Part shown: positions 1 to 64,000 of the stretch, piece by piece | How the letters are laid out: each line of letters opens with the position of its first letter | Position numbering within the stretch: position 1 is the first letter of the stretch | IMG/VR virus record: IMGVR_UViG_2974499353_000001 | Coordinates: 40,721 to 104,720 of that record | Reading direction: 5' to 3' (one strand) | From: a virus | Lineage: Duplodnaviria; Heunggongvirae; Uroviricota; Caudoviricetes; Ackermannviridae | DNA length: 64,000 bases | The notes under the pieces: generated by a model | Databases searched by the model: none | What the model was told of the DNA's origin: nothing | The model's input: only the letters and a program-made list of their open reading frames with translations | Translations under genes and position numbers: made by a program

Positions 1-320
1 CTGAATATGAAACGCGCAGCCTCGCCAGCGATTTTCTTCCTTTGGGTATTACTGATGCTCTTGCTTCCGGAGACTGGGAAACCGCTGCGTCAAAAGCCGG
101 ACAGCTGTATAAAAAGATCAAAGAAGGAAACTTCACAGGTGAAGCCCTGCTGGCTTATAAGCAACTCGATCAGCTTGTAAACAATCTGGCTGGTATCAGC
201 TTGGCTGATTTCGAAAGGATCTCTATCGGCATCCAGAGGGATATATTAGGCAATGATAACCTGACGGCGTCTGAGAAGAGTAGTCTGTTGGGATTGTTAC
301 AGGATGTTGTCAAAAACTAA
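1..320 (+). CDS. Hypothetical protein, 5'-truncated by the window edge. The frame is open from base 3; the track ORF 42..320 starts at an internal TTG.
   Basis: Open reading frame with no stop codon back to the window start. Ends at a bidirectional hairpin terminator at about 321..343 that it shares with the convergent gp32 gene. Confidence 0.4.
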   Translation, partial: EYETRSLASDFLPLGITDALASGDWETAASKAGQLYKKIKEGNFTGEALLAYKQLDQLVNNLAGISLADFERISIGIQRDILGNDNLTASEKSSLLGLLQDVVKN

Positions 321-347
321 AAAGCCCCCGAAGGGGCTTTAGTGAAA

Positions 348-1379
348 TTAGTCTTGCTTCAGGAACTGCTCGAACTCATCAATGGAAGCCGTCTGTTTCG
401 CATCGGCACCACCATTATTGGCTGGAACAGATTGCTGTGCATTAGAAGGCTGAGATTGTTGTTGGTTCAGACTTTCCTGCGCTGTTGGGCGCTGGGGTTC
501 CTGAGACTGGGTAGGCGCATGTGCCATAGTAGAAGCACCACCTTCAACCAGAGGCTGATTATCAGGGATGGCCAGAACTTTGCGCAAACGTTTTTCCAGA
601 TCTTCGTACGATTTGAAGTTGGCCGGATTAAAGAACTCAAACAAGCTGTGCTCTTTTTCCCAGATCTCTTCAATGTATTCGTCGGTTCCCAGCGGTGCTG
701 GATTATCCCACTTCACGTTGGTGAAGTTGGCAACCAGGCCTTTCCAGTTTCCGAACTCTTTCTCTTCGCCGTACAGATTCAGAATCAGATTCGCGCCTTC
801 CCACATATCGAACGGGTCGAATTTCGGGTCGGTTGAGAACTTAGGATTCTGAGCCGAATCCAGGATTTTCTTGACGGCATTACCGAACTCAAGCAAGAAG
901 ACCTTGCCGTTGTTTTCCGGATTGTTGCCATCTTTGATCACCAGGATGTTGGCGTAGTATTTGGTGTCCGGCAGACGCTTTTTGAGAACTGTTTTCAGCT
1001 TTTCATCATTCGTTTCTTTCTGTTGTGCCCACAGAGGACGGTCATGGTCACGAACAGGATCATCGTTACCGAAAGTCTGCGGAGAGTTTTCGATATACCA
1101 ACCACCAGCGCCCTGGAATGCGTGTTTCATGATCATGGCACACGGAGTTAACACAGCATCTTCAGGGATGGTGCCTTCTTCTTTAGCCTTCATGTCCACC
1201 AAAGGGATCGACAGGAAACGAATGATGTTTTCAGAAGTACCCTTGTCATTCCAGGTCCACTTCCAGATGCGTGGGTCACGACCGCCACCAACACGCTGGC
1301 CTTGCTGAGCGAGTCGCTGTTGCATAGCTTCGGCTTGTTGGCCACGAGATTGTTTAAGACGATCAAATAAATTACCCAT
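348..1379 (-). CDS. 32: Single-stranded DNA-binding protein gp32
   Basis: Similar to T4 gp32 (YANILVIKDGNNPENNGKVFLL versus T4 [21 protein letters not shown], and WEGANLILNL versus T4 CPWEGANFVLKV). Acidic C-terminal tail. SD GAGGAA upstream of the ATG. Confidence 0.9.
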   Translation of the reverse strand: MGNLFDRLKQSRGQQAEAMQQRLAQQGQRVGGGRDPRIWKWTWNDKGTSENIIRFLSIPLVDMKAKEEGTIPEDAVLTPCAMIMKHAFQGAGGWYIENSPQTFGNDDPVRDHDRPLWAQQKETNDEKLKTVLKKRLPDTKYYANILVIKDGNNPENNGKVFLLEFGNAVKKILDSAQNPKFSTDPKFDPFDMWEGANLILNLYGEEKEFGNWKGLVANFTNVKWDNPAPLGTDEYIEEIWEKEHSLFEFFNPANFKSYEDLEKRLRKVLAIPDNQPLVEGGASTMAHAPTQSQEPQRPTAQESLNQQQSQPSNAQQSVPANNGGADAKQTASIDEFEQFLKQD

Positions 1380-1475
1380 TTTAATATTCCTCTATAATCC
1401 GCCCCTTCGGGCTATTCTGTAAATGTATTTGTCAATTATTCCGACGGTGTAATTATACTGCGTTTTGCTATTGAG

Positions 1476-1715
1476 TTAACCCGCAATCATTTGTTTTGCT
1501 GGGTCTATTTCAATAATGTCGTACACATCCGAGAAGGTTTTGTGTCCTTCCAAGAATGTATGGTATTCGATGACATAGGATTTACCTTCCGGCGTCGTGT
1601 AACGTACACGATCCATATCATCAGCATGTTCATTGAGGCTACCGTGACGCCAGCGGATAGAACCTGGCAGATACTCTTGCGCCTTCAACATTTTATAGAT
1701 TTGCTCTTTGCTCAT
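1476..1715 (-). CDS. Hypothetical protein (79 aa)
   Basis: Clean ORF, packed co-directionally with its neighbours. No recognisable motif. Confidence 0.45.
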   Translation of the reverse strand: MSKEQIYKMLKAQEYLPGSIRWRHGSLNEHADDMDRVRYTTPEGKSYVIEYHTFLEGHKTFSDVYDIIEIDPAKQMIAG

Positions 1716-1724
1716 GTTACAACC

Positions 1725-1967
1725 TTAAATGAGTTTTTTAGATTTCAATTCACCCTTCAACAACCGAGCATCAGAACATTCAGCTGTTAGCCTTGACAGA
1801 AGAGGAGGCGTGATCAATTTTTTGACCTTTGCTTCTTCGATGTCATACTCTTCACAAACACTGGCCATCGTTTCAAGGATTGATTCCTTGCGTTGGCTTG
1901 CTCTCATCAACACCAATTCGGAAAAAGAATCTGGTGTGAGCACTTGTGCTATTTGTTGATCAGACAT
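1725..1967 (-). CDS. Hypothetical protein (about 80 aa). Start moved to the internal ATG (MSDQQ), which has SD AAGGGG.
   Basis: ORF track plus a Shine-Dalgarno sequence 9 nt upstream of the internal ATG. No motif. Confidence 0.4.
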   Translation of the reverse strand: MSDQQIAQVLTPDSFSELVLMRASQRKESILETMASVCEEYDIEEAKVKKLITPPLLSRLTAECSDARLLKGELKSKKLI

Positions 1968-2205
1968 CGATTGTATTCCCCTTCCCTGATTGCTTCTTAA
2001 TATGACGCAAAACGTCTTTGAAGCCATCAGGCGCGGACTGAGGACCACGAACACCAGATACGATCTTTGGTGCTCCGATAATCATTTTTATTTCGCCGCC
2101 ACATTCAGAACATGGCTCTAATTCAGGCGTGTGACGTTCAGCACAAGATTTTCGAGCACTAAACGAATTTCCACAACCTGTACAGGCATAATCATAAAAC
2201 GGCAT
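1960..2205 (-). CDS. FmdB-family zinc-ribbon protein (about 81 aa)
   Basis: N-terminal MPFYDYACTGCG followed by a downstream CSECGG. This is the typical FmdB CxxC...CxxC ribbon. GGAGG SD 7 nt upstream. Confidence 0.5.
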   Translation of the reverse strand: MPFYDYACTGCGNSFSARKSCAERHTPELEPCSECGGEIKMIIGAPKIVSGVRGPQSAPDGFKDVLRHIKKQSGKGNTIDV

Positions 2206-2488
2206 GAATCGCCTCCAATACGTGTCGTAGAAATATAATAACTGCTCCCACCAGCGTAGAAAACAGGACAATCCTGCTTGCTTTATCACGCAGCAAAACA
2301 TATTCGGCCAACATATCAGATTGATTTGCAGCTCTTACATTGACGTCACTATGTGGTGAAACCGCATAGAAAGATACCATGGCACTTAATGAATGAAGGA
2401 ATGTCAAGAATCCCTTAATCCAAACAAACGCCGTCATCAACAGCAAGGCGAAAAGCAGTATATCTGCCAGCAGCCAGTAGTTAATCAT
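2192..2488 (-). CDS. Small membrane protein (98 aa, 2 to 3 predicted transmembrane helices)
   Basis: Hydrophobic stretches LLADILLFALLLMTAFVWI and IVLFSTLVGAVIIFL. Confidence 0.45.
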   Translation of the reverse strand: MINYWLLADILLFALLLMTAFVWIKGFLTFLHSLSAMVSFYAVSPHSDVNVRAANQSDMLAEYVLLRDKASRIVLFSTLVGAVIIFLRHVLEAIHAVL

Positions 2489-3092
2489 TTCTTACACCTC
2501 TATTGAAATCAGGATAATTTTCTATGAAGTAAGGACCAGAAACCATATTTGCAAACGAATCCACGAGGTCATCGATTGGCTTTGGATCCTTCACATCCAA
2601 CATGTCCATTATACCGCGCATCTTAACGTTGAACAGCTTCTCAAAGTGATCTATCATGACCAATTTGTCGGCATTTCCTTTACCACAAAAATGTTTCTTA
2701 ACAAAAGACGGGGTAACAATCTGAAATTCCATATTGTTACGGCGCATCGCTTGTTTCAATAGAGATGTGTTCTCGGCGGTTTGGCATATGTTGTTGGAGT
2801 TTTTTGAATTCCCCATAGCATAGCCTTCTAGGGTGATGAAATCCGGCTTCTCTGTAAGAAGTACGGCTTCAGCCCATTTGGAAATGTTATAAAACCGTTC
2901 TTCGGGGGATTCATATTTGGGTTGACGTAAAATAAGAATATTGTGTCGCACTTGACGACAGTGCTTCTCAACGGTATGATGTGCATAGAAATGAAGATGA
3001 TCAAAATCCAGAGGATCTTTGTCGTCCCAGAAGCACATGGCTGGACAGCCGTAAGAATAGTCGATTCCGCAAAATTTCATAAAAATACCCAT
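2481..3092 (-). CDS. Putative RNase-H-fold nuclease, possibly a RuvC-like resolvase
   Basis: N-terminal motif FCGIDYSYGCPA resembles the RuvC/YqgF GID catalytic start. Later acidic residues (ITLEGY, MIDHFE). Weak assignment. Confidence 0.35.
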   Translation of the reverse strand: MGIFMKFCGIDYSYGCPAMCFWDDKDPLDFDHLHFYAHHTVEKHCRQVRHNILILRQPKYESPEERFYNISKWAEAVLLTEKPDFITLEGYAMGNSKNSNNICQTAENTSLLKQAMRRNNMEFQIVTPSFVKKHFCGKGNADKLVMIDHFEKLFNVKMRGIMDMLDVKDPKPIDDLVDSFANMVSGPYFIENYPDFNRGVRND

Positions 3093-3129
3093 AACGAAGT
3101 TTCATTGTGTTATGGGTATTTAGACCGGA

Positions 3130-3615
3130 TTATCTGGTGACGATTTTGCTTTCCGGTAAAATCAGGCGAGGTTTGGAGTCCATTTCTTCTTGCATCTGAC
3201 GTATCTGTTGCAGTAATGCAGAAGTGTCCACATGACGTTTGATCCCCCGCGCTTCATCACCATATGACACATGGCCGTTGGCGTCCACATAATGCGCGGT
3301 GCAAACCATCAAAACATAACCCAACTCACCAACGGCAACCGTTAAATCAACCACTTCGGAAGCCAAAGATTCTCCGTCAACACTGAGATTGGGTGAATAA
3401 TGGATTTTACCATCAGCCATAAATTCGCTATTCAGCATAATCATGCCAGCGATCGTTTGTACAACGGGGTTCCCCTGATCATCAGCAACGAAACCGTCGA
3501 ATGCGCCTTCAAACCCTGGCGCAATTTCTCCCTTTTCATTTGTGATCACAGCGCGAAGGCGTTGAAGGATGACGTCTTGTACCTGCTGAATATCAGCGCG
3601 TTCTACGTTTGGCAT
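3130..3615 (-). CDS. Hypothetical protein (about 162 aa). Start moved to the ATG that has SD GGAGAA.
   Basis: ORF track plus SD. No motif recognised. Confidence 0.45.
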   Translation of the reverse strand: MPNVERADIQQVQDVILQRLRAVITNEKGEIAPGFEGAFDGFVADDQGNPVVQTIAGMIMLNSEFMADGKIHYSPNLSVDGESLASEVVDLTVAVGELGYVLMVCTAHYVDANGHVSYGDEARGIKRHVDTSALLQQIRQMQEEMDSKPRLILPESKIVTR

Positions 3616-4117
3616 TATTGTTCTCCAGTTCATAATCCCGTTCTTTAACATATTCATAAAGACGAGAAGTAATTCGGTCGGCATTGCCTGTGGTATTCTT
3701 CACAACCCAACCGCTCGTAAGGACATCCATTTTATATCCACAATCATTATCTTGAAAATAACTTTTAATTGATTCAAGCCGACGACGTTTATGAAAATAT
3801 GGTATTAATTCGCCAATGATGACACAATCGGGATAATGCTTATCCAGAGTGTTTATGTCTCGTTGCACCCAAACCGGAATAACATCATCATCTTCAATTG
3901 GGCTGTACGTTGGATCAACGATAATCACATTGAATCCATAATTCAATAAATCTTTAACTCCCAGCCACCCGAATTTCATATCGGACACGGTCATGGCGAC
4001 ATTCTTTATCCCCAATTTATTTGCAAAATCTGTGAGTAATACAAAAAAGTCCGTGTTTGCATCCGGATAATTAATTGCGAGTTGCTCCCCCACTTTACTG
4101 AAACAGAACGCGTGCAT
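3593..4117 (-). CDS. Hypothetical protein (174 aa)
   Basis: Clean ORF. No motif recognised. Confidence 0.5.
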   Translation of the reverse strand: MHAFCFSKVGEQLAINYPDANTDFFVLLTDFANKLGIKNVAMTVSDMKFGWLGVKDLLNYGFNVIIVDPTYSPIEDDDVIPVWVQRDINTLDKHYPDCVIIGELIPYFHKRRRLESIKSYFQDNDCGYKMDVLTSGWVVKNTTGNADRITSRLYEYVKERDYELENNNAKRRTR

Positions 4118-4166
4118 TTTCAGTCCTCGTTATAAATACAATTACAATATACCGTGGAGATACATT

Positions 4167-4973
4167 ATGAATTTACCATCATTGCCCAAAACTGAGAGAA
4201 CACATAAAAGTGATTTCTGGCCGACTGTGATCAAATACCGCGCCTTTACAGCAGGGCAACAGACCATGTTACTTCAGGTTGCTGATCCGAACACTCCTAT
4301 GAGTGAGCGCGTGGCAACATTGGAGCAACTATTTGACAGTTGTGTTGATGCTGGCGTTCCCTTTAGTAAACTGCCAATCGGTGTTACTGAAGAAGTATTT
4401 TTAAAGATGCGCTGTATATCTATCGGCGAGGTCATGAAGATACGTTACAAATGTAATAACAAAGTTCAAGCCGAAACCAATGAAGGTGGTGAAGAACCAG
4501 TTTCTGGCCTTAAAGATTGTGGTCAAGAGCTTGTGTTACCGATCCCGCTCAATCAGGTAAAATGCGTGTCCCCAGAAGGCTTCAGGGAGACGTTTGATCT
4601 ACCAGGTGGTTATCATATAAAGATGCGCCAGCCGTCCTTCTCGGATGCCTCAGTGCTTAATGAAGCATCCTCTGTTGAACAAATGATTGCCACCTTTATC
4701 GATTGTCTGTATGACGACGATGGTCAGGTTTGGAAGGTGGAAAATCCGGCTGAACCTGGTATCGATCCAGAAGTTGCTAAAGAACGCCAACGCATTAAGG
4801 ATGAATTTGTCAAATGGGTCGGGGACAATATTGAATCTGAGATTGTTCAGGACATTTCGAATGATTTCTTTAAAAAGATTCCGCGTATTCGTTACGCGAC
4901 AAAAATTAAATGCCCTTCGTGTGGGAAAGAACACGAAGTCAAATTTAACAGTGTCACCGAGATTTTCATTTAA
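4167..4973 (+). CDS. Hypothetical Cys-rich protein with a C-terminal zinc ribbon (CPSCGKEH)
   Basis: One of the few plus-strand genes. Several Cys pairs. Followed by a 500-bp noncoding region and then gp5. A baseplate-associated role is inferred from position only. Confidence 0.55.
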   Translation: MNLPSLPKTERTHKSDFWPTVIKYRAFTAGQQTMLLQVADPNTPMSERVATLEQLFDSCVDAGVPFSKLPIGVTEEVFLKMRCISIGEVMKIRYKCNNKVQAETNEGGEEPVSGLKDCGQELVLPIPLNQVKCVSPEGFRETFDLPGGYHIKMRQPSFSDASVLNEASSVEQMIATFIDCLYDDDGQVWKVENPAEPGIDPEVAKERQRIKDEFVKWVGDNIESEIVQDISNDFFKKIPRIRYATKIKCPSCGKEHEVKFNSVTEIFI

Positions 4974-5122
4974 TTTTTGAAATTGATTTACTCTCCTATT
5001 TTGTGATGTGTGACGAATTAAAGGCACACGGCTATAGCATATTTGAAATCAGTGAATCGATGCCGTGGCATCTTGATTTGCTTACCGAGACACTGAAAAT
5101 TAGATTGTCTAAGAAATCTTCC

Positions 5123-5150
5123 AACCCCACGTAATGTGGGGTTTTCTTTG
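5123..5150 (+). terminator. Rho-independent terminator (AACCCCACGTAATGTGGGGTT followed by a T run)
   Basis: GC-rich perfect hairpin followed by TTTCTTTG. Confidence 0.7.
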
Positions 5151-5394
5151 CTTACCTGTTTTATAGGTTAAGACAGGAACGTTTAACCTTAAATTGCTAT
5201 AACACCGTTGTTGCTGAAGTAAGTGTTGTGTAATTGGGGTTTGAATTTGTTTTGAAGCAAAAATAATCCTTTTCTACGCATGTTCTGAGGTGTACAGTAT
5301 TTTCCTCGCCTTTATGCCTCCATGGCATTGGAATGGGACTGCCTGTCAAGGCGGTGTTACGAGCTTCAGCGAGTAGGAACGAAAAGAATAAAGG

Positions 5395-5421
5395 TTGAAC
5401 GGAAGCAGAGCTTCCTATAAT
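5395..5421 (+). promoter_or_regulatory. Sigma70-like promoter upstream of gene 5 (TTGAAC, about 15-nt spacer, TATAAT)
   Basis: Hexamers read directly. The spacer is short, so confidence is moderate. Confidence 0.4.
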
Positions 5422-5450
5422 ATATTATTCGACAGATTTCAAATCCCCGC

Positions 5451-5458
5451 CATAAATA
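5451..5458 (+). promoter_or_regulatory. T4-type late promoter-like box CATAAATA, about 22 nt upstream of the gp5 ATG
   Basis: Near match to the T4 late consensus TATAAATA at the expected distance. Confidence 0.45.
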
Positions 5459-5479
5459 TCACATGATTCTAATTGACTA

Positions 5480-7105
5480 ATGGGTTTCAATATGTTAGAC
5501 AACTTGCGTTGGTTTTACGGGCGCGTTGAAGACGTGAATGATCCCGATCAAAACGGGCGCGTCGCAGTACGCATCTATGGGGTACACACGGAGGATACCA
5601 CTCTTCTGCCTACCGAATTATTGCCTTGGGGTAAAATGCTTATGCCAGCATCTAACGCCTCCTCGGCAGGTTTAGGCTGGTCTCCGACGGGTATCACTGT
5701 CGGCTCTGACGTTATGGGGTTTGCTTTGGATGAAGCATATCAGAACATCCGTATTGCATGGGTATGGCCAGCAGCAACACCAACAGATGGGTCAGATACA
5801 AACCCATTGGCGCTGGGTCAGGTCGTTCAATCTATAGAAAGACAGAAGTATAATGCCGTCGAGAATGTTCCTGTTAAGATTGAGGATGAACCACAACCGG
5901 ATCCACAACCACCAGTAGACGGATATGATCCTGAGAAGTGGATGACCGTGGCTCGTGGGGAATTGGGCGTCAAAGAATATTCTGGTAAGTTCAATAACAA
6001 CCCAAGGATATTGGAATATCATAAGACAACTTCCCTGGGGGCGTCAGAAGATGAAGTTAGTTGGTGTGCGTCGTTCGTTGGGTGGGTCCTGATACAGGCC
6101 GGATATACATCAACACGTTCTGCTTTGGCTCGTTCATATCTACAATGGGGGTCTCCTCTGTCAGAACCACGTTACGGCGCTGTTGTAGTGTTCCGGCGCG
6201 GGAACAACCCGACATTCGGTCACGTTGCATTCGTTCAGAAATTTGACGCCAACTACGTTTGGTGTATCGGGGGAAACCAATCCGATTCTGTGAAGGTGAG
6301 CCGTTTTAGCCGCTCATCCGTGTTGGGTTATCGTTGGCCAGGTCCAGCAACTACAGCTTCAGCAGCTCCGGCACAACAAAACGGTAAATGGTCTGAACCT
6401 ATTCCAGATCGTACCCCGAAAGTCCAAGAAACACCGCCTCCTTCTGGTCGTGTTCAGGATATTGACAACACAGGAGAGGTATCGGTTCCTTCGGCTGGAG
6501 GGTCTCGTTATCCATACAACAATGTTATGGCTTCTCGAGCTGGGCATATTATGGAGGTCGATGACACTCCAGGCGGGGAACGTTTGCATTGGATGCACTC
6601 TTCTGGGTCTTACAAGCAAATGCTTCCTGACGGTGATGTTGTTAATAAATCAGTCAAAGATCATTATGACCTGACGATGTTCGACAAACGTTATTATGTG
6701 GGGGGTGATCATAACCTGACAATTGGTGGGACTGAAGTACAGCGCAAGAAAGGAGAAGTTTACCACTTACACTCTTCTAACTATTCCAATGTGGTCGCTG
6801 GAACAGCGTTGATGAAATTTTCCCAATTGGCTGAGATACAGGCACAGAACGTGTTGCGTCTCATCTGTGAAATGTTGGAAGTTTCCAATACTTTGAAAGT
6901 GCCTAAAATACTGGCTAGTGAAATAGTTTGTGATAAGTTGTCGGTGGCGCAGACTATTGAAGGCAACATCAAATATGCTGAAGGCGCTGGCCGCGCCGCC
7001 TCACGTGCGGGGGCAACTCCTGTAACAACTACAGGCCCAGGTCCAATTGATATAAAACCGGAGTTAGAGGATAACGGCGGCAATTTTGGTGGTAAAGGCG
7101 CATGA
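5480..7105 (+). CDS. 5: Baseplate central hub/spike protein gp5 homolog. Carries a CHAP peptidoglycan-hydrolase domain in place of the T4 lysozyme domain.
   Basis: N-terminal OB domain similar to T4 gp5 (NLRWFYGRVEDVNDPDQNGRVAVRIYGVHTED versus T4 NLNWFVGVVEDVMDPSLIGRVRVRVHGLHSPD). The middle region has CHAP motifs SWCASFVGW (catalytic Cys) and GHVAFV (catalytic His). The C-terminus is helical rather than a long beta-helix. Confidence 0.85.
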   Translation: MGFNMLDNLRWFYGRVEDVNDPDQNGRVAVRIYGVHTEDTTLLPTELLPWGKMLMPASNASSAGLGWSPTGITVGSDVMGFALDEAYQNIRIAWVWPAATPTDGSDTNPLALGQVVQSIERQKYNAVENVPVKIEDEPQPDPQPPVDGYDPEKWMTVARGELGVKEYSGKFNNNPRILEYHKTTSLGASEDEVSWCASFVGWVLIQAGYTSTRSALARSYLQWGSPLSEPRYGAVVVFRRGNNPTFGHVAFVQKFDANYVWCIGGNQSDSVKVSRFSRSSVLGYRWPGPATTASAAPAQQNGKWSEPIPDRTPKVQETPPPSGRVQDIDNTGEVSVPSAGGSRYPYNNVMASRAGHIMEVDDTPGGERLHWMHSSGSYKQMLPDGDVVNKSVKDHYDLTMFDKRYYVGGDHNLTIGGTEVQRKKGEVYHLHSSNYSNVVAGTALMKFSQLAEIQAQNVLRLICEMLEVSNTLKVPKILASEIVCDKLSVAQTIEGNIKYAEGAGRAASRAGATPVTTTGPGPIDIKPELEDNGGNFGGKGA

Positions 7106-7116
7106 TTACACTGGTG

Positions 7117-7135
7117 AGGGCAGATAATGCCCTCT
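7117..7135 (+). terminator. Stem-loop (GAGGGCAGATAATGCCCTC) after the gp5 stop. Possible attenuator or processing site; no T run follows.
   Basis: Perfect 7-bp stem. Confidence 0.35.
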
Positions 7136-7166
7136 CGTGCTGGAGAGGCAATATCCAAAGGGGTTT

Positions 7167-7550
7167 AACATGAAAGAGTACAAGGACATTGACCTGAAGT
7201 TTGGCATGCATCCGGTCACCAAAGATGTCACTAAGAAAACAGGCATTTATGCTGTACTACAATCTGTGCGTAATATAGTGATGGCGACGGTAGGTGATTG
7301 GCCGACGTATCCGAGTATTGGGGCGGGGTTGTATACCATGCTGGGAGAAAATACAAATCCCACGATACAGGTCGACGTGAAGAACAAAGTTGAAGATGCC
7401 ATTGCTCTTTTTGAGCCAAGAGCTGAATTGCAATCTGTTGATGTATCATTGTCGGACGATTATCATTCTCTGGGCGTAACCATCACGTTCTATGTGGTCA
7501 ACAACCCAGAGCCGATAACAGACACCATATGGTTGAAACGGACAAATTGA
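7167..7550 (+). CDS. 25: Baseplate wedge protein gp25 (GPW/gp25 family)
   Basis: Pattern similar to T4 gp25 (QSVRNIVMATVGDWPTYPSIGAGL, and the C-terminal LGVTITFYVVNNPEPI versus T4 LIVEIRFSVIDNPDDI). SD AAAGGGG upstream of the internal ATG at 7167. Confidence 0.75.
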   Translation, partial: NMKEYKDIDLKFGMHPVTKDVTKKTGIYAVLQSVRNIVMATVGDWPTYPSIGAGLYTMLGENTNPTIQVDVKNKVEDAIALFEPRAELQSVDVSLSDDYHSLGVTITFYVVNNPEPITDTIWLKRTN

Positions 7551-7889
7551 TTAAAGAACGTCCGTGGCAGAGCATTTTGTCACCAACTCAAAATGAGTTA
7601 ATAAACGATATAATATTTTCCCACCCGTTCTGTGGACTATGGTGGTTGGTTTCAGATTAACCACCATACCGTCCAGATTACCTGTCAACACAAATGTCAG
7701 ACGGATGCGTAAGACGTTGGTGCCTTCAGAACGCATTATTTGGCAGTCATGGCTATATCCTATTTGCTTTCCCTTTAGAACCAGAGGGATACGGACATTT
7801 TCCTTTAACAGAATATCCAAATTTTCAAATAATGGACCTTCCTTTTTGTGAACAGAGTACACTGTTTCTAATATCGGGAATTTGTACAT
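7551..7889 (-). CDS. Hypothetical protein (112 aa)
   Basis: ORF track. Appears beta-rich. No motif. Confidence 0.4.
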   Translation of the reverse strand: MYKFPILETVYSVHKKEGPLFENLDILLKENVRIPLVLKGKQIGYSHDCQIMRSEGTNVLRIRLTFVLTGNLDGMVVNLKPTTIVHRTGGKILYRLLTHFELVTKCSATDVL

Positions 7890-7890
7890 A

Positions 7891-8352
7891 TCACGGCACC
7901 AAAGTAATGACGATCATATTGAGTACTGTATCAACCGCGACACCAGAATCTTCTTCATGGATAGTTGATGCACGTAAATGAATGTCAGAAATATAATTGT
8001 CTATATGCATCGACGTCAAATAAGGACGGTGTTGATACACAGGACGGTTGACCTGAACATATTCACGCAGAATGCTGAATGAAAAGTCTTCACATTGAGT
8101 GGTGTCAATGCGCAAAAATCTTTGAGCATGGCAGGTCTTTAACTCGGTCACTTTCCCCAAATAATGGAGGTCTCCGGATGAACCGATGCGGAACATCACG
8201 TCTACTTCAGATTTGAAAATTTCGCGTTCAATAAGAGTCGCTGGTGCCCAACAAACTTCTTCCTTGTCTTCTGGGAATAACGTATCGATCACTTCAGGCA
8301 ATTGGATGTAACCGAAGTTGTGACGAGGGTTGGTGAGTAATTTGTTGGACAT
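7891..8352 (-). CDS. Hypothetical protein (153 aa)
   Basis: ORF track. I considered and could not support a dUTPase/dCTPase-fold assignment. Confidence 0.45.
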   Translation of the reverse strand: MSNKLLTNPRHNFGYIQLPEVIDTLFPEDKEEVCWAPATLIEREIFKSEVDVMFRIGSSGDLHYLGKVTELKTCHAQRFLRIDTTQCEDFSFSILREYVQVNRPVYQHRPYLTSMHIDNYISDIHLRASTIHEEDSGVAVDTVLNMIVITLVP

Positions 8353-8353
8353 G

Positions 8354-8587
8354 TTATGCTCCTATTACGTGCTGTTTGGCTTGTTCATAGGCTGTGCGGA
8401 GTTCAAGATAAGAATCTGCCAACAACGGTGATTTGTCGTTTTTCCGATTCATGATTATTTGGTGGTTAACGACAGCACGGCGTAATCTGAGTTCTGCCAC
8501 CCAGAATGCTTTTTGTTTTGCGTGTCCTGGACGGGCGCGTAGGTCGTGATAATGCATAGAAGCATGATATATTTCAGAGTTGGTCAT
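8354..8587 (-). CDS. Hypothetical small protein (about 77 aa). Real start at the ATG preceded by the conserved leader TTGAATAGCAGGAACTATATC.
   Basis: The track start is a TTG inside the conserved leader. An early-promoter cassette lies upstream. Confidence 0.45.
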   Translation of the reverse strand: MTNSEIYHASMHYHDLRARPGHAKQKAFWVAELRLRRAVVNHQIIMNRKNDKSPLLADSYLELRTAYEQAKQHVIGA

Positions 8588-8624
8588 GATATAGTTCCTG
8601 CTATTCAATTTGTGGCGTTTGCCA

Positions 8625-8668
8625 ATGAATTACTGGGAAGTATAGGCGGAAAGGTTTCAAAAGTAAAG
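8625..8668 (-). promoter_or_regulatory. Early promoter cassette (hairpin-CTTTAC, 18-nt spacer, TATACT) driving the 8354 gene
   Basis: Minus-strand reading: GGGGCTTTACTTTTGAAACCTTTCCGCC TATACT. Same architecture as the other cassettes. Confidence 0.5.
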
Positions 8669-8687
8669 CCCCTCAATGAGGGGCTTT
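8665..8687. terminator. Bidirectional hairpin AAAGCCCCTCAATGAGGGGCTTT
   Basis: Perfect GC-rich stem flanked by A and T runs. Confidence 0.6.
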
Positions 8688-8693
8688 GAAAGA

Positions 8694-8918
8694 TCAGCGT
8701 TTCAAACTTGCGGCGAGTCCAGTAACGTCGGTCACGGTTTGATCAGCCAGGACAATCACGGGCATAGACATGCGCTGTTTACCAGTGATTTTCTGTAATT
8801 CTTCCAGCTTGTAATCTTTATCAAGTTTCAGAATTTGGTGTTCAATACCGCGAATGCGACAGATGTTTTCAGCTTGTAAACATTGCGCACAACCTTGTTT
8901 GGAATAAATCGTAATCAT
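8694..8918 (-). CDS. nrdH: Glutaredoxin-like protein (NrdH/GrxC-like redoxin) for ribonucleotide reductase
   Basis: CAQC active-site CxxC near the N-terminus (IYSKQGCAQC). 74 aa, thioredoxin-fold size. Immediately downstream of nrdB. Confidence 0.7.
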   Translation of the reverse strand: MITIYSKQGCAQCLQAENICRIRGIEHQILKLDKDYKLEELQKITGKQRMSMPVIVLADQTVTDVTGLAASLKR

Positions 8919-8927
8919 TTCTCACCT

Positions 8928-10031
8928 TTAGGCAAATTTCAGACCGTCGGAGACTGATCCAGTAAGGACACCAGTCAGATAATCAGGGGCTTCCGCTTCC
9001 TGTAATGCATATTGCATTGTTTTATTATCTAGCCACTCATTTATCCATGGCACCGGATTGTCTTTACGGGCTTGTCCTGGATATGGGTGGCCAATAGCTC
9101 CCATACGGTGTGTTGCCAACCAGTCCACCATTTGATGAAGGATATTTGCATTCAGTCCCAGCATTGAGCCGTCTTTGAACAGATAATTCGCCCATTCTTT
9201 TTCTTGGTTGACAACGTCGACATACATCTGGGTCATTTCGCCGCGCAGTTCTTCTCTAATAATGGCAAAATCAGGGTCCATCAGTGGCAGACGGTTCAGG
9301 AAAGTCTGGGTCAGGATGAGGTGATCTTGCTCATCACGAGCAATCTGACGGATGATTTTAGCGTTGCCTTCCATTTTGTTGAGGAATTGCATGAATGCCC
9401 AAGAACACGCAAATGAAACATAGAAACGGACGCCTTCGAGGGAGTTGGCGGCAAACAGAGCACGCCAGAATGCACGCTTGGCGTTCATGATGTCTTCACG
9501 GGTGAACGCGCGTCCAGCCATACGCATCCCGCTGTAACGCACCATGTCGTCGTAGTATACGCTGATCTGTCCGGCGCAATCGACGATCTCCTGAACGTCC
9601 AGAACATGGTCAAAAACGATACCAGGATCATTCACTGTGTTACGAAGGATATGCGTGTAAGATAGTGAGTGGATGGCTTCTTGGCGCGTCCACTCCAGAA
9701 TAGCAAATTGCGCTTCTGGTGTTGATGCCCATGGGCCAAACGCTTCGAACGGAGCAGCACCCTGGATAGAATCCAGCATGGTCTGTCGTTTCAGGTTGCT
9801 GAAGTAGATGTGTTGTTCCGCAGCGGATAGAGTGGCAAAGTCTGCTTTGTCTTTGGTGACATCCACTTCTTCCGGACGCCAGAATTGGCTGAGGCCTTTT
9901 TCATACCATTTTTGAACAAAAGGCCAAGCCACTTTGTCATAACGCTGGATACTTACAGGGTCGCCAAAGAATGGCAGTCCTGTATTATTTGAAGATGGAT
10001 CGAATACTGAGAATTGCTTTTGTTCGTTCAT
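8928..10031 (-). CDS. nrdB: Ribonucleotide reductase class Ia small subunit NrdB
   Basis: Spaced Glu/His iron-ligand pairs (EAIHSLSYTHI, ARDEQDHL) and a tyrosyl-radical region. Size 367 aa. Adjacent to nrdA. Confidence 0.9.
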   Translation of the reverse strand: MNEQKQFSVFDPSSNNTGLPFFGDPVSIQRYDKVAWPFVQKWYEKGLSQFWRPEEVDVTKDKADFATLSAAEQHIYFSNLKRQTMLDSIQGAAPFEAFGPWASTPEAQFAILEWTRQEAIHSLSYTHILRNTVNDPGIVFDHVLDVQEIVDCAGQISVYYDDMVRYSGMRMAGRAFTREDIMNAKRAFWRALFAANSLEGVRFYVSFACSWAFMQFLNKMEGNAKIIRQIARDEQDHLILTQTFLNRLPLMDPDFAIIREELRGEMTQMYVDVVNQEKEWANYLFKDGSMLGLNANILHQMVDWLATHRMGAIGHPYPGQARKDNPVPWINEWLDNKTMQYALQEAEAPDYLTGVLTGSVSDGLKFA

Positions 10032-10050
10032 GTTTCTTTCCTGATGAATA

Positions 10051-10070
10051 AGGGGTGACGAATCACCCCT
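10051..10070 (-). promoter_or_regulatory. Stem-loop AGGGGTGACGAATCACCCCT between nrdA and nrdB, with no T run
   Basis: Perfect 7-bp stem in the 5' UTR of nrdB. A processing or translational-control structure is more likely than a terminator. Confidence 0.4.
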
Positions 10071-10101
10071 GATATTAAACGTTTGTGTTGTATAGACCTA
10101 A

Positions 10102-12384
10102 TCAAACAACACAGGTATCACAAATTTCTTCAACTTGTTTCAACTCTTCATCTTCCTTGGAGTCTTTGTTGGTGTTGTAATACAGAGTTTTACCACCCCA
10201 CATGTAGAAAGACAGAATATCCTGCATCATAAGAGAGCGCGGGATCTTGCCTTCTGGATATTTCTCTGGGTCATACCATGTGTTGGTGCTGATAGATTGA
10301 TCTACCCAACGTTGTATGACCGCAACCGTCTTCAGGTATTCAATACAATCCAGATTCCATTTCAGGTCATATAGAGGACCAAGGGTTTCTACATCCGGAA
10401 CGATCTGTTTATAGACGCCGTCCTTGCTGCCTTTGATGCTGATGAGACCTTTTGGTGGCTCTATACCGTTCGTTGCGTTCAGCACCTGAGAGGAGCTTTC
10501 AGTTGGTGCTACGGCTAACAACGTGGCGTTACGGATCCCATACTCGGATAGGTTCTGCTTAAGACCTTCCCAGTCAAGACCATAGGCTTGCCCAACAGGC
10601 TTTTTGCCATTGGGCAGGATGTCTAGTGGGAGAGGCTGAAGGTCTGCTGTCACAAATCCAGAATCATGGATAGTAGACTTCTTACAAGATCCGAAACGCA
10701 TGGCCAGACGGTTGGACGCTTTGACCAAGTAGAAATGAAGATGTGCCATCCAATTGTCTAGAAGTTCTAATCCGACAGGCGATCCATAACCCGTGAAGTT
10801 CTTGGCCAGGAAATGCGCGACGTTGACGATACCGATACCCAGAGGACGATATTCTTCTACAGCCAAACGGGCTTGGCGAGCTGGGTAGTCCTGATATTCC
10901 AACAACATATCCAAAGCTGAAACCAGAACGAAAGCAACATCTTCCATTTCTGTTGGATCTTCAAACGCCGTCAGGTTAAATGATGCGAGTGTACACAGGG
11001 CAATGCGACCATCTTCATCATCATACTGTTGGAACTCACGAGTTGGGAGCGCGATTTCTAAACATAGATTAGAGCTATAAATCGTGTCCAGATTGAACGG
11101 ACTATACTCGTTCATGTGATCAACGAATGCGATGTAGATCCGGCCAGTGTCAGAACGCTGATCTAGTAGCATTTGGAACACTTCTTCAGCTTGCAGCTTT
11201 TTGGAACGACATAATCCGGCGTCGGCGGCCTTGATCATATTGTCGTACATTTCGCGGAATTTATTGACGTCTGCGAAAAATGCTTCATACATTTCGCGGT
11301 TGTCTTTTGGATCAAACAGGTATAGAGGCTGTTTGTTCACCAGGCGCTCGAACATGACGCGGTTAATCTGAATCCCATAGTCGATACGGCGTTCACGGTT
11401 CTCTTCCAATCCACGGTTGTTTTTGAGAACAACGACATCATCAAATTGATAATGCCAGATGGGAACATAGCATGTCGCCGATCCACCACGGATACCACCT
11501 TGAGAGCAAGACTTCAGGGCACCAGTCAAATACTTGATGAATGGAACCAGACCTGTATGGACCATTTCCCCTTTACGGATAGGGCTACCGATGCCACGAA
11601 TTGCCCCAACATCGAATCCGATGCCAGCACGTTTGGAAACATAATCCACGATGCTTTTCGCAGTGGCATTAATTGAGTCCAATGTATCACCAGTTTTGAT
11701 CAACACACAAGAGCTGAACTGTCGGGTCGGTGTCCGGACACCGGACATAATAGGTGTTGGAAGACTGAATTTGCCTGTACTGGCGTATTCATAGAACTTC
11801 TTCACCATTGTCAGTCTGCTTTCTTTATCCCACGCTGAGAATAATGCCATAGCGATTGCCATGTACATGACTTGAGGGGTTTCATAATACACTTTGCTGT
11901 CAGAAGAACGATCGCGCAAAAGATATTTTTGCGTGAGCTGGCCCATAGCCGCCCAAGTAAAATTCTTGTCGCGTTTGTGGTTGATGACTGTGTTAAGTTC
12001 TTCGAATTCTTCTTTAGAGTAAAGTTCGAGGAATTCGCGGTCATAAACACCCAGCTTGGTGTTCTTTGCAAAGATATCCAGCAAATGAGGTGGCTTGTAC
12101 TGACCATAGACAACCTTGCGCAGGTCATACGACTTCAGGCGGGCAGCAACATATTGATAGTTGGGTTTATCAACAGAAATTAAGGTGGCCGCAGCTTGGA
12201 TAATGATATCCTGAATGCGTTCGGTTTTCATGTTATCGGTGAATTGGATCTTCGATGCAGCTTCCACCTCAGACACCGATACTCCTTCAAGGCCGTCGCA
12301 TGCTCGTTCAATAACGGTATGGAGTTTTTCAATGTCAAAGGGGACAGAAGATCCGTCCCGCTTTATGATGTTGATTTCATTCAT
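10102..12384 (-). CDS. nrdA: Ribonucleotide reductase class Ia large subunit NrdA
   Basis: N-terminal ATP cone, catalytic NLCLEIALP (the NxCxE motif) and C-terminal CxxC redox tail (CDTCVV). 760 aa. Confidence 0.9.
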   Translation of the reverse strand: MNEINIIKRDGSSVPFDIEKLHTVIERACDGLEGVSVSEVEAASKIQFTDNMKTERIQDIIIQAAATLISVDKPNYQYVAARLKSYDLRKVVYGQYKPPHLLDIFAKNTKLGVYDREFLELYSKEEFEELNTVINHKRDKNFTWAAMGQLTQKYLLRDRSSDSKVYYETPQVMYMAIAMALFSAWDKESRLTMVKKFYEYASTGKFSLPTPIMSGVRTPTRQFSSCVLIKTGDTLDSINATAKSIVDYVSKRAGIGFDVGAIRGIGSPIRKGEMVHTGLVPFIKYLTGALKSCSQGGIRGGSATCYVPIWHYQFDDVVVLKNNRGLEENRERRIDYGIQINRVMFERLVNKQPLYLFDPKDNREMYEAFFADVNKFREMYDNMIKAADAGLCRSKKLQAEEVFQMLLDQRSDTGRIYIAFVDHMNEYSPFNLDTIYSSNLCLEIALPTREFQQYDDEDGRIALCTLASFNLTAFEDPTEMEDVAFVLVSALDMLLEYQDYPARQARLAVEEYRPLGIGIVNVAHFLAKNFTGYGSPVGLELLDNWMAHLHFYLVKASNRLAMRFGSCKKSTIHDSGFVTADLQPLPLDILPNGKKPVGQAYGLDWEGLKQNLSEYGIRNATLLAVAPTESSSQVLNATNGIEPPKGLISIKGSKDGVYKQIVPDVETLGPLYDLKWNLDCIEYLKTVAVIQRWVDQSISTNTWYDPEKYPEGKIPRSLMMQDILSFYMWGGKTLYYNTNKDSKEDEELKQVEEICDTCVV

Positions 12385-12428
12385 TTCAATTTCCTGTTGG
12401 TTTGATAAGCGTTACTACACAGATACTT

Positions 12429-13088
12429 CTAGAGATTAAAGAAATTAACCCAATCTGGGTCTTCTTTTGGTATCCAACCGGTTTTAAATTTTTTGACCAT
12501 TGTTTCATGTGGCGTGGTTTTATTAGAGAAACCGAAATGTTTAGCCATGACGGTATATCCTGTTTGGTTTATTTTCCACCACTCATAATATACATCAGCC
12601 ATCTTCCATATCTCTAATGATACTTCGGTCGCTTTATTACTTTTCCATGGAGGTTGTATAGTGAATATACCGTTTTCCTTTAAACGTTCTGATTGAGCCT
12701 TTCTTAATCCTGGATTTTCTTCGTGGGTCCTTTTCATTCTTTCAGATCTTATTTTTCTAAGATTTGGTTTGTCTACATACATTTGCCTGTTGGATTCTGA
12801 TAACCTACGGCGTAGCCAGCCAAATAATTTATTACAAGACCTACCCGAAAACTCGTTGTTGATACACATGGCATTAGCAGCAAATGCTAATTTGAAATTG
12901 TTTGGATATATCTTGACCAACAATTGGTGTACCAGATAATGTTCTTCTGGAGTTAATTCTACCAAATTATCCTTATCGTTCTTACCACCCATGCATCTGG
13001 GTATAATATGGTGTGTCTCGGTATAACCAAGAAATGAACGTTTCCTGGCTCTTTCTATCAAAGAGTCATGTATTTTTCGGTAATTCAT
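12429..13088 (-). CDS. Free-standing HNH homing endonuclease (Mob-like)
   Basis: HNH motif ETHHIIPRCMGGKNDKDNLVELTPEEHYLVH. C-terminal DNA-binding region is homologous to the C-terminus of the GIY-YIG enzyme at 57700..58347. Has its own TATAAT and SD. Confidence 0.8.
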   Translation of the reverse strand: MNYRKIHDSLIERARKRSFLGYTETHHIIPRCMGGKNDKDNLVELTPEEHYLVHQLLVKIYPNNFKLAFAANAMCINNEFSGRSCNKLFGWLRRRLSESNRQMYVDKPNLRKIRSERMKRTHEENPGLRKAQSERLKENGIFTIQPPWKSNKATEVSLEIWKMADVYYEWWKINQTGYTVMAKHFGFSNKTTPHETMVKKFKTGWIPKEDPDWVNFFNL

Positions 13089-13154
13089 ACCTATCTCATA
13101 AAATTATAAAGCCGCCTCCATGGATTGAAGGCGACGGGGAAGTTCGTGTGGTAT

Positions 13155-14030
13155 TTAAATGTTGTACAGGTCGTTAATTTCTAGCATCAGGCGGGTGAAG
13201 TTACCGCGTCCATTACGATCAGACTTATCGAATTCGATGATGCTGAATGGTTGAACCCACTCTGGATATTCATCCCCGATTTCTACACCGTCAATTTGCA
13301 AGGAACCTGTTTCCAGCTTGTTGTTGAAGTCTTTAAAAGAATCCACATACGTCTGTAACGCACTATCACGCAGTCGCTTGTTAGACTGTTTGATATCTCC
13401 ATTCACGAAGATGTACGAAGAATCTGAAGCACGAGTCAACAAGTTTTTCAGCTGCTCCATATCGCATTCCTGCGCCTCTTCGATAATCAGGAAACAATCA
13501 TCGAAGGTCATTCCCTTTACAGTTTCAAGGTCTTGAATTTCTATGATGCGTTTCTCCCACAGATAGTTGAAGAAACCGTCGGAACCCGTATCTGTTTTGA
13601 GAACCTTTTTGAATGTCTGTATGAGCGGCATCAAATAAGGCATCAGCTTTTCATACGTGTCACCAGGCCGGAACCCCGCTGTGGTTCCGGTCGGTAAAGG
13701 AGAACGCGTGATGATAATCTTGTTGATGGTTTTGTCAATCAGATGTTTTGCTGCAGCAGATGCACCACAATAGGATTTGCCTGTACCTGCCGGACCGATA
13801 GCGATAGTGAGGTGTTCGTTTAATGCGGATTGATATGCGAGGTTCTGATTTTCTGAGAGGCCATTGAACGGAGCAATTTTGAAATCACCTTTAGAAAATT
13901 TCATCCAGTCTTCTTCCTTCTGGATGGTGTCTTTCTTACGAGCAGATTTTGTCTTCGCTGGCTTCATGGATACAACTTTAGACGCAGATTGCATGTTGAA
14001 CCTTCCTATATCTACAGGGGTTGTCGACAC
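13155..14030 (-). CDS. phoH: PhoH-like ATPase
   Basis: Walker A motif AIGPAGTGKSY, Walker B motif FLIIEEAQ, PhoH-family length. Confidence 0.85.
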   Translation of the reverse strand: MSTTPVDIGRFNMQSASKVVSMKPAKTKSARKKDTIQKEEDWMKFSKGDFKIAPFNGLSENQNLAYQSALNEHLTIAIGPAGTGKSYCGASAAAKHLIDKTINKIIITRSPLPTGTTAGFRPGDTYEKLMPYLMPLIQTFKKVLKTDTGSDGFFNYLWEKRIIEIQDLETVKGMTFDDCFLIIEEAQECDMEQLKNLLTRASDSSYIFVNGDIKQSNKRLRDSALQTYVDSFKDFNNKLETGSLQIDGVEIGDEYPEWVQPFSIIEFDKSDRNGRGNFTRLMLEINDLYNI

Positions 14031-14078
14031 CTTTAATTAAGCGACACGCCCAGCATACCTGTATATCAGATAAAGAAA

Positions 14079-14096
14079 AAGGCCGTTTCCGGCCTT
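14079..14096 (-). terminator. Rho-independent terminator AAGGCCGTTTCCGGCCTT after the endolysin gene
   Basis: Hairpin followed by a T run on the minus strand. Confidence 0.6.
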
Positions 14097-14101
14097 GAGA
14101 A

Positions 14102-14896
14102 TTAGCAGAAACTCTTGTATGCTGCCGCCAGTTTGGTGTCATACTGGTTCTTGGCGTATGCTGGACCATTGTACCGACGAGCAAACTCGGCCCAATTCTT
14201 GTTCTTCAGGGCTTTCCACATATTGGCATCAGCCTTGATGAACTTGACAAATGCCAGAAGGTGGGCGCGTTCACCAGTCAGGAAATCAGTGAACATCTCT
14301 TTGGCATTTGAATAGCCACAGATTTGGCAGTTGAACCCCATGATCTGGAATAGGCCGTAGGAAGCACTCTCGTAAGCGCAGTCCTCGTCAAGGGCGATTG
14401 CACCCTGAAGGCGTTCCAACTCCGCGTCTCCGCCGATATACCCGCCAGAATTGGGGTTAACCAATGTTGGGTAGAGTTGGTACAGAGCATTGGCTCTTGC
14501 TTGCCCGAATTTGGCCGTCACCTTTTTGTACATGATGTGGCGCTCAAACAGAGTTTTGATCTTGCCAGTTTTGGTAAAACCCGTGCCACGGGATTCTACC
14601 TGATTCACCGCTTTCATACTGGCCAGCTCAACACCAAGTTCACGTGCTGCGTCAACCAAGTCCGCTTCGGTCAGATGTTCCTGGTGAGCGTCTCCAGCGT
14701 TGCGGATAGCATAGAAGGTCTTTGGCCCAGCAATACCATCAATAACCAATCCAGCACCTGCCTGAACGGATTTGACGGCATTCTCTGTTGCCTTACCAAA
14801 TATGCCATCGGCTGTAAGAGAGAAACCGATTTTGTTGAGGCTTTGTTGAAGTGCTTTGACTTCAGAACCTCGGTTGCCAAGTTTTAGAATGGCCAT
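14102..14896 (-). CDS. Endolysin with an N-terminal peptidoglycan-binding domain and a C-terminal N-acetylmuramidase (DUF3380-type) domain
   Basis: PG_binding_1-like repeat (GSEVKALQQSLNKIGF...DGIFGKATENAV) and the muramidase signature SYGLFQIMGFN. Start moved to the ATG (MAILKLG), which has a GGAGGT SD. Confidence 0.75.
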   Translation of the reverse strand: MAILKLGNRGSEVKALQQSLNKIGFSLTADGIFGKATENAVKSVQAGAGLVIDGIAGPKTFYAIRNAGDAHQEHLTEADLVDAARELGVELASMKAVNQVESRGTGFTKTGKIKTLFERHIMYKKVTAKFGQARANALYQLYPTLVNPNSGGYIGGDAELERLQGAIALDEDCAYESASYGLFQIMGFNCQICGYSNAKEMFTDFLTGERAHLLAFVKFIKADANMWKALKNKNWAEFARRYNGPAYAKNQYDTKLAAAYKSFC

Positions 14897-14965
14897 AAGA
14901 AAATACCTCCGCAATGTATGCGAAGGTATTTAAAGTGAAAGTCGAACTTGAGGATTTAGTGTCGA

Positions 14966-15154
14966 TTATCTGACTACGACGACAGGCATGATTTCTTTGA
15001 AGGAAGTCCTAACTTCGGAATCATACCTATATTTTTCAAATATTTTCAACATCGCTTGTTCCAGTTCCTCTTGGAACTGAGGAAAGTGCGCGTTGGGAAT
15101 TCGGTCGGCAACCCATAGAGCGCCAGGAGAGGCTTGGATAATTGCTCTACTCAT
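14966..15154 (-). CDS. Hypothetical protein (62 aa)
   Basis: ORF track with SD TAGGAG. No motif. Confidence 0.4.
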   Translation of the reverse strand: MSRAIIQASPGALWVADRIPNAHFPQFQEELEQAMLKIFEKYRYDSEVRTSFKEIMPVVVVR

Positions 15155-15182
15155 GTCTCATTCTCCTACCAAAACTTTGAAA

Positions 15183-15199
15183 GGGGGAGGTTTCCCCCC
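15183..15199 (-). terminator. Terminator GGGGGAGGTTTCCCCCC after the 15206 gene
   Basis: Perfect hairpin followed by a T-rich run on the minus strand. Confidence 0.6.
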
Positions 15200-15205
15200 T
15201 TGCGG

Positions 15206-15694
15206 TTAAGCCAATTTGTTCACCAGAGTTTCTACTGCGTCGGCGCTCAGTTTACCCATTTTGACATACTGGGATTTCGCTTCACCGCCAGCGGCTTTCA
15301 CGATATCACTGTTGTCATAACCCTTTTTCGGGAATACCATCACGGAGAAGGTTCCGTTGTTCAGCGGGTTCAGCTGAATGCGGCCTTTGCCGACTACGAT
15401 GGTGCCGTAAGTTTCAGTATTCGCTTCGACAACGTGGATGTCATGGCCCAGGTCTTTCAGCATGCCAACCTTGTCAGCAGTCTTGGCAACTACAGCTTTG
15501 TCTACGACAACCTGCTCTACCAGGGTGAAGCCGTTGGTCGCTTTCACTTTGCCGTTCAGCAGATTCATGAAGGAAGTTTTGCCACCAGTGAAGCCAGCTG
15601 CCTGAGCGATGCGGAACATTTCAACTTTTGCAACTTCGGTGTTCAGTTCAAAAGAGATGGTGCCGTTGGTGATCAGAGTTTTGGTAGTAGCCAT
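15206..15694 (-). CDS. Hypothetical protein (about 162 aa), starting MATTKT. Monocistronic unit with its own promoter and terminator.
   Basis: Strong SD GAGGAA 8 nt upstream of the ATG. The track start is a GTG inside the conserved leader. Early cassette upstream. Confidence 0.55.
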   Translation of the reverse strand: MATTKTLITNGTISFELNTEVAKVEMFRIAQAAGFTGGKTSFMNLLNGKVKATNGFTLVEQVVVDKAVVAKTADKVGMLKDLGHDIHVVEANTETYGTIVVGKGRIQLNPLNNGTFSVMVFPKKGYDNSDIVKAAGGEAKSQYVKMGKLSADAVETLVNKLA

Positions 15695-15767
15695 GATGTA
15701 ATTCCTCATAATGTAGTTGGGTCGTTTCACTTTTCATTCGGCGGGGTGTTGTGTACCGCCCTATGTG

Positions 15768-15830
15768 AACTATAATAGTGCATGATTATTGAAGAGTAAA
15801 GTCTTTTTCAATAAATTTTTAAATTATTTT
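15768..15830 (-). promoter_or_regulatory. Early promoter cassette (UP-like AT repeats, CTTTAC, TCTTCAATAA spacer, TATTAT)
   Basis: Minus-strand reading: GACTTTACTCTTCAATAATCATGCAC TATTAT. Shares the TTCAATAA spacer motif with the other cassettes. Confidence 0.5.
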
Positions 15831-15844
15831 TGAAGTATTTTAAA

Positions 15845-15868
15845 AGGCCTCGTAGAATGAGGCCTAGA
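15845..15868 (-). terminator. Terminator AAGGCCTCGTAGAATGAGGCCT
   Basis: Hairpin plus T run after the 15894 gene. Confidence 0.55.
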
Positions 15869-15893
15869 GAGAAGGTTTTTGAGTTAAAAAGTT

Positions 15894-16103
15894 TTAGGTC
15901 GGCTTCTTTTTCAAATACTGGCGAGCCAAATCCATTTGTTCTTCAGTGATAGGACAACCGCCGAAGTCCACCATTCCATTCCTCCAACCATGGATGAAAC
16001 TCTTAGATTCTAAACCAGATAGGACATATCCTTCACGGGCTTGCATATACCCTCGAAGAATCTCTTCATCGTCCATACTATTCAGTTCTTTTAAATCCAT
16101 CAT
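15894..16103 (-). CDS. Hypothetical protein (69 aa)
   Basis: ORF track with SD GAGGAAG. Confidence 0.45.
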   Translation of the reverse strand: MMDLKELNSMDDEEILRGYMQAREGYVLSGLESKSFIHGWRNGMVDFGGCPITEEQMDLARQYLKKKPT

Positions 16104-17164
16104 ATCTTCCTCAAGTCAGAAAATCGTAAGGACGCCGACAGTCCCTGATATACGTTCTTGGCTATGATCTGAAGCAGATCCCGTATCGGGATATTTCCCT
16201 TGTCGGGGCGAACCATATCATTGATATCCTTCCACGGTATTTCCGGTGGAAACAGAACGACTTTGACTCCACTGTCTATCATTTTCTGTATACCATCACA
16301 AACTTGTTTGTTTCGATATTGGTTGTCAGGGATATAGATATCCCCCTTGGCGCTCAGAAGGTCGGCATCCGCAGTTGCTAAACAATTCGGGAGGAACAGG
16401 CTATCAATTGGACCTTCAACGACCAATTTGGTCTTATTCCATATGATGCGCTCTTCCCCATAGATTTTAGTATCCTCGTTTTTGGGCTTGACAGTGGCGT
16501 ACCGCAACACATTATCAGGAAGGTTATCACCGAATGCGCGCCCCTGAACGATCTTCATGCGACCGTCTTGAGTCCAGAATGGGATTACCAGCCGCTCATC
16601 TTCGGGTATCTTCTTCTGCTTCTCAACATCCGTTTCGAAACTCAGAAGATCTTGACGAAAATTCCTGCTGTAATACAACAAAGATAACGTGCTCTCCGGC
16701 ATTCCTCTGCCTTCAACATAACGACGCGCAATATGATCACGATCAAGAAGATCAAGGCGTATCATATTCCCAAGGTGCTCTTCATCTCGTTTGGCGACCT
16801 GAGAACCGATACGCGCTGTTTGGGTGAGGCGCTGTAATGGCTTGAGTTTTTGTAGGGGGCGTGAATTGGTGTCCCCCATGATTCTGAATTTTTCAAGATT
16901 ATATTCGTTGTACAATCTCTCATCAAACTTCTTCAACCAAAACTCAAACGCCCAACCACTCATCTCGTTGCAGTTGTGACACTTAAAACGAAACACATCG
17001 TCATCACGATCATAAAAGAAGTGACCACGACGCTTGTTGGCACTCTTCTTAGAATCCCCACATAATGGGCAACGAAATTTGGCGACAGCGCCAACACGTT
17101 CCCAACTGAATTTATCAAGTCGGGGGGCGAGAAAATTGATGTATTGTTCGTCCAAGAATTTCAT
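16100..17164 (-). CDS. 61: DNA primase gp61
   Basis: N-terminal zinc finger similar to T4 gp61 (FRCPLCGDSKK...CHNC). TOPRIM region LVVEGPIDSLFLPN versus T4 YVLEGPIDSLFI. Confidence 0.85.
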   Translation of the reverse strand: MKFLDEQYINFLAPRLDKFSWERVGAVAKFRCPLCGDSKKSANKRRGHFFYDRDDDVFRFKCHNCNEMSGWAFEFWLKKFDERLYNEYNLEKFRIMGDTNSRPLQKLKPLQRLTQTARIGSQVAKRDEEHLGNMIRLDLLDRDHIARRYVEGRGMPESTLSLLYYSRNFRQDLLSFETDVEKQKKIPEDERLVIPFWTQDGRMKIVQGRAFGDNLPDNVLRYATVKPKNEDTKIYGEERIIWNKTKLVVEGPIDSLFLPNCLATADADLLSAKGDIYIPDNQYRNKQVCDGIQKMIDSGVKVVLFPPEIPWKDINDMVRPDKGNIPIRDLLQIIAKNVYQGLSASLRFSDLRKI

Positions 17165-17781
17165 TAGATATTTGGCCTCTGGAACACTTCTGTCACATTA
17201 TAATCCACCCCGCGACTTTGAGCTATGCAAAGCTGTCGCCAAGCCCCATACAGAATATTTTGTTCCGCAACCTGATTGCGATCAAAGTTGGCAAATTCTT
17301 CCAGCATCTGTTTGTACCCTAATAGATAAGGAGGGATATCTGTAGGACTTCTTTTGCCCAAAGATTTAGACAAATATGATGCATAATGTTCCGGTGAAGA
17401 CAAAGAGGAATATTGCATATTCGGAACGTGAACGGGCTTCAAAGATTTTCTAGGGGTGAAGTACAACAAACCCCATTTGGGAGGGAGGTCTTCAATTTTA
17501 ATAACATCTGCTGGGCAAACATAGAAACGATATGCTCCCATGCCTATGGAAGGATTCATGCGATGAGGTTTCTTTTTGTCTGTCAGGAAGTCGGCGCGGG
17601 AGACTTTAACTTCCATTAATATAGAACAACCCCCAGGTCTGAACCCGATGGCGTCAGGGGATTCACGATTATCGAATGAATTTGGTTCTACGAACACAGC
17701 ACCACAATTCATTTGTTTGTGTAGAAATTTTGCAGCGATTTGACAACCTTCTGAGTGAGAAGGTATAAAGATTTTGCCCAT
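17164..17781 (-). CDS. Putative PD-(D/E)xK-fold nuclease-like protein
   Basis: Motif SPDAIGF...ILMEVKV has the spacing of a D...ExK core. Otherwise unknown. Confidence 0.4.
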   Translation of the reverse strand: MGKIFIPSHSEGCQIAAKFLHKQMNCGAVFVEPNSFDNRESPDAIGFRPGGCSILMEVKVSRADFLTDKKKPHRMNPSIGMGAYRFYVCPADVIKIEDLPPKWGLLYFTPRKSLKPVHVPNMQYSSLSSPEHYASYLSKSLGKRSPTDIPPYLLGYKQMLEEFANFDRNQVAEQNILYGAWRQLCIAQSRGVDYNVTEVFQRPNI

Positions 17782-17844
17782 TGTTATCTGTATCCTATTG
17801 ATGACGAATGGGCAAAATTATAACCTGACGATGATCCTATTGAG

Positions 17845-18198
17845 TTAGGACAATTGCTTCAGTTTGTAAATCGTTTGATAGCACAAAGTTTTGATTTCAT
17901 CAAGCGTATTTTGAAGATGGCTGTCGCATTGACCATAAATTCCGTTTACGTCGATAACAACACTGTTGACATACGATATAGGATCTGGGTTGTACAGTTT
18001 AATATTCTCAAACCCTGGGACATATACACCACCCGCGCCGATATATGCCTCTGTGAAGGTATCCAGCAAGTCCTCCAGTTCCCCGTAGAACTCCCCGAGT
18101 GCCTTGTGCTTGGCATAGGACGTTGTAACGAAGTGGAGGGCATGGGAGTGGGCTATAGCAAGCAGTCCACGGTTGATGAATATACTCGCATTGACCAT
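17845..18198 (-). CDS. Hypothetical protein (about 117 aa). Start at the ATG with SD AGGGG; the track start is a GTG.
   Basis: ORF plus SD. A hairpin (CCCCCTAAATACAGGGGG) lies upstream. Confidence 0.45.
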   Translation of the reverse strand: MVNASIFINRGLLAIAHSHALHFVTTSYAKHKALGEFYGELEDLLDTFTEAYIGAGGVYVPGFENIKLYNPDPISYVNSVVIDVNGIYGQCDSHLQNTLDEIKTLCYQTIYKLKQLS

Positions 18199-18254
18199 GA
18201 TATTTACCCCTAAAAAGAAAATCCCCCTGTATTTAGGGGGATTGTATTTTATAA

Positions 18255-18800
18255 TCACTTTTTACCAAAAAACGATTTTAATAAATTATCAGGAATTTTT
18301 GGAAGACCTAATTTTGCCGCCAGTTCTTCTGGGGAATTACCCAAAATTTTTCTACCGTTGATGAGACCACCAACAAATTTGGTTCGATCTGTTGGACTGC
18401 GAAGGATAGTGGAGGCACCGCCAACTTTTGCGTCATACATAAGAATATGAGCGCCACGGTCACCGACGAAACGCCAGCCTTCCGCTTCAGTAACCTGACC
18501 TTTGTCAGCTGACTTGCCGAAGAAAAATTCAAAACCATCATGGACGGCAACAACTTCTTGGCCTTGGGTAATGCCGTGGGTCTGGTCTGGAGTTAGCTTC
18601 ACTTTGATGGTGTTGCCATTAGTCAATTCCAGATTATAGATGTCGGCCTGATTATCTGGAGTGATCTGGGTCACGGTGGCACCAGTACACCATTGGGTTC
18701 CGTCGGCCTGTTTGGTGATGGTTACACTTTTGCCTTGTATGCCGCCATGAGTTTGCGGTTGTTGAGCTTGTTCTTTAAAATATTCGATAAACGGTTTCAT
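18255..18800 (-). CDS. Hypothetical protein (about 181 aa), starting MKPFIEY
   Basis: SD AGGAGAT upstream of the internal ATG. Confidence 0.5.
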   Translation of the reverse strand: MKPFIEYFKEQAQQPQTHGGIQGKSVTITKQADGTQWCTGATVTQITPDNQADIYNLELTNGNTIKVKLTPDQTHGITQGQEVVAVHDGFEFFFGKSADKGQVTEAEGWRFVGDRGAHILMYDAKVGGASTILRSPTDRTKFVGGLINGRKILGNSPEELAAKLGLPKIPDNLLKSFFGKK

Positions 18801-18829
18801 CGTGGATCTCCTAAGGATTTTGATGTATT

Positions 18830-18850
18830 TAGCCCCCGAAGGGGCTTTAT
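18830..18850 (-). terminator. Terminator AGCCCCCGAAGGGGCTTTA. The same 19-mer also occurs at 322..340.
   Basis: Perfect hairpin after the 811-aa gene. Confidence 0.6.
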
Positions 18851-18852
18851 GA

Positions 18853-21288
18853 TCAGATCTTAATCTGAAGATTGCCGCCCAGGGACTGCTCATACTCACT
18901 GTATGCGCTTTCCCCGTTGCTTGCCGCCCATTCGTCGGACTGCTGGGCACGAGCCAGAGTCATCAAGTTTGGCTCTGTCGGGTTATATCCCTTCGATTTC
19001 GCATCGTTGTATACCGTTTGCAGGTACTGGTTAGCACGGTTGATCTGATCTTTGAACTCACGATATGCGCCTTCGGTTGTGTTGCGACGGAAGGTGATAT
19101 CCCAGTCCACATTCAAGGTTTGGCCATCGCGGCTGGCGTAGATCTGCCAATCCAGGTCGCGGCCTTTCGGGGCGTTGTCTCGGATGGAACCAGCGTATGT
19201 CGCGAGGTCAACGCCAGTTTTCTTCGCAGTACTAGACTGCTCTTTCTCAAGGCGTTCCGTTTCTTTGCCAAGGATGTTCAGCATGGTCTCTGTTGCACGA
19301 CGGTCACCCATGTTGTGGCCACGCCATAGAACTTCACCCTTGTCATCCACGTGGATATCATCGAGGAAGACTTGCATCGGGTTGTAGTTCTCGCTCGTAA
19401 GGGTCTGCATGTTACGGGCAACCATTTGCATCGTCTCCGACCAACTGTCGAGGGTCTCCTGAACAAATTCCTTAGTCAACGGGAGTTCGTACGTCTTCGG
19501 ATTGTTCAGGGTACGACCTTTGTTAGAGACCATAGGCGTGATCGCCACTTTGCCTTTGTCGTAATAATATGTCACGTTAGTCGTCATCACAGCGCCGTCA
19601 TACTTCCCGCCTTTCGGGAAATTGATACCAGACCAAGTGATGGACATGCCATTGACTGTCTCACCAAACACCATGGCGTTGCGTGGTATCTTCAGGGTTC
19701 CAGAGTTGACCAGATTAGCGCCCTGAGCATTCAGGTCGATAGAACCATAGATTGCCCCGCTACGGTCTTTCAGCATCAGAGTCTTGTCACCTTTCTCTGG
19801 GATGATTTCCAGGAGATGCTTGCCGCGCAGAGGCTCTTTGTTGAGTTCCAGCAGAGCAGTCTTTCCTGGTTTCACGCGATTCAGGAGAGCGTCGGACACT
19901 TTCAGAGTCCAGTTGGCTGTTTCAACATAACCCCAACCCTGAGAATGACGGATGGCCTTGATAGGATATGGGGCGCTCATTGGCACCGCATTGATTTCCC
20001 ATTCACCGCGATACTGATGTTCGGCAACGTAGGTGACCGTTTCCATGATTTCGTTGGCCACGCGACGGGCATCACCAGAGATGACACCAGGCTGGGATTC
20101 GATTTCAGAGAACACACTGTATTTCAGATTCTTACCGTCGACTGAATCGAAGCTAACAATTATCACCAGACCGCCTTTGGTTTGATAACGCGCCTGTCCT
20201 ATCTTCTTAATGCTTTCTCCTGGTAGATAGCTTGCTTTCTGGTCGATATTGGTGTCAATGATACCCAGAACACGGGCAACGAAACCGCTGTCGATCAGTT
20301 GCTGGATGCTGTTGGCACCAACCGTTGTGTTGGAGTCGGCGGTATTATTCGCGGAGATAACGTCTTCCACATTCAAATTAAACAATTGTTTTCCGGCGAA
20401 ATCCAAAGCAATAAATTCATATTTCATGCCGCTGCGGGTACTCGTCGTGTTGGTTTTGATCTCCCCAGTATATTGCCCTGGATTTGTCTTTTGCATGAAA
20501 TTCGTAATCGCAGCTGAAGGGTGTTTCATACCAGAAATGATTTTAGCCGCCTTTGGATCAGTGAAAGACACCACAGGTTTGCGCCCGTCCATAACCGAGA
20601 TATTGTTCCCAGAAACAGAAATGCTGAGGTTTTCCATTTCAGAACGGAAGTCAACACCAACAACAATGTTTGAGTTGGAATTGTTCCCAACACCCACACC
20701 AGTGGCGTTGTTCTGAACTGGAACGTCGCCGACTTTATCTGGATCATCCCAGGTGATACCCTGCATCTTCGGACCGTCAAAGACCTGAGCCGGATCCTTG
20801 CCTTTCTTGACAAGCCAAACATAGCCGCGATCAGGGACAGGAGCGTAGGTCAGGTCCATGACGTTTAGCTTTTGTTTTAGGCCGGACTGGCGGATTATCT
20901 TTGGAATGAGTGTCATTCCGCGATCGAGCGCTTTCTTGGAGAAGTTCACGGCGAACCCGTCGATGGTCTTACCCAGAGGAGTGACCAAGAATTGCTTTGT
21001 CGCTTCTATCATAGAGGCGATGACACGCATTGGATTCTTGAATCTAGCGATCATGTCAGGGTAGGTGCTGCCGCGTTTCTGACCGATGAATACCTGGCGG
21101 ACATTCTTACCCAGACCTTGCGGGGTATAGAACTGGATGCGGTATTCCTTTTCATCTTCGTCGATGAATGTGAAGAACACATCACCTGCGTTCTTCTTAC
21201 CCATAGTCAGTTCATACGGGGCTGAGTTGAACGCTTCGTCTAATTGGTTTCTTTCCTGCATGAACTGGAGGAAACTTGGCTTTGACAT
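18853..21288 (-). CDS. Large orphan protein (811 aa), possibly virion-associated
   Basis: Long clean ORF with SD AGGAGAT. Central Ser/Asn/Gly-rich low-complexity region (GVGVGNNSNSNIVVG). Weak N-terminal resemblance to T4 Alt, which I could not support. Confidence 0.65.
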   Translation of the reverse strand: MSKPSFLQFMQERNQLDEAFNSAPYELTMGKKNAGDVFFTFIDEDEKEYRIQFYTPQGLGKNVRQVFIGQKRGSTYPDMIARFKNPMRVIASMIEATKQFLVTPLGKTIDGFAVNFSKKALDRGMTLIPKIIRQSGLKQKLNVMDLTYAPVPDRGYVWLVKKGKDPAQVFDGPKMQGITWDDPDKVGDVPVQNNATGVGVGNNSNSNIVVGVDFRSEMENLSISVSGNNISVMDGRKPVVSFTDPKAAKIISGMKHPSAAITNFMQKTNPGQYTGEIKTNTTSTRSGMKYEFIALDFAGKQLFNLNVEDVISANNTADSNTTVGANSIQQLIDSGFVARVLGIIDTNIDQKASYLPGESIKKIGQARYQTKGGLVIIVSFDSVDGKNLKYSVFSEIESQPGVISGDARRVANEIMETVTYVAEHQYRGEWEINAVPMSAPYPIKAIRHSQGWGYVETANWTLKVSDALLNRVKPGKTALLELNKEPLRGKHLLEIIPEKGDKTLMLKDRSGAIYGSIDLNAQGANLVNSGTLKIPRNAMVFGETVNGMSITWSGINFPKGGKYDGAVMTTNVTYYYDKGKVAITPMVSNKGRTLNNPKTYELPLTKEFVQETLDSWSETMQMVARNMQTLTSENYNPMQVFLDDIHVDDKGEVLWRGHNMGDRRATETMLNILGKETERLEKEQSSTAKKTGVDLATYAGSIRDNAPKGRDLDWQIYASRDGQTLNVDWDITFRRNTTEGAYREFKDQINRANQYLQTVYNDAKSKGYNPTEPNLMTLARAQQSDEWAASNGESAYSEYEQSLGGNLQIKI

Positions 21289-21365
21289 TTTGTATCTCCT
21301 GATAATAAATCGGTGCGGTTTTCCTTAATTAGCGAAAAGAAAGGGGCGTTATATGCCCCAGAGTC

Positions 21366-21641
21366 TTAACGACGGAAAGGACGGTTAGCGTTTTCGCGGT
21401 TAGACCAATTCTTTTCAGCCTGGGTAAGCGCCGCAGGACTCCATTCGCGTTCCCACTCTTTGTCGACTTCGGCTTGGTTGGCGGGTTCAACAATTTCAAC
21501 GCCAGGGAAATCACGTGCCATAATTTCACGTAATTGTTCAGAAGGAGCAGTTTGAGCGTGTACTAATTCTTCGCCGTTATAAACCTTGGCCATGAGCCAT
21601 TTACTGCCGTAACGAATATATGCGTCGAGGATGATTTTCAT
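21366..21641 (-). CDS. Hypothetical small protein (about 91 aa)
   Basis: Start ATG preceded by the conserved leader TTGAAAAGCAGGAACTATATT. Early cassette upstream. Confidence 0.5.
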   Translation of the reverse strand: MKIILDAYIRYGSKWLMAKVYNGEELVHAQTAPSEQLREIMARDFPGVEIVEPANQAEVDKEWEREWSPAALTQAEKNWSNRENANRPFRR

Positions 21642-21689
21642 AATATAGTTCCTGCTTTTCAAGTTGGTGTCGTACTGCTTATGTTTAGA

Positions 21690-21755
21690 ATTATACGGCA
21701 GTTATTGAAGAAGTAAAGGGGCGTTTGCCCCTTTTATTGAATTATTTTAAGGTGT
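21690..21755 (-). promoter_or_regulatory. Early promoter cassette (hairpin GGGGCAAACGCCCC, CTTTAC, TTCTTCAATAA, TATAAT)
   Basis: The 16-mer TTATTGAAGAAGTAAA is identical to the one at about 56914..56929. Confidence 0.55.
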
Positions 21756-22385
21756 GGGGTTTACCACAGGGATATGAGACCTGATTTCAAAAACGATGTC
21801 TTTCAGTTGAGGCTTCCAACCGTCTACCAGGCGGGACAACGCATTGGAACCAGGATAGACAATAATGATATCGCTTCCGGTTACGTTATGCTGGGGGAAT
21901 TGTGACATGTATTGCTCCATCGTCACACCTGCGTCAATTAATACAGGACCAACATCAGAAGACGCATATGTCGCACCCAGACCGTCAACACCCCAGGCCA
22001 GAATTCCATAGTCGGGAATATTGGCTTCGGATGTTATGGTGTATCCAAAGATACGATTCAACGCTGAGAAATCATATACATTGTGAGCACTATCATATGT
22101 CAAATAACCTTTCACCAACATATCAGCAAAGATTGCATCTGTATCACCAGCGGCTAGGGTCGGAACGGTAAAGAGTAGTTCACCTGCTGGAGGAGTAGGA
22201 TAAGTGCTGAGAGCGTAAAGGCACCATGCGTCTATACATTTCTTGATAAACGCTTCGGGTGCGACATAATCCGCAAGGCGCATTGTACCGGAATATTCTG
22301 AAGTAATGATCCCTTCCTTCGCGCCCTGAATAGCCAGAAACACCATTATGTGTTCATATCCGGTCTGAGATGGAGTGATATTCAT
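21747..22385 (-). CDS. Hypothetical protein (212 aa), translationally coupled to the upstream lytic transglycosylase gene
   Basis: ATGA overlap with the upstream gene. Confidence 0.5.
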   Translation of the reverse strand: MNITPSQTGYEHIMVFLAIQGAKEGIITSEYSGTMRLADYVAPEAFIKKCIDAWCLYALSTYPTPPAGELLFTVPTLAAGDTDAIFADMLVKGYLTYDSAHNVYDFSALNRIFGYTITSEANIPDYGILAWGVDGLGATYASSDVGPVLIDAGVTMEQYMSQFPQHNVTGSDIIIVYPGSNALSRLVDGWKPQLKDIVFEIRSHIPVVNPTP

Positions 22386-23002
22386 TATCTGGTCCTCTTG
22401 AGTTTCTCAATCGTGCGCTTATTCATGGCGATCACTCCTGGGTCGACCTTTGGGTTTATTGCCATGCTTTTGAAAGACACACATCGTTGAAGATATTTAG
22501 CCTTCTTCACGACGTCGGCTGCATAAGAATTGGATTTCTGGTTACGATTGAACCCAGCATTGTAAGAGGAAAGGGATTTGCGGATGTTTTGGTTGTGATA
22601 TTCTAGCCAGAAATTCATTTCATCAAGGGCAGCATTGGCAGCATATTCTTGATTGACCAGTAATTTGATCGCGACATTGGCGTAACACTTCTGTGTTTTG
22701 CAGCCCTCCCGTTTCCCGACGGTTTGGACTCGATTTTGGAATGCTCCCATATTAGCCGATTTCAGGTTATTACGCATGGATACTACATCTTCTCCTGCGC
22801 GGCTTTCCCTCCATGATATTGCGGCTAGGGTGAAACCAAGGTCTTGCTGTTTGCCCACGTGATAGGCAGTGGCCATGGTTGAAAGTTGCTGATCAGAAAA
22901 TTCGTAATCACATTGGGTGGTACTTTGGGAAGCGTGCACACTCCCGCTGGCAATGGTAAAGGTCACGGACAAGGCCATGGCCTTCAACGTTGTCATCGTC
23001 AT
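22385..23002 (-). CDS. Secreted soluble lytic transglycosylase (SLT domain) with an N-terminal signal peptide
   Basis: Signal peptide MTMTTLKAMALSVTFTIASGSVHA/S. SLT motifs AISWRESRAG (the ES motif), GAFQ and SYNAGF. Confidence 0.7.
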   Translation of the reverse strand: MTMTTLKAMALSVTFTIASGSVHASQSTTQCDYEFSDQQLSTMATAYHVGKQQDLGFTLAAISWRESRAGEDVVSMRNNLKSANMGAFQNRVQTVGKREGCKTQKCYANVAIKLLVNQEYAANAALDEMNFWLEYHNQNIRKSLSSYNAGFNRNQKSNSYAADVVKKAKYLQRCVSFKSMAINPKVDPGVIAMNKRTIEKLKRTR

Positions 23003-23068
23003 GATGGCGTTCCTTATGTGTTTGTCGACTTGCAGCTCGATTGAGCCTCCTGACAGGGTTAAAAGATA

Positions 23069-23094
23069 AAGGGCACGAGATATTTAGTGCCCTT
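23069..23094. terminator. Hairpin AAGGGCACGAGATATTTAGTGCCCTT
   Basis: Perfect 8-bp stem in an intergenic region. Confidence 0.5.
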
Positions 23095-23098
23095 CACC

Positions 23099-23383
23099 TT
23101 ATTCGTAGATCAGATGATATGATTCCTCAATGCACTCCAACCAGCCGTAGACAAACTCCATAGGGTCATCCCATGCCATATTGGTTGCGACAGTAAAGTT
23201 CCCATCCAGTATTTGCATATCAGAGTATTTGTTGAAACCCAAGACGGCATCAACAACGATAAGCCCACCTTGCTCTAAATAACGTTTTGGTGTCAATGTT
23301 ACCTGATAATGTTTATTTCGCTGATTCCATAATTCTACAGCGATATCACAAGCAATCTGAATTTCATCTTTCTCTTCTGACAT
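23099..23383 (-). CDS. Hypothetical acidic protein (94 aa)
   Basis: ORF track. Confidence 0.45.
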   Translation of the reverse strand: MSEEKDEIQIACDIAVELWNQRNKHYQVTLTPKRYLEQGGLIVVDAVLGFNKYSDMQILDGNFTVATNMAWDDPMEFVYGWLECIEESYHLIYE

Positions 23384-23502
23384 ATGTTTGTCTCAAATAT
23401 TCAGTAAAAGATTTACCCAACTTACGGAATAGTTTAATACGACCGATCACTTTGACGTAAACATCCCCGTGGCAGGGGCGTGGTTTACACCAGCACTAAC
23501 CA

Positions 23503-23817
23503 TCATGTCATGTCCTCATAATTAGATAGATTGATCAGGAAGGACAGATTCCGGTCTTCGACAAGGTCAATTGCCTTGCGACTGCCCACAGCCTCACATG
23601 TCCAATACTTGTAATTCCCTGCGATCTTCATCGCCAAACGGATAACGCGCAGCTTCATCTGGTACTGGGCGACTTGGTAGCGGACACGCGTCTTCTTGCG
23701 CCAGCATTGATTCTCCGCTTTGTACTTGTAGAGGATCATCAGGCGAACGGCTTTGTACAGGCGCTTTTCAGCGCCCTTGGATTTCTTTGATACACGAATC
23801 AGGCTACCCATGATCAA
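23503..23817 (-). CDS. Hypothetical basic protein (104 aa) downstream of gene 46
   Basis: ORF track. Overlaps the stop codon of gene 46. Confidence 0.45.
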   Translation of the reverse strand: MIMGSLIRVSKKSKGAEKRLYKAVRLMILYKYKAENQCWRKKTRVRYQVAQYQMKLRVIRLAMKIAGNYKYWTCEAVGSRKAIDLVEDRNLSFLINLSNYEDMT

Positions 23818-26147
23818 TCCTTCTTAATCACTTCGGTCATGCCATTACGCAGACCATAACGAATGTTATGTTGGAAATATTCTTGGAACTCCTGTTCACG
23901 CTGACTGATGACAAACAGATTGTTCCCACCAAATTTATGTTTCAACATCTCGACGGATTCTTGAACCCCTCGCTCACTCATGTTTTCGAGTATCTCATCC
24001 AACACGAAGAGGTTACATTGTACAGACGCCTTCAGGTTAGCGACGTCCCGTAGGGCTAATGTCACAGCCAGATTGAGTCGGCTGCGTTGTCCTGTAGACA
24101 GGGAGAATATGCTTTGCCCTTTACGACCAGCAGCGCTCATGGTGATTTCAAATGTATCATCAACAGCAATATCCAAGAACATATTGAGTGCTTCAAGATA
24201 CTCGTTTATTTTACTATTGAGGAAAGGCAAATACAGGCTGATAATTCGAGCCTTGGTCTGATCATCTTTTAGGAAGAACAGAAGATGGTTCAGGTCTTGC
24301 AATTTCTCATCCAACTCTACGCGCCGCGCATTCAGATCTTCCATTAATGCCGTGATGCGAGCGATCTCTTCTTCCAGGGCGTCAGTTGGTGTCGGCTTAA
24401 CCGCCAATTTACGCTCTAAATCAGCAATGGATGCCTCCAGAGGGGCACGGCGTGATTTCAGGCTGGTGAGTTTATCAGCCGTGTCGTTGATACTCTTAGA
24501 GAGCTGCTCACGGGCTTGACGGATTGACGTCGTGATATCTTCGTAACGGGTGTCTACGGCCTTGAGGACGTCGTTAATTTTGGACTGTTGTTCCCGCTGT
24601 AAAGATGTTTTCTCAACAGCAGCGACATCATAGAATCCTTGGATGTCGCGTTTTAATGTAGCGATCGCCGATTCCGCTTCTCGGATTTCATTGCGCAAAG
24701 CATCCAGTTCTTTGTCAATAACCGAAATCTGAGAAGATAATTCTGAATCTCTGACATTGTAATTCTCAATCAGGGAATTCACTTCTTCTAGGGCTGTATC
24801 AACCTGAAGAATCTTGTCAGTCAGTTCACTGATTTGTGGATAATATTGACTTTCAATGCGTGATTTGGTATCGTCCGACACTAATTGCGTACACGTAGGG
24901 CAAGTGCCCATATCGTGGAAACGTTTGATGGCAGATTCATGTCCTTCCATTTCTGTTACGAATTTGATACGGAAGTTCTCACCCTGCTGACGCCGCGCTA
25001 ATGCTTTGTTCAGTTCATCCAGGTTAGCATTCCGTTGGCTAACCAGATCATTTTTACGTTCCGCGACTACCGCCATTCTCTCCCGAATTTCTTGTAATGA
25101 ACGTTCGCCATCAGACACCTCGATACGCTCATAGTCTTCAGCCTTGGTATCAGCCTCATCCTGAACCGCTTGAATTTTGGCAAAATACTCGTCATTGATG
25201 GAATCGATATCCACCTTCATTTCAGCGTTCAGGCGATTACGGACTTCTGATAATTCTGATTCCAATTTAGAGTCTTGAGCACGGGACTCTGTCAGTTGTT
25301 CCTGCACTGCGTTGATATCTGAATTCAGGCTATTCAGACGTTCCTTCTCTTGGACAAGGATATCCGCAGATTGTTGCTGGATCATCGCATTGGAATTATT
25401 GATCTGTTCCAACTGCGCTTGCTGGCCTTTTAAATTTACATCATGAAAGGCGTAATCATTGGTGACCGTCGTGAGTTCATTCGTTACTGTCTTGATAGAT
25501 GCTTTTACATCTTCATTCATCAGACTGAAGAACCCCAAATCCCAGATTGTCTCTACCATAGCGCGACGGTCGGCAGTGTACATTTCCGTGAATGGGATGA
25601 ACTTCTCTTTGCCTAGAACCAGGGAGTTCTCAAACATCTTCTGGTCTACGCCAATCAGGTTCACAATATATTTGTTCATGTCGGCTTTGGCCGCATCATT
25701 CACGACCTGCTTCCACTCACCGTCTACCATCTGATAGACTTCTACGAAATCAGGTTTGATACCACGACGGACTTTCCATTCACTTCCTCGAGTGGAGAAC
25801 TCAACTTCACCCACGCATTCCTTTTTGTTTTGGGAATTGACTAATCCGGCTTTCTTTTCTTTCTTGCTATATGTGTCATTATACAGAACGAAGAACAGCA
25901 GCCAGACAAGCATGGTGGATTTACCAGCGCCATTGTCATCGGATGTAACCAAGGTTGCCGAATTGCGTTGGTAATCAATTTCCATGAATTCATTACCGAT
26001 AGAACGGAAGTTTTTAGCGCGACCGCGATGGAAAGTCAGTTTGTGGGTAATTTCCCCACGAATTTCAAATGGTACTTCAACAGAAACAGGAGTGTCCGCT
26101 TCTTTCAACAGCGAACCAAATTTTGATAATAGGTCTACATTGTTCAT
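23814..26147 (-). CDS. 46: Recombination endonuclease subunit gp46 (SbcC/Rad50-like ATPase)
   Basis: Walker A motif DDNGAGKST, long coiled coil, zinc hook CPTC, signature LSTGQRSRL, Walker B motif LFVLDE. Confidence 0.85.
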   Translation of the reverse strand: MNNVDLLSKFGSLLKEADTPVSVEVPFEIRGEITHKLTFHRGRAKNFRSIGNEFMEIDYQRNSATLVTSDDNGAGKSTMLVWLLFFVLYNDTYSKKEKKAGLVNSQNKKECVGEVEFSTRGSEWKVRRGIKPDFVEVYQMVDGEWKQVVNDAAKADMNKYIVNLIGVDQKMFENSLVLGKEKFIPFTEMYTADRRAMVETIWDLGFFSLMNEDVKASIKTVTNELTTVTNDYAFHDVNLKGQQAQLEQINNSNAMIQQQSADILVQEKERLNSLNSDINAVQEQLTESRAQDSKLESELSEVRNRLNAEMKVDIDSINDEYFAKIQAVQDEADTKAEDYERIEVSDGERSLQEIRERMAVVAERKNDLVSQRNANLDELNKALARRQQGENFRIKFVTEMEGHESAIKRFHDMGTCPTCTQLVSDDTKSRIESQYYPQISELTDKILQVDTALEEVNSLIENYNVRDSELSSQISVIDKELDALRNEIREAESAIATLKRDIQGFYDVAAVEKTSLQREQQSKINDVLKAVDTRYEDITTSIRQAREQLSKSINDTADKLTSLKSRRAPLEASIADLERKLAVKPTPTDALEEEIARITALMEDLNARRVELDEKLQDLNHLLFFLKDDQTKARIISLYLPFLNSKINEYLEALNMFLDIAVDDTFEITMSAAGRKGQSIFSLSTGQRSRLNLAVTLALRDVANLKASVQCNLFVLDEILENMSERGVQESVEMLKHKFGGNNLFVISQREQEFQEYFQHNIRYGLRNGMTEVIKKD

Positions 26148-26149
26148 TA

Positions 26150-27265
26150 TTATGCATCCAATGTGTTCAGGCGTTGTTGGGCAGCATTATAGAATTGTTC
26201 TGCTAATTTGCAAACATTTTCAGGGCGCTGGATATTATTGGCGGCGCGGATATCTTTCTTCAGGACTTCCACAGCATCAGTCGCCACCATCTCTTCAGTG
26301 ACTTCTACCTTCTCGGAAGCAACAGTAATCGTCCGATCGATGAAGTTGTAATCGATGCATTTACAGCGCTTCAATGCGTCACAGAACTTTTCATAATGCT
26401 TGGCATTGTCACGGTTCTGTACAATCACCTTAACGATTTGCCCTTCAATACCCAAAACATTGTTTAACCAATCGGGGTCGATCCAATTACCTTCAGTATC
26501 AGAAGACATTTGGGTGTAGTCGTATTCCACGAACCGGAACAACGTTTGTTGTTCGTTGTTGGGGATAAACAATTCCCCGCCATTCATGTCGTCTACATAG
26601 AATCCTCGGTTCGTCCCGTCTTTGTGGTCTTCCCAGGTAAGGTGATAAGGAGTCCCAATATACTGAATGTTACCTTCCATCGAACGGGTATGGAAATGTC
26701 CGGTATCCACGCGCTCGAATTTCGAAAGGAGCGCCACGTCGATCTGACCTTTATCACATACAGAGGACTGGTACATTTTGAACCCTGCCAACTCCAGATG
26801 CGCAAAACAGTACTTGGCGTCTGTATCTTGTATCGCTTTAATGGACGCATCATAGTTCTCTTTGTTAATCCACGGCAGTAGGAGGGTCTTGACACCTTCA
26901 ATCATTACTTCAGTTGGTTCGCTGTAATAATGATAAACATCCGGTGCCAATTCATTAAGATAAGAAGGCCAGTTAATGCGATTGGACTCTTCTAACGTGA
27001 TATCATGGTTGCCGACGATGCCATTCCATTTAATACCTGCTTTGCGCAGCGCTGGCGTCAATTCATCTTTCAACCAATCTTTATCGCGCCCATACATGAA
27101 TTTGCGAACATCAAACGTATCACCAAATTGCCACACTTCTTTAATATCGGCGTCAACCAATTCTGGAATAAAATAATTGATGAGATAATTCTTTATGAAT
27201 TCTCGAACGTAACGGGAACCATTACGGCTCCCGATATGTAAATCGCCTATTTTAGCAATCGCCAT
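26150..27265 (-). CDS. 47: Recombination endonuclease subunit gp47 (SbcD/Mre11-like nuclease)
   Basis: Calcineurin-like phosphoesterase motifs GDLHIG, GDTFD, GNHD. Size 371 aa. Confidence 0.85.
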   Translation of the reverse strand: MAIAKIGDLHIGSRNGSRYVREFIKNYLINYFIPELVDADIKEVWQFGDTFDVRKFMYGRDKDWLKDELTPALRKAGIKWNGIVGNHDITLEESNRINWPSYLNELAPDVYHYYSEPTEVMIEGVKTLLLPWINKENYDASIKAIQDTDAKYCFAHLELAGFKMYQSSVCDKGQIDVALLSKFERVDTGHFHTRSMEGNIQYIGTPYHLTWEDHKDGTNRGFYVDDMNGGELFIPNNEQQTLFRFVEYDYTQMSSDTEGNWIDPDWLNNVLGIEGQIVKVIVQNRDNAKHYEKFCDALKRCKCIDYNFIDRTITVASEKVEVTEEMVATDAVEVLKKDIRAANNIQRPENVCKLAEQFYNAAQQRLNTLDA

Positions 27266-28058
27266 TATTTTGTTGCTCCCGTTCTAATGCTCGTTTCTTT
27301 GCTTCTTCCCAATCTGGTTCCATAGAACATATTTCGTCTTCCAGATTGAATTGAGTAGAGCCGAAGTCATAGTCTGAATTATCTTCGGCGTCGGCGGTAA
27401 TGGTATTTTCACTCTTTGTGAGACATTGAAGTATACCGCGAGGAATTTTCTTATTCTTTTCCTCTTCTTTGATGGCGATTTGCTTTTGGCGTTCCTTTTC
27501 GCGCTGTGCTTCTTTCTTAGTTTCAAAATTTCCGATACGCTCACGGAAGTCCATTGTTATACCAGTGCTGTCTACGAATGTCTGTTGCTGGAAGTCTGGG
27601 TCATCTGATAATGCAGCGAAACCACCTGCTTCTTCAAATGAACGCAACTTGATATAATTGTGTTCTTCTTCACTGGTGAGTTTCTTGGCGAATGAACGAT
27701 CGGCGCACATCGTTACCCAAGAGAAGAAATTGATTTTTCCTTTCTTGCCGATATGACTGACGTCAAATGTATGGAGGTAACGAAGGATGTTGACAACGGC
27801 CTCACTGACCATGTCTTCGCGGTATGGATAATCACGATAGTTGTAGCGCATACTCATGTTCTTAATAATCATCTGAACATTCATGGCCACATAATTGGGG
27901 ATTCTTGGTAGGGGTGTTCCTTCGGCCAAAGCCTTTTTGCGAGCCGGAATCCAATCTCTCAATATTCCAACAACACGGTCATTATCTTCGTCTGTGAAAT
28001 ATTTGGTGACGTTATCACCCCTGTCTACAAAATTCATACCCATCGTGATAATCCTCAA
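27252..28058 (-). CDS. 55: Late-transcription sigma factor gp55 homolog with a long acidic C-terminal extension
   Basis: The core is positioned like T4 gp55 (ILRDWIPARKK..., NYVAMNVQMIIKNMSMRY, AVVNILRYLHTFD). Adjacent to 47, as in T4 apart from alpha-gt. 268 aa versus about 185 aa in T4. Confidence 0.6.
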   Translation of the reverse strand: MRIITMGMNFVDRGDNVTKYFTDEDNDRVVGILRDWIPARKKALAEGTPLPRIPNYVAMNVQMIIKNMSMRYNYRDYPYREDMVSEAVVNILRYLHTFDVSHIGKKGKINFFSWVTMCADRSFAKKLTSEEEHNYIKLRSFEEAGGFAALSDDPDFQQQTFVDSTGITMDFRERIGNFETKKEAQREKERQKQIAIKEEEKNKKIPRGILQCLTKSENTITADAEDNSDYDFGSTQFNLEDEICSMEPDWEEAKKRALEREQQNNGDC

Positions 28059-28597
28059 ATACCAATGAATTCATTGAAAGAACCAACGACTTTCTTGACC
28101 GAGAAACGGTTATTTTCAAGAACCATTGAACTATCTTCTTTGGCTCTAACGCTCCACTGATCCGCAATTTCGTTGCCCATCGTTCCTGCATGACCTTTCA
28201 CCCATTTTAATTCAAGTTCACAAATTGAACAAACTTTGTCATAATAATCGAACAACTCGAGCAGAAGTTCTGTGTTCTTAGGCGGCATTCCTTCATATTC
28301 CCATTTACGACGCCACTCCAAAACGCTATTGATAACATATTGGCTGTCGGATATAATGCGGGCTGGGGGAATGCAGCGTTCACCGCAATTAGAGAATTTC
28401 CATAGGATCTTCATCGCGTTTATAACCCCGAGTAACTCAGCTATATTGTTCGTTGACGGCGGGGGTAAATACCCATAAAACACTTTCCATTGCTCTCCAG
28501 TGATTGGACTGATGGCAAATGCCCAACCAGCGGCTCGTGTCTTCTGAGGGGATGATGCCCCGTCAGTGTATATTTCAATCATGTATAAGTATCCCAA
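28055..28597 (-). CDS. rnhA: Ribonuclease HI (RnhA-type)
   Basis: Motifs IEIYTDGAS, NNIAELLGV, VKGHAGTMGNEIAD, which carry the D-E-D-D catalytic residues. The start may be the internal ATG at 28582. Confidence 0.8.
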   Translation of the reverse strand: MGYLYMIEIYTDGASSPQKTRAAGWAFAISPITGEQWKVFYGYLPPPSTNNIAELLGVINAMKILWKFSNCGERCIPPARIISDSQYVINSVLEWRRKWEYEGMPPKNTELLLELFDYYDKVCSICELELKWVKGHAGTMGNEIADQWSVRAKEDSSMVLENNRFSVKKVVGSFNEFIGI

Positions 28598-28624
28598 ACT
28601 GGTTTTATCGATGAGGAACGAATC

Positions 28625-29392
28625 ATGTCAGAACGCGCATATCGTTTCAGTCTGACCGCCCCAGAAATTGAGCGTTTGCTCTTGTCTATAAATGATTCCA
28701 TACAAAAGCTGGACATCATTTATGACTACACGGCGGGTGGGACTGAAGGTCAAGTCGCAGCTGCGTCAGCTGTCAAAAACATGTGGCTAAAACTCAATGA
28801 GATGGTCACAGGTGAAGGTCTTAAAGACGCAATCAATGCAGCTAACGACAGCAACGTATTCACCGATTATTATAAGTCTATTTTAGATCGCGAAACTTGG
28901 AAATTTATTGGTTCTCCGGCAGATTTATTAGCAAGGGACGATATAGACACTTCCAATTTTGAAGGCGGTGAAGTAATCCTCCTACAAAAGAACGCTTCGG
29001 GCAACCCAGAATTCCAATACTGGAAAAGAACTCCTGTGGCAGGAGGTGATCCAATATTTGGTTGGGAATCTGTTTATGAAGGAAACTCCAACGACTCTTC
29101 TATTGATATTCCGGTTGTTGGGACCAGCATACTGAAGACAATCCCAAAAGCATTGTTTCATATGGTCGAATTCCGAGTACACGCTCGAGAGTCTACCCTC
29201 GGTCATTGGCAGGACACTGATGGCAAAATCGGTTATCGTGGTGAAGATCTGATTTATAGCCTGTATAATCATGTTCAAACCAAACCGATCGCAAATATAT
29301 CTTTCAGCCAAGATGTGGATAATATGATCATCACGATAACGACACTTGAACCAAATATCAAGTGCCATTTATCGTTTATTGCAGGTTATTAA
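28625..29392 (+). CDS. Hypothetical protein (255 aa). Lone plus-strand gene divergent from rnhA.
   Basis: Clean ORF. No motif. Confidence 0.5.
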   Translation: MSERAYRFSLTAPEIERLLLSINDSIQKLDIIYDYTAGGTEGQVAAASAVKNMWLKLNEMVTGEGLKDAINAANDSNVFTDYYKSILDRETWKFIGSPADLLARDDIDTSNFEGGEVILLQKNASGNPEFQYWKRTPVAGGDPIFGWESVYEGNSNDSSIDIPVVGTSILKTIPKALFHMVEFRVHARESTLGHWQDTDGKIGYRGEDLIYSLYNHVQTKPIANISFSQDVDNMIITITTLEPNIKCHLSFIAGY

Positions 29393-31110
29393 ACTTCAAA
29401 TACTGCATCGGTGAACCAGGTTGGGAAGAACTCTGGGTTGCGCATCATAAGAGATTCAAAGGAAGAATCGATTATGTATGTTGCAGCCCAGTCATCCACA
29501 CCCCTGACCGAACGTCCACACATCTGAACAATGCGCAATACTGCGTTGCGGAAGTACGCAGACGGATCCACTGAATTAATATGTGCGATCAATGGATCAC
29601 CCAAATAATCGTAAGGAACTTTGATCAGTATTTGGAATCGGCTGTAATCACCTTTGAAGTCATATCCTTCTTCCATGGCCGGACTGGCAATAACACAAGG
29701 TGTTTTTGTCCTGAAGGCATTTTCCATAATATCCATCAACGCCTTTCGAGTGCGTGGCACATGGATAAAGTTCTGGTATTTGCTGAATTTTTGTATTGCT
29801 AATGCGCGATCATAGCTCACTGTATGTATGATGCCAGATTGCCCTGGATGGAATGCGATTATTTCATCAATGTATTCCGTCAGCCTTTTCATTTCATAAT
29901 CGCCCATGTTGTTGGTCATCTTAACGATGGGCATATAGTTGACTTTCCGATTTTCAATTGGGATTGGATTTCCAATCTGTATTGAATGATAATCCCCCTG
30001 GCGGATACCCAAGGAACGGGCATATGAATCGATTCCGCAGATTGTTGCCGACATATGAACATGGTAATCGGCTTTCCTGAACAATCCAAATTCACTTACA
30101 TCAGAAGGCATGACGGGTTTAAACCGAATAAAGTCATCTCCCTTTTCCTGTACGATAAAGGTGCTGGCCTTTGTCTGAGACATAATACCACAATAATCAC
30201 TCAGATTGTGTAGTACATCGATAATGTCGGCGAGTTTCATCACCTGGCTTTCACTCAGGCGGTCATCTTCAACCAATTCTTCAAGAACTTCCAACAAAGA
30301 CTCCACTTTAAGATGGAGGTCTTCAAACATCGAATGCATTTCACCGGACAAGGAATACAACTTGCCCAAGACATAGTCCTTGGTGCGTTCTACGATATCG
30401 GCAATGATAGAGACTATCTCCTTCCCTTCGGGGATAGTTCGCAGCCCATCCACAGCCTTTGTATTGTATTCCATTATCGTGTGCTCTAGGAGCGTAGAGG
30501 GCATCTTATGACACTCGTCTAAGATCAGCATATCGGAACGGTTTTCAGGCTTCATACAGATGGTGGTGCACATCTCAATCATCATAGCTGCATTAGTGCA
30601 ACGCAATGACGAAATATCAGTCCATAAATTGCGCGCCTGTACATAAGGACAACGGCGTTTGCTACAATGCCCGTCACGGCATGCTATACGGCATTGGACA
30701 GCATTGTAATACACATCTGGATGTACGTGGCAACGATAGTTCTTCTTGCCTTTTAGGATGTCTATCGCCACCGCCTTTTCAGCAGCATACTGATCTTGCA
30801 GACCTTTGGTCGGGGTGCTGATAGAAGTGCGAAATTGCCCATAAGGATCAGCCTGTAAAACTAGATGGCGAATCACTTTATGAATGGTAGTGCCAATCAA
30901 AGATTTACCGACACCTGTCGGAGCTTCAATGATGACATGTTTAACCTTTTTGTTGACCAAGGCATCAACGGCTTCGACGATACATTCCATCTGGCCTTGG
31001 TTCGCCTTGTCATATGGAAATTCGTTTTTGGCAAGGCTTTGTATTTCTTCTATAGGAACCTTACGGCCTATGGCGTCAATTGCCTTTCGGTATTGATTAA
31101 ATGCTGTCAC
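29389..31110 (-). CDS. DinG/XPD(Rad3)-family SF2 helicase with an Fe-S cluster domain
   Basis: Walker A motif EAPTGVGKS, DECH box, four-Cys cluster (CHVHPDVYYNAVQCRIACRDGHCSKRRCP). GTG start with SD AAGGAGGAAC. Confidence 0.7.
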   Translation of the reverse strand: MTAFNQYRKAIDAIGRKVPIEEIQSLAKNEFPYDKANQGQMECIVEAVDALVNKKVKHVIIEAPTGVGKSLIGTTIHKVIRHLVLQADPYGQFRTSISTPTKGLQDQYAAEKAVAIDILKGKKNYRCHVHPDVYYNAVQCRIACRDGHCSKRRCPYVQARNLWTDISSLRCTNAAMMIEMCTTICMKPENRSDMLILDECHKMPSTLLEHTIMEYNTKAVDGLRTIPEGKEIVSIIADIVERTKDYVLGKLYSLSGEMHSMFEDLHLKVESLLEVLEELVEDDRLSESQVMKLADIIDVLHNLSDYCGIMSQTKASTFIVQEKGDDFIRFKPVMPSDVSEFGLFRKADYHVHMSATICGIDSYARSLGIRQGDYHSIQIGNPIPIENRKVNYMPIVKMTNNMGDYEMKRLTEYIDEIIAFHPGQSGIIHTVSYDRALAIQKFSKYQNFIHVPRTRKALMDIMENAFRTKTPCVIASPAMEEGYDFKGDYSRFQILIKVPYDYLGDPLIAHINSVDPSAYFRNAVLRIVQMCGRSVRGVDDWAATYIIDSSFESLMMRNPEFFPTWFTDAVFEV

Positions 31111-31160
31111 GTTGTTCCTCCTTTGGGTTCTGTTATAGTTTACCCGAATTCCAACAACGA

Positions 31161-31187
31161 AAAAGCCGAGGCATTAACCTCGGCTTT
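31161..31187 (-). terminator. Terminator AAAAGCCGAGGCATTAACCTCGGCTTT after the HU gene
   Basis: Hairpin plus T run on the minus strand. Confidence 0.65.
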
Positions 31188-31235
31188 CTCTTTTAGCCTA
31201 ACACGCTGTGCTAGGCACGACCGCTCTGGATGTGA

Positions 31236-31514
31236 TTACTGGCCGTTGGCAGCAGCTTTCAGACCTTCGCCGACTTTGAATTTAACAACATTTTTCGCTT
31301 CGATCTGAATCGCTTGCCCGTTCAGCGGGTTGCGGCCAGTGCGCGCTTCCTGATGTTTAACTTCAAACGCGCCAAAGCCGACGAATTGGACAGATTGGCC
31401 AGCTGCGACTGCAGTTTTTACGCCGTTGATAAAGGATGCCACGATCTTCTCTGCTTCGCCTTTGGTCATACCCTGAGTCTGGGCGATGTGAGCGATAAAA
31501 TCAGTACGGTTCAT
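31236..31514 (-). CDS. hup: HU/IHF-family histone-like DNA-binding protein
   Basis: MNRTDFIAHIA...GFGAFEVKHQEARTGRNPLNGQAIQIEAKNVVKFKVG matches the HU signature. SD GGAG upstream of the internal ATG. Confidence 0.8.
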   Translation of the reverse strand: MNRTDFIAHIAQTQGMTKGEAEKIVASFINGVKTAVAAGQSVQFVGFGAFEVKHQEARTGRNPLNGQAIQIEAKNVVKFKVGEGLKAAANGQ

Positions 31515-31597
31515 TCGGATTACTCCAGTTAGTTGTTTACAATGTTTCACTACAAGAGGACTACAGCTCACCTAACAAATATTATTGAATAAAGCGT

Positions 31598-32392
31598 TTA
31601 TTTGCCGACGTTCAGCATTTTACCTGAGCCGGATCCGTCAACGATCAGAGTACATTTTCCACTGTTGGCGCATGATTGTAATACCATGTTATATTCATGT
31701 TGAAGATATTCAGGCGTCAGCGAAGTGGTCAGTTTCTGGTTCGCTTGGGCTTCTTGCTCGCGAATTTCAACGTTCTTTCTTGCCGTATCCAATCGTTTGT
31801 CCGCCATAACATTATCACGGATAGACTGCTCAATAGAAGGATCCGTCAGCGCCTTTTTGACCAACACGCGTGTGATTGTGAACATGCCAGGCGCAGCAGT
31901 CTCTAATTGTTGCTGAGTGCGGTCTTTAATCATCTTCTCTAATTCAGCACGTTGGGTGTGGATTGTCATAGAATCAAGAGAAGAAACGGCGTCCATCGAA
32001 GAAGATGCTGCAGCAGTTTTAACTAGATTGAAACCCACCGCTATCGTGCCATCATCGAGTTCAGCGCTCTGGCCAGCAAATTTGGTATGGAACCACGGAA
32101 CCTTTGCGACATTGGGTGTGTAATAAACATCCACATCCAAGTCTTCCAGAGTCAGGTTGTCTTTGGCCTTTGGCGTCATTTTAGTCAGACTCACAACGGC
32201 TTCTTTGGTCGTGTAAACATCCACGCTTGAAACAAAGCTGGTGTAGATCCCCGCTGTTACAGGGTTCATGTCTACTTCACCCCATTGGGTGCGAACGCCG
32301 ACATTACCTTCATCGATAACGCCACCACAACCAGAAAGTAGACTTGCAGCCAGAACCATAATTGCACCGAACACCAATTTCTTGAACATCAA
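31598..32392 (-). CDS. SPFH/band-7 domain lipoprotein
   Basis: Lipoprotein signal MMFKKLVFGAIMVLAASLLSGC. SPFH-like IDEGNVGVRTQWGEV core plus a C-terminal coiled coil. Confidence 0.6.
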   Translation of the reverse strand: MMFKKLVFGAIMVLAASLLSGCGGVIDEGNVGVRTQWGEVDMNPVTAGIYTSFVSSVDVYTTKEAVVSLTKMTPKAKDNLTLEDLDVDVYYTPNVAKVPWFHTKFAGQSAELDDGTIAVGFNLVKTAAASSSMDAVSSLDSMTIHTQRAELEKMIKDRTQQQLETAAPGMFTITRVLVKKALTDPSIEQSIRDNVMADKRLDTARKNVEIREQEAQANQKLTTSLTPEYLQHEYNMVLQSCANSGKCTLIVDGSGSGKMLNVGK

Positions 32393-32598
32393 TGTACCCC
32401 TTCAAAAATATAGATATATGCACCCAATGTGAGTGCGGTTATTGTAACCGAAGAAATCAGCAGCAGGAAAGTTACCCTCACCCGTTTGCGCCAACGTTTA
32501 CTTCGGTAGATTTTAGTCTCTTTCATGTATTTGAAAAAGAAAAATAAAATGAATGTTGAAATTACGAATATGAACAGGTAACGAATTAATCCGATCAT
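32389..32598 (-). CDS. Small two-helix membrane protein (69 aa), translationally coupled at both ends
   Basis: Hydrophobic helices IRYLFIFVISTFILFFFF and VTFLLLISSVTITALTLGAYIYIF. ATGA-type overlaps with both neighbours. Confidence 0.5.
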   Translation of the reverse strand: MIGLIRYLFIFVISTFILFFFFKYMKETKIYRSKRWRKRVRVTFLLLISSVTITALTLGAYIYIFEGVH

Positions 32599-32912
32599 TT
32601 TACACCTGCGTTTTCCACAATCGCTTGATAAATGTGACGTTCAATAGTTCCATCACAAAAACCTGGCCGAAATAAACCAGCTATCGCATCCAAACACTTC
32701 TGAGTCGGTTGAACCGGAATCATAATGTGTTCTTTGTCTTCGACAGGTGTGGGTAAACAAATAACCTGACCAACCGTGATATGGCCTGGGTTTTGGATAT
32801 TGTTGAATCTGGCTAATTTGATATACTGTTGGGCATCACCATATAATTTTAGAGCGATGCTGGACAGAGTATCCCCAGGCTTTACAATATATTTTGAAAT
32901 CATATTTCCCAC
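32595..32912 (-). CDS. LysM-domain protein (105 aa)
   Basis: LysM motif YIVKPGDTLSSIALKLYGDAQQYIKLARFNNI...GQVICLP. Confidence 0.65.
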   Translation of the reverse strand: MGNMISKYIVKPGDTLSSIALKLYGDAQQYIKLARFNNIQNPGHITVGQVICLPTPVEDKEHIMIPVQPTQKCLDAIAGLFRPGFCDGTIERHIYQAIVENAGVK

Positions 32913-33220
32913 CCTGTACTGCGCAGATGCTCGAAATAATCGTTGAGTTCGTCAACATCTTCCATATCAACCCAACGATCATCCAGACCCATATCATTAA
33001 GATCATCATCGGTCAGATCATGTTGATAAATCTGAATGCCCGAAGCATTGCAATAATCCGGCTTGATATTGTTGTTGAACTGGAACAAATCATAATCACC
33101 CAGAGCATTCTTCAGGCGCTGCGCTTCTTCAAATGTTGGAACCTCAACATGAAAGGCGATCCCAGGAACCTGGGGAATATGCCAAACGCGAAATTTAAGT
33201 TCAAACGGTTTATTCGACAT
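32900..33220 (-). CDS. Hypothetical highly acidic protein (106 aa)
   Basis: Asp/Glu-rich C-terminal half (DLTDDDLNDMGLDDRWVDMEDVDELNDY). Confidence 0.45.
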   Translation of the reverse strand: MSNKPFELKFRVWHIPQVPGIAFHVEVPTFEEAQRLKNALGDYDLFQFNNNIKPDYCNASGIQIYQHDLTDDDLNDMGLDDRWVDMEDVDELNDYFEHLRSTGWEI

Positions 33221-33536
33221 GGGGTTCTCCCTGAGCCAGTATGGTTTTCATCTGTTCACGCGTGATAATTGTTTCAACAAGATTCTCATCGATCATCATT
33301 TCGTTTAACAGTTCACAACCCAGCACGTGTGGTCGCGCCATATACGGCATGGCGTTGAGTTTTTCTTCTATGTCAAGAACGCGCTTGACAGTCAGACCCA
33401 TAGAAGAAAAGGGAACAGGATAAAAGAATGAAATAATCTGGTTATCCATCCCGTTTGAAAATCTCACTAATAATACATCACACCATACGCCGGACATATC
33501 ACACCTCCACTGAGTGGGATTTAAGTAGTTCATCAA
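33210..33536 (-). CDS. Hypothetical protein (108 aa or shorter)
   Basis: ORF track. The start is uncertain because the ORF overlaps the upstream gene. Confidence 0.4.
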   Translation of the reverse strand: MMNYLNPTQWRCDMSGVWCDVLLVRFSNGMDNQIISFFYPVPFSSMGLTVKRVLDIEEKLNAMPYMARPHVLGCELLNEMMIDENLVETIITREQMKTILAQGEPHVE

Positions 33537-34170
33537 TTCCTTTCTGTCCCATGTAAGAGAACGGGGTGCGCTGGTAGAACGCCCACAGGACCAACTGAAC
33601 TACGGCACGGGAACGACTTTCGGAACGCATCTCAAGTCCGCGAAAATGTGGTGATTCAGCGGTCCATTGGATCTCTTCACCAAGGTCTTCATTACAAGTC
33701 ACCGAAATGCGGAATTTATGACACAACGCGTCTACTTCTCCATAAGCAACAGTGGAAACCCTGAGTTGTTCTGCATGTGCCCACGGAGTCGTAACGATCC
33801 GCTCGCCCATCACTTTGTCAGAAACGAACCAATCGATCGATTGAGTGAAATCATCGAAGTGATCAACGCGATAGATAATCCCATGACCTTCCATACTTTT
33901 CATGGCATGATAACGCGCATCAATTTCATTATTGTCCATTGCGTTGAAGTCGATGTAAACCCGCCTCGCTAACACAACGTCTTCTGGTTTTAGAGGGACC
34001 ATCGTCGTGTCATTCACCGTGTAATGAAGGATGCCTGTACCACGCCCATGGTCATGTTGGCAATACACGTATTTGGCCCCTCCAACACGGGCGTAAGCAA
34101 TATAGGAAGGTTCAGAGAATCGCAGGTTCCCTTGGTCTGCACCAAGGATGATAGGATAAGATTTGTCCAT
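33499..34170 (-). CDS. Hypothetical protein (223 aa)
   Basis: Clean ORF. No motif. Confidence 0.5.
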   Translation of the reverse strand: MDKSYPIILGADQGNLRFSEPSYIAYARVGGAKYVYCQHDHGRGTGILHYTVNDTTMVPLKPEDVVLARRVYIDFNAMDNNEIDARYHAMKSMEGHGIIYRVDHFDDFTQSIDWFVSDKVMGERIVTTPWAHAEQLRVSTVAYGEVDALCHKFRISVTCNEDLGEEIQWTAESPHFRGLEMRSESRSRAVVQLVLWAFYQRTPFSYMGQKGIDELLKSHSVEV

Positions 34171-34189
34171 GATATAGGTCTCTCAAATA

Positions 34190-34215
34190 AAAGGCGGTTT
34201 AATAATAACCGCCCT
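34190..34215 (-). terminator. Terminator AAAGGCGGTTTAATAATAACCGCCCT
   Basis: Hairpin plus T run after the 34228 gene. Confidence 0.55.
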
Positions 34216-34227
34216 AATGTTATTGAA

Positions 34228-35037
34228 TTATTTTATATCACCAACATACATGTTCAGGGTTTCATCCCATTCTAAACGAACGCGGATGGTTCCGGAATCG
34301 TTAGGGAAAGACAACTTACCACACATATGTTTGTTGGCATACGTTCCGCTCTTGTTTACGGGATAATCGTTCCCTTCACTAATAGCAAATCGTTTAAAAT
34401 TCCGGCTTACCATCATATTGATGTTCGGCCATGGTAGTTGTTCACGCAGAGTTTTACACAGGATGATCTTCCCGTTGCATCTGAATGACACAAATAAATC
34501 ATTTGGAGAAGAATAACGTTGTTCTTGCGGGCACAACTGTCGTATTGAAATGAATTCAGAATCATCATTATTTTCTGCCGGAGTCTTCATAGATTCTTCT
34601 TTTCTCTTTTCAACATATTGTTCGAAAGCCTTTTGACCCACAGGTGGGAGCGGATTATTGGTGACAGGCATAACGGCTGGTTTTATTTCCGGCTTCTCCG
34701 CGGATGATGTGCGAGCGACCCGAAGTTTTTCCTGAGCCTCTAAAATCCTTTCTTGGCGGGTTTTGGGTTTAGTTTCAACCTTAGAGCTGAAATCACAGAC
34801 CGTAACCCAATCACCCTGATCATTGCGTTTGGCAACCAGAGTCAATTTATAGATGATGCCCTGCAGCTTGCTTTCGCGCATAGTATCTGCGAACCAGAAA
34901 GCACAACCCTGCTCAAACTTCTCAGCGAAGATGACGCGCCCGTCTTCGTGAATCAGAATGACCTTTGCTTTGTTGGGCGCGAACATCTTATTCTTTTCAA
35001 CAATCGACTCGGCGATCTTTTTAGTAATAATCATCAC
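34228..35037 (-). CDS. Hypothetical protein (269 aa)
   Basis: Clean ORF. No motif. Confidence 0.5.
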   Translation of the reverse strand: MMIITKKIAESIVEKNKMFAPNKAKVILIHEDGRVIFAEKFEQGCAFWFADTMRESKLQGIIYKLTLVAKRNDQGDWVTVCDFSSKVETKPKTRQERILEAQEKLRVARTSSAEKPEIKPAVMPVTNNPLPPVGQKAFEQYVEKRKEESMKTPAENNDDSEFISIRQLCPQEQRYSSPNDLFVSFRCNGKIILCKTLREQLPWPNINMMVSRNFKRFAISEGNDYPVNKSGTYANKHMCGKLSFPNDSGTIRVRLEWDETLNMYVGDIK

Positions 35038-35084
35038 GAAGTATTTCCTTTCAGTTCAATGGAAGTTAAATTTTAACCTGAAAA

Positions 35085-35405
35085 TTATCTTTGATTTCCA
35101 ACGAAATTAGTCGCTATTTCCCGACACATAGTCAGATCTTTGATCGTCTGTTTGCTATTATCGGCAGCGGACTCTATCATTGGCAAATCTAAAGCATTCT
35201 CTATTTGATCCACGCTGTAGAGATCAAGGCGTTTCAACTCACCTTCATAATCTGATAAAAGGATGGATGTATCTTTATCATCAGGGTGAAATTGTTGATA
35301 AGTAGACAACCAGGCCGCACATATATTCAATTTGCTGGCCGGAGTTGCCATAACTTGGAATGATGCTAACATAGAAAAGAATAACAAGAATATTATGTTT
35401 CTCAT
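35085..35405 (-). CDS. Small secreted protein (106 aa, signal peptide, 2 Cys)
   Basis: Signal peptide MRNIIFLLFFSMLASFQVMA/T. Confidence 0.5.
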   Translation of the reverse strand: MRNIIFLLFFSMLASFQVMATPASKLNICAAWLSTYQQFHPDDKDTSILLSDYEGELKRLDLYSVDQIENALDLPMIESAADNSKQTIKDLTMCREIATNFVGNQR

Positions 35406-36091
35406 CTTTCGTTCTCCTTCATCATATTGTCGCAGTCAATCCGTGTTTGCTTGAGTTCACGCGAAAACCTTGGGTCGTCTAGATTGACAGACAAATTAGT
35501 GGAAAGATCTTTCAATCCGTTCTGAACACGATCCTCATAGTAATAATCATTTTCTACGAGCCATGCTCTCAATCCAAGGGCACGTGTCCGCCATTCCTTT
35601 TTCAAACGTCGATCTGATTCTTGGTCGGCACTATATTCAAACACCTTGATGCATTGGTTGCCATCATTGATCAGATCCAGATGTCGACGCCCGATTTGCA
35701 CACCCTTCTGTAATGCCGGAGAGGGGAGAGAACGGCATTGCCTTACAGTCATACGGCCTTGTGTGCCCATACGGCCAGTCATGATGAGATCGCCAGCCTC
35801 CATGCCGCCTCGGTTAAATTCATCGTCATTCAGGTAGCCTTTCAAGTTGTAGGCTCCCTGTTTGTAACGGTTGAACTCAATCCCAGCATTAACAACTGCA
35901 GTGGAGACGTTACCCGTGTTCCAAAGTTCAGCGAAATTCTCTATGGAACCGGACTTGTCGATAGCGACCGCCTGGGAGAACCCAGCACAGTAGGAAAGAT
36001 CAGACCACAGTTTGTCACCTGTGGAGTTCAGCTTGGCGGCGGCGGGTAATGCCAGACCTGCCAGCACAACCCCGAGGATTAAACGTTTCAT
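35402..36091 (-). CDS. Secreted or periplasmic protein (about 229 aa)
   Basis: Start moved to the ATG with SD AAGGAG. Signal peptide MKRLILGVVLAGLALPAAA/K. Confidence 0.5.
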   Translation of the reverse strand: MKRLILGVVLAGLALPAAAKLNSTGDKLWSDLSYCAGFSQAVAIDKSGSIENFAELWNTGNVSTAVVNAGIEFNRYKQGAYNLKGYLNDDEFNRGGMEAGDLIMTGRMGTQGRMTVRQCRSLPSPALQKGVQIGRRHLDLINDGNQCIKVFEYSADQESDRRLKKEWRTRALGLRAWLVENDYYYEDRVQNGLKDLSTNLSVNLDDPRFSRELKQTRIDCDNMMKENER

Positions 36092-36170
36092 GGTGATTCT
36101 CCTTATTTCATTGGATAAAATGATAGTCGGCTCACCATGTTGAGTAAAGGGTTTCAATAAACTATCGTAT

Positions 36171-36620
36171 TCAGAAACGGGTATCGCTGACCGTTCTGTA
36201 CCGCACACCCTGAAATTGTTTGGCGAGTTTTACGAATTCCATCGCAGGCAAATCAACTTTGTAGACCTTCATGCGCTGTTTGCCGTCCATGTTCAACGCA
36301 GCGACAAATCGGTGAGAACCGTCAACAACGTAATTGTCAGAAGACACCCAAACTCGACCCATAGGTTTCTTATTTCTGATTTGCTTCATGATCTTCCAGA
36401 CCTTCATTTTATTGATTTCGTTCTGGGTAAGACGAAGCATTTTGATGGGCACTTGCGCAGCATCTATGGACACGCCGTTGTCTTCAAGATATTTGTGAAA
36501 ATCTTCTTGTTTGTCGGCATCGATTTGCGGCATAGAAGAACGAGAAAGCCCGAGATTCCCAACAGGAATCCTCAGGCCATTTATGATATTCATCCAGTCA
36601 ATAAAGGATGTAAGAAACAT
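36171..36620 (-). CDS. ParB/sulfiredoxin-like nuclease-domain protein
   Basis: ParB N-terminal-domain motif VVDGSHRFVAAL, which matches the DGxHR pattern. Confidence 0.5.
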   Translation of the reverse strand: MFLTSFIDWMNIINGLRIPVGNLGLSRSSMPQIDADKQEDFHKYLEDNGVSIDAAQVPIKMLRLTQNEINKMKVWKIMKQIRNKKPMGRVWVSSDNYVVDGSHRFVAALNMDGKQRMKVYKVDLPAMEFVKLAKQFQGVRYRTVSDTRF

Positions 36621-36652
36621 GACACACCTCGGGATATAGGGTTATCCCTTAG

Positions 36653-36811
36653 TTAGTTCATCCATCTATCTTTTCTTCTAGATTCTTTTCGTTCCCTCCT
36701 CTTCTGTTCAAACCGGAATAACCAATAGAAGAAATTACCACCCAATACGAAGATGACACCGATTATCACCAAGATACCCTTTACAATTTCCCAAATTAAT
36801 TCTTTATCCAA
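36653..36811 (-). CDS. Possible small single-pass membrane protein (52 aa), TTG start
   Basis: Derived by hand: SD GAGGTG then TTG. Predicted helix WEIVKGILVIIGVIFVLGGNFFYWLF. Not in the ORF track (below 60 aa). Confidence 0.25.
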   Translation of the reverse strand: MDKELIWEIVKGILVIIGVIFVLGGNFFYWLFRFEQKRRERKESRRKDRWMN

Positions 36812-36813
36812 AG

Positions 36814-37098
36814 TTACACCTCATCGTTATTAATTCCATCGATTAAAATACGAGCGGAATCAAAATCTTTCCCGCTAGTATTCAGCAACTTAGTCAAATC
36901 ATCGATTTCGTGAACTGGGCCAAGATCAGATTCTCGCAAAATGAAACCCAGAATCCCGTTCAACGCGGAAGTGATATTCCCCTTGTCGATATCATTTTTG
37001 ATCACCATAAGTTTTACAACAGAATTAGTCTGACGGGAATCCAGATTTAATTTGTTTGACACCATGATGTTCAATTTATTACGGATTATTCTTTGCAT
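36814..37098 (-). CDS. Hypothetical protein (94 aa)
   Basis: ORF track. Confidence 0.45.
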   Translation of the reverse strand: MQRIIRNKLNIMVSNKLNLDSRQTNSVVKLMVIKNDIDKGNITSALNGILGFILRESDLGPVHEIDDLTKLLNTSGKDFDSARILIDGINNDEV

Positions 37099-37110
37099 AA
37101 TATAGTCTCT

Positions 37111-37566
37111 TCAGAATTGGAATGATTGTTTCATAACGCTCACCATGTATGATGGATCTACTGGTGTTCTGTTATACGTGATCTTGCCCATGCCATTCAG
37201 ACGTTCGACAATGCGCTCGGCATTCTCTTCTACTGCGGTCTGGGTCGGTTGGTAATCGTTCAAATAGATCGCGAGTTCCTGTCGATTGTCGGACGTCACC
37301 TGATTGCGGAGCGAAGGATAGTTGACAACATACCCACGAGAAATCAGTTCGGCAACAAGCTGATCGTAGCGCTCGATCAGATAAATGAGTTTGTCGCGGA
37401 AGAACAGCACATGACCTTCGTTGAGTTTGTACTGCTTTGGAGCGCCCTTGAGATTACGGCGTTTTCCATTCACCACGTTAAGGACAACAGGCGCAAGTTC
37501 TTTGTACTCGGCAAGGAGGTGTTGGTCGCAAAGAGATTCAACGGGAATAACATTGATACGGGTCAT
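37111..37566 (-). CDS. denV: Endonuclease V (pyrimidine-dimer DNA glycosylase/AP lyase, DenV)
   Basis: MTRINVIPVESLCDQHLLAEYKELAPV...NGKR...GHVLFFRDKL is similar to T4 DenV ([27 protein letters not shown]). Start moved to MTRIN with SD AGGAAC. Confidence 0.85.
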   Translation of the reverse strand: MTRINVIPVESLCDQHLLAEYKELAPVVLNVVNGKRRNLKGAPKQYKLNEGHVLFFRDKLIYLIERYDQLVAELISRGYVVNYPSLRNQVTSDNRQELAIYLNDYQPTQTAVEENAERIVERLNGMGKITYNRTPVDPSYMVSVMKQSFQF

Positions 37567-37625
37567 GGTATAGTTCCTGCATTTCAAATAGACGGGGTAA
37601 TCATACCCCGCCATAATTTATAGAA

Positions 37626-37865
37626 TTAATTGATATGCTTCAGAAGAGCGAAAAGAATATTCGCCTTGGCTTTAACCTTACCGACGACACCCGTTTCGGC
37701 ATCAACCTCTTCAGCAACCCATACTTTTCCTTTCTTGCTAATGATAACATCTCGGCGCGAAGCATAGACTTCCTTAGTCATGTACACACGGCGGAATCCT
37801 TTAGCGCGGAGCAAGCCCCAATTGCGGTCTATTTCTACTGCCGTTTCTACTTTCTTGTTTGACAT
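37626..37865 (-). CDS. Hypothetical protein (79 aa)
   Basis: ORF track. Early promoter cassette upstream. Confidence 0.45.
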   Translation of the reverse strand: MSNKKVETAVEIDRNWGLLRAKGFRRVYMTKEVYASRRDVIISKKGKVWVAEEVDAETGVVGKVKAKANILFALLKHIN

Positions 37866-37894
37866 GTTATAATCAACCTATTCAATTTCTGACC

Positions 37895-37960
37895 AACCCC
37901 ACGTTAGCCAGTTATTGAATAATACGGCAAATGTTTATTCAAGTAAAGCCTTTGAAAGTA
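37895..37960 (-). promoter_or_regulatory. Terminator hairpin TCCCCAATAATTATTGGGGA plus an early promoter (CTTTAC, TTGAATAAA spacer, TATTAT)
   Basis: Minus-strand reading: GCTTTACTTGAATAAACATTTGCCG TATTAT. Confidence 0.5.
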
Positions 37961-37996
37961 AAAATCCCCAATAATTATTGGGGATTTCATGGATTA

Positions 37997-38314
37997 TTAT
38001 TTGCAGAGAACAACGACGAGTTCAGCTAACTCTCCGAGGGTAGGATCATCTCCATGTTTACCCACCCACTCGTCACTAATTTCTACATCGTACTCTTCTT
38101 CGATTTCCATGACCAGCTCAATCATGTCAAGATCGTCACCACCGAGATCATTCTTAACCCGTAACGGCGCTAAAGCATCGATATTATCATCAATGTTATC
38201 AAACTTGTCCTTGTGATCCCCGTTGCGCCAGGTTTCCATGTTCAGGTTGTCACAAGCGTACTGAGCCAGAACACGCATTACTTCAACATAAGTTGGTTTG
38301 TTTGACATAAGCAT
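37997..38314 (-). CDS. Acyl-carrier-protein-like protein with the phosphopantetheine-attachment Ser replaced by Asp
   Basis: DLGGDDLDMIELVMEIEEEYDVEISDE versus E. coli AcpP [27 protein letters not shown]. N-terminal extension of about 35 aa. Confidence 0.65.
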   Translation of the reverse strand: MLMSNKPTYVEVMRVLAQYACDNLNMETWRNGDHKDKFDNIDDNIDALAPLRVKNDLGGDDLDMIELVMEIEEEYDVEISDEWVGKHGDDPTLGELAELVVVLCK

Positions 38315-38327
38315 ATCTCAAAATGAA

Positions 38328-38343
38328 GGCGGGTTTCCCCGCC
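38328..38343 (-). terminator. Terminator GGCGGGTTTCCCCGCC after the vWA gene
   Basis: Hairpin immediately downstream of the stop codon. Confidence 0.55.
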
Positions 38344-38351
38344 AGTTGAAT

Positions 38352-40568
38352 TTAGATTTTGACTTCTTTTTCAGCCAGTTCGGCAGTGACGGTGTATTTC
38401 ACCCCATCAACTTCCACATCCATAGTGGATTCTTCCAAATCCAGGTCGGTAAACCAACCATGGCCTGCAACAATCCCATAAACTACCTTGGACAGCGTTT
38501 TGTTCAGGGCGCGGACTTCGTTAATGGCCGCTTTTGCTGCGTCTCCGATCCAGCTTTCAATCAGCTTTTTCTGAGTCTCTTCCGGTACGCTGGTGATCAT
38601 CGGCGATTTAACAAATGCATTGTATTCAGCCAGGGCATTAGCGATCAGCTGATCAGCGACATTCAGTTTTTTACCGTCCGTCTGTTTTTTGATAACAGAC
38701 GCGATGCTCGGCAGTGAAGATGCGCCTTTGATTTTCACATTCAATTCACGACTCATATAGACATCGGTTGATTCTACAGAAGAAGTCTTCGGTGAAAATC
38801 CATAGTCGCGAATTCCGTTTGCTGACAGGAAATCAGCTGCTTCTTTGCCATATTTTGAAGCCAGACCAGTAGCGTTGCCTTTACCAACCAGTTCATCACG
38901 GTAGAATTTCAGAACTTTCTGTTTTGCCTTCAATGCTTCACGGCGCACATTGTCTGCAAAGAATTCAGCAGCACTGATATTCTTTGTCATGGCGCGGTTA
39001 ACCATTGGGACACTTTCCAGATTTACAATGAAGACTTCCGGTCCACCAAACACATGAACACCCATGGCAGTCAAATCCTGTGCCACCTTAGCCCGAACAA
39101 TCGGAGAATCTGCAGTGATAGGCATTGTTTTCAGGTTGATGATACCATCCTTGACAATGGTGTAATTGCGATAACGCCAGGTCCCCAGCTCTTCAGGAAG
39201 TTCATATTTCTTCTGTACAAACTCAGGCACAACAACCGTTCCGTGTTGAACTGTCTGCACACTGATGTTAGGACGTTCTGAATTGTAGACCAAATTGCTG
39301 ATCGGGACAATCCCTTTATCATCTGCTGGATTGAATTCGGGGGTCCAATCTTCGTGCTCGGCCAGTTTGAGCGCCAGGGCTTTACGCTCTTCTTTAGAAG
39401 TCGCATTCGCAATCTCTTCGGCCAACTTGTCTTCGGTGTCATCAACTTTCTGTACAGTACCGCGCCCAATGCTCTTGTAAGAGAATAGCGGATGCTTGGT
39501 GACGATAGAGACATCGGCTTCGGCCAGGTAGGTCAAAACATCAACAATGGTCGTTGCATCTTCAGCCGGAACCATATTATAATCGATGCCATCAACTCCT
39601 CGCAGAGATTCGTCTACGATAGCCTGAGTCAGATCGACTTTGATGTTGGAATAGTCCTGCTTGGTGAAACAGTTGCTGTACTGTTTGATGAAGCGGACGT
39701 CACCCGTCTTCTTCAGCGCGGCCCAGACCAGATCGGCGTCCATGGTATACACGCCGTAAAATGCCAGCACGTATGCCGCTTGGATGTCTGCCAGATTATC
39801 CAGCTGGTCGATCATGTTGGGGTTTACAACCCACAGCTGAGAAACGCTTTCAGGGATGCTGACGTGGCCAATAGGGTGCTCTTCATCAGGATGCACAGCT
39901 AAAACAGTCGCCACGCCATTTTCAACATAAATGGCATGGGTATAAACCAGAGGAACATCGACTACAACTTTCGGTGAAGAAGTTTTCAGCACGTTTTCCA
40001 ATTCGGTCTGATATTCATTCTGGCCTTCGGCGAATACGTGGGTCGCACCAGAACGTTCTGCCATTAGCGCCAGCAGTTCGCGATTACAATACCAACCGTA
40101 TTCGATGAAGGTAATGTTATCAAACGCTTTGGGCAGTACTTCAGCGGCATCCAGGATTTCATTAGAACGCCAGCAGTTGTCATATCCGTCGGTCATGAAT
40201 GCCAGGTTGTTAACATAACCAGGTTTATTCAGGCTAATGGCAGTTTCCGCAGCCAGTTTCAGCGGCTCAACAAAACCAGTACAACCAGAAGGCTTCAGGA
40301 AACGGTCAATTAGATTATTGATCTCACTGAGGTCGGTTGCACTGTTAATCTGACGTCCGGCAAATACCGTTCCGAAATCACCGCGAGATGAAAAGTAAAG
40401 GATGCTCACAGTATCTTCCGGTTTCACCAGGGAAGGCAGGTTCTCCTTCAGATGCTTACGGACTTCTGGAAGTGAACGATACATGGAACCGGAGATATCC
40501 ACAACGATTACATGGTTAGACGGCGCGACGGTCGCAACCGCATTCTTAAATGTTAATGATTCAATCAT
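38352..40568 (-). CDS. Large von Willebrand factor A (vWA) domain protein (about 738 aa)
   Basis: MIDAS motif VIVVDISGSMYRS, with downstream TDG and D residues. Start at MIESL overlaps the upstream small gene (ATGATTGA). The C-terminal 500 aa are unassigned. Confidence 0.7.
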   Translation of the reverse strand: MIESLTFKNAVATVAPSNHVIVVDISGSMYRSLPEVRKHLKENLPSLVKPEDTVSILYFSSRGDFGTVFAGRQINSATDLSEINNLIDRFLKPSGCTGFVEPLKLAAETAISLNKPGYVNNLAFMTDGYDNCWRSNEILDAAEVLPKAFDNITFIEYGWYCNRELLALMAERSGATHVFAEGQNEYQTELENVLKTSSPKVVVDVPLVYTHAIYVENGVATVLAVHPDEEHPIGHVSIPESVSQLWVVNPNMIDQLDNLADIQAAYVLAFYGVYTMDADLVWAALKKTGDVRFIKQYSNCFTKQDYSNIKVDLTQAIVDESLRGVDGIDYNMVPAEDATTIVDVLTYLAEADVSIVTKHPLFSYKSIGRGTVQKVDDTEDKLAEEIANATSKEERKALALKLAEHEDWTPEFNPADDKGIVPISNLVYNSERPNISVQTVQHGTVVVPEFVQKKYELPEELGTWRYRNYTIVKDGIINLKTMPITADSPIVRAKVAQDLTAMGVHVFGGPEVFIVNLESVPMVNRAMTKNISAAEFFADNVRREALKAKQKVLKFYRDELVGKGNATGLASKYGKEAADFLSANGIRDYGFSPKTSSVESTDVYMSRELNVKIKGASSLPSIASVIKKQTDGKKLNVADQLIANALAEYNAFVKSPMITSVPEETQKKLIESWIGDAAKAAINEVRALNKTLSKVVYGIVAGHGWFTDLDLEESTMDVEVDGVKYTVTAELAEKEVKI

Positions 40569-40737
40569 CGTTTTGACCTTTTTGGGCTTTGGAGTGTTTG
40601 GAGTTCGCGTCGGCGTTCTCCAGCATAGTTTCAATGAAATCCCGGTTGTTTTCCATTTGGGCGACCAGAACATCACTGGGACGGAATGAATTGTCAAGAC
40701 AATCAAGTCCGGCGCGTTTTAATTTGTTGTCGGTCAT
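40561..40737 (-). CDS. Small acidic protein (about 58 aa), translationally coupled to the vWA gene
   Basis: ATG with SD GAGAG. The track start is a TTG. Confidence 0.4.
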   Translation of the reverse strand: MTDNKLKRAGLDCLDNSFRPSDVLVAQMENNRDFIETMLENADANSKHSKAQKGQNDD

Positions 40738-40774
40738 CAGGCTCTCGTGAGTTATATTTCCCAACTATTTCAAC

Positions 40775-40825
40775 ATGGGACTATTATATTACGACAGGCG
40801 GTATTGATGCCAATTAATATAATAA
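40775..40825 (-). promoter_or_regulatory. Sigma70-like promoter TTGGCA, 16-nt spacer, TAATAT(AAT)
   Basis: Read on the minus strand, downstream of the terminator hairpin at 40825..40854. Confidence 0.45.
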
Positions 40826-40854
40826 AAATGCCCGATTGAATATAACCGGGCATT
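40825..40854 (-). terminator. Terminator AATGCCCGATTGAATATAACCGGGCATT
   Basis: Hairpin plus T run after the 40888 gene. Confidence 0.55.
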
Positions 40855-40887
40855 ATATTATTGACAGGTTGAAATATTATTCAGAGC

Positions 40888-41760
40888 TTATTTAAAGGAG
40901 TCTACAATGGATTTGAAAATATAATCTTTGGAGCGTTGTTGTACCGGGAGTTCTCCATACGGAACCATGCAAGGGTGTTGCTTGGTCTGAGGGTCTTTGA
41001 CTGGGCCATACACCCATCCCTCAGCCTCCTTCTCCGCCATCCAGCTCTCATGCGATTCGCTGGGCTTACGATCACCAGTGAGATGGAAGATAACACCTTT
41101 GCAAGCGCTCTCACGCTGCCAGGCCGGAGATTGTTCCCAAGGCAGTTGAGAGTCGTCACCAACAGACTTGCAGTATGCGCGGTTGGCTTCATGACAAATC
41201 TTGGCGATGCGCAGAACCAATGGCGAATAAGTGAGATCGAGTTTGGAGTTGGCGCGCAGGAAATCACTAACAGCCTTACGAGATTTGGCGTTGTGAGAGT
41301 CAACAACAAGTTCCATGTCATCCGGCCCACAAACGAAAGACGCCAAGAAGCGCTCGCCATTTTCCGCTCTGAACATCACGTCCTGAATCATCACATTGAA
41401 GCCGAGGTGATAGGCCGGGCAGAGGGCGCTACGTTCAACAGCGTATTGATCGATCCGGATCTCTGCCGTTTCCGTGGCTTTGGCCAACAGATCTTGTTCA
41501 ACAAGCGCCCGGTACGCCTCCAGCTGCCACAGCTGGTCGAAGGTGTTATTGTAGGAAATCTCTTTGCCCAGGGCTTCATCGAAGTTGGCCGGGTCTATGG
41601 ATGTGCTGGGCTTGGTGCCGTGAACGACGAAGCCGTTATCCATCTTGAAATGACAAGTGATAGCCCGGTGACCGCCGACTTCGCGGTCTTCGTAAATCAC
41701 CTCAGCGATATGTGACTTCAGGACTTCAGGAGTGAGTTTGATGCCAGTACGAGTTGTCAT
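40888..41760 (-). CDS. Protein with a C-terminal RyR (ryanodine-receptor repeat) domain
   Basis: HESWMAEKEAEGWVYGPVKDPQTKQHPCMVPYGELP versus RyR HELWA..EQGWTYGPVRDD.K..HPCLV.F..LP. Confidence 0.6.
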   Translation of the reverse strand: MTTRTGIKLTPEVLKSHIAEVIYEDREVGGHRAITCHFKMDNGFVVHGTKPSTSIDPANFDEALGKEISYNNTFDQLWQLEAYRALVEQDLLAKATETAEIRIDQYAVERSALCPAYHLGFNVMIQDVMFRAENGERFLASFVCGPDDMELVVDSHNAKSRKAVSDFLRANSKLDLTYSPLVLRIAKICHEANRAYCKSVGDDSQLPWEQSPAWQRESACKGVIFHLTGDRKPSESHESWMAEKEAEGWVYGPVKDPQTKQHPCMVPYGELPVQQRSKDYIFKSIVDSFK

Positions 41761-41768
41761 GTGTTATC

Positions 41769-42143
41769 CTATGATATTTGTTTACAGACCTCCACTACTT
41801 TACGGCACATGACGATATCGAACAAGCCGATATGGCAATCGCGCTTCTTGATCCCCAGATTATGAGCCAGCCAGCTGTAAGCATCACTCCTGCTCCTCTG
41901 CCCACTTTTCCAGATAGGGTCAAACGACCTATGAGCTTCCTGCTTAGCAGCACGGAGAGCGGCATTCGCCATCCTTCCCAGAGGTTGTCTACCATCCCCA
42001 TGGGTATGGCAACCCACACGAGCGTCGCATGGCGAGCATACCCAGAACTTCAGTTTGTGTAGATCTGGGCGATGAGGGTAGAGTACATCACCACTGACGT
42101 ATTTGGCAGGAAGGCCGCAGTAATCACAGATGACAGGTTTCAT
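41769..42143 (-). CDS. Zinc-finger protein (DUF3268-like)
   Basis: CDYCGLPAKYVSG...YPHRPDL...FWVCSPCDARVGCH. Confidence 0.5.
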   Translation of the reverse strand: MKPVICDYCGLPAKYVSGDVLYPHRPDLHKLKFWVCSPCDARVGCHTHGDGRQPLGRMANAALRAAKQEAHRSFDPIWKSGQRSRSDAYSWLAHNLGIKKRDCHIGLFDIVMCRKVVEVCKQIS

Positions 42144-42158
42144 ATTCTTTGTCCAAAA

Positions 42159-42181
42159 GAAACCCCGCACACGGCGGGGTT
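42159..42181 (-). terminator. Terminator AACCCCGCACACGGCGGGGTT
   Basis: Hairpin plus T run. Confidence 0.55.
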
Positions 42182-42202
42182 GCTTAGGCCGAGGCCGACA
42201 GA

Positions 42203-42574
42203 TTATTTCAGGAGTTTTTCCAGTTCTTCAACAGAGAGACCTTCCAGTTCCTGCTGTTTCTTACGCTGGATCAGTTCCATGATCGCCTGGTTATTCGCTT
42301 TACGTTCGGCGGCGGTTGCGCTTTCGTCACGTTCTTTCAGTTTGACACCGATGATCGCTTTCACGATATCGAAACGCAGTTGTAACTGAGAGTCGACTGC
42401 GCTTTTCACGCCGATGAAATCTTCTTCATCGCTGGCGGCTTCCTTCACCTGACGGCTGAGGTCTTTCGCCAGTTCGTTTAGGGCATTCAGGTTCAGATCC
42501 CAAACCTGCTCAACAGACAGCAGACCTTTGTTAGAGTTGAAACGCAGTTTTAAACGGGTTGCTTGATCAAACAT
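42203..42574 (-). CDS. Hypothetical helical protein (123 aa)
   Basis: ORF track. Predicted coiled coil. Confidence 0.45.
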   Translation of the reverse strand: MFDQATRLKLRFNSNKGLLSVEQVWDLNLNALNELAKDLSRQVKEAASDEEDFIGVKSAVDSQLQLRFDIVKAIIGVKLKERDESATAAERKANNQAIMELIQRKKQQELEGLSVEELEKLLK

Positions 42575-42612
42575 TTCATTGTTCCTTATTACGAATTTGT
42601 GGTCAAAATCAA

Positions 42613-44631
42613 TTAGAAAATGACTTTTACAGTACGGTTAAACGCGCCGGACACTTTGACGAACACGTGGTTGCGTTGCGTCGTCGAGAATCCCAGACCG
42701 GACAGTTGGTTTTCATTCGGCTGGACTTTCATTTTACTACCCAACATTTCAAAAACCTTACGATGTTTATCCAGTTCTGGCTTCAGATATTCGTTGTAGA
42801 AACCACGAGTACCTTCAGGATTAGCACAGCCTTCAAGAATGAAGAACACATGCTTGTTACCAGTTTGCTCCCCATCCCAATGGTTTGGTGAATTCAGGAC
42901 CAGCTGTACTTTCTGGAAGGTCGCAGTCTTGATACCCCAAACTTCTTTAGACTTATCAACATTAGCCAGTTCGGACTTAATGCCAACAACTTGTTTGTCT
43001 TTAACAGTCAGGATGACTGCAGTGATACGCCCCTGATCTTTCAGGCCAGGATGGCTGAAACGATGCGTTGCGCCTTTGTATTCTACTTCGACTTCAAACC
43101 CTTCGTCGATTTTTTCACGTTGATTGTAGTTGTGGATTTCGAAACGGTATTCACCATCGCGCAGCTTGCTTTCATCTGTAAAGATGATATTTTCCACCGG
43201 GGCGCGGTTTGGATCAATACCATCCATACCGTTCATATCGATATCCAGATGGGCACCTGTCATAGAGCGGCGATCACGGAAGTAAACGTGCTCCATGTTG
43301 TTGAACATATGCAGATCGAGGTCGTCGTTGTTGTGCCACGCCAAGGAAACGCGCAGATACCCGTCAACTTTACCACCAGCAGCCTTTACACGTTCTTTAA
43401 TGGAATCGGTCACTTCACCGTTGTAAGACCAGGAGAAACCGTTGTTCCACTTGAACAGGTTAGGCGCATCTGGGTTCGCCGGAGCAACCAGGGACATCAG
43501 GTTGCTAGTATGAGAATTCTCTACAAGCACTTCCATTGAATGCGCTTTTGGCAGAACATTGCTCAGGAAATCATCAACGCTGATCTCTTCAACTTTTTCC
43601 AGGGATTTGGTCGGAGTTTTCACTTCGGCGGCCAGCTGTGCAAACGGATCCATCGCTTTCTGAGCGGCCAGATCTGCGAACAGAACGTTGTTGATTGTCA
43701 GATCATCGTAAACCGCATAACGACGCGCCAGTGAGTCTTCCAAACCCAGAGCAATAACTTCTTTCTGAGCGTTTTCGATCATGGATTTTGAAACCAGCGC
43801 TGTCGGACGTTTGTAGTTCGCCGGAGCAACTTTGGATTCAAACGATTTAACAGCCTTTTCCAGTTCCACGCCTTCGCTGATATCTGTCAGCAGAGTGCCG
43901 ATAACTGTGTTGCGGATGCCGTGTGGAACATGATTGTTTGAACGGTATCCAGTATGCCATGCCCAAAGAGAACGGGCTGATTCGGGGACTTGTTCATATG
44001 CCTTTTTGGTTTCAACAAATCCCTTCACTGCTGCTTTGTGTTCTGCGCCGCGATACAGAGAATTCTGGTCAATCAGTTCCAGAACGATTTCAGCTGATTC
44101 CAGAGTAATTTCACGCAGACCGCGTTCAAACAATTCAATAGCCTGGCGGATTTCACCTTTTTTCGAAGCGATTGCGTCCGGACGCAGAACATAACTACCA
44201 AGTAATTGGGTATGGAAATGATTGTAAGTACGGATTTTGCCATCTTCACCAGATTCGTGATTGTGAGACAGGCCGACTTTGGCAGAATCGTTAAAATAAA
44301 CATCGACGATTGCGTGTTGTTTGACATACGCGGAAAGAGCCGCAGCCACCACGTCATATTCATTACCCAGATCAATGTTGTCCCAGATAGAAATTACGTT
44401 CAGTTCTGAATCGATGGTGACAACACCGCCGATGTTACGGATGAATTGTTTACAGCAGGTGCAATCGTGTTCAGTACGTTCGCGGTACAGCGGGTTAGTA
44501 CCAGCAGGGAAAGATGCCAGATACAGATCCCAAAGAGCATCTTTATCGATATTGGTCATGAACAGACCAGTTGCGGACATCGCCAGCACGTTGTTATTAA
44601 CTGCCGTTGCGAAGGGTTTGAATTCTGCCAT
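42613..44631 (-). CDS. Large orphan protein (672 aa)
   Basis: Long clean ORF with SD AGGAAG. CTCC cysteine motif near the N-terminus. No recognisable catalytic motif. Confidence 0.65.
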   Translation of the reverse strand: MAEFKPFATAVNNNVLAMSATGLFMTNIDKDALWDLYLASFPAGTNPLYRERTEHDCTCCKQFIRNIGGVVTIDSELNVISIWDNIDLGNEYDVVAAALSAYVKQHAIVDVYFNDSAKVGLSHNHESGEDGKIRTYNHFHTQLLGSYVLRPDAIASKKGEIRQAIELFERGLREITLESAEIVLELIDQNSLYRGAEHKAAVKGFVETKKAYEQVPESARSLWAWHTGYRSNNHVPHGIRNTVIGTLLTDISEGVELEKAVKSFESKVAPANYKRPTALVSKSMIENAQKEVIALGLEDSLARRYAVYDDLTINNVLFADLAAQKAMDPFAQLAAEVKTPTKSLEKVEEISVDDFLSNVLPKAHSMEVLVENSHTSNLMSLVAPANPDAPNLFKWNNGFSWSYNGEVTDSIKERVKAAGGKVDGYLRVSLAWHNNDDLDLHMFNNMEHVYFRDRRSMTGAHLDIDMNGMDGIDPNRAPVENIIFTDESKLRDGEYRFEIHNYNQREKIDEGFEVEVEYKGATHRFSHPGLKDQGRITAVILTVKDKQVVGIKSELANVDKSKEVWGIKTATFQKVQLVLNSPNHWDGEQTGNKHVFFILEGCANPEGTRGFYNEYLKPELDKHRKVFEMLGSKMKVQPNENQLSGLGFSTTQRNHVFVKVSGAFNRTVKVIF

Positions 44632-44660
44632 GGTATAGTCTTCCTGTTTCAGTTCAAAGT

Positions 44661-44685
44661 GAGCGCCCTTATCGGGGCGCGTCGT
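44661..44685 (-). terminator. Hairpin GAGCGCCCTTATCGGGGCGC
   Basis: GC-rich stem between convergent or contiguous genes. Confidence 0.45.
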
Positions 44686-44727
44686 TAAAGTGAGGTCAAT
44701 ATACGCTGAAAAGATTTATTGAAAAGT

Positions 44728-45135
44728 TTAAACGGGAATCATGTTTACTCGAATACTTCTGAACCGTTTCCCGTCATAACTGGTGTAACCAACAACCGTA
44801 ACTGATCTTGTTCCCTTTGGATAACCCTTTGGAGTACTCACAACGCGCACAGGGCGCTTGCTTTCTTTATCGTATTTCGAAATCAATTTCAAAAGATGTT
44901 TATCGATCTGGCTTAAACTATCACCATACACGGTATATTGATATTGCTCGCAATTACCCAACAAAATGATAAATTTATAAATTTTGTCGACCAAAGATCG
45001 ACATTTTGGATCATCATAATGATGCCGACAGACTTGACATTCATATTTCCCAGTATTCATGTTGAACAATTTTGTTGCCCGACTTGAACACGCTGGGCAT
45101 ACTTTCCATGAACGATGATGTTTTACGGGTTTCAT
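44728..45135 (-). CDS. Zinc-ribbon protein (135 aa)
   Basis: CPACS...CQVCRHH motif. Confidence 0.45.
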   Translation of the reverse strand: MKPVKHHRSWKVCPACSSRATKLFNMNTGKYECQVCRHHYDDPKCRSLVDKIYKFIILLGNCEQYQYTVYGDSLSQIDKHLLKLISKYDKESKRPVRVVSTPKGYPKGTRSVTVVGYTSYDGKRFRSIRVNMIPV

Positions 45136-46358
45136 TTTTTCATCTTCTCTAACAGATTAATAGAACGAACGGGAGTCTTCTGTAATGGCTGATTAACTTC
45201 ACCACCATTATACCCCACCTTTCCTCGAGGTTTCTCCCCGCGCATCACCGCCTCAACGCAGCGGGTATATTTCTGAAGTTCACAGAACATGTTCTCCAAC
45301 TGCATAACATTCATGCAACGGTCTTCCGGTTCTTCTGCCGACCAAAATTCATTACGTTTATACCCGTACTGAGCGAACAATTGATCTTGATGATCACGAA
45401 CCCAGAATATGCATTCTTCATGCGTCATGCCGTCCTTGTCCAAAAATAACAGATCGATACCAGCACGGCAACCTGGACCAGCGATAGTGAAGTGGTTTTC
45501 ACTGAATGGATATTCATCGATGTATGTAAAATCAACCCAAATCTGGTATGCCAAGAATGGTCCAAGCCCCTCAATGTCGTCATACATCGCCTGGTAAACA
45601 GAGTCGGGACGGCTAAATTCCCTGAGGCGATCAAAGTAATGAGGGTGTTTGTTGACGAATGCCTTCAAAGATCGGATGACTCGCATCGGCATGTATGGTT
45701 CCCAGCCTTCTATTTTGTATTCACCAGGATTATCTTCGGCCAGCTTCTTGGCAACCTTGTAATCCATTTCATCTATAACACCGCCAACCCGATGGACTTT
45801 TACCTTCATGCCGCCAAAGCGTTGCTCCTTGTGGTTGACAACTAGTTCAGGGAAAGCCAGGCATTGTTTCAGACCGCCTGTATTAAACGCATTGGTGAAA
45901 ACTTTGCCACCTTTAGATTCGAATTCCTGAAGAACATCTCGACACCATTCAAGATTTATGTTTCCGAATTCTTCGATCGTCCATGGACCACCCAAAGCCT
46001 GTATAGGTTCCCACATGTTGTACATGCGGAACAATACACAGTTGAACATTTTGTCAGATAGCGTGAGATCCTGATCGAGGATGATATTATTGATCAAATT
46101 TCGAGACTGCCTATCGTGCTCTCTCCGCACGTTACAAAACTTGACTTGGCGTAATACCGGATTATCCGTCCATGGCGCTGGAAGGCATTGCACGTCCTTC
46201 TTGACATGTATCGCATAACGATCCCTCATCCATTCATATGCCAGCTGGCGGTGGAATGAACTTAACATAGGATGGGCTGATTTGATTTTGGTTTCACGGA
46301 CACCGCAATATGGGATGTCATGTGGTTTATCTTTCATGGTATCCTCTCTAGAATACAA
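45132..46358 (-). CDS. Orphan protein (408 aa)
   Basis: Clean ORF. Cys/His-rich. No motif assigned. Confidence 0.55.
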   Translation of the reverse strand: MYSREDTMKDKPHDIPYCGVRETKIKSAHPMLSSFHRQLAYEWMRDRYAIHVKKDVQCLPAPWTDNPVLRQVKFCNVRREHDRQSRNLINNIILDQDLTLSDKMFNCVLFRMYNMWEPIQALGGPWTIEEFGNINLEWCRDVLQEFESKGGKVFTNAFNTGGLKQCLAFPELVVNHKEQRFGGMKVKVHRVGGVIDEMDYKVAKKLAEDNPGEYKIEGWEPYMPMRVIRSLKAFVNKHPHYFDRLREFSRPDSVYQAMYDDIEGLGPFLAYQIWVDFTYIDEYPFSENHFTIAGPGCRAGIDLLFLDKDGMTHEECIFWVRDHQDQLFAQYGYKRNEFWSAEEPEDRCMNVMQLENMFCELQKYTRCVEAVMRGEKPRGKVGYNGGEVNQPLQKTPVRSINLLEKMKK

Positions 46359-46406
46359 AAACAGAGGCCATTATAGCCTCTGTTGTTTAGTGAATAACGG
46401 ATTATA

Positions 46407-47270
46407 TTAATCGAAGCGAGAGAGGTGTGTCACAGTGTTTTGAACAGGTGCGCACGCGTATACACGAACATTAGCACCCCACACCCCACACAGCTTAGGC
46501 ATATTGGTATCGTTAATGATATACGCTGGCACATAACTTTCAATTTGGCCGTTAACATCTACGGGTCGAGAAGATTTTTCAACTGCCATAGAAAGAATTA
46601 CTTCCAACGTTTTTGGAGATACCAACGCCACGCCGTTCATATCATCAACAAATACCTGACCTTCTTCAATTGCCATGCTGGCAACGATGTCATTGATCTG
46701 ACGGGAAGGGGTATTCGTCAGCATATCAGAGAAATCAGGCTCTTTGAACACAGCCATGTTTTTCAGGAATTTTCCTTTCGGATATTCTTTGCCATTCCAC
46801 ATCACAGTCTCATTCACTTTGATGCATGCCTGAGGGAATTCACCTTCAACGCGTAACTGGCCATCTGGGAAACCGCGTGAATAATAATATTCCAGTGCCG
46901 GACCGACTTCATCTTCTGAGCGAATAAATTTGCTCATGTTAGAGGCAAACACACGTTGTAAACATTCATCACCATTAAAACCAGCGATATGGGCCACGCC
47001 GTCATTAACAGTTGTGATATCACCCTGAGCGTCCATGATGGCTTTCAGGATTTTATCCATATCAACATCATCGGTGTCTTCTTTTGGAGTTGCCACCAGC
47101 TCAAGTTTGATGTCATGATCGAAATAAGCCGCTTCCAGTAATTCGCGGGTCTCTTCCAGAACCAGTTTGGCCTGATTGCGAATTTTACCGAAGTCAGGGG
47201 CTGTAATATCTCCAGCCGCATTACCAAAAGCCAAATTCAATCTCACGTTTTTATTAAATGTAGTTGTCAT
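46407..47270 (-). CDS. Protein with an N-terminal MazG-like NTP-pyrophosphohydrolase motif fused to an unknown C-terminal domain
   Basis: KLVLEETRELLEA followed by KAIMDAQGDI resembles the EExxE...D pattern. Weak assignment. Confidence 0.4.
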   Translation of the reverse strand: MTTTFNKNVRLNLAFGNAAGDITAPDFGKIRNQAKLVLEETRELLEAAYFDHDIKLELVATPKEDTDDVDMDKILKAIMDAQGDITTVNDGVAHIAGFNGDECLQRVFASNMSKFIRSEDEVGPALEYYYSRGFPDGQLRVEGEFPQACIKVNETVMWNGKEYPKGKFLKNMAVFKEPDFSDMLTNTPSRQINDIVASMAIEEGQVFVDDMNGVALVSPKTLEVILSMAVEKSSRPVDVNGQIESYVPAYIINDTNMPKLCGVWGANVRVYACAPVQNTVTHLSRFD

Positions 47271-47286
47271 AATATAGCGACTCCAG

Positions 47287-47751
47287 TTATTCGCTTTTTG
47301 CCCGACTTGGGCGAATAGTGTATTTTGGAACCAATTTCCACTCAGAAACTTGGTCATGTTTTACAACTTTGATCCGAGACATGTCAGCCACTTCGGTTAT
47401 TTGTTCCGGATGCAAGATCTTAACCATATTCCATTGCTCCAGAAGCCGTATAATCCGATTCATACGCAGGACATCTTCACGCGTAAAGCCGTTGTAGTGC
47501 CCATCTAGCATGAACAAATGCTTGAAATGCACGATGTGATATCTGCCAAATTTATGCAGGATATGGCACGTTTGATACAAGGTGTTAGGCTCTTGACGAG
47601 TGTTAACCCCTATCCGACTCAGCGTTTCCTTGATACCCAGGAAAATCCCTGGTTTGTCTTGGTTCAATTGAACTTCAACCATACAGTCAACAATGCTGGC
47701 CTCATCGTTGACAGCTGAAAGTTTTAAGATGTCCAGCGTATTACGCGCCAT
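47287..47751 (-). CDS. regA: Translational repressor RegA
   Basis: LYQTCHILHKFGRYHIVHFKHLFMLDG and EWKLVPKYTI are similar to T4 RegA. Confidence 0.85.
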   Translation of the reverse strand: MARNTLDILKLSAVNDEASIVDCMVEVQLNQDKPGIFLGIKETLSRIGVNTRQEPNTLYQTCHILHKFGRYHIVHFKHLFMLDGHYNGFTREDVLRMNRIIRLLEQWNMVKILHPEQITEVADMSRIKVVKHDQVSEWKLVPKYTIRPSRAKSE

Positions 47752-47780
47752 GACTCATACCCCTTTAACAATTATTTGAA

Positions 47781-48203
47781 TTACTTAGCCTTGCGCGGTT
47801 TGGCTTTTTCGTTGCTGTTGGAACGTTCGACCTTCGCCTTGATTTCAGCCAGGACTTCTTTCGGCAGGAATCGAACATATTCTGAAGCCTTTTCAGGACT
47901 GATGTAATAATACTCAGAAATCAATTTCACATCAGGATCCATAGCTCCCTTCTTAGACCACTTGTCATAGCGACGTTTTGCCGGAATGCTATGAAACGCC
48001 AGGTTCCATTGCATCCAAGGAGTAATGGCATGGAAGCGGTTCATTTGTTCAGCAACCACAAGCGTGTCTTTACTCTGAGCAAGGCCGCGCCGAGTCATGA
48101 AAGGATCAAATGCCTTTCTGATTTCGGGGTCTTCGGTCATCAACAGATTCTCTTTGGTGCTATTCAACGCACCGAGGTAATCGAACAGTGACGGAGCGGC
48201 CAT
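47781..48203 (-). CDS. 62: Clamp-loader small subunit gp62
   Basis: Position between 44 and regA. AKRRYDKWSKK versus T4 GKRYGKWAKL. Confidence 0.6.
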   Translation of the reverse strand: MAAPSLFDYLGALNSTKENLLMTEDPEIRKAFDPFMTRRGLAQSKDTLVVAEQMNRFHAITPWMQWNLAFHSIPAKRRYDKWSKKGAMDPDVKLISEYYYISPEKASEYVRFLPKEVLAEIKAKVERSNSNEKAKPRKAK

Positions 48204-48207
48204 AATA

Positions 48208-49197
48208 TTACTTCCATTTGATGTTGAGCATGACGTTAGTCAAGAAGTAAACGCCGTGTAACCAGACGTCGCCGACGGAACGATGTTCAATCTGAGACTG
48301 ACCACAGACACATACCAGATCAGGGATTGACTCTTTTTGAATCAAAGGAGTCTTTTCCTTGTTCTGGGGAACGCAGAAATGGAAGAAACGGGAATAAAAA
48401 TCTTCAGTGATGTAGTTTTGGTTGTCGGTCACCCACTGCTTCATCCCAGCCCAATCATTGGTTTTCAGGAAATCAACCAACGCTTGGAATTCCCCTGCTT
48501 TAACCTGTGCCAGAGCGCGTTCATCGATTTTACCAAACGTGGTGGCATTATCCTGAAGAGTTCCCATAATTTTGCGATTATCTGGGAAATATGCTTTCAC
48601 AATGGAAGCAATTACACCAGCTTCATACGGAATGCCTTCCTCTGTCAGGATAGTTGCGCAACGACGCATGAATTGGAGTTTAACTTCATCTGCTTCCTTT
48701 TCGGACCAGATAAAATCAATTTCACGACAGCGGGAACGCAGAGGTTCGTTAACGCGCTGTTTCGCATTAGTCGTCAGGATGAAGGAGCAGTTTTTGGAGA
48801 CTTTCTCTACGATGCCTTTCAGGGATTCCTGCGCCGCCATGGAAAGTCGCTCAACTTCATCGAGGATAACGACTTTGCGGCCACCGAAAACACTGACGCC
48901 AGTTGCGTATTGAATAACACGGTCACGGATGACATCAATGCTGTTATCCAGTGACGCATTGATCATCAACGGTTTGATACAACCGATTTCGTTGCACACA
49001 GCCAGAGCAGAAGTAGTCTTGCCCGTGCCAGGCTGAGGGGAATAGAACAGCATCGAGGGGATGTTTCCATTGCCTGATGTAACATAGCCATGGATTTTTG
49101 CACGGACGTCTGAAGGGAGGACGATCTCATCCAGATTGTCAGGGCGATATTTGTTTTCCCACGCGTATTGATCTGTGACGATAGTGATGTTAGACAT
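48208..49197 (-). CDS. 44: Clamp-loader large subunit gp44 (AAA+)
   Basis: Walker A motif SPQPGTGKTT, Walker B motif VVILDEVE, SRC motif RSRCREI. Confidence 0.85.
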   Translation of the reverse strand: MSNITIVTDQYAWENKYRPDNLDEIVLPSDVRAKIHGYVTSGNGNIPSMLFYSPQPGTGKTTSALAVCNEIGCIKPLMINASLDNSIDVIRDRVIQYATGVSVFGGRKVVILDEVERLSMAAQESLKGIVEKVSKNCSFILTTNAKQRVNEPLRSRCREIDFIWSEKEADEVKLQFMRRCATILTEEGIPYEAGVIASIVKAYFPDNRKIMGTLQDNATTFGKIDERALAQVKAGEFQALVDFLKTNDWAGMKQWVTDNQNYITEDFYSRFFHFCVPQNKEKTPLIQKESIPDLVCVCGQSQIEHRSVGDVWLHGVYFLTNVMLNIKWK

Positions 49198-49226
49198 TGC
49201 AGCCTCTTTAGATAAAACGTTTCAAA

Positions 49227-49245
49227 GGGCGGGGAAACCCCCGCC
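49227..49245 (-). promoter_or_regulatory. Hairpin GGGCGGGGAAACCCCCGCC between genes 45 and 44
   Basis: Perfect 7-bp stem. Confidence 0.45.
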
Positions 49246-49275
49246 ACCGATAATAAAGCGCCGAATCGTTATTGA

Positions 49276-49959
49276 TTAATCCAGCTGCATGCCGACGTAA
49301 TAGTTGATGGTGCCGTCTGCGGATTGGAAGTTAACCAGTTGCATTTCGGCACAGGCGCGGATCACGTAGTTGCCTTCGATCATTTTCAGGTTGACCACAT
49401 CAACAGGCATAGCAAAATCACCCAGAGTTGTTTCACCCAACTCAACAGTGTAATCGTTGGAATTGTCGATGGTCGTGGTCGTGCCCACCAGACGAGTTTT
49501 ACCGCCGCTGGCAACCAGACGTACAGTTTTGTGACCCAGAGTAGAACAGGCGCGAGTCAGCTCTTTCATTTTTTCAGGAGTGACCGTTGCTTCAAATTCT
49601 ACAGACGGAAGATCGATGCTGTCTGCCGGAACGACAGTCAGTTCTTTAGCGGAACGCCAGAATTGCAGTTGGGAGTTTTCACCTTTCAGCAAAATGTGGT
49701 CTTCCGACATTTCAATTTTACCGCCTTTAAAACTCGGCAGACGCTGGATTGCCAGCAATTTGGTCAGATCCAGAATCGGGAATTCGAACGGGAAGTCTTC
49801 GTCAATGTCGGCAATAGCGATAACTGTACTGGAATCGTTAACAGTGCGCAACTTTTTACCAGGTGCCAGAACGATAGAGGGGCAGATGGTTTCAAAGTTA
49901 GCCAGCAGTTGTAAAGTGCGTTCGGAGAGAGTGATCTCTTGCATTAGTTGTATCCTCAA
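49276..49959 (-). CDS. 45: Sliding clamp gp45
   Basis: Size 227 aa. Position upstream of 44 and 62. N-terminus similar to T4 gp45 (LSERTLQLLANFETICPSIVLAPGKKL versus T4 LSKDTTALLKNFATINSGIMLKSGQFI). Confidence 0.8.
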   Translation of the reverse strand: MRIQLMQEITLSERTLQLLANFETICPSIVLAPGKKLRTVNDSSTVIAIADIDEDFPFEFPILDLTKLLAIQRLPSFKGGKIEMSEDHILLKGENSQLQFWRSAKELTVVPADSIDLPSVEFEATVTPEKMKELTRACSTLGHKTVRLVASGGKTRLVGTTTTIDNSNDYTVELGETTLGDFAMPVDVVNLKMIEGNYVIRACAEMQLVNFQSADGTINYYVGMQLD

Positions 49960-50283
49960 AATATAGTGGGGTTCAAGTCATATTTGACGCAAATTAGTAT
50001 CGCGTGTTTGTAGTTATAGAACAAGTGATAAATTGCCCTACGTGCGATAAATAAATGCCTGACGGCATTTATAATATTCTGTTTTAATAAAACCTTTCTT
50101 TATCAGTCTACTCGCTTCGCTCGTGATAATACTCGTTGCTCGCAAAGCTCACAACTCGTATATTACGCACGGATTGTTCAACAAGAAAGCGATTTTTATT
50201 CAACAATTAAAATATTTTATTTGGTCTAAACAGAGCATGACATTATTATGTAGTCAAGTTTGCTAACACGTGAGAAATAATAT
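49960..50283. promoter_or_regulatory. AT-rich divergent control region with iteron-like repeats (TACTCGCTTCGCTCG, TACTCGTTGCTCGC) and a hairpin (AAATGCCTGACGGCATTT)
   Basis: Read directly. Possible promoter cluster for gene 45 and/or a replication origin. Confidence 0.35.
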
Positions 50284-50649
50284 ATGAAGCAATTTGTTGG
50301 TTTATACGCAGTAGGGGAAGACCAAGAAGCAATTCTTTCCATATCAGAACAACGTTCGTCATTAAAAGGCGTTTATTTACAAAGCCTTTTCTGTACATCG
50401 GGGTTTATTGTGTCACCGATGTTGGTGATACCATTACTCCCAAATAACAAAGGTCTGTATGTTGGCATTATTCAACAAGGCCAGGCGCGGGAAGTGAAAG
50501 TTGTTCCACTGCTGGCATCTAATGAAGAATTGTTTTCCCAGATTCTTGAGCCGAAAGTGCTACAACAATGTATTGGCACGATCGACTGTTTATTTGGATC
50601 CAACAAAGAAGGCGAGGCAACCCCCGCCTATGTGAATCAAGATCTTTGA
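50284..50649 (+). CDS. Hypothetical protein (121 aa)
   Basis: ORF track. Weak SD. Confidence 0.35.
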   Translation: MKQFVGLYAVGEDQEAILSISEQRSSLKGVYLQSLFCTSGFIVSPMLVIPLLPNNKGLYVGIIQQGQAREVKVVPLLASNEELFSQILEPKVLQQCIGTIDCLFGSNKEGEATPAYVNQDL

Positions 50650-50654
50650 AATGG

Positions 50655-52157
50655 TTAGAGCGCCACTTTTTTCATTTTAACAGGGTGGCGCTCCATAAGA
50701 TAAAATTTATATCTCTCATGAGAATGCCTGAGAGCATGGTTGTAGGAACCGTTGTAGCGCAGGTTGTCTACCAGGTCCCAGATTCGCGCAACATCCTTAG
50801 AGGAATGCTGGCGCATCAAACGCCCCAATGTCTGTATAACACGGATATAAGATTTGCTGGGATGGGCCAATATCAGATGATGGAGTTTTTTGATAGATAC
50901 GCCCTGTTGCATAGTACCATATGATGCCAACAGTGTTATATCTTCCCCTTCTTCCATAGCAGCCTGAATCTGTTTACGAACTTCTGTCTTGACTTCCCCG
51001 TTGATGACGAATACGTTTTTCTTGACTGCCGATAGCATTTCATAAACCAACATCATGTGTGCATCAATACGTTCGAACATGACTGCGACGTTCCCTTTCA
51101 AAGATAGAGCCATTCGGGCTATCAATTCATTGCGGCGTTCGTTAGCAATGAGGAATTCTATTTCCTTTTGATACTCAGCACCGTGCATTTCAATACAGTC
51201 TGCCATAGGATGTATGACTTCAATCATATTAACATTGATGTCTGCCGCATATCCTAGATCGATTAAATCGCGCGCTGTAATAATTTTATGATATGCGCCA
51301 AAGTGAGCAACGACTTGTAACCCTGCGACCTTTGTATTCGCCAGGGTTCCGGTTACTCCCAAACGTTGATCAGCGTTAATACAGTTGTTCAAGATGTAAG
51401 ACAATTTATCTGATTTTGATGTATGTACTTCGTCGACGACGATATCTCCAAATTGATGGAACCACTCTTTGGGTTGGTTCTGGATACCTTGCCAAGTTGA
51501 AATAACTATGGGTTTGAAAATCTCTTTCGTTGCCCCTTCGTATATTGTCTGGACGTTCATCAATGGCTTCCATTCTGTCCCGTGGCTATATTCTTCGAAG
51601 TTGTCATACAACTGAGTCACCAAATGAATGGATGGTACAACAATTAACGTCCTCAGATTACTTTCGAGGGCATCTCTGCGTTGCCTGTAGTAACGCGCCA
51701 TGATGTACAAAATAAAGGATTTGCCAGCACTCGTGGCAGCTTCGAGGACACATCTGCTTTGGCGTATTGCTGTGGCAACAGAATCAAATTGATAATCGCG
51801 GACAATCGCTTTTTGATATTGTTTGTTTTCGTCTCGGTACACCGCATTCAATGTATCGATGAACGCATGAATTTCTTCATCCGGAATATCTTGAATATAT
51901 TTTAAGGTCGGATCTAATTTGATGGTGTAACCGTTCATCTTACAGAATTTGAACACCTCAAATAACAGGCCGATGTCGATAAGCCCAGAACTCTTTGTGA
52001 ACAGCCGCACTACGCCGTCCCATTTACTGAACGGATTCGGTTGGAAATTAGGATCTTCAAATTTGAAGTAATCGTTGAGTTCTTCACGGATATAATCCTC
52101 GGCAAGGATCCGCATTCTAACTTCGTTCACTTTGACTATTTGGATCTCAGACATCAC
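50655..52157 (-). CDS. uvsW: UvsW SF2 helicase
   Basis: Walker A motif AATSAGKS, DEVH box, GVSIKKLHHLILAH...IQTLGRLMR versus T4 UvsW GISVKNLHHVVLAH...LQTIGRVLR. Confidence 0.85.
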   Translation of the reverse strand: MMSEIQIVKVNEVRMRILAEDYIREELNDYFKFEDPNFQPNPFSKWDGVVRLFTKSSGLIDIGLLFEVFKFCKMNGYTIKLDPTLKYIQDIPDEEIHAFIDTLNAVYRDENKQYQKAIVRDYQFDSVATAIRQSRCVLEAATSAGKSFILYIMARYYRQRRDALESNLRTLIVVPSIHLVTQLYDNFEEYSHGTEWKPLMNVQTIYEGATKEIFKPIVISTWQGIQNQPKEWFHQFGDIVVDEVHTSKSDKLSYILNNCINADQRLGVTGTLANTKVAGLQVVAHFGAYHKIITARDLIDLGYAADINVNMIEVIHPMADCIEMHGAEYQKEIEFLIANERRNELIARMALSLKGNVAVMFERIDAHMMLVYEMLSAVKKNVFVINGEVKTEVRKQIQAAMEEGEDITLLASYGTMQQGVSIKKLHHLILAHPSKSYIRVIQTLGRLMRQHSSKDVARIWDLVDNLRYNGSYNHALRHSHERYKFYLMERHPVKMKKVAL

Positions 52158-52183
52158 TAATTTCCCCCAATATTATGGAGTAT

Positions 52184-52957
52184 TTAGCGATCCGCCCAGA
52201 TTCCTTTCTGTTCTTTGTCCATTTTGTGATACAGACGGACACGGTCAAACATTTTAGAAATAACGTCTTTGCGATCGAATTCGATTATGGTGGGAACAAG
52301 GGCATTTTCGTTGGATATAATATTGATTAAACGCTCTATCTTGACATTAAACATTTGTTGAAACATGACTGAGTATAGACACAATTGAATACTATAATCT
52401 TCTATCATGCTTCGAGTTTTTAGGGTGTTAGATGTTTTGAAATCGATTATGCTTGGAATTCCTTCGTAAACCCCGATGAGGTCAACACGACCAGCAAGAC
52501 CCAGGACTTCGCTATATAATGGAATCTCTTGTGCATATATCTTGCTCATTTTGTTAAGGTAGGGGAAAACCTGTTTGAACATAAACACGTATTCCCCTGC
52601 AGCTTCCAGAACTTCCTTCATTGGTCTGTTTTTGAGATACAACTCACAAGCCAAATGAAGTTTTTCCCCACGGTCTGCGCAACGATGTGTTTCTATATCA
52701 GCAGCTTCATGCCCCAACTTGTCCCGCCAGGCTTCTAACCATGTGTGGTCACCAGTACGCCCTAACATGGTCGTCACTGAAGTTAGTTTGACTCCAGTGG
52801 GGGAAACATAGTGACGACCATTTTCGGTAGTTACGCAAGTCAGTTCCTTGAACGGCAAGGAATATTGCTGAAATGTATGATGACGATTTTCAAAGTCATT
52901 AAGTTTGCGCAAAGCCTGTAGAGAAACCATTACATCCCATCCAAATATTTTCGCCAA
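52184..52957 (-). CDS. PD-(D/E)xK exonuclease (Cas4/RecB/lambda-exo-like)
   Basis: Motifs GRVDLIGV and SIIDFKTS. The start may be the internal ATG near 52930. Confidence 0.55.
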   Translation of the reverse strand: MAKIFGWDVMVSLQALRKLNDFENRHHTFQQYSLPFKELTCVTTENGRHYVSPTGVKLTSVTTMLGRTGDHTWLEAWRDKLGHEAADIETHRCADRGEKLHLACELYLKNRPMKEVLEAAGEYVFMFKQVFPYLNKMSKIYAQEIPLYSEVLGLAGRVDLIGVYEGIPSIIDFKTSNTLKTRSMIEDYSIQLCLYSVMFQQMFNVKIERLINIISNENALVPTIIEFDRKDVISKMFDRVRLYHKMDKEQKGIWADR

Positions 52958-53385
52958 TCAATAGCATTCTTCACTTCATATCCGAGTTTGTTCAAACGAT
53001 CTAAGCAACTTTCGATGAACTTGACTTTGGCTTTCTGCTCTTGAAGCATGCTAGACAATTCGATATAATCATCATCTGCTTTTACCCATACGTCTATATC
53101 AGATTTCAGGGGGCGAACTTTTAATGGACGTTCAACATAAACGTTGGGTGGCAATTCCCCTGCATAAAATCGGCGTAAATAGAGATCTATTTGGCGGAAT
53201 TTGCCAGTTAGATACTCCAGATATCTTCCTTCACGAATATAATGGCGTTGCACAGTCATCCACGAACGACCAATTTTCAATGACATTTGGTCTAAGTTCA
53301 TGTCTTCAGGATTTACCGAAATAAGAGGTTCCAATTCTGCCATTATATCTTCGGTTTTCATCGTTTCAAGTTTTGTTTCGCTCAT
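52930..53385 (-). CDS. uvsY: Recombination mediator UvsY
   Basis: KSDIDVWVKADDDYIELSSML...KFIESCLDRLNKLGYEVKNAI follows the same pattern as T4 UvsY. Adjacent to uvsW. Confidence 0.7.
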   Translation of the reverse strand: MSETKLETMKTEDIMAELEPLISVNPEDMNLDQMSLKIGRSWMTVQRHYIREGRYLEYLTGKFRQIDLYLRRFYAGELPPNVYVERPLKVRPLKSDIDVWVKADDDYIELSSMLQEQKAKVKFIESCLDRLNKLGYEVKNAIDWRKYLDGM

Positions 53386-53423
53386 GATTTATTCCCTGCT
53401 GTTTCAACTCTCTGTATTATAAC

Positions 53424-53921
53424 TTATTGTTTATCAATTTCGCGGGTGACGCGAGTCGGAGTCAGTTTCAAATATTTGAACGTAACAGTCGTGACCAGTT
53501 GGGGAACTGCAGCATCCACATCCACCAATACGTTATCCAAAGCTGTGGGACGGGCTTCTTCCAACAACAATTGTAGACCAACAGGGCGGTTCATGTTATC
53601 AAGAAGGTCGATGGTGATGTCACGGCTAACAGCTAAATCAGATCCAGCATTGGACGCAATCCAATTGTAAATCTGTTCCCAGTTGTACCAACTCTCATCG
53701 ATAACGAACGTAAATACGATGGGGTCATACGTGAGACGTTCTGAAGGTATGGAGTTGAGCACATCGCCAGGGGATGGACCCTCGATACCTTCAGAATACA
53801 CTCCAGGAATACTGAAGTCATGTATTGAACGAGTAAGCAATATCAGGTCTCCGATAGTTAAGCGCCATTTATCGGAAGCCGCGAAATTAGGATTTTCGTT
53901 TTTGAATTGTACACCTGTCAT
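53424..53921 (-). CDS. Tail-tube-fold protein (gp19 paralog; gp3, gp54 or gp48-like)
   Basis: The C-terminal pattern VGLQLLLEE...LVDVDAAV...VTTVTFKYL parallels the gp19 motif WTLQGGWPQNLGQLELDMSAMDSYTQFTVDLRY. Confidence 0.4.
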   Translation of the reverse strand: MTGVQFKNENPNFAASDKWRLTIGDLILLTRSIHDFSIPGVYSEGIEGPSPGDVLNSIPSERLTYDPIVFTFVIDESWYNWEQIYNWIASNAGSDLAVSRDITIDLLDNMNRPVGLQLLLEEARPTALDNVLVDVDAAVPQLVTTVTFKYLKLTPTRVTREIDKQ

Positions 53922-53984
53922 GTTAGCACCTTTGCTGTGGAGAACGTTTTAGTGTTCCTGACACGCGGATTCAGAAAATGGATC

Positions 53985-54605
53985 ATGACGATGATAATGG
54001 TGCTTGCACTCACAAGTTGCCGTATCTTTGTCACGTCCGTCATTTCTGTAACCGACCTCTGGGATCCTGAAATCAGAACCATACCTGTTAACATCTCAGC
54101 CGACATTGATAAATGCAATAAAAATATTCTGAATCAAGTAGTATCTGATTTTCAGAACTTCCAGACTCTTCAAGCTGTTGGTTGTTTTGATGATAACAAC
54201 CAGTCACTGAGACCATACTGGAAAACCACGATTCCCCTATTGAGGAAAGGTGACGAAGGAAAGATCCCATATCTATCCGCAAGTATTTATTACTCTCAGA
54301 ATAATAGCATCATAGCGACTTTCAACCCTTCTTTCTTTGACAAACTCAGAAGGAATACTCAAGCAAGGGACGTAGAAATCACCAGAGACGTTGCAATATC
54401 ATTTCAGATAGTTAATAACACCAAATCTCCGATCCGAATTGCCACTCAGGGTGTTTTCGTTAATGGATCTGCTGTGGGTAATGAAATGAACATCTATGAA
54501 ATAAGACCAGGCGGTAAAGTATGGATTCGAATGAGTGATGTTGGGGTGAACTCCCTGGTGATGGAAGGTATCGAACCAGTGGGAGTTCTCCCCGCTAGAC
54601 ATTGA
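53985..54605 (+). CDS. Putative lipoprotein (about 206 aa)
   Basis: Lipobox MTMIMVLALTSC. Start uncertain: the track starts at a TTG at 53907 and no strong SD is present. Confidence 0.4.
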   Translation: MTMIMVLALTSCRIFVTSVISVTDLWDPEIRTIPVNISADIDKCNKNILNQVVSDFQNFQTLQAVGCFDDNNQSLRPYWKTTIPLLRKGDEGKIPYLSASIYYSQNNSIIATFNPSFFDKLRRNTQARDVEITRDVAISFQIVNNTKSPIRIATQGVFVNGSAVGNEMNIYEIRPGGKVWIRMSDVGVNSLVMEGIEPVGVLPARH

Positions 54606-55334
54606 TTATTTCAGGGACTCTTTTAATTCTGGAGTCCCTATTTTATCAATGACGCCTCCAGCACAGAGATCTTTGGCCCATTCTCCAAGAACATTCGCAA
54701 AAGAGAAGTTTAGACATTCTTTGATCATACTTTCAATATGAGCAAGTTCTGCAGCTATCCCATCGGTGATATCATTTATAACTCCATTGACGGCGGTTAT
54801 TGCCTCATTGATATGTCCTGTTACTTCAGCAGCCAATTGCTGTAGTTTTGCCATCCCTTCTGAGGCACCTTCCATAATCATGTCATACAATTCCGATATC
54901 TTGTTAGTCACAGTCTGGAGAGCGCCTTCCATAGCGTTTAACCATTGGCGGCCTAGATCCTGAACAACACCGAATGCTTTGTTGATCAGGTCACAATTGT
55001 TTGGTTCCCGTGATATACTTTTCAAACCTGATTTATATGAAACGGAAGTCCCAATTCTTGAATACGCTTCATTTATGCTCTGGTCGCCATATGTGTTCAG
55101 TGTCGTTATCCCCGTGTTGGCAGAGCTATACATGTTTGTGGCTGCTGTAAGTTTATCTGGTGTTAATCCACCTGCTGACATAGCCACCTGCATTTCCGGA
55201 GTCGCGTTGGCAGTTATCAATGGTATATTGGTACTACCACTGGTGATTAAATCCTGTGAGGGACCGGAGAGGGACGGAAGCGGATTGCTAAATGCGTTAC
55301 CAGAGGAAAGGACATCGTAGATTTGTGCGTTCAT
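54606..55334 (-). CDS. Hypothetical protein (242 aa) with a Ser/Thr/Ala-rich N-terminus and a helical C-terminus
   Basis: ORF track. Confidence 0.5.
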   Translation of the reverse strand: MNAQIYDVLSSGNAFSNPLPSLSGPSQDLITSGSTNIPLITANATPEMQVAMSAGGLTPDKLTAATNMYSSANTGITTLNTYGDQSINEAYSRIGTSVSYKSGLKSISREPNNCDLINKAFGVVQDLGRQWLNAMEGALQTVTNKISELYDMIMEGASEGMAKLQQLAAEVTGHINEAITAVNGVINDITDGIAAELAHIESMIKECLNFSFANVLGEWAKDLCAGGVIDKIGTPELKESLK

Positions 55335-55364
55335 AAAAATACCCCCAATTTTGGGGGTATTTAA

Positions 55365-55535
55365 TCATGGTAGATGATAAATAAAGTTTTCTGAGAACTT
55401 TTTGGCAAACTTCTTCAGAAAGATGAATTTGGGGTCACGTGGGATACCCTTCATGTCATCTAAAGTAATAAAACAGATGCGCGCCATGAAGTACATGGTA
55501 AATGCGACACAAAGCACCAACAGTATTTGTAACAT
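55365..55535 (-). CDS. Small single-pass membrane protein (about 56 aa)
   Basis: ATG with SD GAGGAG. Helix LQILLVLCVAFTMYFMARICFI. Late-promoter box upstream. Confidence 0.45.
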   Translation of the reverse strand: MLQILLVLCVAFTMYFMARICFITLDDMKGIPRDPKFIFLKKFAKKFSENFIYHLP

Positions 55536-55562
55536 GGTATAACTCCTCATGGGTGGCAAATT

Positions 55563-55570
55563 TATTTATA
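55563..55570 (-). promoter_or_regulatory. T4 late promoter box TATAAATA
   Basis: Exact consensus on the minus strand, about 27 nt upstream of the ATG at 55535. Confidence 0.55.
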
Positions 55571-55988
55571 ACAATCGTTTGGTTTTGGGTTTGCCCATGA
55601 GAGTGATATTGACATTTATTCCCGCTTTCTTCATGCGCTTGATCATGTCTTGCGTCCCAGTAGACGAACCATCCCATAATGCAATTCCAAAGACCTCAAG
55701 ATCTTTTTGCTTCGCCAATGTTAGAGCCTTGTCCAGCATATCTTTGTTACGTTGATTGCCCGCACCTTTCCCATATAACGTATGGTAATTTTGAGGAATC
55801 GGCATTGGTGTAATATGCACATAATTGATTTCACACCAATCACGGGATATCAGATCCACACCTACTGCTTCACCTTCAATAAACGTCTCTATCTCGTGAG
55901 GGATTAAGAGTTCATCTAATTTGGCAAATATTTTGCCCCGCTCAGTTATAGAACGGGAACCCGTTATAAGAACGATATACTTCTTCAT
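55566..55988 (-). CDS. SLOG-superfamily (DUF2493/YspA-like) protein
   Basis: VLITGSRS...GEAVGVDLISRDW...GKGAGNQRNKDML...WDGSSTGTQDMIKRMKKAGI follows the DUF2493 pattern. Confidence 0.55.
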   Translation of the reverse strand: MKKYIVLITGSRSITERGKIFAKLDELLIPHEIETFIEGEAVGVDLISRDWCEINYVHITPMPIPQNYHTLYGKGAGNQRNKDMLDKALTLAKQKDLEVFGIALWDGSSTGTQDMIKRMKKAGINVNITLMGKPKTKRLL

Positions 55989-55993
55989 AGAAC

Positions 55994-56317
55994 TCACAGC
56001 GCCCCAAGATTGCCGATTACATACAGGCTGCACAAGGGAGTCCCTGATGAACGAGGTTCGATCGTCATCCCGCTCAGGCGGATCAGTTCCAGTAAGCCGT
56101 CAGTGGTCTGATACGCGCGTGTCGAACCGTTCGGTCGATATAGCTCCAGCTCAGTTCGCCCTTCCTTTAATGCATTGCGGATGCGAGTGAACACGCTGTG
56201 GCCTTGATATTTTTGACGTAGAATATCTAAACGGGTGATGAGATTTCGACTGCGGCTGCGACTGCGACGTCCCGTTGACGAAACAACTAATTTCATTTCT
56301 GGTGTTTTACAAGCCAT
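55994..56317 (-). CDS. Hypothetical Arg-rich protein (107 aa)
   Basis: ORF track. Confidence 0.4.
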   Translation of the reverse strand: MACKTPEMKLVVSSTGRRSRSRSRNLITRLDILRQKYQGHSVFTRIRNALKEGRTELELYRPNGSTRAYQTTDGLLELIRLSGMTIEPRSSGTPLCSLYVIGNLGAL

Positions 56318-56385
56318 GTTATAGTCCTCTATTTGTAGGGGTTGGGTATGATTTTAACATACCCGTTCAAATGGTTTAGAACAAA

Positions 56386-56850
56386 TTACAGATCTTGGCA
56401 CTGATCGCAATATTCGTCGTATGTGAATGTCTCATCACACAGGCCGTCACGCATCATATCGGCCTTGGCTTCGCCAAACATTTTCAGGGTGATAACGTTG
56501 CCGTCTAAATCTTTACGAAGTTCGTTCGGCTTGGTTTCTATGAAGTCGAACACCACAAAGAACCCTTCGGTGACATATTTGATGGTTTTGTTGCTCAGCT
56601 TACGGATGCCACCGTTCTTTTTGAAGATAGAGGTGCGGAGGTTTTCGAATTCAGCCAGGTTGTCATCGTGATTCTTGATAGCGTTCAGCATTGCGTCAAG
56701 GTCGATTTCAGGACGAAGCATTTTGACCTGATCTTCGCGGTCATAAGAAGTGAAAGATTCTATGTTGGTGATGCCCAGAGCGTTTTTAACAAACGCGTCA
56801 AATTTGGTGAAATTGTTGAATGCCCAGACGGAGATTTTTACGGTTGTCAT
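56386..56850 (-). CDS. Hypothetical protein (154 aa)
   Basis: Conserved leader CTGAAATGAAGGAACTACATC-ATG. Early cassette upstream. Confidence 0.5.
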   Translation of the reverse strand: MTTVKISVWAFNNFTKFDAFVKNALGITNIESFTSYDREDQVKMLRPEIDLDAMLNAIKNHDDNLAEFENLRTSIFKKNGGIRKLSNKTIKYVTEGFFVVFDFIETKPNELRKDLDGNVITLKMFGEAKADMMRDGLCDETFTYDEYCDQCQDL

Positions 56851-56894
56851 GATGTAGTTCCTTCATTTCAGAGTCAGTGTTGTGCTGCTTATGG

Positions 56895-56945
56895 AATGAA
56901 GTATACGGGGTTTATTGAAGAAGTAAACCCCGTTTATTGAATAAA
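56895..56945 (-). promoter_or_regulatory. Early promoter cassette (GGGGTTTACTTCTTCAATAAACCCCG TATACT)
   Basis: A hairpin encloses the -35 box. Shares the 16-mer TTATTGAAGAAGTAAA with the cassette at 21703..21718. Confidence 0.55.
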
Positions 56946-56953
56946 TTTTAAAT

Positions 56954-57190
56954 TTATTTGAAGCGATCAGGAAGAGTGTCGTGAACCTCAGCGCTCAGAA
57001 CCAGGAACTTGCCGTCTTTAGTAGGGAAGCAGTAGTCTTTCTTGATGTGGCGCATGTGTTCAGCCGTAGCCGCTACACAGTCGTTAGTCACGTCGGTCTT
57101 CTCACCTACCCACATACTGGTTTTGGTATTCAATGTACCTTGGAAGATAGTGCCCGTCAACGGGCTTGCTCCAATCTTTTTGATTCTCAT
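56954..57190 (-). CDS. Hypothetical protein (78 aa)
   Basis: ORF track. Confidence 0.4.
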   Translation of the reverse strand: MRIKKIGASPLTGTIFQGTLNTKTSMWVGEKTDVTNDCVAATAEHMRHIKKDYCFPTKDGKFLVLSAEVHDTLPDRFK

Positions 57191-57198
57191 ATCGGACC

Positions 57199-57639
57199 TC
57201 AGTTAATACGGAACAAATGCGGATAACCACCAGGATGACCCTGGCCAGTAACGAACACGTCGAATTTAGAACCCTTGATCAGGCCAGGCAGATTGCCGGA
57301 ATCTAGCAGTCCACGGATTTGATCCATTGCCATCATCCAGTTCTTAGCAGGTTCGGCCTCGGCCTCGCCGCGATTGAGGACAAGTTCGCCTTCAGAATAA
57401 TACTTCCCGCTGTCCTTCATGTAGTACAGCTTGATGTGGATGTACTGAGGGGAGGGGACTAAACGCCAGCCGTCATCAATCAGATCCTGGCGATCATTGT
57501 CCAGTGACTGATAATCAATATCACCAGATGGCAAACCATAGCTGCGCATGTAGCGGAACTTCTCAACACGATCTTTCACGTCGGAGATGAAGAACTCTTT
57601 CGTGGCGGGGCTGATGAATATGTATTTTCCTTTTGACAT
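57199..57639 (-). CDS. Hypothetical protein (146 aa)
   Basis: Leader GAGAGAACTACATC-ATG. Confidence 0.5.
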   Translation of the reverse strand: MSKGKYIFISPATKEFFISDVKDRVEKFRYMRSYGLPSGDIDYQSLDNDRQDLIDDGWRLVPSPQYIHIKLYYMKDSGKYYSEGELVLNRGEAEAEPAKNWMMAMDQIRGLLDSGNLPGLIKGSKFDVFVTGQGHPGGYPHLFRIN

Positions 57640-57699
57640 GATGTAGTTCTCTCAGTGATAGACCATATCATAATAGCACTGAGGACTGATAAAGAAAAA

Positions 57700-58347
57700 C
57701 TACATGAAATCTTTTACCCATTCAGAGTCTTCCATAGGAACCCAATTTTCGTATTTGAACATTTTGTACATGTTATAGAATACTCGAATATTATTCCCGT
57801 CGTTCATACGGTTACAAAATCGTTCATGCCCCCAACCTTCATTCTTCCATAATTGATAGAATTGGTCAGCCATAGCCCAAACGTGTTGTAATGGTTTGGC
57901 TCTAGGTCGATTCCATATCCTCACGCTTGCTTGATATTTGATCTGGGCTTGCCGTGATGTTTCCGAAAATCCAATTGGTTTGTTCTTTCCTCTTGTTACG
58001 TTAGACAAATGCGCCTTTGCTTCTTCACTGAGTGGCCCAGTCCTTCCAAAATAAACGAGGGAACCATCTTTCTTAACATGGAAACGATTTAAACAAAGAG
58101 GATTGGTGTGAACGGATTCGATCAATTGCGCTTCAACTTGGAGGGCTTCCTCTCCATCCTGACATAGCATTATTACTTCATGGGTGAAGTAATCTGGCCC
58201 ATGTTGTGATATAAGGGATTGGACGACTTTCGAGGACGTGAAATATTTTACCCAAAGTTCTTTGGGGTGACAGTTCTTTGCGTGACGGCATCCATAATAG
58301 ATGTGCCCATCTTTTGATTCTATTTTGTAAACGTATGGTTGGTTCAT
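57700..58347 (-). CDS. GIY-YIG homing endonuclease (Seg-like) downstream of gene 23
   Basis: GIY-YIG core YVYKIESKDGHIYYGCR. The C-terminal module WAMADQFYQLWK...MYKMFKYENWVPMEDSEWVKDF is homologous to the HNH enzyme C-terminus. Confidence 0.8.
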   Translation of the reverse strand: MNQPYVYKIESKDGHIYYGCRHAKNCHPKELWVKYFTSSKVVQSLISQHGPDYFTHEVIMLCQDGEEALQVEAQLIESVHTNPLCLNRFHVKKDGSLVYFGRTGPLSEEAKAHLSNVTRGKNKPIGFSETSRQAQIKYQASVRIWNRPRAKPLQHVWAMADQFYQLWKNEGWGHERFCNRMNDGNNIRVFYNMYKMFKYENWVPMEDSEWVKDFM

Positions 58348-58390
58348 AATTCCCCCTTTCAGGACATTATAACCCCATACTTCTGAAATA

Positions 58391-58413
58391 AAAACCCCGC
58401 CGAAGCGGGGTTT
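58391..58413 (-). terminator. Strong terminator AAACCCCGCCGAAGCGGGGTTT after gene 23
   Basis: Perfect hairpin plus T run. T4 likewise has a strong terminator after gene 23. Confidence 0.7.
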
Positions 58414-58430
58414 GTAAGTCGTTGTTTCTA

Positions 58431-59753
58431 TTAGAACAGCGACTTTATCAACCCTTTACGGAAGTAAACGTTGCTATCCTGAGCAATACCGTCAGCAGTC
58501 ACGTAAACCTGCGGGTCTTGGTTAGCCGGAATCTGTACGAACGGGTTAGCACAGATGCCGTAACGGGTTTTGAACGCCATACGCGGAGCGAAGGTGGTTT
58601 CACCCTGGGTGCGGTACATTTCCAGCGGCACATACGGCGCGAAGAAGATACCGGCATCCAGCGCAGTTGCGCCTTTGTATGCCAGAGTGATATATTCTGC
58701 TACAGCATACGGGTCAACATAGACGCGCATACCGTTGGACAGAACACCAGCGAAGGTCTGGCCAGTCGGGTCAACAGCCAGTTTAGTGTTTTCCTGCAGA
58801 ACCGGAGCATAGTCCAGCATGCCAGACATCGCCAGAGCGGATGCCACGTTCGGAGAACACAGAACACGGTTGCCTTTACCACGACGGGTGTCAACACCGA
58901 TACCGTTCGCTTCGACTTCCAGCATGAAAGTCAGGAACTTCCATTTTTCCAGCGCCCAACGACCAGAGATGTCCTGCGCGATATCAACAACACCGTTGGT
59001 GCCGAATTTTTTGAAGCGAACAGCACTGAAGTTCATGGTACGGATGAATTCACGGTTCATTTCCGCCTGAATTTCAGTTACCATCACGTCAGACAGGATA
59101 TTGTCCACGTCTTCGCCGTGAATTGCCATCATGTCCTGACGCAGTTCATGGCTGTAATCAGCGTACAGGCCGCGAGACTTGGCAGTAACGGTCGCTTTCT
59201 GAACAGTGATACCAACACGCGCCCAAGGGTTGGTGGTAGTACCCAGCAGTTCAGCGTCACTTGACGGCATACCTTTACCGATAGTGGTCACGCCAGAGCC
59301 GGAACCTTCGATCTCAGCCTGACTAAAGCCAGACGGGTCGCCAGCCTGTACAGTACCATCACCGGAATAGCCGGAATCGGCTTCCTGCATGAACAGTTCT
59401 TTACGAGACTGTGCGGTGTTGGAACTGTCACCAACGCCCTGGCGAGCGCGCAGTGCAAAGATCTGACCGTCAGGACCAGACAGCGGCTGAACACCGAAGA
59501 AGTCCATCGCGATGTTGATCGGCGCCAGACGTTTTGCCATGTCGATCAGAACTGGCTGCCATTTACCGACAGTGCTGTTCACAGAACCAGGTGCGTCAGA
59601 TTCGCCCAGGTTTTTTGCGTTCCATTCAGCCTGGTTCTGCATCAGACGGATGGTTACGTTTTCGGCAGACAGAGGTTGAATAGCTTCAGATTCTTTTTGG
59701 AGAACTGGCAGCCACTGTTTGCGCATTTCTTCGGTTACAAGTTTCTTAGTCAT
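58431..59753 (-). CDS. 23: Major capsid protein gp23
   Basis: APINIAMDFFGVQPLSGPDGQIFALRAR versus T4 IPNLIAFDICGVQPMNSPTGQVFALRA. Also C-terminal similarity (MRVYVDPYA, FKTRYGI). Confidence 0.9.
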   Translation of the reverse strand: MTKKLVTEEMRKQWLPVLQKESEAIQPLSAENVTIRLMQNQAEWNAKNLGESDAPGSVNSTVGKWQPVLIDMAKRLAPINIAMDFFGVQPLSGPDGQIFALRARQGVGDSSNTAQSRKELFMQEADSGYSGDGTVQAGDPSGFSQAEIEGSGSGVTTIGKGMPSSDAELLGTTTNPWARVGITVQKATVTAKSRGLYADYSHELRQDMMAIHGEDVDNILSDVMVTEIQAEMNREFIRTMNFSAVRFKKFGTNGVVDIAQDISGRWALEKWKFLTFMLEVEANGIGVDTRRGKGNRVLCSPNVASALAMSGMLDYAPVLQENTKLAVDPTGQTFAGVLSNGMRVYVDPYAVAEYITLAYKGATALDAGIFFAPYVPLEMYRTQGETTFAPRMAFKTRYGICANPFVQIPANQDPQVYVTADGIAQDSNVYFRKGLIKSLF

Positions 59754-59813
59754 GATGCTCGTTCCTTACATTGATATTCAGTTAAGTTGAAATTACTTAG
59801 TAGTTCAAAATCA

Positions 59814-59831
59814 AGCCCCCTTTCGAGGGCT
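59814..59831 (-). terminator. Hairpin AGCCCCCTTTCGAGGGCT between genes 22 and 23
   Basis: Partial terminator or attenuator. It would allow a separate, stronger gene 23 transcript. Confidence 0.45.
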
Positions 59832-59844
59832 GCGGCTGCTAAAA

Positions 59845-60684
59845 TTAGCCGTTCAGCAAAGCACTGATCTGGCGACGGACGGCTTCGTTGACTTCTTTGC
59901 CAACTTCGTCTTTGTCATCATCGTCATCGTCATCATCGTCGGCTTCACCTTCTTTCTTCGGTTTTTTACCTTCTTTGATGTCTTTTTCAGACTTGTCGCC
60001 ATCCGGCTTGCCTTTTTCATTGTCTTTGCCGACTTTATCAGAGAAGTCATCTTTGCCTTCTACCAGGTTACGGAAGGTGCGCACACGGGATTCAAATTCA
60101 GACTCGGTCTGGAATTCAATACCTTCCAGCAGGTTGACAACAGTGTCTTTCTTGGTGTCAACCATGCCTTCACAAATGCGATCAATTACGTCGGTGCGCT
60201 GGCGTTTAGTCTCGCTTTCTTTGAGCTGAGCCAACTCTGTATTAGCCATATTGGCGCGTTGTTCTGCTTCAGCAAGGCGACTGGTGAGGGCGGCAATCTG
60301 ACCGTCTGGGTCAGTAGCGAAACTCACACCTGCTTCTTTCAGCACGTTGGAGAAACCAGTGAGGAAGCGTTCAGCAGCTTCGGTTTTGATCTGAGCGTCA
60401 ATAGCCGGAGCATTTTTGTTAGCCCATTCTTCAACAACCGCGTTGAGGAACGAATCAACTTTTTCCGCCAACTGAAGAGTGAAATTTTCTTTAAGGTCTG
60501 CGACTTCTTTCTGGTGGGCTTCTACCAGAGTCAGGCGCTCAACGTTACCAGCCGCTTCAGTTTCTTGAATAGCTTGCAGACGGGCGGCTTCAACTTTAGA
60601 TTCCAGCAGACCAGATACTTTGTCCAAGAAATCGGTGCTGAGGCCATTAACGCCTTCAAACAGTTTTTGCAATTCAGGTTTCAT
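59845..60684 (-). CDS. 22: Prohead core scaffold protein gp22
   Basis: Coiled-coil protein with a poly-Asp C-terminus (ADDDDDDDDDKDE). Position between 21 and 23. Confidence 0.75.
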   Translation of the reverse strand: MKPELQKLFEGVNGLSTDFLDKVSGLLESKVEAARLQAIQETEAAGNVERLTLVEAHQKEVADLKENFTLQLAEKVDSFLNAVVEEWANKNAPAIDAQIKTEAAERFLTGFSNVLKEAGVSFATDPDGQIAALTSRLAEAEQRANMANTELAQLKESETKRQRTDVIDRICEGMVDTKKDTVVNLLEGIEFQTESEFESRVRTFRNLVEGKDDFSDKVGKDNEKGKPDGDKSEKDIKEGKKPKKEGEADDDDDDDDDKDEVGKEVNEAVRRQISALLNG

Positions 60685-60730
60685 GATAGTTTCCTTCTGA
60701 ACGATTTTTCAGTATTTAGTGAGCTGAATT

Positions 60731-61399
60731 TCAGCCCAGATGATTCAATGCTGCATCAAGGCGGCGCAGGAAGTCGTCTTCTACTTGAATATTGGCTTTC
60801 ACCAACTGATCAACAACGTTTCCTTTAACATCCCGAGGCATCCAAATACCCGAAGCCTCATCAAGCTGCCATTCAACAGATTCACTCACAGCCTTAACAT
60901 AACAAACTTGTCCAGAAGGACGGTCGACTGCATCAACAGCGGTGAGCATAAAGCCAGGCTGAACGTCATCATAACCGTTTACTGACTTGGTCTCACCCAG
61001 GCCACGTGTAGACACGGCCAGATTGAAGTCTGCTTCGGCCAATGCACGTATGATTTGGCCTTTTGGTGTATTTAAAATTCGCGCCCGACCGATGGCATTG
61101 GTGCCTTCCCAGCGAAGGGATTCGGTTTTGAGCGCTGCTTCCACCAGATTAGGGAAAGGATAGTCAGGATGTGTGACTTCACCGATTGCGCGACGATCTT
61201 GGATATACTCTTTGTCATATGCTTCGACAGCAGGGATACCCACTTTCTGTAGATCATAGTTACGCCCGTTCCGGTTTACTTGGTTACACATCACAAACGG
61301 ACCTTCGATGAACATGGCCTTCCCACCAGTTGAGGTCGTATCCTCACCGATTTGAAGATCCTTCCCTATCGCTGTGATCTCACGCAACAGTTTCATCAT
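60731..61399 (-). CDS. 21: Prohead protease gp21
   Basis: IGEVTHPDYPFPNLVEAA, GRARILNTPKGQII, AVSTRGLG are similar to T4 gp21. Confidence 0.85.
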   Translation of the reverse strand: MMKLLREITAIGKDLQIGEDTTSTGGKAMFIEGPFVMCNQVNRNGRNYDLQKVGIPAVEAYDKEYIQDRRAIGEVTHPDYPFPNLVEAALKTESLRWEGTNAIGRARILNTPKGQIIRALAEADFNLAVSTRGLGETKSVNGYDDVQPGFMLTAVDAVDRPSGQVCYVKAVSESVEWQLDEASGIWMPRDVKGNVVDQLVKANIQVEDDFLRRLDAALNHLG

Positions 61400-61406
61400 A
61401 AACTCC

Positions 61407-61724
61407 TTACTTGTTCTTACTCAGTCCCATCATTTTGCGGAACTTCATAGCCTTTTTCTTACGACGCTCGATTTTTCGTTGGTAGCCCATACCCATACGC
61501 TTTTTGGAGCGAAGAGCTTTTCGGTTGCCGATTTTGCGCACACGACGTTCGCTGGCATCCATGACTTCACAACGTGAACCGTCAGCCGATAATTTGAACC
61601 CAGGGGCACATTTCAGGCGGCGGCGGCGTTTACCACGAGCGTTCACTTTATCGATGACTCGCTGCTCGTCCATACGAGAGGCCAGGAAATCAGCGAACGT
61701 GGCGATCTCTGTGATTTCCATCAT
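61407..61724 (-). CDS. 68: Prohead core protein (gp68-like), highly basic
   Basis: Position between a gp67-like ORF and gene 21. Lys/Arg-rich. Confidence 0.45.
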   Translation of the reverse strand: MMEITEIATFADFLASRMDEQRVIDKVNARGKRRRRLKCAPGFKLSADGSRCEVMDASERRVRKIGNRKALRSKKRMGMGYQRKIERRKKKAMKFRKMMGLSKNK

Positions 61725-61732
61725 GCATCTCC

Positions 61733-61903
61733 TTACTGGCCGTTGTTGTTTGAATTCATATCAGCTGCGATAGAATCCAGAACATATGCTGTGCCTTGGT
61801 TTAATAGTTCTTGACTACGTGCATCAAGTTCCATGTTGCATTCTGCAACAGCAGTTTCAGTGTCACCGTCAATTACTGCACGAACGATATCAATTGCGCT
61901 CAT
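61733..61903 (-). CDS. 67: Small acidic prohead core protein (gp67-like), 56 aa, not in the ORF track
   Basis: Derived by hand: SD GGAGAT, then ATG...TAA. Translates as MSAIDIVRAVIDGDTETAVAECNMELDARSQELLNQGTAYVLDSIAADMNSNNNGQ. Position between 20 and 68, as in T4. Confidence 0.4.
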   Translation of the reverse strand: MSAIDIVRAVIDGDTETAVAECNMELDARSQELLNQGTAYVLDSIAADMNSNNNGQ

Positions 61904-61944
61904 GATTTTGATCTCCGAATTAATTTTCTATATTTAGTTGAACT

Positions 61945-63627
61945 TTAAATACTATCGTCTGTTGAACCGGAGAATGGGATAGTCTCAGGTTTAAACTTCA
62001 ACGGACTAACATCTGAACCGCTATAATTGCCAGTTTCATCCGCCTGAACCTTCGGATAGAGATCTTTCTTCTTCTCTTCTGCAATCTTGGCCTGTTGTTC
62101 TTTAACTTCTTCATCTGACATACGGAGAACATTTCTCATAACGTAATCAATGGAGAATATAGAACCGACAAAAGGCTCAACAGTGTTCAATGAAGCCAGA
62201 CGATCATTCAAGATAGCGTTTTCTTGTTGTTCACGAATGTAACTATCTGATGTGAATTCAAACTTTATAAACGGTTTGATCTTCTCATTCCAATCCTTTT
62301 CATCCGTTACGCCTTTCAAAATTAATTGACGACGTAAAAACTCCATAAAGAAATGGGAGTAACGGCGACGCAACCCAGCACAGAACTTGCTGAAACGCAG
62401 CTCTTCCTGTGTAATCTCCGCAAGGTTAGAACCCCCAATGTTAATAGATCCTTCCTCTTGGAGGCGGCTCTTAGGGATCATTAGAGCATCATAGAGTTTT
62501 TCACGGAAATAGTTCACGTGATCCATTTCGCCCAATTGATTCCCACCACCAACAGTCGCGATCTCTGTAGCATTCTGACCTTCGCGGCGCGGCAACCAAT
62601 AATCTTCTGCAATACCCATAAGATGGGCGTTGCCTGTGATTTTACCAGTGGTGCGGTCATATGCGTTGCGGTTTTTGAATTTGCCCATCATCATGGTCAT
62701 GTATTCTTCGGCAGATTTCTTACCGAGAGTACCGACGTCAAGATAGAATGCGCGTTTCTCAGGGGCGCGAGTGATGGCATAAATTACAGTCGCATCTTCA
62801 GTCGTAACCAGGTTGTTCAACGGACGGATAGCAGGATTTAAAAGGCCTGGGACAATACCATTGGCCAATGGCTCTTCACCACTATCGATGTAAACAATGC
62901 TTTCGTCATCGAATACGAGTTCTTGCTGTGAAGGCTGGAAGTTCTGGGAAGTACCAGATTGGCCAGTGAATTGGTTCCGATTATAATTCGGGTTGTAATA
63001 GTATTTCAGCGTTACAGATTCGATCGCTTCTATACCACCTTCACGCATTGCCTTTTCAACGATGTACACAGGACGAATACAACGAGAATCCAGCATGACC
63101 AATTTCTTGATCCCGCCTTTTTTATTCGTGGGATCAACGATGACATGATATGCTTGTCGACCGTCAACATACCATTTCCGGATCTTCTGATATGCTGTAT
63201 TGTCAAAGTCCATCAAGTGCATAACTTCTTTGAAGCATTCGGTGATAGATTCTTTAACAGTATCAGATATCCCTTCAACTTTGTCAAGGTTTACTGTCAC
63301 TGGAGTTTCATCTTCCTCACAGGTGACAACATCATTGACAATAATGTCCACAGCTTTGCGAATTTCAGGCTGTTGAGCCATGGACTGATATTCTTCCACA
63401 ACTGTTTTAACGCTGAGAAGTTCACTCTCAACGCCAACATAGTTGTAGGTGTTTGCACCGCCCTGAAGGATTATAGAACCGTCTTGAGCGTCGTCCAGAG
63501 CAACAACTGTCGCTTTGGTTAGCAACCGTTCATCTTGTTTTTGGGCTAACTTATCGGTGTCGACTTTAGCGTTCACCAAACCGCCGCCGCCAAACAAACC
63601 GAAGAACCCTCTGCCGTATCCAGCCAT
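61945..63627 (-). CDS. 20: Portal vertex protein gp20
   Basis: RKWYVDGRQAYHVIVDP, ITRAPEKRAFYLDVG, EDYWLPRREGQNATE are similar to T4 gp20. Confidence 0.9.
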   Translation of the reverse strand: MAGYGRGFFGLFGGGGLVNAKVDTDKLAQKQDERLLTKATVVALDDAQDGSIILQGGANTYNYVGVESELLSVKTVVEEYQSMAQQPEIRKAVDIIVNDVVTCEEDETPVTVNLDKVEGISDTVKESITECFKEVMHLMDFDNTAYQKIRKWYVDGRQAYHVIVDPTNKKGGIKKLVMLDSRCIRPVYIVEKAMREGGIEAIESVTLKYYYNPNYNRNQFTGQSGTSQNFQPSQQELVFDDESIVYIDSGEEPLANGIVPGLLNPAIRPLNNLVTTEDATVIYAITRAPEKRAFYLDVGTLGKKSAEEYMTMMMGKFKNRNAYDRTTGKITGNAHLMGIAEDYWLPRREGQNATEIATVGGGNQLGEMDHVNYFREKLYDALMIPKSRLQEEGSINIGGSNLAEITQEELRFSKFCAGLRRRYSHFFMEFLRRQLILKGVTDEKDWNEKIKPFIKFEFTSDSYIREQQENAILNDRLASLNTVEPFVGSIFSIDYVMRNVLRMSDEEVKEQQAKIAEEKKKDLYPKVQADETGNYSGSDVSPLKFKPETIPFSGSTDDSI

Positions 63628-63662
63628 GATCTAAGTCCTCAACATTTTCTTGTAATTAGTGA

Positions 63663-63681
63663 GGGGGAATATGATTCCCCC
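63663..63681 (-). terminator. Hairpin GGGGGAATATGATTCCCCC after gene 19
   Basis: Perfect stem. Confidence 0.45.
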
Positions 63682-63694
63682 AGCACCGAGGACA

Positions 63695-64000
63695 TTATAA
63701 AGATTTGTCTGACACGGCTTGGAAATAACGCAGATCGACGGTGAACTGTGTGTAAGAGTCCATTGCCGACATATCGAGTTCCAGTTGGCCGAGGTTTTGA
63801 GGCCAGCCGCCCTGTAAAGTCCATGTCTTAGTCACGTTGTCATTCGCGTCCAGAAGTTCCATGATGATATCACGGAAATAATCATCTGGATTCGCGCTGG
63901 CGCGGTTGTTTTCACTACCGTTGATGAATTGCTGCCACACTTCAAAAGCATTGTATGGAGCGTTGTTCACCACGTTAATGAACGTCACAGGAAGCGCTTC
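63695..64000 (-). CDS. 19: Tail tube protein gp19, C-terminal part. The 5' end runs off the window.
   Basis: TWTLQGGWPQNLGQLELDMSAMDSYTQFTVDLRY versus T4 gp19 C-terminus LWPTNVGELQLDWDSNNEIQTFEVTLALDY. Position upstream of gene 20. Confidence 0.65.
   Translation of the reverse strand, partial: EALPVTFINVVNNAPYNAFEVWQQFINGSENNRASANPDDYFRDIIMELLDANDNVTKTWTLQGGWPQNLGQLELDMSAMDSYTQFTVDLRYFQAVSDKSL

Follow-up and report, generated by a model that had tools for sequence, protein, structure and literature searches.

Candidate transcription and translation cassettes of the PeSL type in the intergenic regions of Salmonella phage S118

Between orf91 and orf90 of the Salmonella phage S118, a short intergenic stretch on the minus strand (21642..21746) carries a hairpin, two promoter-like hexamers and a leader that ends in a ribosome-binding site. 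What kind of element is this, and is it one of a family? The window, that is, the whole stretch of DNA analysed (64,000 nucleotides), is identical in sequence to positions 40721..104720 of the S118 genome (NC_049437.1), and a 4-kb probe taken from it matches Salmonella phages S115, S118 and rabagast at 100% identity. S118 belongs to the genus Kuttervirus (Ackermannviridae) and is a distant relative of T4. The window contains replication, nucleotide-metabolism and head-gene blocks, with nearly all genes on the minus strand; 93% of it is coding, and the intergenic 4469 nt make up 7.0%. Transcriptional control in the Ackermannviridae is essentially uncharted even though these phages are widely used in biocontrol and therapy, and our literature search for start-site, RNA-seq or expression data from the family found none. 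The Viunalikevirus genus paper (Arch Virol 2012) is said to mention "conserved regulatory sequences."

The composite pattern TTTACT-N15-17-TATNNT occurs six times in the window, compared to 0.42 ± 0.61 times in dinucleotide shuffles, none of which (0/100) reached six. This corresponds to a 14-fold excess. All six matches are intergenic and lie on the gene (minus) strand, an outcome with a probability of about 1e-7 given that only 7% of the window is non-coding. The motif is thus not equally frequent in coding DNA, the distribution that the original prediction had named as counting against it. They comprise the five minus-strand loci of the original prediction, all found at about the positions it gave, and an additional locus at 36120..36148. 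In the whole S118 genome the pattern occurs nine times, and a relaxed search of the window adds only TTTACC..TAGAAT at 38880, on the plus strand and antisense within a coding sequence. The heptamer CTTTACT alone is not enriched (10 copies versus 5.8 expected), so the significance is limited to the composite pattern. The -35 box had been read as CTTTAC; this register matches TTGACA at one of six positions versus four of six for TTTACT, one base downstream, and the latter is used here, with a spacer of 16–17 nt. The resulting core, referred to as class A, is TTTACT, 16–17 nt and TAT(A/T/C)(A/C)T, followed by a leader of 30–75 nt to AGGAAcTAtATc-ATG; the promoter part is present in six of six cassettes. 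A generic sigma-70 scan scores the class A sites at only 9–10 out of 12, amid many chance matches. A combined sigma-70 and terminator scan of 60 kb returns 47–57 promoter-like matches per 20 kb versus 35–39 expected, an excess too small for such scans to single out the cassette family.

The focal cassette, P21717, is conserved in CBA120 and Menlow. Reading along the minus strand, a hairpin with the T-tail TTTACTTCTT (21734..21715) is followed by the -35 TTTACT (21717..21712), the -10 TATAAT (21695..21690), an unstructured leader (CATAAGCAGTACGACACC...) and the ribosome site AGGAACTATATT, with the ATG at 21641. Copies of the octamer TTCAATAA are located upstream of the promoter (21741..21734) and in the spacer (21709..21702). 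The second cassette of this kind, P56927 (56851..56953, minus strand, between orf141 and orf140), has its -35 at 56927..56922, its -10 TATACT at 56905..56900, and TTCAATAA at 56941..56934 and 56919..56912; its hairpin (56933..56905) is folded around the -35 and the spacer. The two cassettes share the 16-mer TTATTGAAGAAGTAAA without a mismatch, as had been predicted, at 21702..21717 and 56912..56927, which is 1 and 2 nt away from the predicted coordinates. Outside the window, at genome positions 144017..144032, there is a third copy, where a promoter without a hairpin is found (site 144032). Over 88 nt, P21717 and P56927 are 76% identical, and each is 72–75% identical to the copy at 144032. The two units are true paralogues, in keeping with the modular, duplicated unit first proposed. 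The remaining cassette pairs are 53–70% identical over the same 88 nt, compared to 55 ± 4% (maximum 66%) for random sequence, and the description of all five loci as near-identical elements of 60–110 bp does not hold beyond this one pair.

The other four cassettes, all on the minus strand, share the core and differ in the arrangement of the parts around it. P8667 (8588..8693) is located between the glutaredoxin gene and orf75. The 3′ arm and T-tract of its hairpin (8687..8665, T-tail TTTACTTTT) overlap the -35 TTTACT (8667..8662), the -10 is TATACT (8644..8639), and the ribosome site is AGGAACTATATC. P15800 (15695..15893, orf84/orf83) includes approximately 170 nt that are almost invariant in five genomes, with a hairpin (15865..15845, T-tail TTTTAAAA), an AT-rich region, the -35 TTTACT (15800..15795), the -10 TATTAT (15777..15772) and a leader with a 5′ stem-loop at its start. 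An inverted repeat, TTATTGAA-N13-TTCAATAA, surrounds the -35 of this cassette and is present in all five genomes. P37947 (37866..37996) follows the acyl carrier protein gene and precedes orf115. Its hairpin (37988..37961) has the tail TTTTTACTTT, the -35 TTTACT is at 37947..37942, the -10 TATTAT is at 37924..37919, and TTCAATAA lies directly 3′ of the -10 (37919..37912). P36148 (36092..36170, orf111/orf110), the locus missing from the original prediction, lacks a hairpin; it contains TTATTGAA upstream, the -35 TTTACT at 36148..36143 and the -10 TATCAT at 36125..36120. All six cassettes are found in the replication and nucleotide-metabolism block, with core genes on either side and small ORFs of unknown function always adjoining.

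RNA folding identified a stable hairpin in five of the six cassettes (-12 to -17 kcal/mol, z -3.9 to -5.1), and no significant hairpin at P36148 (z -1.1). The position of the hairpin relative to the promoter varies. The stem ends within the -35 at P8667 (-16.6 kcal/mol) and P21717 (-13.6 kcal/mol, z -5.1), and in these abutting cases the terminator T-tract, TTTACTTTT or TTTACTTCTT, doubles as the -35. At P56927 the hairpin (-14.0 kcal/mol) encloses the -35 and spacer and has a poor U-tail, ATACTTCATT. At P37947 (-17.3 kcal/mol) and P15800 (-12.1 kcal/mol) it lies 14 nt and approximately 45 nt upstream of the -35, respectively. The proposal that the hairpin abuts or encloses the -35 is therefore borne out at three cassettes and not at the other three. 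The features of an intrinsic terminator, a GC-rich stem-loop followed by a T/U-tract, are found at four sites (P8667, P21717, P37947 and P15800). AT-rich DNA upstream is clear at P15800, at P56927, at P21717 beyond the hairpin, and at genome site 144032; at P8667 and P37947 the hairpin fills that space and no such DNA is evident.

To place these elements in an evolutionary context, 40-kb orthologous regions were compared from CBA120 (Kuttervirus), Menlow (Taipeivirus), XF4 (Limestonevirus) and EspM4VN (Agtrevirus). The five cassettes within this span are found at the orthologous position in every genome compared, and TTTACT is kept at 25 of 25 orthologous sites, S118 included. Mean pairwise identity reaches 1.00 in the -35 and 0.95 in the -10 and falls to 0.69 in the spacer; the flanking 20 nt score 0.76 on the upstream side and 0.80 on the downstream side, and the length of the spacer is constant at 16–17 across orthologous sites. 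Conserved hexamers held at a fixed distance by a drifting spacer constitute the footprint expected of a sigma-70 promoter. P56927 was compared in Vi01, Ds16CZ, IME250, T765 and KWBSE43-6; its 60-nt core is invariant in six phages of three genera, and the DNA of the upstream gene and cassette together matches at only about 80%.

Hairpin stems likewise persist across genera despite loop changes and compensatory changes, for example GCCCCTC/GAGGGGC in S118 versus GCCCCC/GGGGGC in Menlow. In XF4 the P8667 hairpin has been lost beside an inserted homing-endonuclease gene and the promoter has been kept. The Menlow orthologue of P37947 likewise has a promoter and no hairpin. Because both phages lost the hairpin yet kept the promoter, the two parts can be considered separable modules, and the hairpin is not the obligatory component that it had been taken for.

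The flanking genes at five cassettes were compared by BLAST, and in four of the five a gene swap or indel is located at the 3′ edge, while the cassette and its upstream gene stay in place. At P56927 the upstream orf141 protein is 79–99% identical. The genes behind the cassette in Ds16CZ and IME250 have no BLASTP match to S118 orf140 or to each other, and those in Vi01 and KWBSE43-6 are 38% and 28% identical to orf140. At P21717 the upstream orf91 is 82–84% identical, and XF4 and EspM4VN have unrelated ORFs in place of orf90. At P8667, orf75 is confined to S118 and CBA120, and the cassettes of Menlow, XF4 and EspM4VN stand directly before the orf74 homologue. At P37947 the cassette and the orf115 homologue of EspM4VN are separated by an additional ORF. 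Exchange between cassette positions is also suggested by two cases. In S118, orf140 occupies the P56927 slot; in EspM4VN a homologue of it (49% identity, E = 2e-24) is the second ORF downstream of the P21717 orthologue. The P21717 orthologue of LIMEstone1 is a mosaic, with a P56927-type -10, discriminator and ribosome site and a P21717-type leader core.

Motif statistics, the comparative footprint, hairpin stabilities and gene swaps were all observed, and together they support regulatory units built of modules: a hairpin resembling an intrinsic terminator, a promoter of the sigma-70 type, a leader and a strong ribosome site. Each element is, in our view, probably a composite transcription and translation cassette of the kind known as PeSLs (promoter-early stem-loops). 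A PeSL has AT-rich DNA, a stem-loop immediately 5′ of a sigma-70-like promoter, and a 3′ Shine-Dalgarno sequence with a start codon; the T4/PST promoter consensus is TTTACW-N17-TAYWAT (Comeau et al. 2014, PMC4122927). The order of stem-loop, promoter, Shine-Dalgarno sequence and start codon and the T4/PST consensus are the same in the S118 cassettes, with the AT-rich DNA clear at P15800, P56927 and P21717. The S118 cassettes are also intergenic, adjoined by small ORFans, and marked by replacements and indels at their edge. PeSLs have been proposed to mediate modular gene shuffling in T4-like phages (PMC4122927; Arbiol et al. 2010, PMC2839356); promoter and terminator activity, and mini-circles that form when cassettes recombine, also belong to their characterization. 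The S118 cassettes differ in that they belong to a member of the Ackermannviridae whereas PeSLs were described in T4-like phages, and their surroundings are replication and nucleotide-metabolism genes, not evidently the classical hyperplastic regions that PeSLs prefer. In addition, one member has no stem-loop (P36148) and another has a stem-loop that encloses the -35 (P56927). If the PeSL-type reading is correct, it would provide a consistent set of candidate host-dependent promoters and extend the shuffling idea beyond the T4-like phages.

A cassette of this type could act at several levels. In the RNA, the GC-rich hairpin with its T-rich tail would end transcription arriving from the upstream gene. 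At the DNA level, the -35 TTTACT, a variant of TTGACA similar to the lac-type TTTACA, would come from the T-tract itself or from the bases immediately after it. Together with a -10 TAT(A/T/C)(A/C)T placed 16–17 bp downstream, this hexamer is predicted to be read by the host sigma-70 polymerase without a phage factor, so the promoter should fire once the DNA enters the cell; both the sigma-70 dependence and the early timing are predictions. The start of transcription would lie approximately 7 nt past the -10, which would give a leader of about 30–75 nt. The leader, either unstructured and A/C-rich or opening with a 5′ stem-loop, ends in what would be an optimal phage ribosome site, AGGAAcTAtATc-ATG. 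The cassette is expected to drive strong expression of the next, small gene autonomously, in many cases as a unit of one gene with its own terminator. We propose that the resemblance between cassettes also provides portable homology, allowing genes to be exchanged, inserted and lost exactly at the 3′ edge. In the related phage ViI, up to half of the DNA thymidines are reported to be hypermodified (PMC8989533); that the unmodified host polymerase reads T-rich hexamers in such DNA is consequently an assumption.

Cassettes of this kind are thus already known, and several of the S118 orthologues had been annotated piecemeal. The CBA120 paper lists only eight sigma-70-like promoters and considers the early promoters not identifiable by informatics (PMC3184105). 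The phiSboM-AG3 supplement (PMC3121705, Table S2) gives nine putative early promoters, including Porf138 (TTttacttcttcaataactcacgTATAAT) and Porf100; these two, together with the terminators Torf088 and Torf141, are orthologues of S118 elements, Porf100 having been placed in a shifted register (TTGAAA/ATAAT). In the LIMEstone1 record (GenBank HE600015) the P37947 orthologue is a "putative early promoter," GTTTAC...TATTAT, with GTTTAC as the -35, and overlaps a terminator. The P15800 and P21717 orthologues in the same record are each a "putative middle promoter," partly in another register (CTT/TACGAC), and also overlap terminators. Neither annotation describes a single family, and both missed the orthologues of P8667 and P36148. 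A 2024 review of the Ackermannviridae never mentions promoters or transcription.

The early promoters of T4, with their UP/-35/TGn/-10 organization (Hinton 2010, PMC2988021), provide a second comparison. Like the S118 sites, they are of the host sigma-70 type with a (G)TTTAC -35 region, and several S118 members have AT-rich upstream DNA. They differ in that a TGn extended -10 is found in none of the six S118 cassettes, where the -10 is preceded by ccg, ccc, cac or gac. We know of no Alt or Mod system in these phages.

The original prediction treated TTCAATAA as the defining spacer; it is present in the spacer of three of the six cassettes, at a variable distance from the -10, and is rejected here as a fixed spacer element. 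It is instead an independent intergenic motif with a preferred distance of 12 nt from a -10. In the window it occurs 17 times versus 4.25 expected, with 11 copies intergenic. Measured across the whole genome from TCAATAA to the next good -10, the distances form a single sharp peak at 12 nt (8 sites versus 0.1 expected), and all eight sites are intergenic and on the gene strand. A relaxed box, TC(A/T)AT(A/C)N, gives the 12-nt peak again in CBA120, Menlow, XF4 and EspM4VN, four genera, on the gene strand only. We refer to TCWATAA-N12-TATNAT, a second promoter-like class, as class B. At orthologous class B sites the box, the N12 spacing and the -10 are kept and the intervening sequence changes; these sites have neither a -35 at 17 bp nor a TGn. 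In class A, TTCAATAA either stands 6–10 nt from the -10 or precedes or surrounds the -35, outside the class B register.

In the window, class B sites are found on the minus strand at 34202..34226 (TCAATAA-N12-TATTAT), 37600..37624 (TCTATAA-N12-TATGAT, upstream of denV) and 44698..44722 (TCAATAA-N12-TATATT). A variant between the gp45-like and gp44-like genes (49250..49275, minus strand) has a spacing of 13 nt (TCAATAA-N13-TATTAT). At the first site a terminator hairpin (34215..34191) holds the -10 in its loop, and box, N12, -10 and hairpin are kept in four genera with changes in the stem. At the second site it lies in the loop of the hairpin GGCGGGG...CCCCGTC, and at 44698..44722 there is no hairpin around it. 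A -10 within a terminator-hairpin loop is thus found twice in the window (34191..34215 and 37600..37624) and at genome positions 147955, 152572 and 155313. A transcript started from such a -10 would carry only the 3′ arm of the hairpin and would escape termination.

The geometry of class B recalls that of the T4 middle promoters, in which a MotA box, (a/t)(a/t)(a/t)TGCTT(t/c)A, located 12 ± 1 bp upstream of the -10 replaces the -35 (PMC2988021). Class B likewise has no -35 at 17 bp, and it frequently comes with a stem-loop, a combination known from the PmSLs of phage nt-1. The box itself, TCWATAA, is unrelated to TGCTT. The class A cassettes fall outside this family; none of them has TGCTT at the MotA-box position, and all have a -35 instead.

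Could a phage protein that binds TTCAATAA and TTATTGAA control all of the cassettes, or those with TTCAATAA, in place of a host-only early program? Such a protein would activate where the box stands 12 bp from the -10, as in class B, and repress or modulate where it occupies the spacer or flanks the -35, as in class A. This alternative is motivated by the conservation of TTCAATAA in P21717, P15800 and P56927. The spacers of P15800 and P56927 are conserved as strongly as the hexamers and both contain TTCAATAA, which hints at an additional factor. TTCAATA is likewise kept in the spacers of the P21717 and P15800 orthologues, while other spacers drift. The excess of the box, the 12-nt peak with its MotA-like distance, the inverted repeat around the P15800 -35 in five of five genomes, and the "middle" label given to two orthologues in LIMEstone1 are all consistent with such a protein. 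Against it, the distance from box to -10 varies from 6 to 10 nt in class A, three of six cassettes have no box in the spacer, and the class A promoters possess a competent -35 that needs no activator. Homologues of MotA and AsiA are reported as absent from ViI-like phages (PMC3184105), and no MotA-like Pfam domain is present in the eight candidate regulators examined. We consider it unlikely that a box-binding protein controls the cassettes in this way. Our literature search on TTCAATAA returned nothing relevant. The product of orf92, labelled "RegB" in relatives, carries an SLT domain, and that label is not supported.

The two classes could also be part of one program, a reading that we offer tentatively and hold to be somewhat doubtful. 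With its distance of 12 bp to a sigma-70 -10 downstream, T(T)C(A/T)ATAA may represent a hitherto undescribed -30 box of the Ackermannviridae and mark a class of middle-type promoters. The putative phage factor recognizing it may be a functional analogue of MotA/AsiA, unrelated in sequence. In the spacers of P21717, P56927 and P15800, and in the inverted repeat, the same box may serve to turn early promoters off as middle promoters are turned on. As a rule, the loop of a terminator may contain the -10 of the promoter that follows, be it class B or a CTAAATA late type, such that a single sequence of 25–35 nt may both stop incoming transcripts and start escaping ones. The location of TTCAATAA at the MotA-box distance is a pointer to a possibly new early-to-middle switch.

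The 3′ part of the cassettes raises a different question, whether the leader and ribosome site (...GAAAWGMAGGAACTAYATYATG) are mainly a target of translational control, for example by a RegA-like repressor. A Shine-Dalgarno sequence and start codon are found at the 3′ end of six of six cassettes, with the near-consensus AGGAACTAYATYATG in four. The start-site motif ACTAYAYYATG is found at four of the six first genes behind cassettes versus 4 of 82 other genes. The window encodes a translational regulator of the RegA family (47287..47751; Pfam PF01818, E = 4e-35). T4 RegA binds A/U-rich initiation regions of early mRNAs, which also counts in favor of such a target. Nevertheless, the same sequence is the plain column-by-column consensus of all 88 gene starts in the window, and a RegA target would not compete with the promoter. 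That translational control is the main role of this part appears improbable. The common CATAAGCAG leader described in the original prediction is present in two of the six cassettes and absent from the rest. Structured-RNA leaders at P21717 and P56927 were rejected, as folding was no better than that of shuffles (P21717 leader, -2.0 kcal/mol, z +1.0). The leaders of P15800 and P37947 open with a 5′ stem-loop, and that of P8667 has a small, weak one (z -0.9). The leaders belong to no known RNA family, because a search of the whole window against Rfam returned no match.

A reading of the elements as nothing but terminators and strong ribosome sites, with -35 and -10 resemblances arising from T-tracts or AT-rich DNA and the genes expressed by read-through, could draw on the strong hairpins with T-rich tails at four cassettes, the lack of over-representation of CTTTACT alone and the noise of generic promoter scans, but it is very hard to reconcile with a composite pattern that is 14-fold over-represented and intergenic only, with TTTACT and a -10 invariant at 16–17 bp where a hairpin is absent (P36148, genome site 144032) or has been lost (XF4, Menlow), and with -10 boxes that are conserved though part of no terminator.

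On the PeSL-type reading, the cassettes mark the exact sites at which accessory genes are exchanged, and for phage engineering they could offer ready-made expression slots of predicted high strength. The first genes behind them encode products of 77–229 aa, in agreement with the small orphan genes originally described; the host-takeover role presumed for these genes is conjectural. The six promoter-proximal proteins have no Pfam match, and their PHROG matches are all of "unknown function." Downstream of P36148, orf110 and orf109 are annotated in relatives as an i-spanin and Rz-like spanin pair.

A second promoter-like class, retained in four genera, lacks a -35 element and carries the consensus T(T)C(A/T)ATAA-N12-TATNAT. 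At a spacing of 12 nt, eight sites were found against 0.1 expected. The geometry is the same as that of the MotA-box middle promoters of T4. Within the window the class is found on the minus strand at 34202..34226, 37600..37624, 44698..44722 and 49250..49275 (the last a variant with N13), and further sites lie at positions 26468, 30872, 134072, 135453, 147955, 152572 and 155313 of the S118 genome. Genes downstream of these sites include denV, the clamp-loader genes and the tRNA cluster, among others.

The gp55-type late promoter of T4 is TATAAATA. The CTAAATA motif is not over-represented overall (9 copies vs 6.5 expected); seven of the nine, however, fall between genes, on the gene strand and 20–40 nt upstream of start codons (window 3117, 18230, 18826, 23081, 52181, 60713 and 61931, all minus strand), the position expected of gp55-type late promoters. 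The phage encodes gp55-, gp33- and gp45-like proteins.

Five window sites (34191..34215, 37600..37624, 18220..18243, 23070..23095 and 46360..46384) have a terminator hairpin whose loop contains the -10 of the promoter that follows, as TATTAT, TATGAT, TATAAT or the late-type CTAAATA. A single short sequence could thus both halt incoming transcripts and begin new ones, and transcripts begun in the loop would be missing the hairpin's 5′ arm.

In EspM4VN, a homologue of S118 orf140 (window 56386..56850) with 49% amino acid identity (L007:20805-21116) occupies a different cassette slot from that in S118. Movement of cassette-associated genes from slot to slot is thereby directly evidenced. A RegA-family translational repressor is clearly encoded at window 47287..47751 (PF01818, E = 4e-35), and its candidate targets include the ribosome-site motif common to the cassette genes. 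The label RegB, given to the gene at 22385..23002 (orf92) in rabagast, LIMEstone1 and XF4, looks unsupported, since the only Pfam match of its product is a weak one to the SLT lytic transglycosylase (E = 7.6e-5). The leader of approximately 60 nt upstream of orf92 (window 23003..23060; CCCTGTCAGGAGGCTCAATCGAGCTGCAAGTCGACAAACACATAAGGAACGCCATCATG) is near-invariant among four genera, its conservation being far above that of adjacent coding DNA. The HU-like gene is preceded by an element of approximately 50 nt (window 31540..31592) that is kept in all genera; this element includes TTCAATAA followed by the direct repeat TGTAGT-N6-TGTAGT, with no recognizable -10 at 12 nt.

Two non-coding stretches are exceptionally long, window 4974..5491 (518 nt) and 49945..50283 (339 nt), and neither had an Rfam match. 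Both coincide with changes in gene direction, and an origin or a divergent control region may lie there. GAGCGA/GCGAGC-like motifs are repeated within 49945..50283.

Follow-up and report, generated by a model that had tools for sequence, protein, structure and literature searches.

The conserved unit at the locus described here is a two-gene cassette, in which a small open reading frame (ORF) for a two-helix membrane protein accompanies a gene for an SPFH protein carrying a lipobox. The window analysed, a stretch of 64,000 nucleotides, belongs to Salmonella phage S118 (Kuttervirus), and the expectation of a phage-encoded locus was borne out. The three ORFs that the original prediction had joined into one envelope module were all confirmed on the minus strand, namely the SPFH (Band 7) lipoprotein gene at 31598–32389 (S118 orf102, CBA120 orf126 homologue; 263 aa counted from ATG, the ORF list running on to a TTG at 32392), the gene of a 69-aa two-helix (hairpin) membrane protein at 32389–32598 (S118 orf103, CBA120 orf127A) and the gene of a LysM-domain protein at 32595–32903 (S118 orf104; 102 aa from ATG as in RefSeq, the ORF reaching 32912 if GTG is taken as start). 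A GP17-like ‘superinfection exclusion’ gene (32900–33220, minus strand; Pfam PF17420 GP17, E = 6.3e-52) lies next upstream and is considered as context only. In public records, the SPFH gene is named ‘lipoprotein’ or ‘SPFH domain band 7 family protein’, the 69-aa gene ‘hypothetical protein’ and the LysM gene ‘endolysin’ or ‘LysM domain-containing protein’. The domain annotation of the three genes is thus already public; the pairing of a hairpin with an SPFH lipoprotein appears to be undescribed.

Searches with the SPFH and LysM profiles (PF01145 and PF01476) both gave matches above cutoff. In the 263-aa protein, the Pfam Band_7/SPFH profile PF01145 is matched at positions 2–176 of 176 (E = 3.2e-13, 50.6 bits, cutoff 23.6), and PHROGs gives phrog_200 at E = 1e-58. 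The AF2 monomer model of this protein (pLDDT 85.9) yielded full-length Foldseek matches to protomers of prohibitin, erlin, HflK/C, stomatin and QmcA with a probability of 1.00, the best prohibitin match being 8rrh (E 1.7e-13) and the E-values against prohibitin and HflK/C ranging from 1e-13 to 1e-9 across 230–290 columns. DSSP applied to the model assigns CC1 to residues 184–223 and CC2 to residues 226–242 (coiled-coil wall and cap helices, 31664–31840, minus strand), a region that aligns with CC1/CC2 of cage-forming SPFH protomers and that carries an 11-residue insertion in some homologues of the family alignment. In the model, the lipoprotein shows all the parts of a protomer that builds SPFH cages (SPFH1/2, the CC1 wall helix, CC2 and the C-terminal strand), and it is most like prohibitin, erlin and HflK/C. 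The family alignment, run as a profile against PDB sequences, returned nothing at E ≤ 0.01; it is by comparison of folds alone that the protein is linked to solved SPFH cages. NCBIfam gave no meaningful match for either the two-helix or the SPFH protein.

The N-terminus of the SPFH protein accounts for the word lipoprotein. Residues 1–21 (32327–32389, minus strand) form a predicted signal peptide, MFKKLVFGAIMVLAASLLSG followed by Cys, with a K3K4 n-region, a hydrophobic core and the lipobox L18-S19-G20-C21 (MFKK-LVFGAIMVLAASL-LSGC), in agreement with the criterion used here for a lipobox, a signal peptide ending in [LVI][ASTVI][GAS]C. The lipobox is kept in all phage-type homologues, just 1–3 residues ahead of an I[DE]xGNVGV strand. 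Among bacterial relatives, the pattern occurs in 2 of 64 cases, both of which look spurious, and the sampled N-termini look TM-anchored. The phage protein is accordingly predicted from its lipobox to be exported and lipid-anchored rather than TM-anchored. A pair of cysteines, Cys240-x5-Cys246, lies before the C-terminal strand (31652–31672, minus strand) and probably forms a periplasmic disulfide; it is found in nearly all aligned lipobox-bearing homologues, is missing from relatives without a lipobox and is of a kind typical of periplasmic proteins. The claim of a lipoprotein with an SPFH core and a coiled coil is thus upheld by the Pfam match, the lipobox, the AF2 model and Foldseek together.

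Which membrane the lipid anchor would enter is a matter on which two features disagree. In the AF2 model, the first SPFH β-strand (E22–25) begins one residue past Cys21, so the S118 lipoprotein has no tether between the lipidated residue and the folded domain. In E. coli, outer-membrane lipoproteins that lose their N-terminal linker end up in the inner membrane (El Rayes et al., bioRxiv 10.1101/2021.01.05.425367). At +2, S118 has Gly; its relatives mostly have G or Y there, with F, M, T or D also occurring. In enterobacteria, the canonical +2 rule takes Asp at this position as a signal for inner-membrane retention. By this rule the CGGV of the S118 lipoprotein predicts outer-membrane sorting, which counts against an inner-membrane placement.

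In the 69-aa protein, two hydrophobic segments flank a loop with 10 K/R, as expected for the two transmembrane helices claimed for it; it matches phrog_11680 (PHROGs, E = 2.8e-46), and the alignment of the small hairpin family shows a common architecture. The resemblance to ‘NfeD-type’ scaffolds that had been suggested fails, since the Pfam NfeD HMM matches no locus protein at E ≤ 1 and the two TM helices and the basic loop take up all 69 aa, which leaves no room for the OB-fold of NfeD. A holin identity was likewise rejected: the C-terminus is just FEGVH, the endolysin gene lies 17 kb off, and neither Pfam nor PHROGs gives a holin family match. Spanin pairs of the Rz/Rz1 type consist of an inner-membrane protein, which has a single N-terminal TM helix and a coiled coil in the periplasm, and a small proline-rich outer-membrane lipoprotein. 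Here the architectures are reversed, the 69-aa membrane protein being devoid of a periplasmic domain and the lipoprotein being a 263-aa SPFH protein, and the spanin assignment was discarded. Among the locus proteins, Pfam Imm has no match at E ≤ 1, and the PADLOC-DB models of known anti-phage defence systems match none of the four at E ≤ 0.1.

The case for the two-gene unit comes from its recurrence. Of 18 non-redundant phage-type loci, 17 carry a small two-helix ORF that ends <320 nt ahead of the lipobox SPFH gene, with a gap of −4 to +28 nt in most of them; among the bacterial relatives just 1 of 64 does, and the background density is ∼0.02–0.05 such ORFs per 320 nt. The tie originally drawn from the 69-aa protein to the lipoprotein is therefore upheld as that of a conserved partner. 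In Erwinia phage phiEa2809 the pair moves together while the flanking gene order differs. SPFH versions without a lipobox (the bacterial loci, L031 and Aeromonas phage 44RR) have no hairpin partner. Phages of the Ackermannviridae, Straboviridae and Schitoviridae all have related cassettes, and a second SPFH lipoprotein clade, ∼24% identical, is found in Acinetobacter phages. In AbTZA1 (Straboviridae) and XC38 (Schitoviridae), the lipobox SPFH gene is immediately preceded by a small multi-TM ORF; in Ab15, an unclassified Acinetobacter phage, a two-helix ORF lies two genes downstream of it. The small partners of the Kuttervirus and Acinetobacter clades are unlike in length and probable topology, and no sequence similarity between them is detectable, so that the pairing could represent two analogous solutions rather than one family. 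Comparison of hairpin and SPFH divergence (mirror-tree, Mantel) gave a Pearson r of 0.45, reached in 0 of 5000 permutations, and a Spearman coefficient of ∼0, a weak signal of co-evolution. The cassette is missing from Klebsiella Taipeivirus despite flanking genes in common, which points to its accessory nature. Around the bacterial SPFH relatives, no conserved neighbour hinting at a function was seen, a TamB gene being upstream in just 6 of 64 loci.

The LysM gene, the third member of the module as first conceived, falls outside this conserved unit; it adjoins the pair as a cassette that has had its own history. Within Kuttervirus it is an exact one-gene indel whose junction lies precisely at an ATGAT repeat; Se-J and similar phages are devoid of it, and it is present in ∼50 Kuttervirus records versus ∼157–170 with the hairpin and SPFH genes, about two-thirds of which thus lack it. 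In Klebsiella Taipeivirus, LysM occurs with the GP17-like gene and without the hairpin and SPFH genes. Outside Kuttervirus, phmmer detected no LysM gene beside the SPFH gene in any such locus. The GP17-like gene itself is linked to LysM in Taipeivirus, but stands away from the hairpin/SPFH pair in phiEa2809. As to the product, the LysM domain is well supported (PF01476, E = 1.1e-11, 44.9 bits, cutoff 20.9; residues 8–54 of the scanned GTG-started 105-aa ORF, that is 5–51 of the 102-aa product). The envelope location assumed for it is doubtful, because the protein has neither a signal peptide nor a hydrophobic N-terminus and, with no signal peptide, peptidoglycan would be out of its reach via Sec. 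The RefSeq name ‘endolysin’ was also rejected, the 102 aa containing a LysM domain only and no catalytic domain detected by Pfam or NCBIfam.

The gene overlaps on which the three-gene module had been built proved to be of two kinds. The LysM/hairpin junction is a true ATGA overlap (32595–32598), as claimed; the hairpin/SPFH junction is not, but a 1-nt TGATG overlap at 32389 that becomes TTGA only with the TTG start. The GP17-like gene overlaps the LysM start by ATGA as well, and is itself overlapped by orf106 over 11 nt. Across the annotated S118 genome, ∼34 of ∼126 same-strand junctions overlap (∼27%), and with overlaps so common the ATGA type provides no evidence of a functional link. The lesson is a general one: in tightly packed phage genomes, start/stop overlap alone should not be taken for a functional module.

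Genomic context bears on the timing and the possible role of the cassette. The S118 endolysin is orf81, phiKZ gp144-like, at 14102–14896 of the window and 17 kb from the cassette, whose neighbours in S118 and elsewhere are genes for a helicase, HU, an exonuclease, RtcB, an RNA ligase and a phosphoesterase. In the other phages examined, the cassette is not adjacent to any lysis gene and is surrounded by nucleic-acid enzymes. This position, with the endolysin far off and replication, recombination and RNA-repair genes nearby, counts against a role in lysis, which is unlikely for the cassette. Since the tightly packed block lies among replication and recombination genes, its products are probably made before those of the late genes. 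Matches to the T4 late-promoter consensus TATAAATA number 2 in the window where 1.97 are expected, hence no enrichment, and a CTAAATA-like motif that occurs upstream of structural genes is not significantly enriched either (9 versus 6.5); the absence of this late-type motif from the cassette block is weak evidence, and scans for sigma-70 promoters and terminators were at most marginally above shuffles. In a virion proteome of Sajous1, just 3 spectra were found (PMC10892097), which likewise speaks against a lysis or late role. Neither a functional study of a phage SPFH lipoprotein nor a Kuttervirus transcriptome was found in the literature.

The explanation we favour, held with moderate confidence, is that hairpin and lipoprotein form a unit made before the late phase: the lipoprotein would build an SPFH cage that sits on the inner membrane and faces the periplasm, and the hairpin would be its partner there. 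The two proteins would be translated together and, to judge from gene position, probably before the late genes. The lipoprotein would stay on the inner membrane, at its periplasmic side, and oligomerize into a dome as HflK/C and prohibitin do. The hairpin, whose very basic loop would lie in the cytoplasm and whose short ends would lie in the periplasm, would be the integral-membrane partner, either replacing the missing N-terminal TM anchor or being a client inside the cage. As a guess at its role, such an accessory unit may condition or guard a patch of the host inner membrane during infection, for instance by excluding the DNA of a superinfecting phage or by keeping the membrane intact.

Placement of the lipoprotein in the outer membrane is the alternative suggested by the +2 residue. 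It would then form a sub-outer-membrane SPFH dome or act as a monomer, for example masking an outer-membrane receptor or channel like T5 Llp or the Cor-type exclusion lipoproteins, with the hairpin serving transiently in biogenesis or being independent. A +2 residue that is Gly in S118 and seldom Asp elsewhere fits this idea, and outer-membrane exclusion lipoproteins of phages are well known (T5 Llp-FhuA); we nevertheless regard it as rather unlikely, given that no member has a tether from the lipid Cys to the folded domain (1–3 aa), that linker removal reroutes outer-membrane lipoproteins inward (bioRxiv 10.1101/2021.01.05.425367) and that homologue P0028 does carry Asp at +2. The strict genomic coupling to the hairpin, which is α-helical and therefore belongs to the inner membrane, would also be left unexplained. 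The structural matches raise another idea, namely that the pair imitates or modulates the HflK/C-FtsH system of the host, or another membrane protease, and so alters the turnover of host or phage membrane proteins. HflK/C chains of the FtsH complex (9cz2, 7wi3 and 7vhq) are among the top matches, HflK/C is likewise periplasm-facing (PMC2636767) and some records bear the name ‘regulator of protease activity HflC’. But identity is just 15–18%, prohibitin, erlin and stomatin match equally well, the PDB profile search was empty, NCBIfam HflK and HflC models do not match and the HflC name derives from a generic COG label with no linked protease gene, all of which makes the idea decidedly improbable.

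The remaining two readings would give the locus a task in the cell wall or at its disruption. A lysis-timing device, with the hairpin as a holin- or antiholin-like protein corralled by the SPFH cage until lysis, draws on the size of the 69-aa two-TM protein, which is within the range of class II holins, and on the fact that SPFH cages sequester membrane proteins; it is very unlikely in view of the remote endolysin, the want of lysis genes beside the cassette in other phages, the replication-gene setting with no late-type motif and a hairpin devoid of the charged C-terminal tail typical of holins. Scarcely tenable is the envelope machine in which LysM protein, hairpin and SPFH lipoprotein together join peptidoglycan to a membrane scaffold. 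The genes are indeed adjacent, with overlapping start and stop codons in S118, Vi01 and ∼50 other records; however, the clean LysM indel, the Taipeivirus arrangement, the phmmer result, the missing signal peptide and the generic character of overlaps in S118 all speak against it, and by distribution it is already largely refuted.

Comparison with known systems shows how far the favoured explanation, a periplasm-facing cage, has precedents. Prohibitin PHB1/2 and HflK/HflC share with the phage lipoprotein the protomer plan (SPFH domain, long CC1, CC2 and C-terminal strand) and, by prediction, the non-cytoplasmic side of the SPFH domain, and prohibitin is also close to its 263 aa in size. They differ in sequence (12–18% identity, with no profile match to any PDB sequence), in anchoring (the phage protein is predicted to have a lipid at its N-terminus, but neither TM helix nor tether) and in gene number (a single gene versus a K/C or PHB1/2 pair), to which are added the C-terminal Cys pair and the virulent-phage origin. 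In SPFH–NfeD operons (E. coli QmcA-YbbJ and Pyrococcus PH1511-PH1510), an SPFH gene is similarly coupled to a gene for a small membrane protein, and QmcA (8z5g) is a structural match to the phage model; yet the phage partners have 55–72 aa, two TM helices only and neither an NfeD match nor an OB-fold, and QmcA faces the cytoplasm while the phage lipoprotein is predicted to be exported. No NfeD partner was found for the periplasm-facing SPFH3/4 groups (Hinderhofer et al., PMC2636767).

Viral SPFH/Band 7 proteins are known from T4-like phages (44RR, Aeh1 and RB43), from Vibrio, Rhizobium and Streptomyces phages and from giant viruses (PMC1524935; BFVD matches; PMC13239085). They share the fold, but many are TM-anchored with no hairpin partner, for example 44RR ORF098c, and the lipobox-plus-hairpin cassette is a distinct subset of them. 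According to a 2026 paper, why a phage genome carries an SPFH lipoprotein ‘remains unclear’ (PMC13239085). Likeness of the cassette to T4 Imm and Sp or to T5 Llp is by analogy only, with no relationship in sequence or fold. These are small early phage envelope proteins that exclude superinfection, Imm being a two-TM inner-membrane protein, Sp periplasmic and Llp a lipoprotein.

It is now established that SPFH proteins (prohibitin, stomatin, flotillin and HflK/C) form membrane cages, and the minimal, self-contained phage version, with one protomer predicted to be lipidated and one partner of 55–70 aa, non-essential and present in several phage families, would offer a tractable model for cage anchoring and function. 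A bolder proposal, which we consider unlikely as it stands, is that several virulent-phage families install a periplasmic SPFH cage, a mini-hairpin nucleating or holding a lipid-anchored prohibitin-like dome that walls off or armours a membrane patch and thereby blocks entry of competitor genomes or neutralizes membrane-targeting abortive-infection effectors. If true, this would amount to a previously unrecognized class of phage envelope-takeover device, and the hairpin, in replacing the TM anchor, would be an SPFH partner of a new kind distinct from NfeD. In phage therapy, where Kuttervirus phages serve against Salmonella and E. coli O157, an exclusion or anti-defence function would, if true, matter for the design of cocktails. 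Understanding the phage version would also give a role to a widespread accessory cassette now labelled ‘lipoprotein’ and ‘hypothetical protein’.

The window is identical (100%) to Salmonella phage S118 (Kuttervirus, Ackermannviridae; NC_049437.1), in whose record position 71720 corresponds to window position 31000. Three minus-strand genes adjoin here, namely orf104 for a LysM protein of 102 aa (32595-32903, from the ATG start used in RefSeq, with an alternative GTG start at 32912), orf103 for a membrane protein of 69 aa (32389-32598) and orf102 for an SPFH lipoprotein of 263 aa (31598-32389). The original prediction saw ATGA-type overlaps throughout and described the genes as a three-gene envelope module. 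The orf104/orf103 junction is indeed a true ATGA overlap, but orf103 and orf102 share 1 nt in TGATG. Moreover, the chain runs on upstream: the LysM start is overlapped through ATGA by a GP17-like gene (32900-33220, minus strand; Pfam PF17420 GP17 'superinfection exclusion gene product 17', P22 GP17-like, E=6e-52), which orf106 in turn overlaps by 11 nt. In the annotated parts of the S118 genome that were inspected, ~34 of ~126 same-strand junctions overlap, so that overlap is the normal packing of this phage and no marker of a module.

The orf102 product belongs to the SPFH superfamily. As predicted, it is a lipoprotein with an SPFH core, with a Pfam match to Band_7/SPFH (PF01145) above threshold (E=3.2e-13), a PHROGs match to phrog_200 'lipoprotein' (1e-58) and a textbook lipobox, LSG|C21. 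In an AlphaFold2 model based on 31 homologues (pLDDT 85.9), the signal helix leads into an SPFH alpha/beta domain (residues 22-182); two helices follow, at 184-223 (40 residues) and 226-242, and then a short strand at the C-terminus. In Foldseek searches of the PDB, the entire chain aligns at 12-18% identity to protomers of cage-forming SPFH complexes: prohibitin 8rrh (1.7e-13), erlin 9vvj, HflK/C 9cz2/7vhq/7wi3, stomatin 9z7u and QmcA 8z5g. A sequence-profile search of the PDB gave no match, which marks the protein as a divergent member. Phage SPFH genes have been on record since 2006 (44RR, Aeh1, RB43; PMC1524935), a Vi01-like copy was tabulated in 2011 (PMC3220722) and SPFH-fold proteins are common among phages and giant viruses; the domain observation is thus already public. 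Why a phage encodes an SPFH lipoprotein 'remains unclear' according to a 2026 paper (PMC13239085), and neither the hairpin partner nor its link with the lipobox was found described in the literature.

This partner, the 69-aa orf103 product, has the two expected membrane helices, both hydrophobic, on either side of a loop that contains ten Lys/Arg (KYMKETKIYRSKRWRKRVRV). The positive-inside rule predicts a cytoplasmic position for the basic loop and a periplasmic one for the two very short ends. The protein falls in phrog_11680 and has no NfeD, holin or Imm match in Pfam; it is not an NfeD protein, contrary to the suggested NfeD-type likeness.

Homologues of the SPFH lipoprotein were gathered from protein databases, IMG/VR contigs and GTDB genomes. 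The phage-type set comprises 18 non-redundant loci (35-54% identity), all with a lipobox, and in 17 of them a 55-72-aa ORF with two hydrophobic helices precedes the SPFH start, mostly at a few to 30 nt, against a background of ~0.02-0.05 such ORFs per equivalent interval. Alignment of these small proteins reveals little common sequence; what unites them is their length, a basic residue close to the N-terminus, the basic loop and, at the C-terminus, an [LF]-[ED]-x-x motif. The bacterial set comprises 64 chromosomal relatives (33-44% identity; Steroidobacteraceae, Rhodocyclaceae, Zoogloea and others). A lipobox is present in almost none of them and a small two-helix ORF upstream in only one, and the N-termini inspected are hydrophobic, TM-like anchors. 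Phage versions lacking the lipobox (contig L031; Aeromonas phage 44RR ORF098c) likewise have no hairpin. The main new result is this correlation: the lipid anchor goes with a hairpin partner and, where there is no lipobox, there is no partner. This points to the hairpin as the provider of the integral-membrane element missing from the lipidated protein. Acinetobacter phages have a more distant clade (~24% identity), in which a small multi-TM ORF directly precedes the lipobox SPFH gene of AbTZA1 (Straboviridae) and XC38 (Schitoviridae), and in Ab15/Herod (unclassified) a 2-TM ORF lies two genes downstream. The Acinetobacter partner (AbTZA1 locus L102, 1208-1480; XC38 locus L103, 1248-1511) has 87-90 aa and a basic C-terminal tail, hence probably another topology than the S118 hairpin; the partners of the two clades may be analogues and not homologues.

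Two other kinds of neighbour were observed. Directly 3' of the SPFH gene, two viral contigs (L022, 4857-5090; L030, 4797-4937) and 44RR (L104, 9998-10216) carry a small type-IV-pilin-like gene (Pfam N_methyl, E ~1e-8 to 1e-9), which in 44RR is followed by another lipoprotein gene, ORF096c (LSGC lipobox); together these genes may form a recurrent envelope-protein island. In six of the 64 bacterial loci, all from gammaproteobacterial MAGs, several of them Steroidobacteraceae (L077, L081, L083, L085 and two others, positions ~100-3900), an ORF of ~1250 aa lies directly upstream of the lipobox-less SPFH relative; the L077 representative matches TamB (Pfam, E=3e-56).

The LysM gene has a history of its own. 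Its domain is confirmed (PF01476, E=1.1e-11), and the sequence starts with neither a signal peptide nor a hydrophobic stretch. RefSeq's 'endolysin' over-annotates this 102-aa protein, which lacks a catalytic domain. By tblastn, ~170 phage records contain a close copy of the SPFH gene and 157 one of the hairpin gene, but only ~50 one of the LysM gene. There are phages, among them Se-J, Se-B and 'barely', in which the GP17-like gene directly abuts the hairpin gene. Alignment of S118 with Se-J, where the GP17-like gene is fused straight to the hairpin gene start, defines the 309-bp LysM gene as an exact single-gene indel (window 32595-32903, minus strand; L100 1445-1560), edged by the 5-bp repeat ATGAT that the two start/stop overlaps form; overlapping ATGA junctions may serve as 'joints' at which gene-sized cassettes recombine. 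In Taipeivirus, a genus of Klebsiella phages, a LysM gene (50-59% identical) again overlaps the GP17-like gene, and hairpin and SPFH genes are both missing. In Erwinia phage phiEa2809 the hairpin-SPFH pair is present (54% identity), differently placed relative to the GP17-like gene, and the LysM gene is absent. LysM and the pair hence assort independently, which leaves little of the three-gene model. The linkage kept in Taipeivirus suggests that GP17-LysM may be the real pairing for this gene. A DUF7425 gene (33210-33497, minus strand) lies immediately upstream with the GP17-like gene.

The genes orf107 to orf102 form a compact minus-strand block that contains the pair and has a strong terminator-like hairpin at its head, between orf108 and orf107 (34215-34191). 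HU-like and helicase genes follow, and between these two lies another strong hairpin, palindromic and usable on either strand (31162-31187). Genes for gp46/47, gp55, RNase H and the clamp loader lie in the surrounding region, and conserved neighbours in other phage contigs are RNase T-type exonuclease, RtcB, RNA ligase and metallophosphoesterase. A CACTAAATAC-like (CTAAATA-like) motif precedes by ~25-35 nt the start codons of several structural genes (window ~58000-64000 and 4000-7200) and of the endolysin; it is a candidate late promoter distinct from T4's TATAAATA, which is not enriched in the window. The motif is absent from the block, a weak indication. The virion proteome of Sajous1 (Kuttervirus) includes only three spectra for the SPFH lipoprotein (PMC10892097), and no Kuttervirus transcriptome was found in the literature. 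The real endolysin (phiKZ gp144-like, 14102-14896) lies 17 kb off. Together, gene context, endolysin distance, motif absence and spectra argue for early or middle expression and against a structural or lysis role, including a lysis timer in which the SPFH protein corrals a holin. As to orf109 (35085-35405, minus strand), the RefSeq name 'Rz-like spanin' looks unsupported: this 106-aa protein, kept in phiEa2809, has a cleavable-looking signal peptide and no lipobox, TM anchor or Pfam match.

Which membrane holds the lipoprotein bears on another rival, in which it is sorted to the outer membrane and masks a receptor. The canonical enterobacterial retention signal, Asp+2, is mostly missing: S118 has Gly at +2, and the other members have G, Y, F, M or T there, with a single D. 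This favours the outer membrane. However, the first SPFH strand begins 1-3 residues past the lipid-bearing Cys in every member, so that the domain must sit directly on the membrane holding the lipid, and E. coli outer-membrane lipoproteins are re-routed to the inner membrane once their N-terminal disordered linker is removed (El Rayes et al., bioRxiv 10.1101/2021.01.05.425367). The obligate partner, being alpha-helical, is an inner-membrane protein. The Cys240-x5-Cys246 pair, found in the lipobox clade only, fits an oxidising periplasmic location. On balance, the inner membrane is somewhat favoured over the outer.

An SPFH fold with export and lipidation signals, no tether and a conserved hairpin pairing characterizes the cassette of orf103 and orf102. 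At the inner membrane, the lipoprotein could assemble into a periplasm-facing dome, HflK/C- or prohibitin-like, with the hairpin as its anchor, nucleator or enclosed client. Modulation of FtsH-type proteolysis is a rival reading; under the dome proposal, the cassette would be an accessory guard or conditioner of the inner membrane during infection, acting in superinfection exclusion or protection from membrane damage. Since Taipeivirus lacks it, the cassette is dispensable at the family level, in keeping with a function in competition or host range.

Follow-up and report, generated by a model that had tools for sequence, protein, structure and literature searches.

In phage T4, gene 43 stands next to regA in the 45-44-62-regA-43 cluster. 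In ViI and CBA120, the proteins gp67, gp160, gp226, gp243 and gp247 of ViI make up the set of five with which 5-NeOmdU was reconstituted (PMC5889632, PMC8989533). Of these, gp160 is found in Table 3 and among the five lysates that rebuilt 5-NeOmdU (PMC5889632); later assignments do without it, the kinase, transferase and decarboxylase steps being assigned to other proteins and each chemical step being accounted for by the purified kinase, gp247 and gp226 (PMC5889632, PMC8989533). The same table includes a kinase-PPlase1 fusion from Bacillus phage SP10 (PMC5889632).

A further described family, RyDEP, comprises phage RyR (R12)-domain proteins that act against Thoeris as binders or cleavers of cADPR. 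The preprint on this family reports that none of eight homologs (H1-H8) cleaved 2'/3'cADPR and that six bound it, H7 being a nanomolar sponge that is active in vivo (bioRxiv 10.64898/2026.05.28.727677).

Here we compare with these systems the genes that lie between regA and denV in a Kuttervirus, some of which belong to families with known roles in DNA hypermodification or in blocking Thoeris immunity. The block is probably a plastic accessory region built of five or more modules, each with its own borders, that differ in evolutionary history and are joined by descent and not by a shared function. The functions proposed below for the MazG-like, DUF8224, partner, vWA, ACP-like, DUF3268, zinc-ribbon and 79-aa proteins are ones that we infer.

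Gene content and borders of the block

The window, a 64,000-nucleotide stretch of a virus record, is 100% identical to Salmonella phage S118 (Kuttervirus, Ackermannviridae). The block consists of 11 minus-strand genes, given here with their boundaries and with four terminator-like hairpins.

47287-47751, minus strand: regA-like translational repressor (S118 annotation T4 RegA-like, PF01818), upstream boundary of the block
46407-47270, minus strand: putative MazG-like NTP pyrophosphatase, 287 aa (PHROG; ViI orf161 ortholog)
46360-46384, minus strand: terminator-like hairpin in the gap between the MazG-like and gp160-like genes, 11-bp stem, then a T-run
45132-46337 (46358), minus strand: HMUDK_hel (aG/PT-PPlase1) protein, 401/408 aa (PF18723, 1.7e-83)
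44728-45135, minus strand: zinc-ribbon protein, 135 aa (weak Zn-ribbon Pfam matches; phrog_16119)
42613-44631, minus strand: DUF8224 protein, 672 aa (PF26675)
42203-42574, minus strand: 123-aa partner of DUF8224 (phrog_2018)
42161-42181, minus strand: terminator-like hairpin 3' of the 123-aa gene, 8-bp stem with 6 GC pairs, then a T-run
41769-42143, minus strand: DUF3268 zinc-finger protein (PF11672, 5.3e-38), first gene of a variable cassette
40888-41760, minus strand: protein with N4-gp49-like and RyR (R12) domains, 290 aa (PF13876 and PF02026, both above cut-off)
40827-40854, minus strand: terminator-like hairpin 3' of the RyR gene, 11-bp stem, then a T-run
40561-40737, minus strand: orf118, 58 aa (S118 annotation), which overlaps the vWA gene at its start and is weakly conserved in relatives
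38352-40568, minus strand: vWA protein, 738 aa (Pfam VWA, 3.5e-07, above cut-off)
38328-38343, minus strand: terminator-like hairpin 3' of the vWA gene, 6 GC pairs, then a T-run
37997-38308, minus strand: ACP-fold protein (Pfam PP-binding PF00550, 30.7 bits, above the cut-off of 20.8)
37626-37865, minus strand: 79-aa protein (phrog_804); a hairpin terminator and a sigma70-like promoter of its own precede the gene
37111-37566, minus strand: denV-like endonuclease V (S118 and ViI annotations), bounding the block downstream

Gene calls and the S118 annotation bear out the gene list of the first-pass annotation, each gene being present in its place on the minus strand. The conserved 45-44-62-regA order that it described is also found, gp45-gp44-gp62-regA lying upstream of the block; order and orientation are common to T4 and S118, and regA, the last gene of this replication cluster, is 57-100% identical across the compared Ackermannviridae loci. 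The term orphan, on the other hand, does not suit the block: matches to it come from 275 phage records and in 135 of these extend over 80% or more of its length, and all ten block genes scanned have a PHROG family (the 58-aa orf118 was scanned with Pfam only). Since proteomics of Sajous1 detected just a single ACP spectrum for block proteins, these are not virion proteins.

Internal promoters and terminators had also been ascribed to the block. Coding-strand hairpins do lie in four intergenic gaps, and a fifth, AAATCCCCAATAATTATTGGGGATTTTT, was read by eye between the ACP-like and 79-aa genes; the overall counts, however, exceed those of shuffled sequences only modestly (19 terminators against 12.4±4.1; 33 promoters against 21.7±5.1). 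The promoter of the 79-aa gene reads TTTACT-17-TATTAT (37947-37919). The hairpins sit at module borders, and the Menlow annotation places terminators in two matching gaps, MazG|gp160-like and vWA|ACP. The hairpin at 42161-42181 ends a stretch whose first gene is gp160-like and whose last encodes the 123-aa protein; the DUF8224 pair lies here in the same terminator-bounded stretch as the gp160 ortholog.

The DNA polymerase gene lies in another module

No polymerase motif occurs in the window, as had been claimed, in six-frame searches for DxxSLYP, SLYP, GDTDS and DTDS, and the annotation of the record stretches covering the window lists no polymerase. The original motifs were nevertheless too strict, since DxxSLYPS and YGDTDS miss S118's own polymerase, whose versions of the motifs are DLNSLYPH and AGDTDS. 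This gp43-like family-B enzyme is encoded on the plus strand at record positions 144957-147953, about 57 kb from regA (record 88007-88471) and on the other strand. Thus, S118 does not have the T4-type gene 43 directly after regA; the gene stands instead beside hypermodification genes, with kinase-2, amino acid:DNA transferase and PLP genes as neighbours. The block lacks a polymerase because gene 43 in Ackermannviridae sits in another module.

Co-occurrence of the block genes outside Ackermannviridae

The roughly ten genes had been proposed to work as one multi-gene system, as yet undescribed, in host takeover or counter-defence. Within Ackermannviridae the gene order speaks for such a system, being kept across genera (save for variable genes and a loss in LIMEstone1) in loci that number 21 in the vWA-seeded set and include Taipeivirus, phiMAM1-like and Bue1-like phages; at least one block member, moreover, is a predicted counter-defence protein. 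The co-occurrence test largely refutes it all the same. Among 64 non-Ackermannviridae phage loci collected via the 672-aa protein and 55 collected via the vWA protein, the components are never together: the 123-aa protein alone accompanies the 672-aa protein, in these 64 loci and in 80 bacterial or MAG loci, and the vWA protein is on its own in 54 of the 55, as it also is in JC221 and Thanatos-1. With the genes scattered in this way outside the family, the very outcome that the first-pass annotation had set against its own proposal, the block is not one multi-gene function. Four to five terminator-like hairpins divide it, its members are variably present even in close relatives, and we consider a single system very improbable.

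The kept order within Ackermannviridae fits shared descent. Since it is strongly conserved as a whole from genus to genus, the modules may still be functionally linked in a way specific to this family.

DUF8224 and its 123-aa partner

The genes of the 672-aa DUF8224 protein, the predicted large subunit, and of the 123-aa protein make up a very widespread module of two. In tblastn searches the partner adjoins DUF8224 in 59 of the 64 non-Ackermannviridae phage loci, in nearly every case immediately downstream of it, though upstream in two loci; clustering found a partner-family ORF in the same position in three of the five loci that were missed, which brings the count to as many as 62. The pair is also adjacent in 79 of the 80 bacterial or MAG loci, one site being a Rhodoferax prophage and one an ordinary chromosomal context in Actinoplanes. 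In LIMEstone1 the two genes are lost together, DUF8224 being reduced to residues 1-268 and its partner missing, and in the ViI reference and phage 38 DUF8224 is split. Besides the partner, every neighbour is limited to 10 or fewer of the 64 non-family loci.

In the structure model, the 672-aa protein contains a predicted TerD-like domain that has the TerD fold; outside this domain the model is an otherwise unmatched fold, the N-terminal 350 residues having no match among solved structures. A TerD Pfam match was not obtained for any of 32 DUF8224 members even at E 5, and no ter-operon context was found, the neighbours of DUF8224 being unrelated. In contrast to the TerD and DUF2135 (YfaP) calcium-binding beta-sandwich domains, that of DUF8224 forms part of a larger cytoplasmic protein of 670 aa. 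The DUF8224 protein may be a non-structural metal-binding enzyme or sensor, with the partner as a small regulatory or adaptor subunit. As an autonomous two-gene unit (module 2) present in many unrelated large phages and some bacterial chromosomes, the pair would have a target that very different hosts share.

MazG-like protein, gp160 ortholog and thymidine hypermodification

The first gene of the block had been described as a MazG fusion. PHROG matches favour the MazG-like assignment (phrog_2144 'MazG-like pyrophosphatase', 6.9e-136; phrog_671, 7e-19), the families strongly matched being named MazG-like or nucleotide pyrophosphohydrolase; no Pfam, NCBIfam or PDB sequence match was found. The sequences LEETRELLEA and DAQGD, read by eye, are similar to acidic motifs. 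The protein has a C-terminal extension of about 100 aa, and in phiMAM1- and Bue1-type phages the match is restricted to residues 1-184. By description, the gene can be likened to Atd1, a phage (p)ppGpp pyrophosphatase that is likewise annotated MazG-like (bioRxiv 10.1101/2022.06.09.495361), and to the dTTPase/dUTPases of hmU phages, such as gp18 of phage 15599 (PMC13458397); in S118, a separate dUTPase_2 gene adjoins the dUMP hydroxymethylase gene. The gene neighbours would fit either activity.

The HMUDK_hel protein that follows is 78% identical to, and syntenic with, ViI Vi01_130c (annotated note orf00160) and is, by sequence and position, the ortholog of gp160, linked to thymidine hypermodification. 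The other four ViI/CBA120 5-NeOmdU genes lie elsewhere in S118, where HMUDK_HMUD1, HMUD2, ADDT, a PALP enzyme and a thymidylate-synthase-like gene are present. Because SP10 fuses both, this helical protein may assist the stand-alone 5-hmdU DNA kinase, and the MazG-like and HMUDK_hel proteins (module 1) would serve nucleotide-pool control and post-replicative thymidine hypermodification. The adjoining 135-aa zinc-ribbon gene is variable, being missing from ViI, Menlow and others.

Taking into consideration that: (i) the block opens with these two genes, (ii) DUF8224 in other phages is often near replication genes (primase-helicase, ligase and DNA polymerase I, as read from cluster sequences); the whole block could be seen as a nucleotide-metabolism and hypermodification island, in which DUF8224, the vWA protein and the ACP-like protein would be further 5-NeOmdU enzymes or carriers. 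We find this very unlikely, for five ViI proteins are enough for 5-NeOmdU in lysates and only gp160 belongs to the block, the purified kinase, gp247 and gp226 cover every chemical step, none of the 64 non-family phage loci, drawn from diverse groups of phages, has an HMUDK_hel homolog closer than 10 kb to DUF8224, DUF8224 is found in bacterial chromosomes too, and the ACP-like protein has no carrier serine.

A RyR cassette in a proposed counter-defence slot

The next genes of the modular region, DUF3268 and RyR (module 3), would constitute an exchangeable counter-defence cassette. The RyR/R12 domain (PF02026) scores 41.3 bits against a cut-off of 27.4 at residues 235-279. The S118 protein is identical in 289 of 290 residues to the RyDEP homolog H6 tested in the preprint, with an identical cloned R12 domain, and 60% identical to the tested sponge H7; compared with the DyoEdafos RyDEP (gp78) it shows 36% identity over 88 aa (E 8e-15), and the active-site residues H75, W78, H100 and D117, of which H75 and D117 are catalytic, align to H, W, H and D in S118. 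Judged from these alignments it is a member of the RyDEP family, from which it differs by its extra N4-gp49-like N-terminal domain. Because none of H1-H8 cleaved cADPR, the S118 protein is predicted to be probably an anti-Thoeris binder of 2'/3'cADPR and not a glycosidase; its RyR domain would most likely sequester these Thoeris signals.

The founding RyDEP of DyoEdafos lies beside NARP1 genes, as does the RyR gene of phage maane, whereas the S118 block has no NARP1: neither a Prs-like nor a NAMPT-like gene is present in it, and NARP1 linkage is typical of the founder and optional for membership. NARP1-type genes occupy the same slot in maane and Menlow, adjacent to the RyR gene in maane. The NAD+ reconstitution genes of NARP1 (Adps and Namat) have as their counterpart a Prs-like and NAMPT-like pair in maane, Menlow and others, as annotated, and this pair marks the region as a counter-defence slot. 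In relatives, NARP1-type NAD+ reconstitution genes or homing endonucleases are found in this slot as well. RyR-less alleles are found in ViI, Menlow and phiMAM1, and the DUF3268 gene is missing in some relatives; in one Taipeivirus-type locus, DUF3268, RyR and orf118 are 89-98% identical to S118 and the flanks 59-72%. The counter-defence role guessed for the block is supported for a single cassette, with its RyDEP member and NARP1 slot.

vWA and ACP-like proteins

What had been read as a vWA pair is actually one protein of 738 aa, in which the vWA domain occurs once, and the 58-aa ORF upstream of it. The domain is N-terminal with an intact MIDAS, whose residues D24-x-S26-x-S28, T97 and D127 are invariant or nearly so among 24 homologs; the C-terminal 500 aa or so have no assignment. 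The protein is present in 504 phage records, including the T4-like Slopekvirus and Karamvirus, and in T4-like phages it stands without the other block genes; in one Taipeivirus record the gene is broken in two. This vWA/MIDAS protein (module 4) is probably a metal-dependent protein binder.

That vWA gene in two pieces and the broken DUF8224 genes (split in ViI and phage 38, truncated in LIMEstone1) are what would be seen if the block were decaying, functionless filler left behind when the polymerase gene moved. This explanation is extremely improbable and is refuted by conservation: the ORFs are intact in hundreds of records, DUF8224 keeps 40-50% identity among Salmonella, Bacillus and Caulobacter phages and Actinoplanes, the MIDAS residues are invariant, and activity has been demonstrated in RyDEP-family proteins.

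In the accessory region that we propose, the ACP-fold protein is module 5. The earlier ACP-like label holds for its PP-binding fold and fails for the DSL-motif serine, and the scores with NCBIfam ACP models are below their cut-offs. The phosphopantetheine serine has given way to Asp or Glu in each of 16 distinct homologs from Ackermannviridae, the motif being LGGD-D/E-LD compared with LGADSLD in E. coli AcpP. Such a protein would be unable to carry phosphopantetheine and is possibly an ACP mimic.

Gene content and setting of the block between regA and denV

A megablast search with window 37600-47290 returned Salmonella phage S118 (MH370371; Kuttervirus, Ackermannviridae) at 100% identity across the entire query (window coordinate = MH370371 record coordinate - 40720). 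The block was matched by 275 phage records, and at least 80% of it is covered in 135 of these. The gp45, gp44 and gp62 genes are upstream, and every gene listed in the first-pass annotation was found, all on the minus strand:

Gene order of the block
Minus strand: regA, MazG-like, 401/408-aa, 135-aa zinc ribbon, 672-aa, 123-aa, DUF3268
Minus strand, continued: RyR, 58-aa ORF (orf118), 738-aa vWA, ACP-like, 79-aa, denV

The supposed vWA pair is a single vWA protein with a small ORF upstream, and "orphan" does not describe genes that all, as far as scanned, have a PHROG family and in six cases Pfam domains. The name MazG comes only from PHROG matches, Pfam and PDB sequence searches having given no hit. 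NCBIfam and PADLOC searches returned nothing informative for any block protein, and PDB-chain sequence searches with the 672-aa, vWA, 408-aa and MazG-like proteins gave no usable match. Kuttervirus sequence is also contained in the records of Enterococcus phage Efm 3-10 and Pseudomonas phage Pa-sanjiao (proteins 98-99.9%, one short DNA match 88%), which are probably mislabelled or contaminated.

The absence of a DNA polymerase from the window was borne out, since none is annotated in the covering record stretches and relaxed six-frame motif searches were empty. A family-B polymerase is encoded at record 144957-147953, on the opposite strand to the block genes; its motifs are DLNSLYPH and AGDTDS, so the stricter motifs searched for initially miss S118's own polymerase. 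In MH370371 144957-152346, outside the window, this gene lies a few genes upstream of 5-hmdU DNA kinase 2 (HMUD2) and the amino acid:DNA transferase (ADDT). In Ackermannviridae, gene 43 is therefore part of the DNA-modification module rather than the clamp-loader one.

The first-pass annotation had taken the block as a candidate location for one undescribed multi-gene function, either host takeover or counter-defence. Its observation was largely correct; however, when co-conservation was checked in relatives the genes were scattered outside the Ackermannviridae, and the one-function reading is thus unsupported. Counter-defence can be kept for an exchangeable anti-Thoeris RyR cassette but not for the block as a whole. 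Lying between denV and the clamp-loader/regA operon, the block is a plastic accessory segment that contains a hypermodification-linked pair, the exchangeable, predicted anti-Thoeris cassette, an autonomous DUF8224-partner pair, a lone vWA protein and a serine-less ACP-fold protein. As the block holds no hidden 10-kb system, a false lead is removed, and two of its genes are now assigned to published pathways.

DUF8224 and its partner travel as a pair

The 672-aa protein had no match in the local Pfam copy and was assigned to PF26675/DUF8224 by precomputed annotation. This family comprises more than 7,500 homologs (4,493 clusters at 50% identity; 559 cultured-phage records), and its phage carriers include CR3/BIS47-type, phiCbK-like, N4-like and Bacillus phages, Microcystis LMM01 and Cellulophaga phages, across which identity is usually 40-52% over the full length. 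At 64 non-Ackermannviridae IMG/VR loci, the 123-aa partner (phrog_2018) was the sole block gene accompanying DUF8224. It was found by tblastn at 59 of them, nearly always directly downstream (upstream at 2), and for three of the five misses clustering placed a partner-family ORF in the same position. All other neighbours occur in at most 10 of the 64 loci each, and the recurrent ones resemble, by eye, replication genes.

A scan of bacterial genomes gave 80 DUF8224 loci, mostly from Micromonosporaceae and otherwise from Myxococcota, Bradyrhizobium and MAGs, with the partner directly downstream at 79. The pair retains 40-50% identity from Salmonella phages to Actinoplanes, and Micromonosporaceae orthologs are 82-93% identical between genera. 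One copy in Actinoplanes sits amid ordinary chromosomal genes next to an IS, and one in Rhodoferax is inside a prophage. On the bacterial contigs (L169-L248), both genes belong to the chromosome in many Micromonosporaceae, Myxococcota and Bradyrhizobium, with no conservation of the flanking genes; NCBI names some copies "YfaP family protein".

Several phage records carry altered or differently named copies. In the Dickeya phage LIMEstone1 (L099 8043-8855) only residues 1-268 of DUF8224 are left and there is no partner gene; short DUF8224 fragments also occur in the Dickeya phage records XF4 and phiDP23.1. In the ViI reference (NC_015296; L002 20301-22320) the annotation divides DUF8224 between the ORFs Vi01_128c and Vi01_129c, which share the note orf00158, and the match in phage 38 is likewise in two pieces; the split stems from a frameshift or else from a sequencing error. 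The Shigella phage Gloob and Klebsiella phage BIS47 records call the homolog "DNA-directed RNA polymerase", a label for which this analysis found no support.

In a Foldseek search of the DUF8224 model against the PDB, no match had E <0.04, and 32 members compared with Pfam at E 5 gave scattered weak matches only (DUF2135 in 4 of 32). In the model, the large subunit shows a TerD-like, putatively metal-binding domain and an N-terminal fold for which no relative has been solved. We also considered the C-terminal GNKH...RGFYNE motifs as those of an ADP-ribosyltransferase, but rejected this reading, since His and Glu stand about 20 residues apart, not far enough for an H-Y-E fold. Virion proteomics of a close relative detected neither protein of the pair. 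The literature searched held no functional study of DUF8224, PF26675, the PHROG ids or the ViI locus tags, and did not mention DUF8224/PF26675. We suggest, tentatively and at somewhat less than an even chance, that DUF8224 and its partner of about 125 aa form a new kind of two-component module with an undescribed host-manipulation or immune-related activity. Such a module would be common to hundreds of unrelated large phages (Ackermannviridae, CR3/BIS47-type, phiCbK-like, N4-like and Bacillus phages, a cyanophage), a prophage and bacterial chromosomes (Micromonosporaceae, Myxococcota, Bradyrhizobium). Among phage gene pairs without known function, this one ranks with the more widespread and conserved; it offers one well-defined experimental target and is the part of the block most worth following.

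Genes linked to DNA hypermodification

Pfam assigns the 408-aa ORF to HMUDK_hel (1.7e-83), and the protein is 78% identical to, and syntenic with, Vi01_130c, which is ViI gp160 according to its note "orf00160". This protein was among five lysates that jointly rebuilt 5-NeOmdU, the hypermodified thymidine of ViI, an experiment that did not distinguish which of the five are needed (PMC5889632). A later ViI pathway paper assigned the kinase to gp67/gp243, the serine:DNA transferase to gp247 and the decarboxylase to gp226 (PMC8989533). In S118, HMUDK_HMUD1 adjoins a thymidylate-synthase-like gene, and HMUD2, ADDT and a PLP enzyme are near the polymerase, all outside the block. The fusion of kinase and PPlase1 domain in SP10 (PMC5889632) hints that the gp160-like helical protein may assist a stand-alone kinase. 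BLASTP detected no significant similarity between the gp160-like protein and the S118 ADDT paralog. By analogy, the MazG-like neighbour could be a dTTPase/dUTPase as in phage 15599 (PMC13458397) or, alternatively, a (p)ppGpp hydrolase like Atd1 (bioRxiv 10.1101/2022.06.09.495361).

An exchangeable RyR cassette

The 290-aa protein has N4-gp49-like and RyR domains, each above the Pfam cut-off. It is 36% identical (E 8e-15) to the RyDEP protein of DyoEdafos, founder of a phage RyR-domain anti-Thoeris family, and keeps the equivalents of H75, W78, H100 and D117. According to the preprint describing this family, the DyoEdafos gene lies within an operon for NAD+ reconstitution (NARP1); none of eight tested homologs (H1-H8) cleaves the cADPR signals and six bind them, which six being given in a figure only; and H7, a nanomolar sponge, blocks type I Thoeris in vivo (bioRxiv 10.64898/2026.05.28.727677). 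The S118 protein is identical to H6 at 289 of 290 residues, the cloned domain being identical, and shares 60% identity with H7.

The RyR allele is present in S118, Marshall and others, and alleles without the RyR core in ViI, Mutine, Menlow and phiMAM1. The same region holds NARP1-type genes (Prs-like and NAMPT-like) in maane and Menlow, and homing endonucleases in several relatives. In a Taipeivirus-type IMG/VR contig that we equated with Klebsiella phage KpS110 (L024), DUF3268-RyR-orf118 at 12504-14079 is 89-98% identical to window 40561-42143, whereas identity is 59-72% in DUF8224, the partner and the ACP-like gene on its flanks, a difference that indicates recent exchange of this cassette between Kuttervirus and Taipeivirus. 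Among Kuttervirus phages for Salmonella biocontrol, some thus have the anti-Thoeris RyR cassette and some NARP1 genes, and host range may be affected.

The vWA and ACP-like proteins

The vWA protein conserves its MIDAS motif (D24, S26, S28, T97, D127) and occurs in 504 phage records, the T4-like Slopekvirus and Karamvirus among them. At 55 loci outside the family no other block gene is nearby, save one with DUF8224 and partner about 5-7 kb upstream; it is also found alone in JC221 and Thanatos-1.

ACPs carry the motif LGADSLD, whose serine is the phosphopantetheine site. The ACP-like protein (window 37997-38308, minus strand) passes the PP-binding cut-off, but its motif is LGGD-D/E-LD: in all 16 distinct homologs the serine is replaced, by Asp in Kuttervirus and by Glu in Agtrevirus, Taipeivirus and phiMAM1. 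Because of this replacement it cannot be a carrier, and it is a candidate ACP mimic.

Transcription signals

Internal promoters and terminators had been proposed for the block, and terminator-like hairpins were found in four gaps:

Terminator-like hairpins on the coding (minus) strand
46384-46360, between the MazG-like and gp160-like genes
42181-42161, between the 123-aa and DUF3268 genes
40854-40827, between the RyR gene and orf118
38343-38328, between the vWA and ACP-like genes

A fifth, read by eye, lies 3' of the ACP-like gene and is followed by a sigma70-like promoter (TTTACT-17-TATTAT) before the 79-aa gene. The Menlow annotation places terminators in two matching gaps, MazG/gp160-like and vWA/ACP. 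Since overall terminator and promoter counts just modestly exceed those of shuffled sequence, these boundaries are plausible but unproven. No enrichment was seen for the T4 late-promoter motif TATAAATA (2 copies in the window against 1.97 expected, 0 in the block), and no Ackermannviridae transcriptome was found in the literature searched.

An element of about 29 nt, reading CAAATTGAATAGCAGGAACTATATC-ATG on the minus strand, occurs at window 8584-8612, 21638-21666, 37563-37591 and 56847-56875. Its four copies are 72-100% identical, and each ends in the start codon of a minus-strand gene, these genes being orf75, orf90, denV and orf140; the element may be a shared leader or translational operator.
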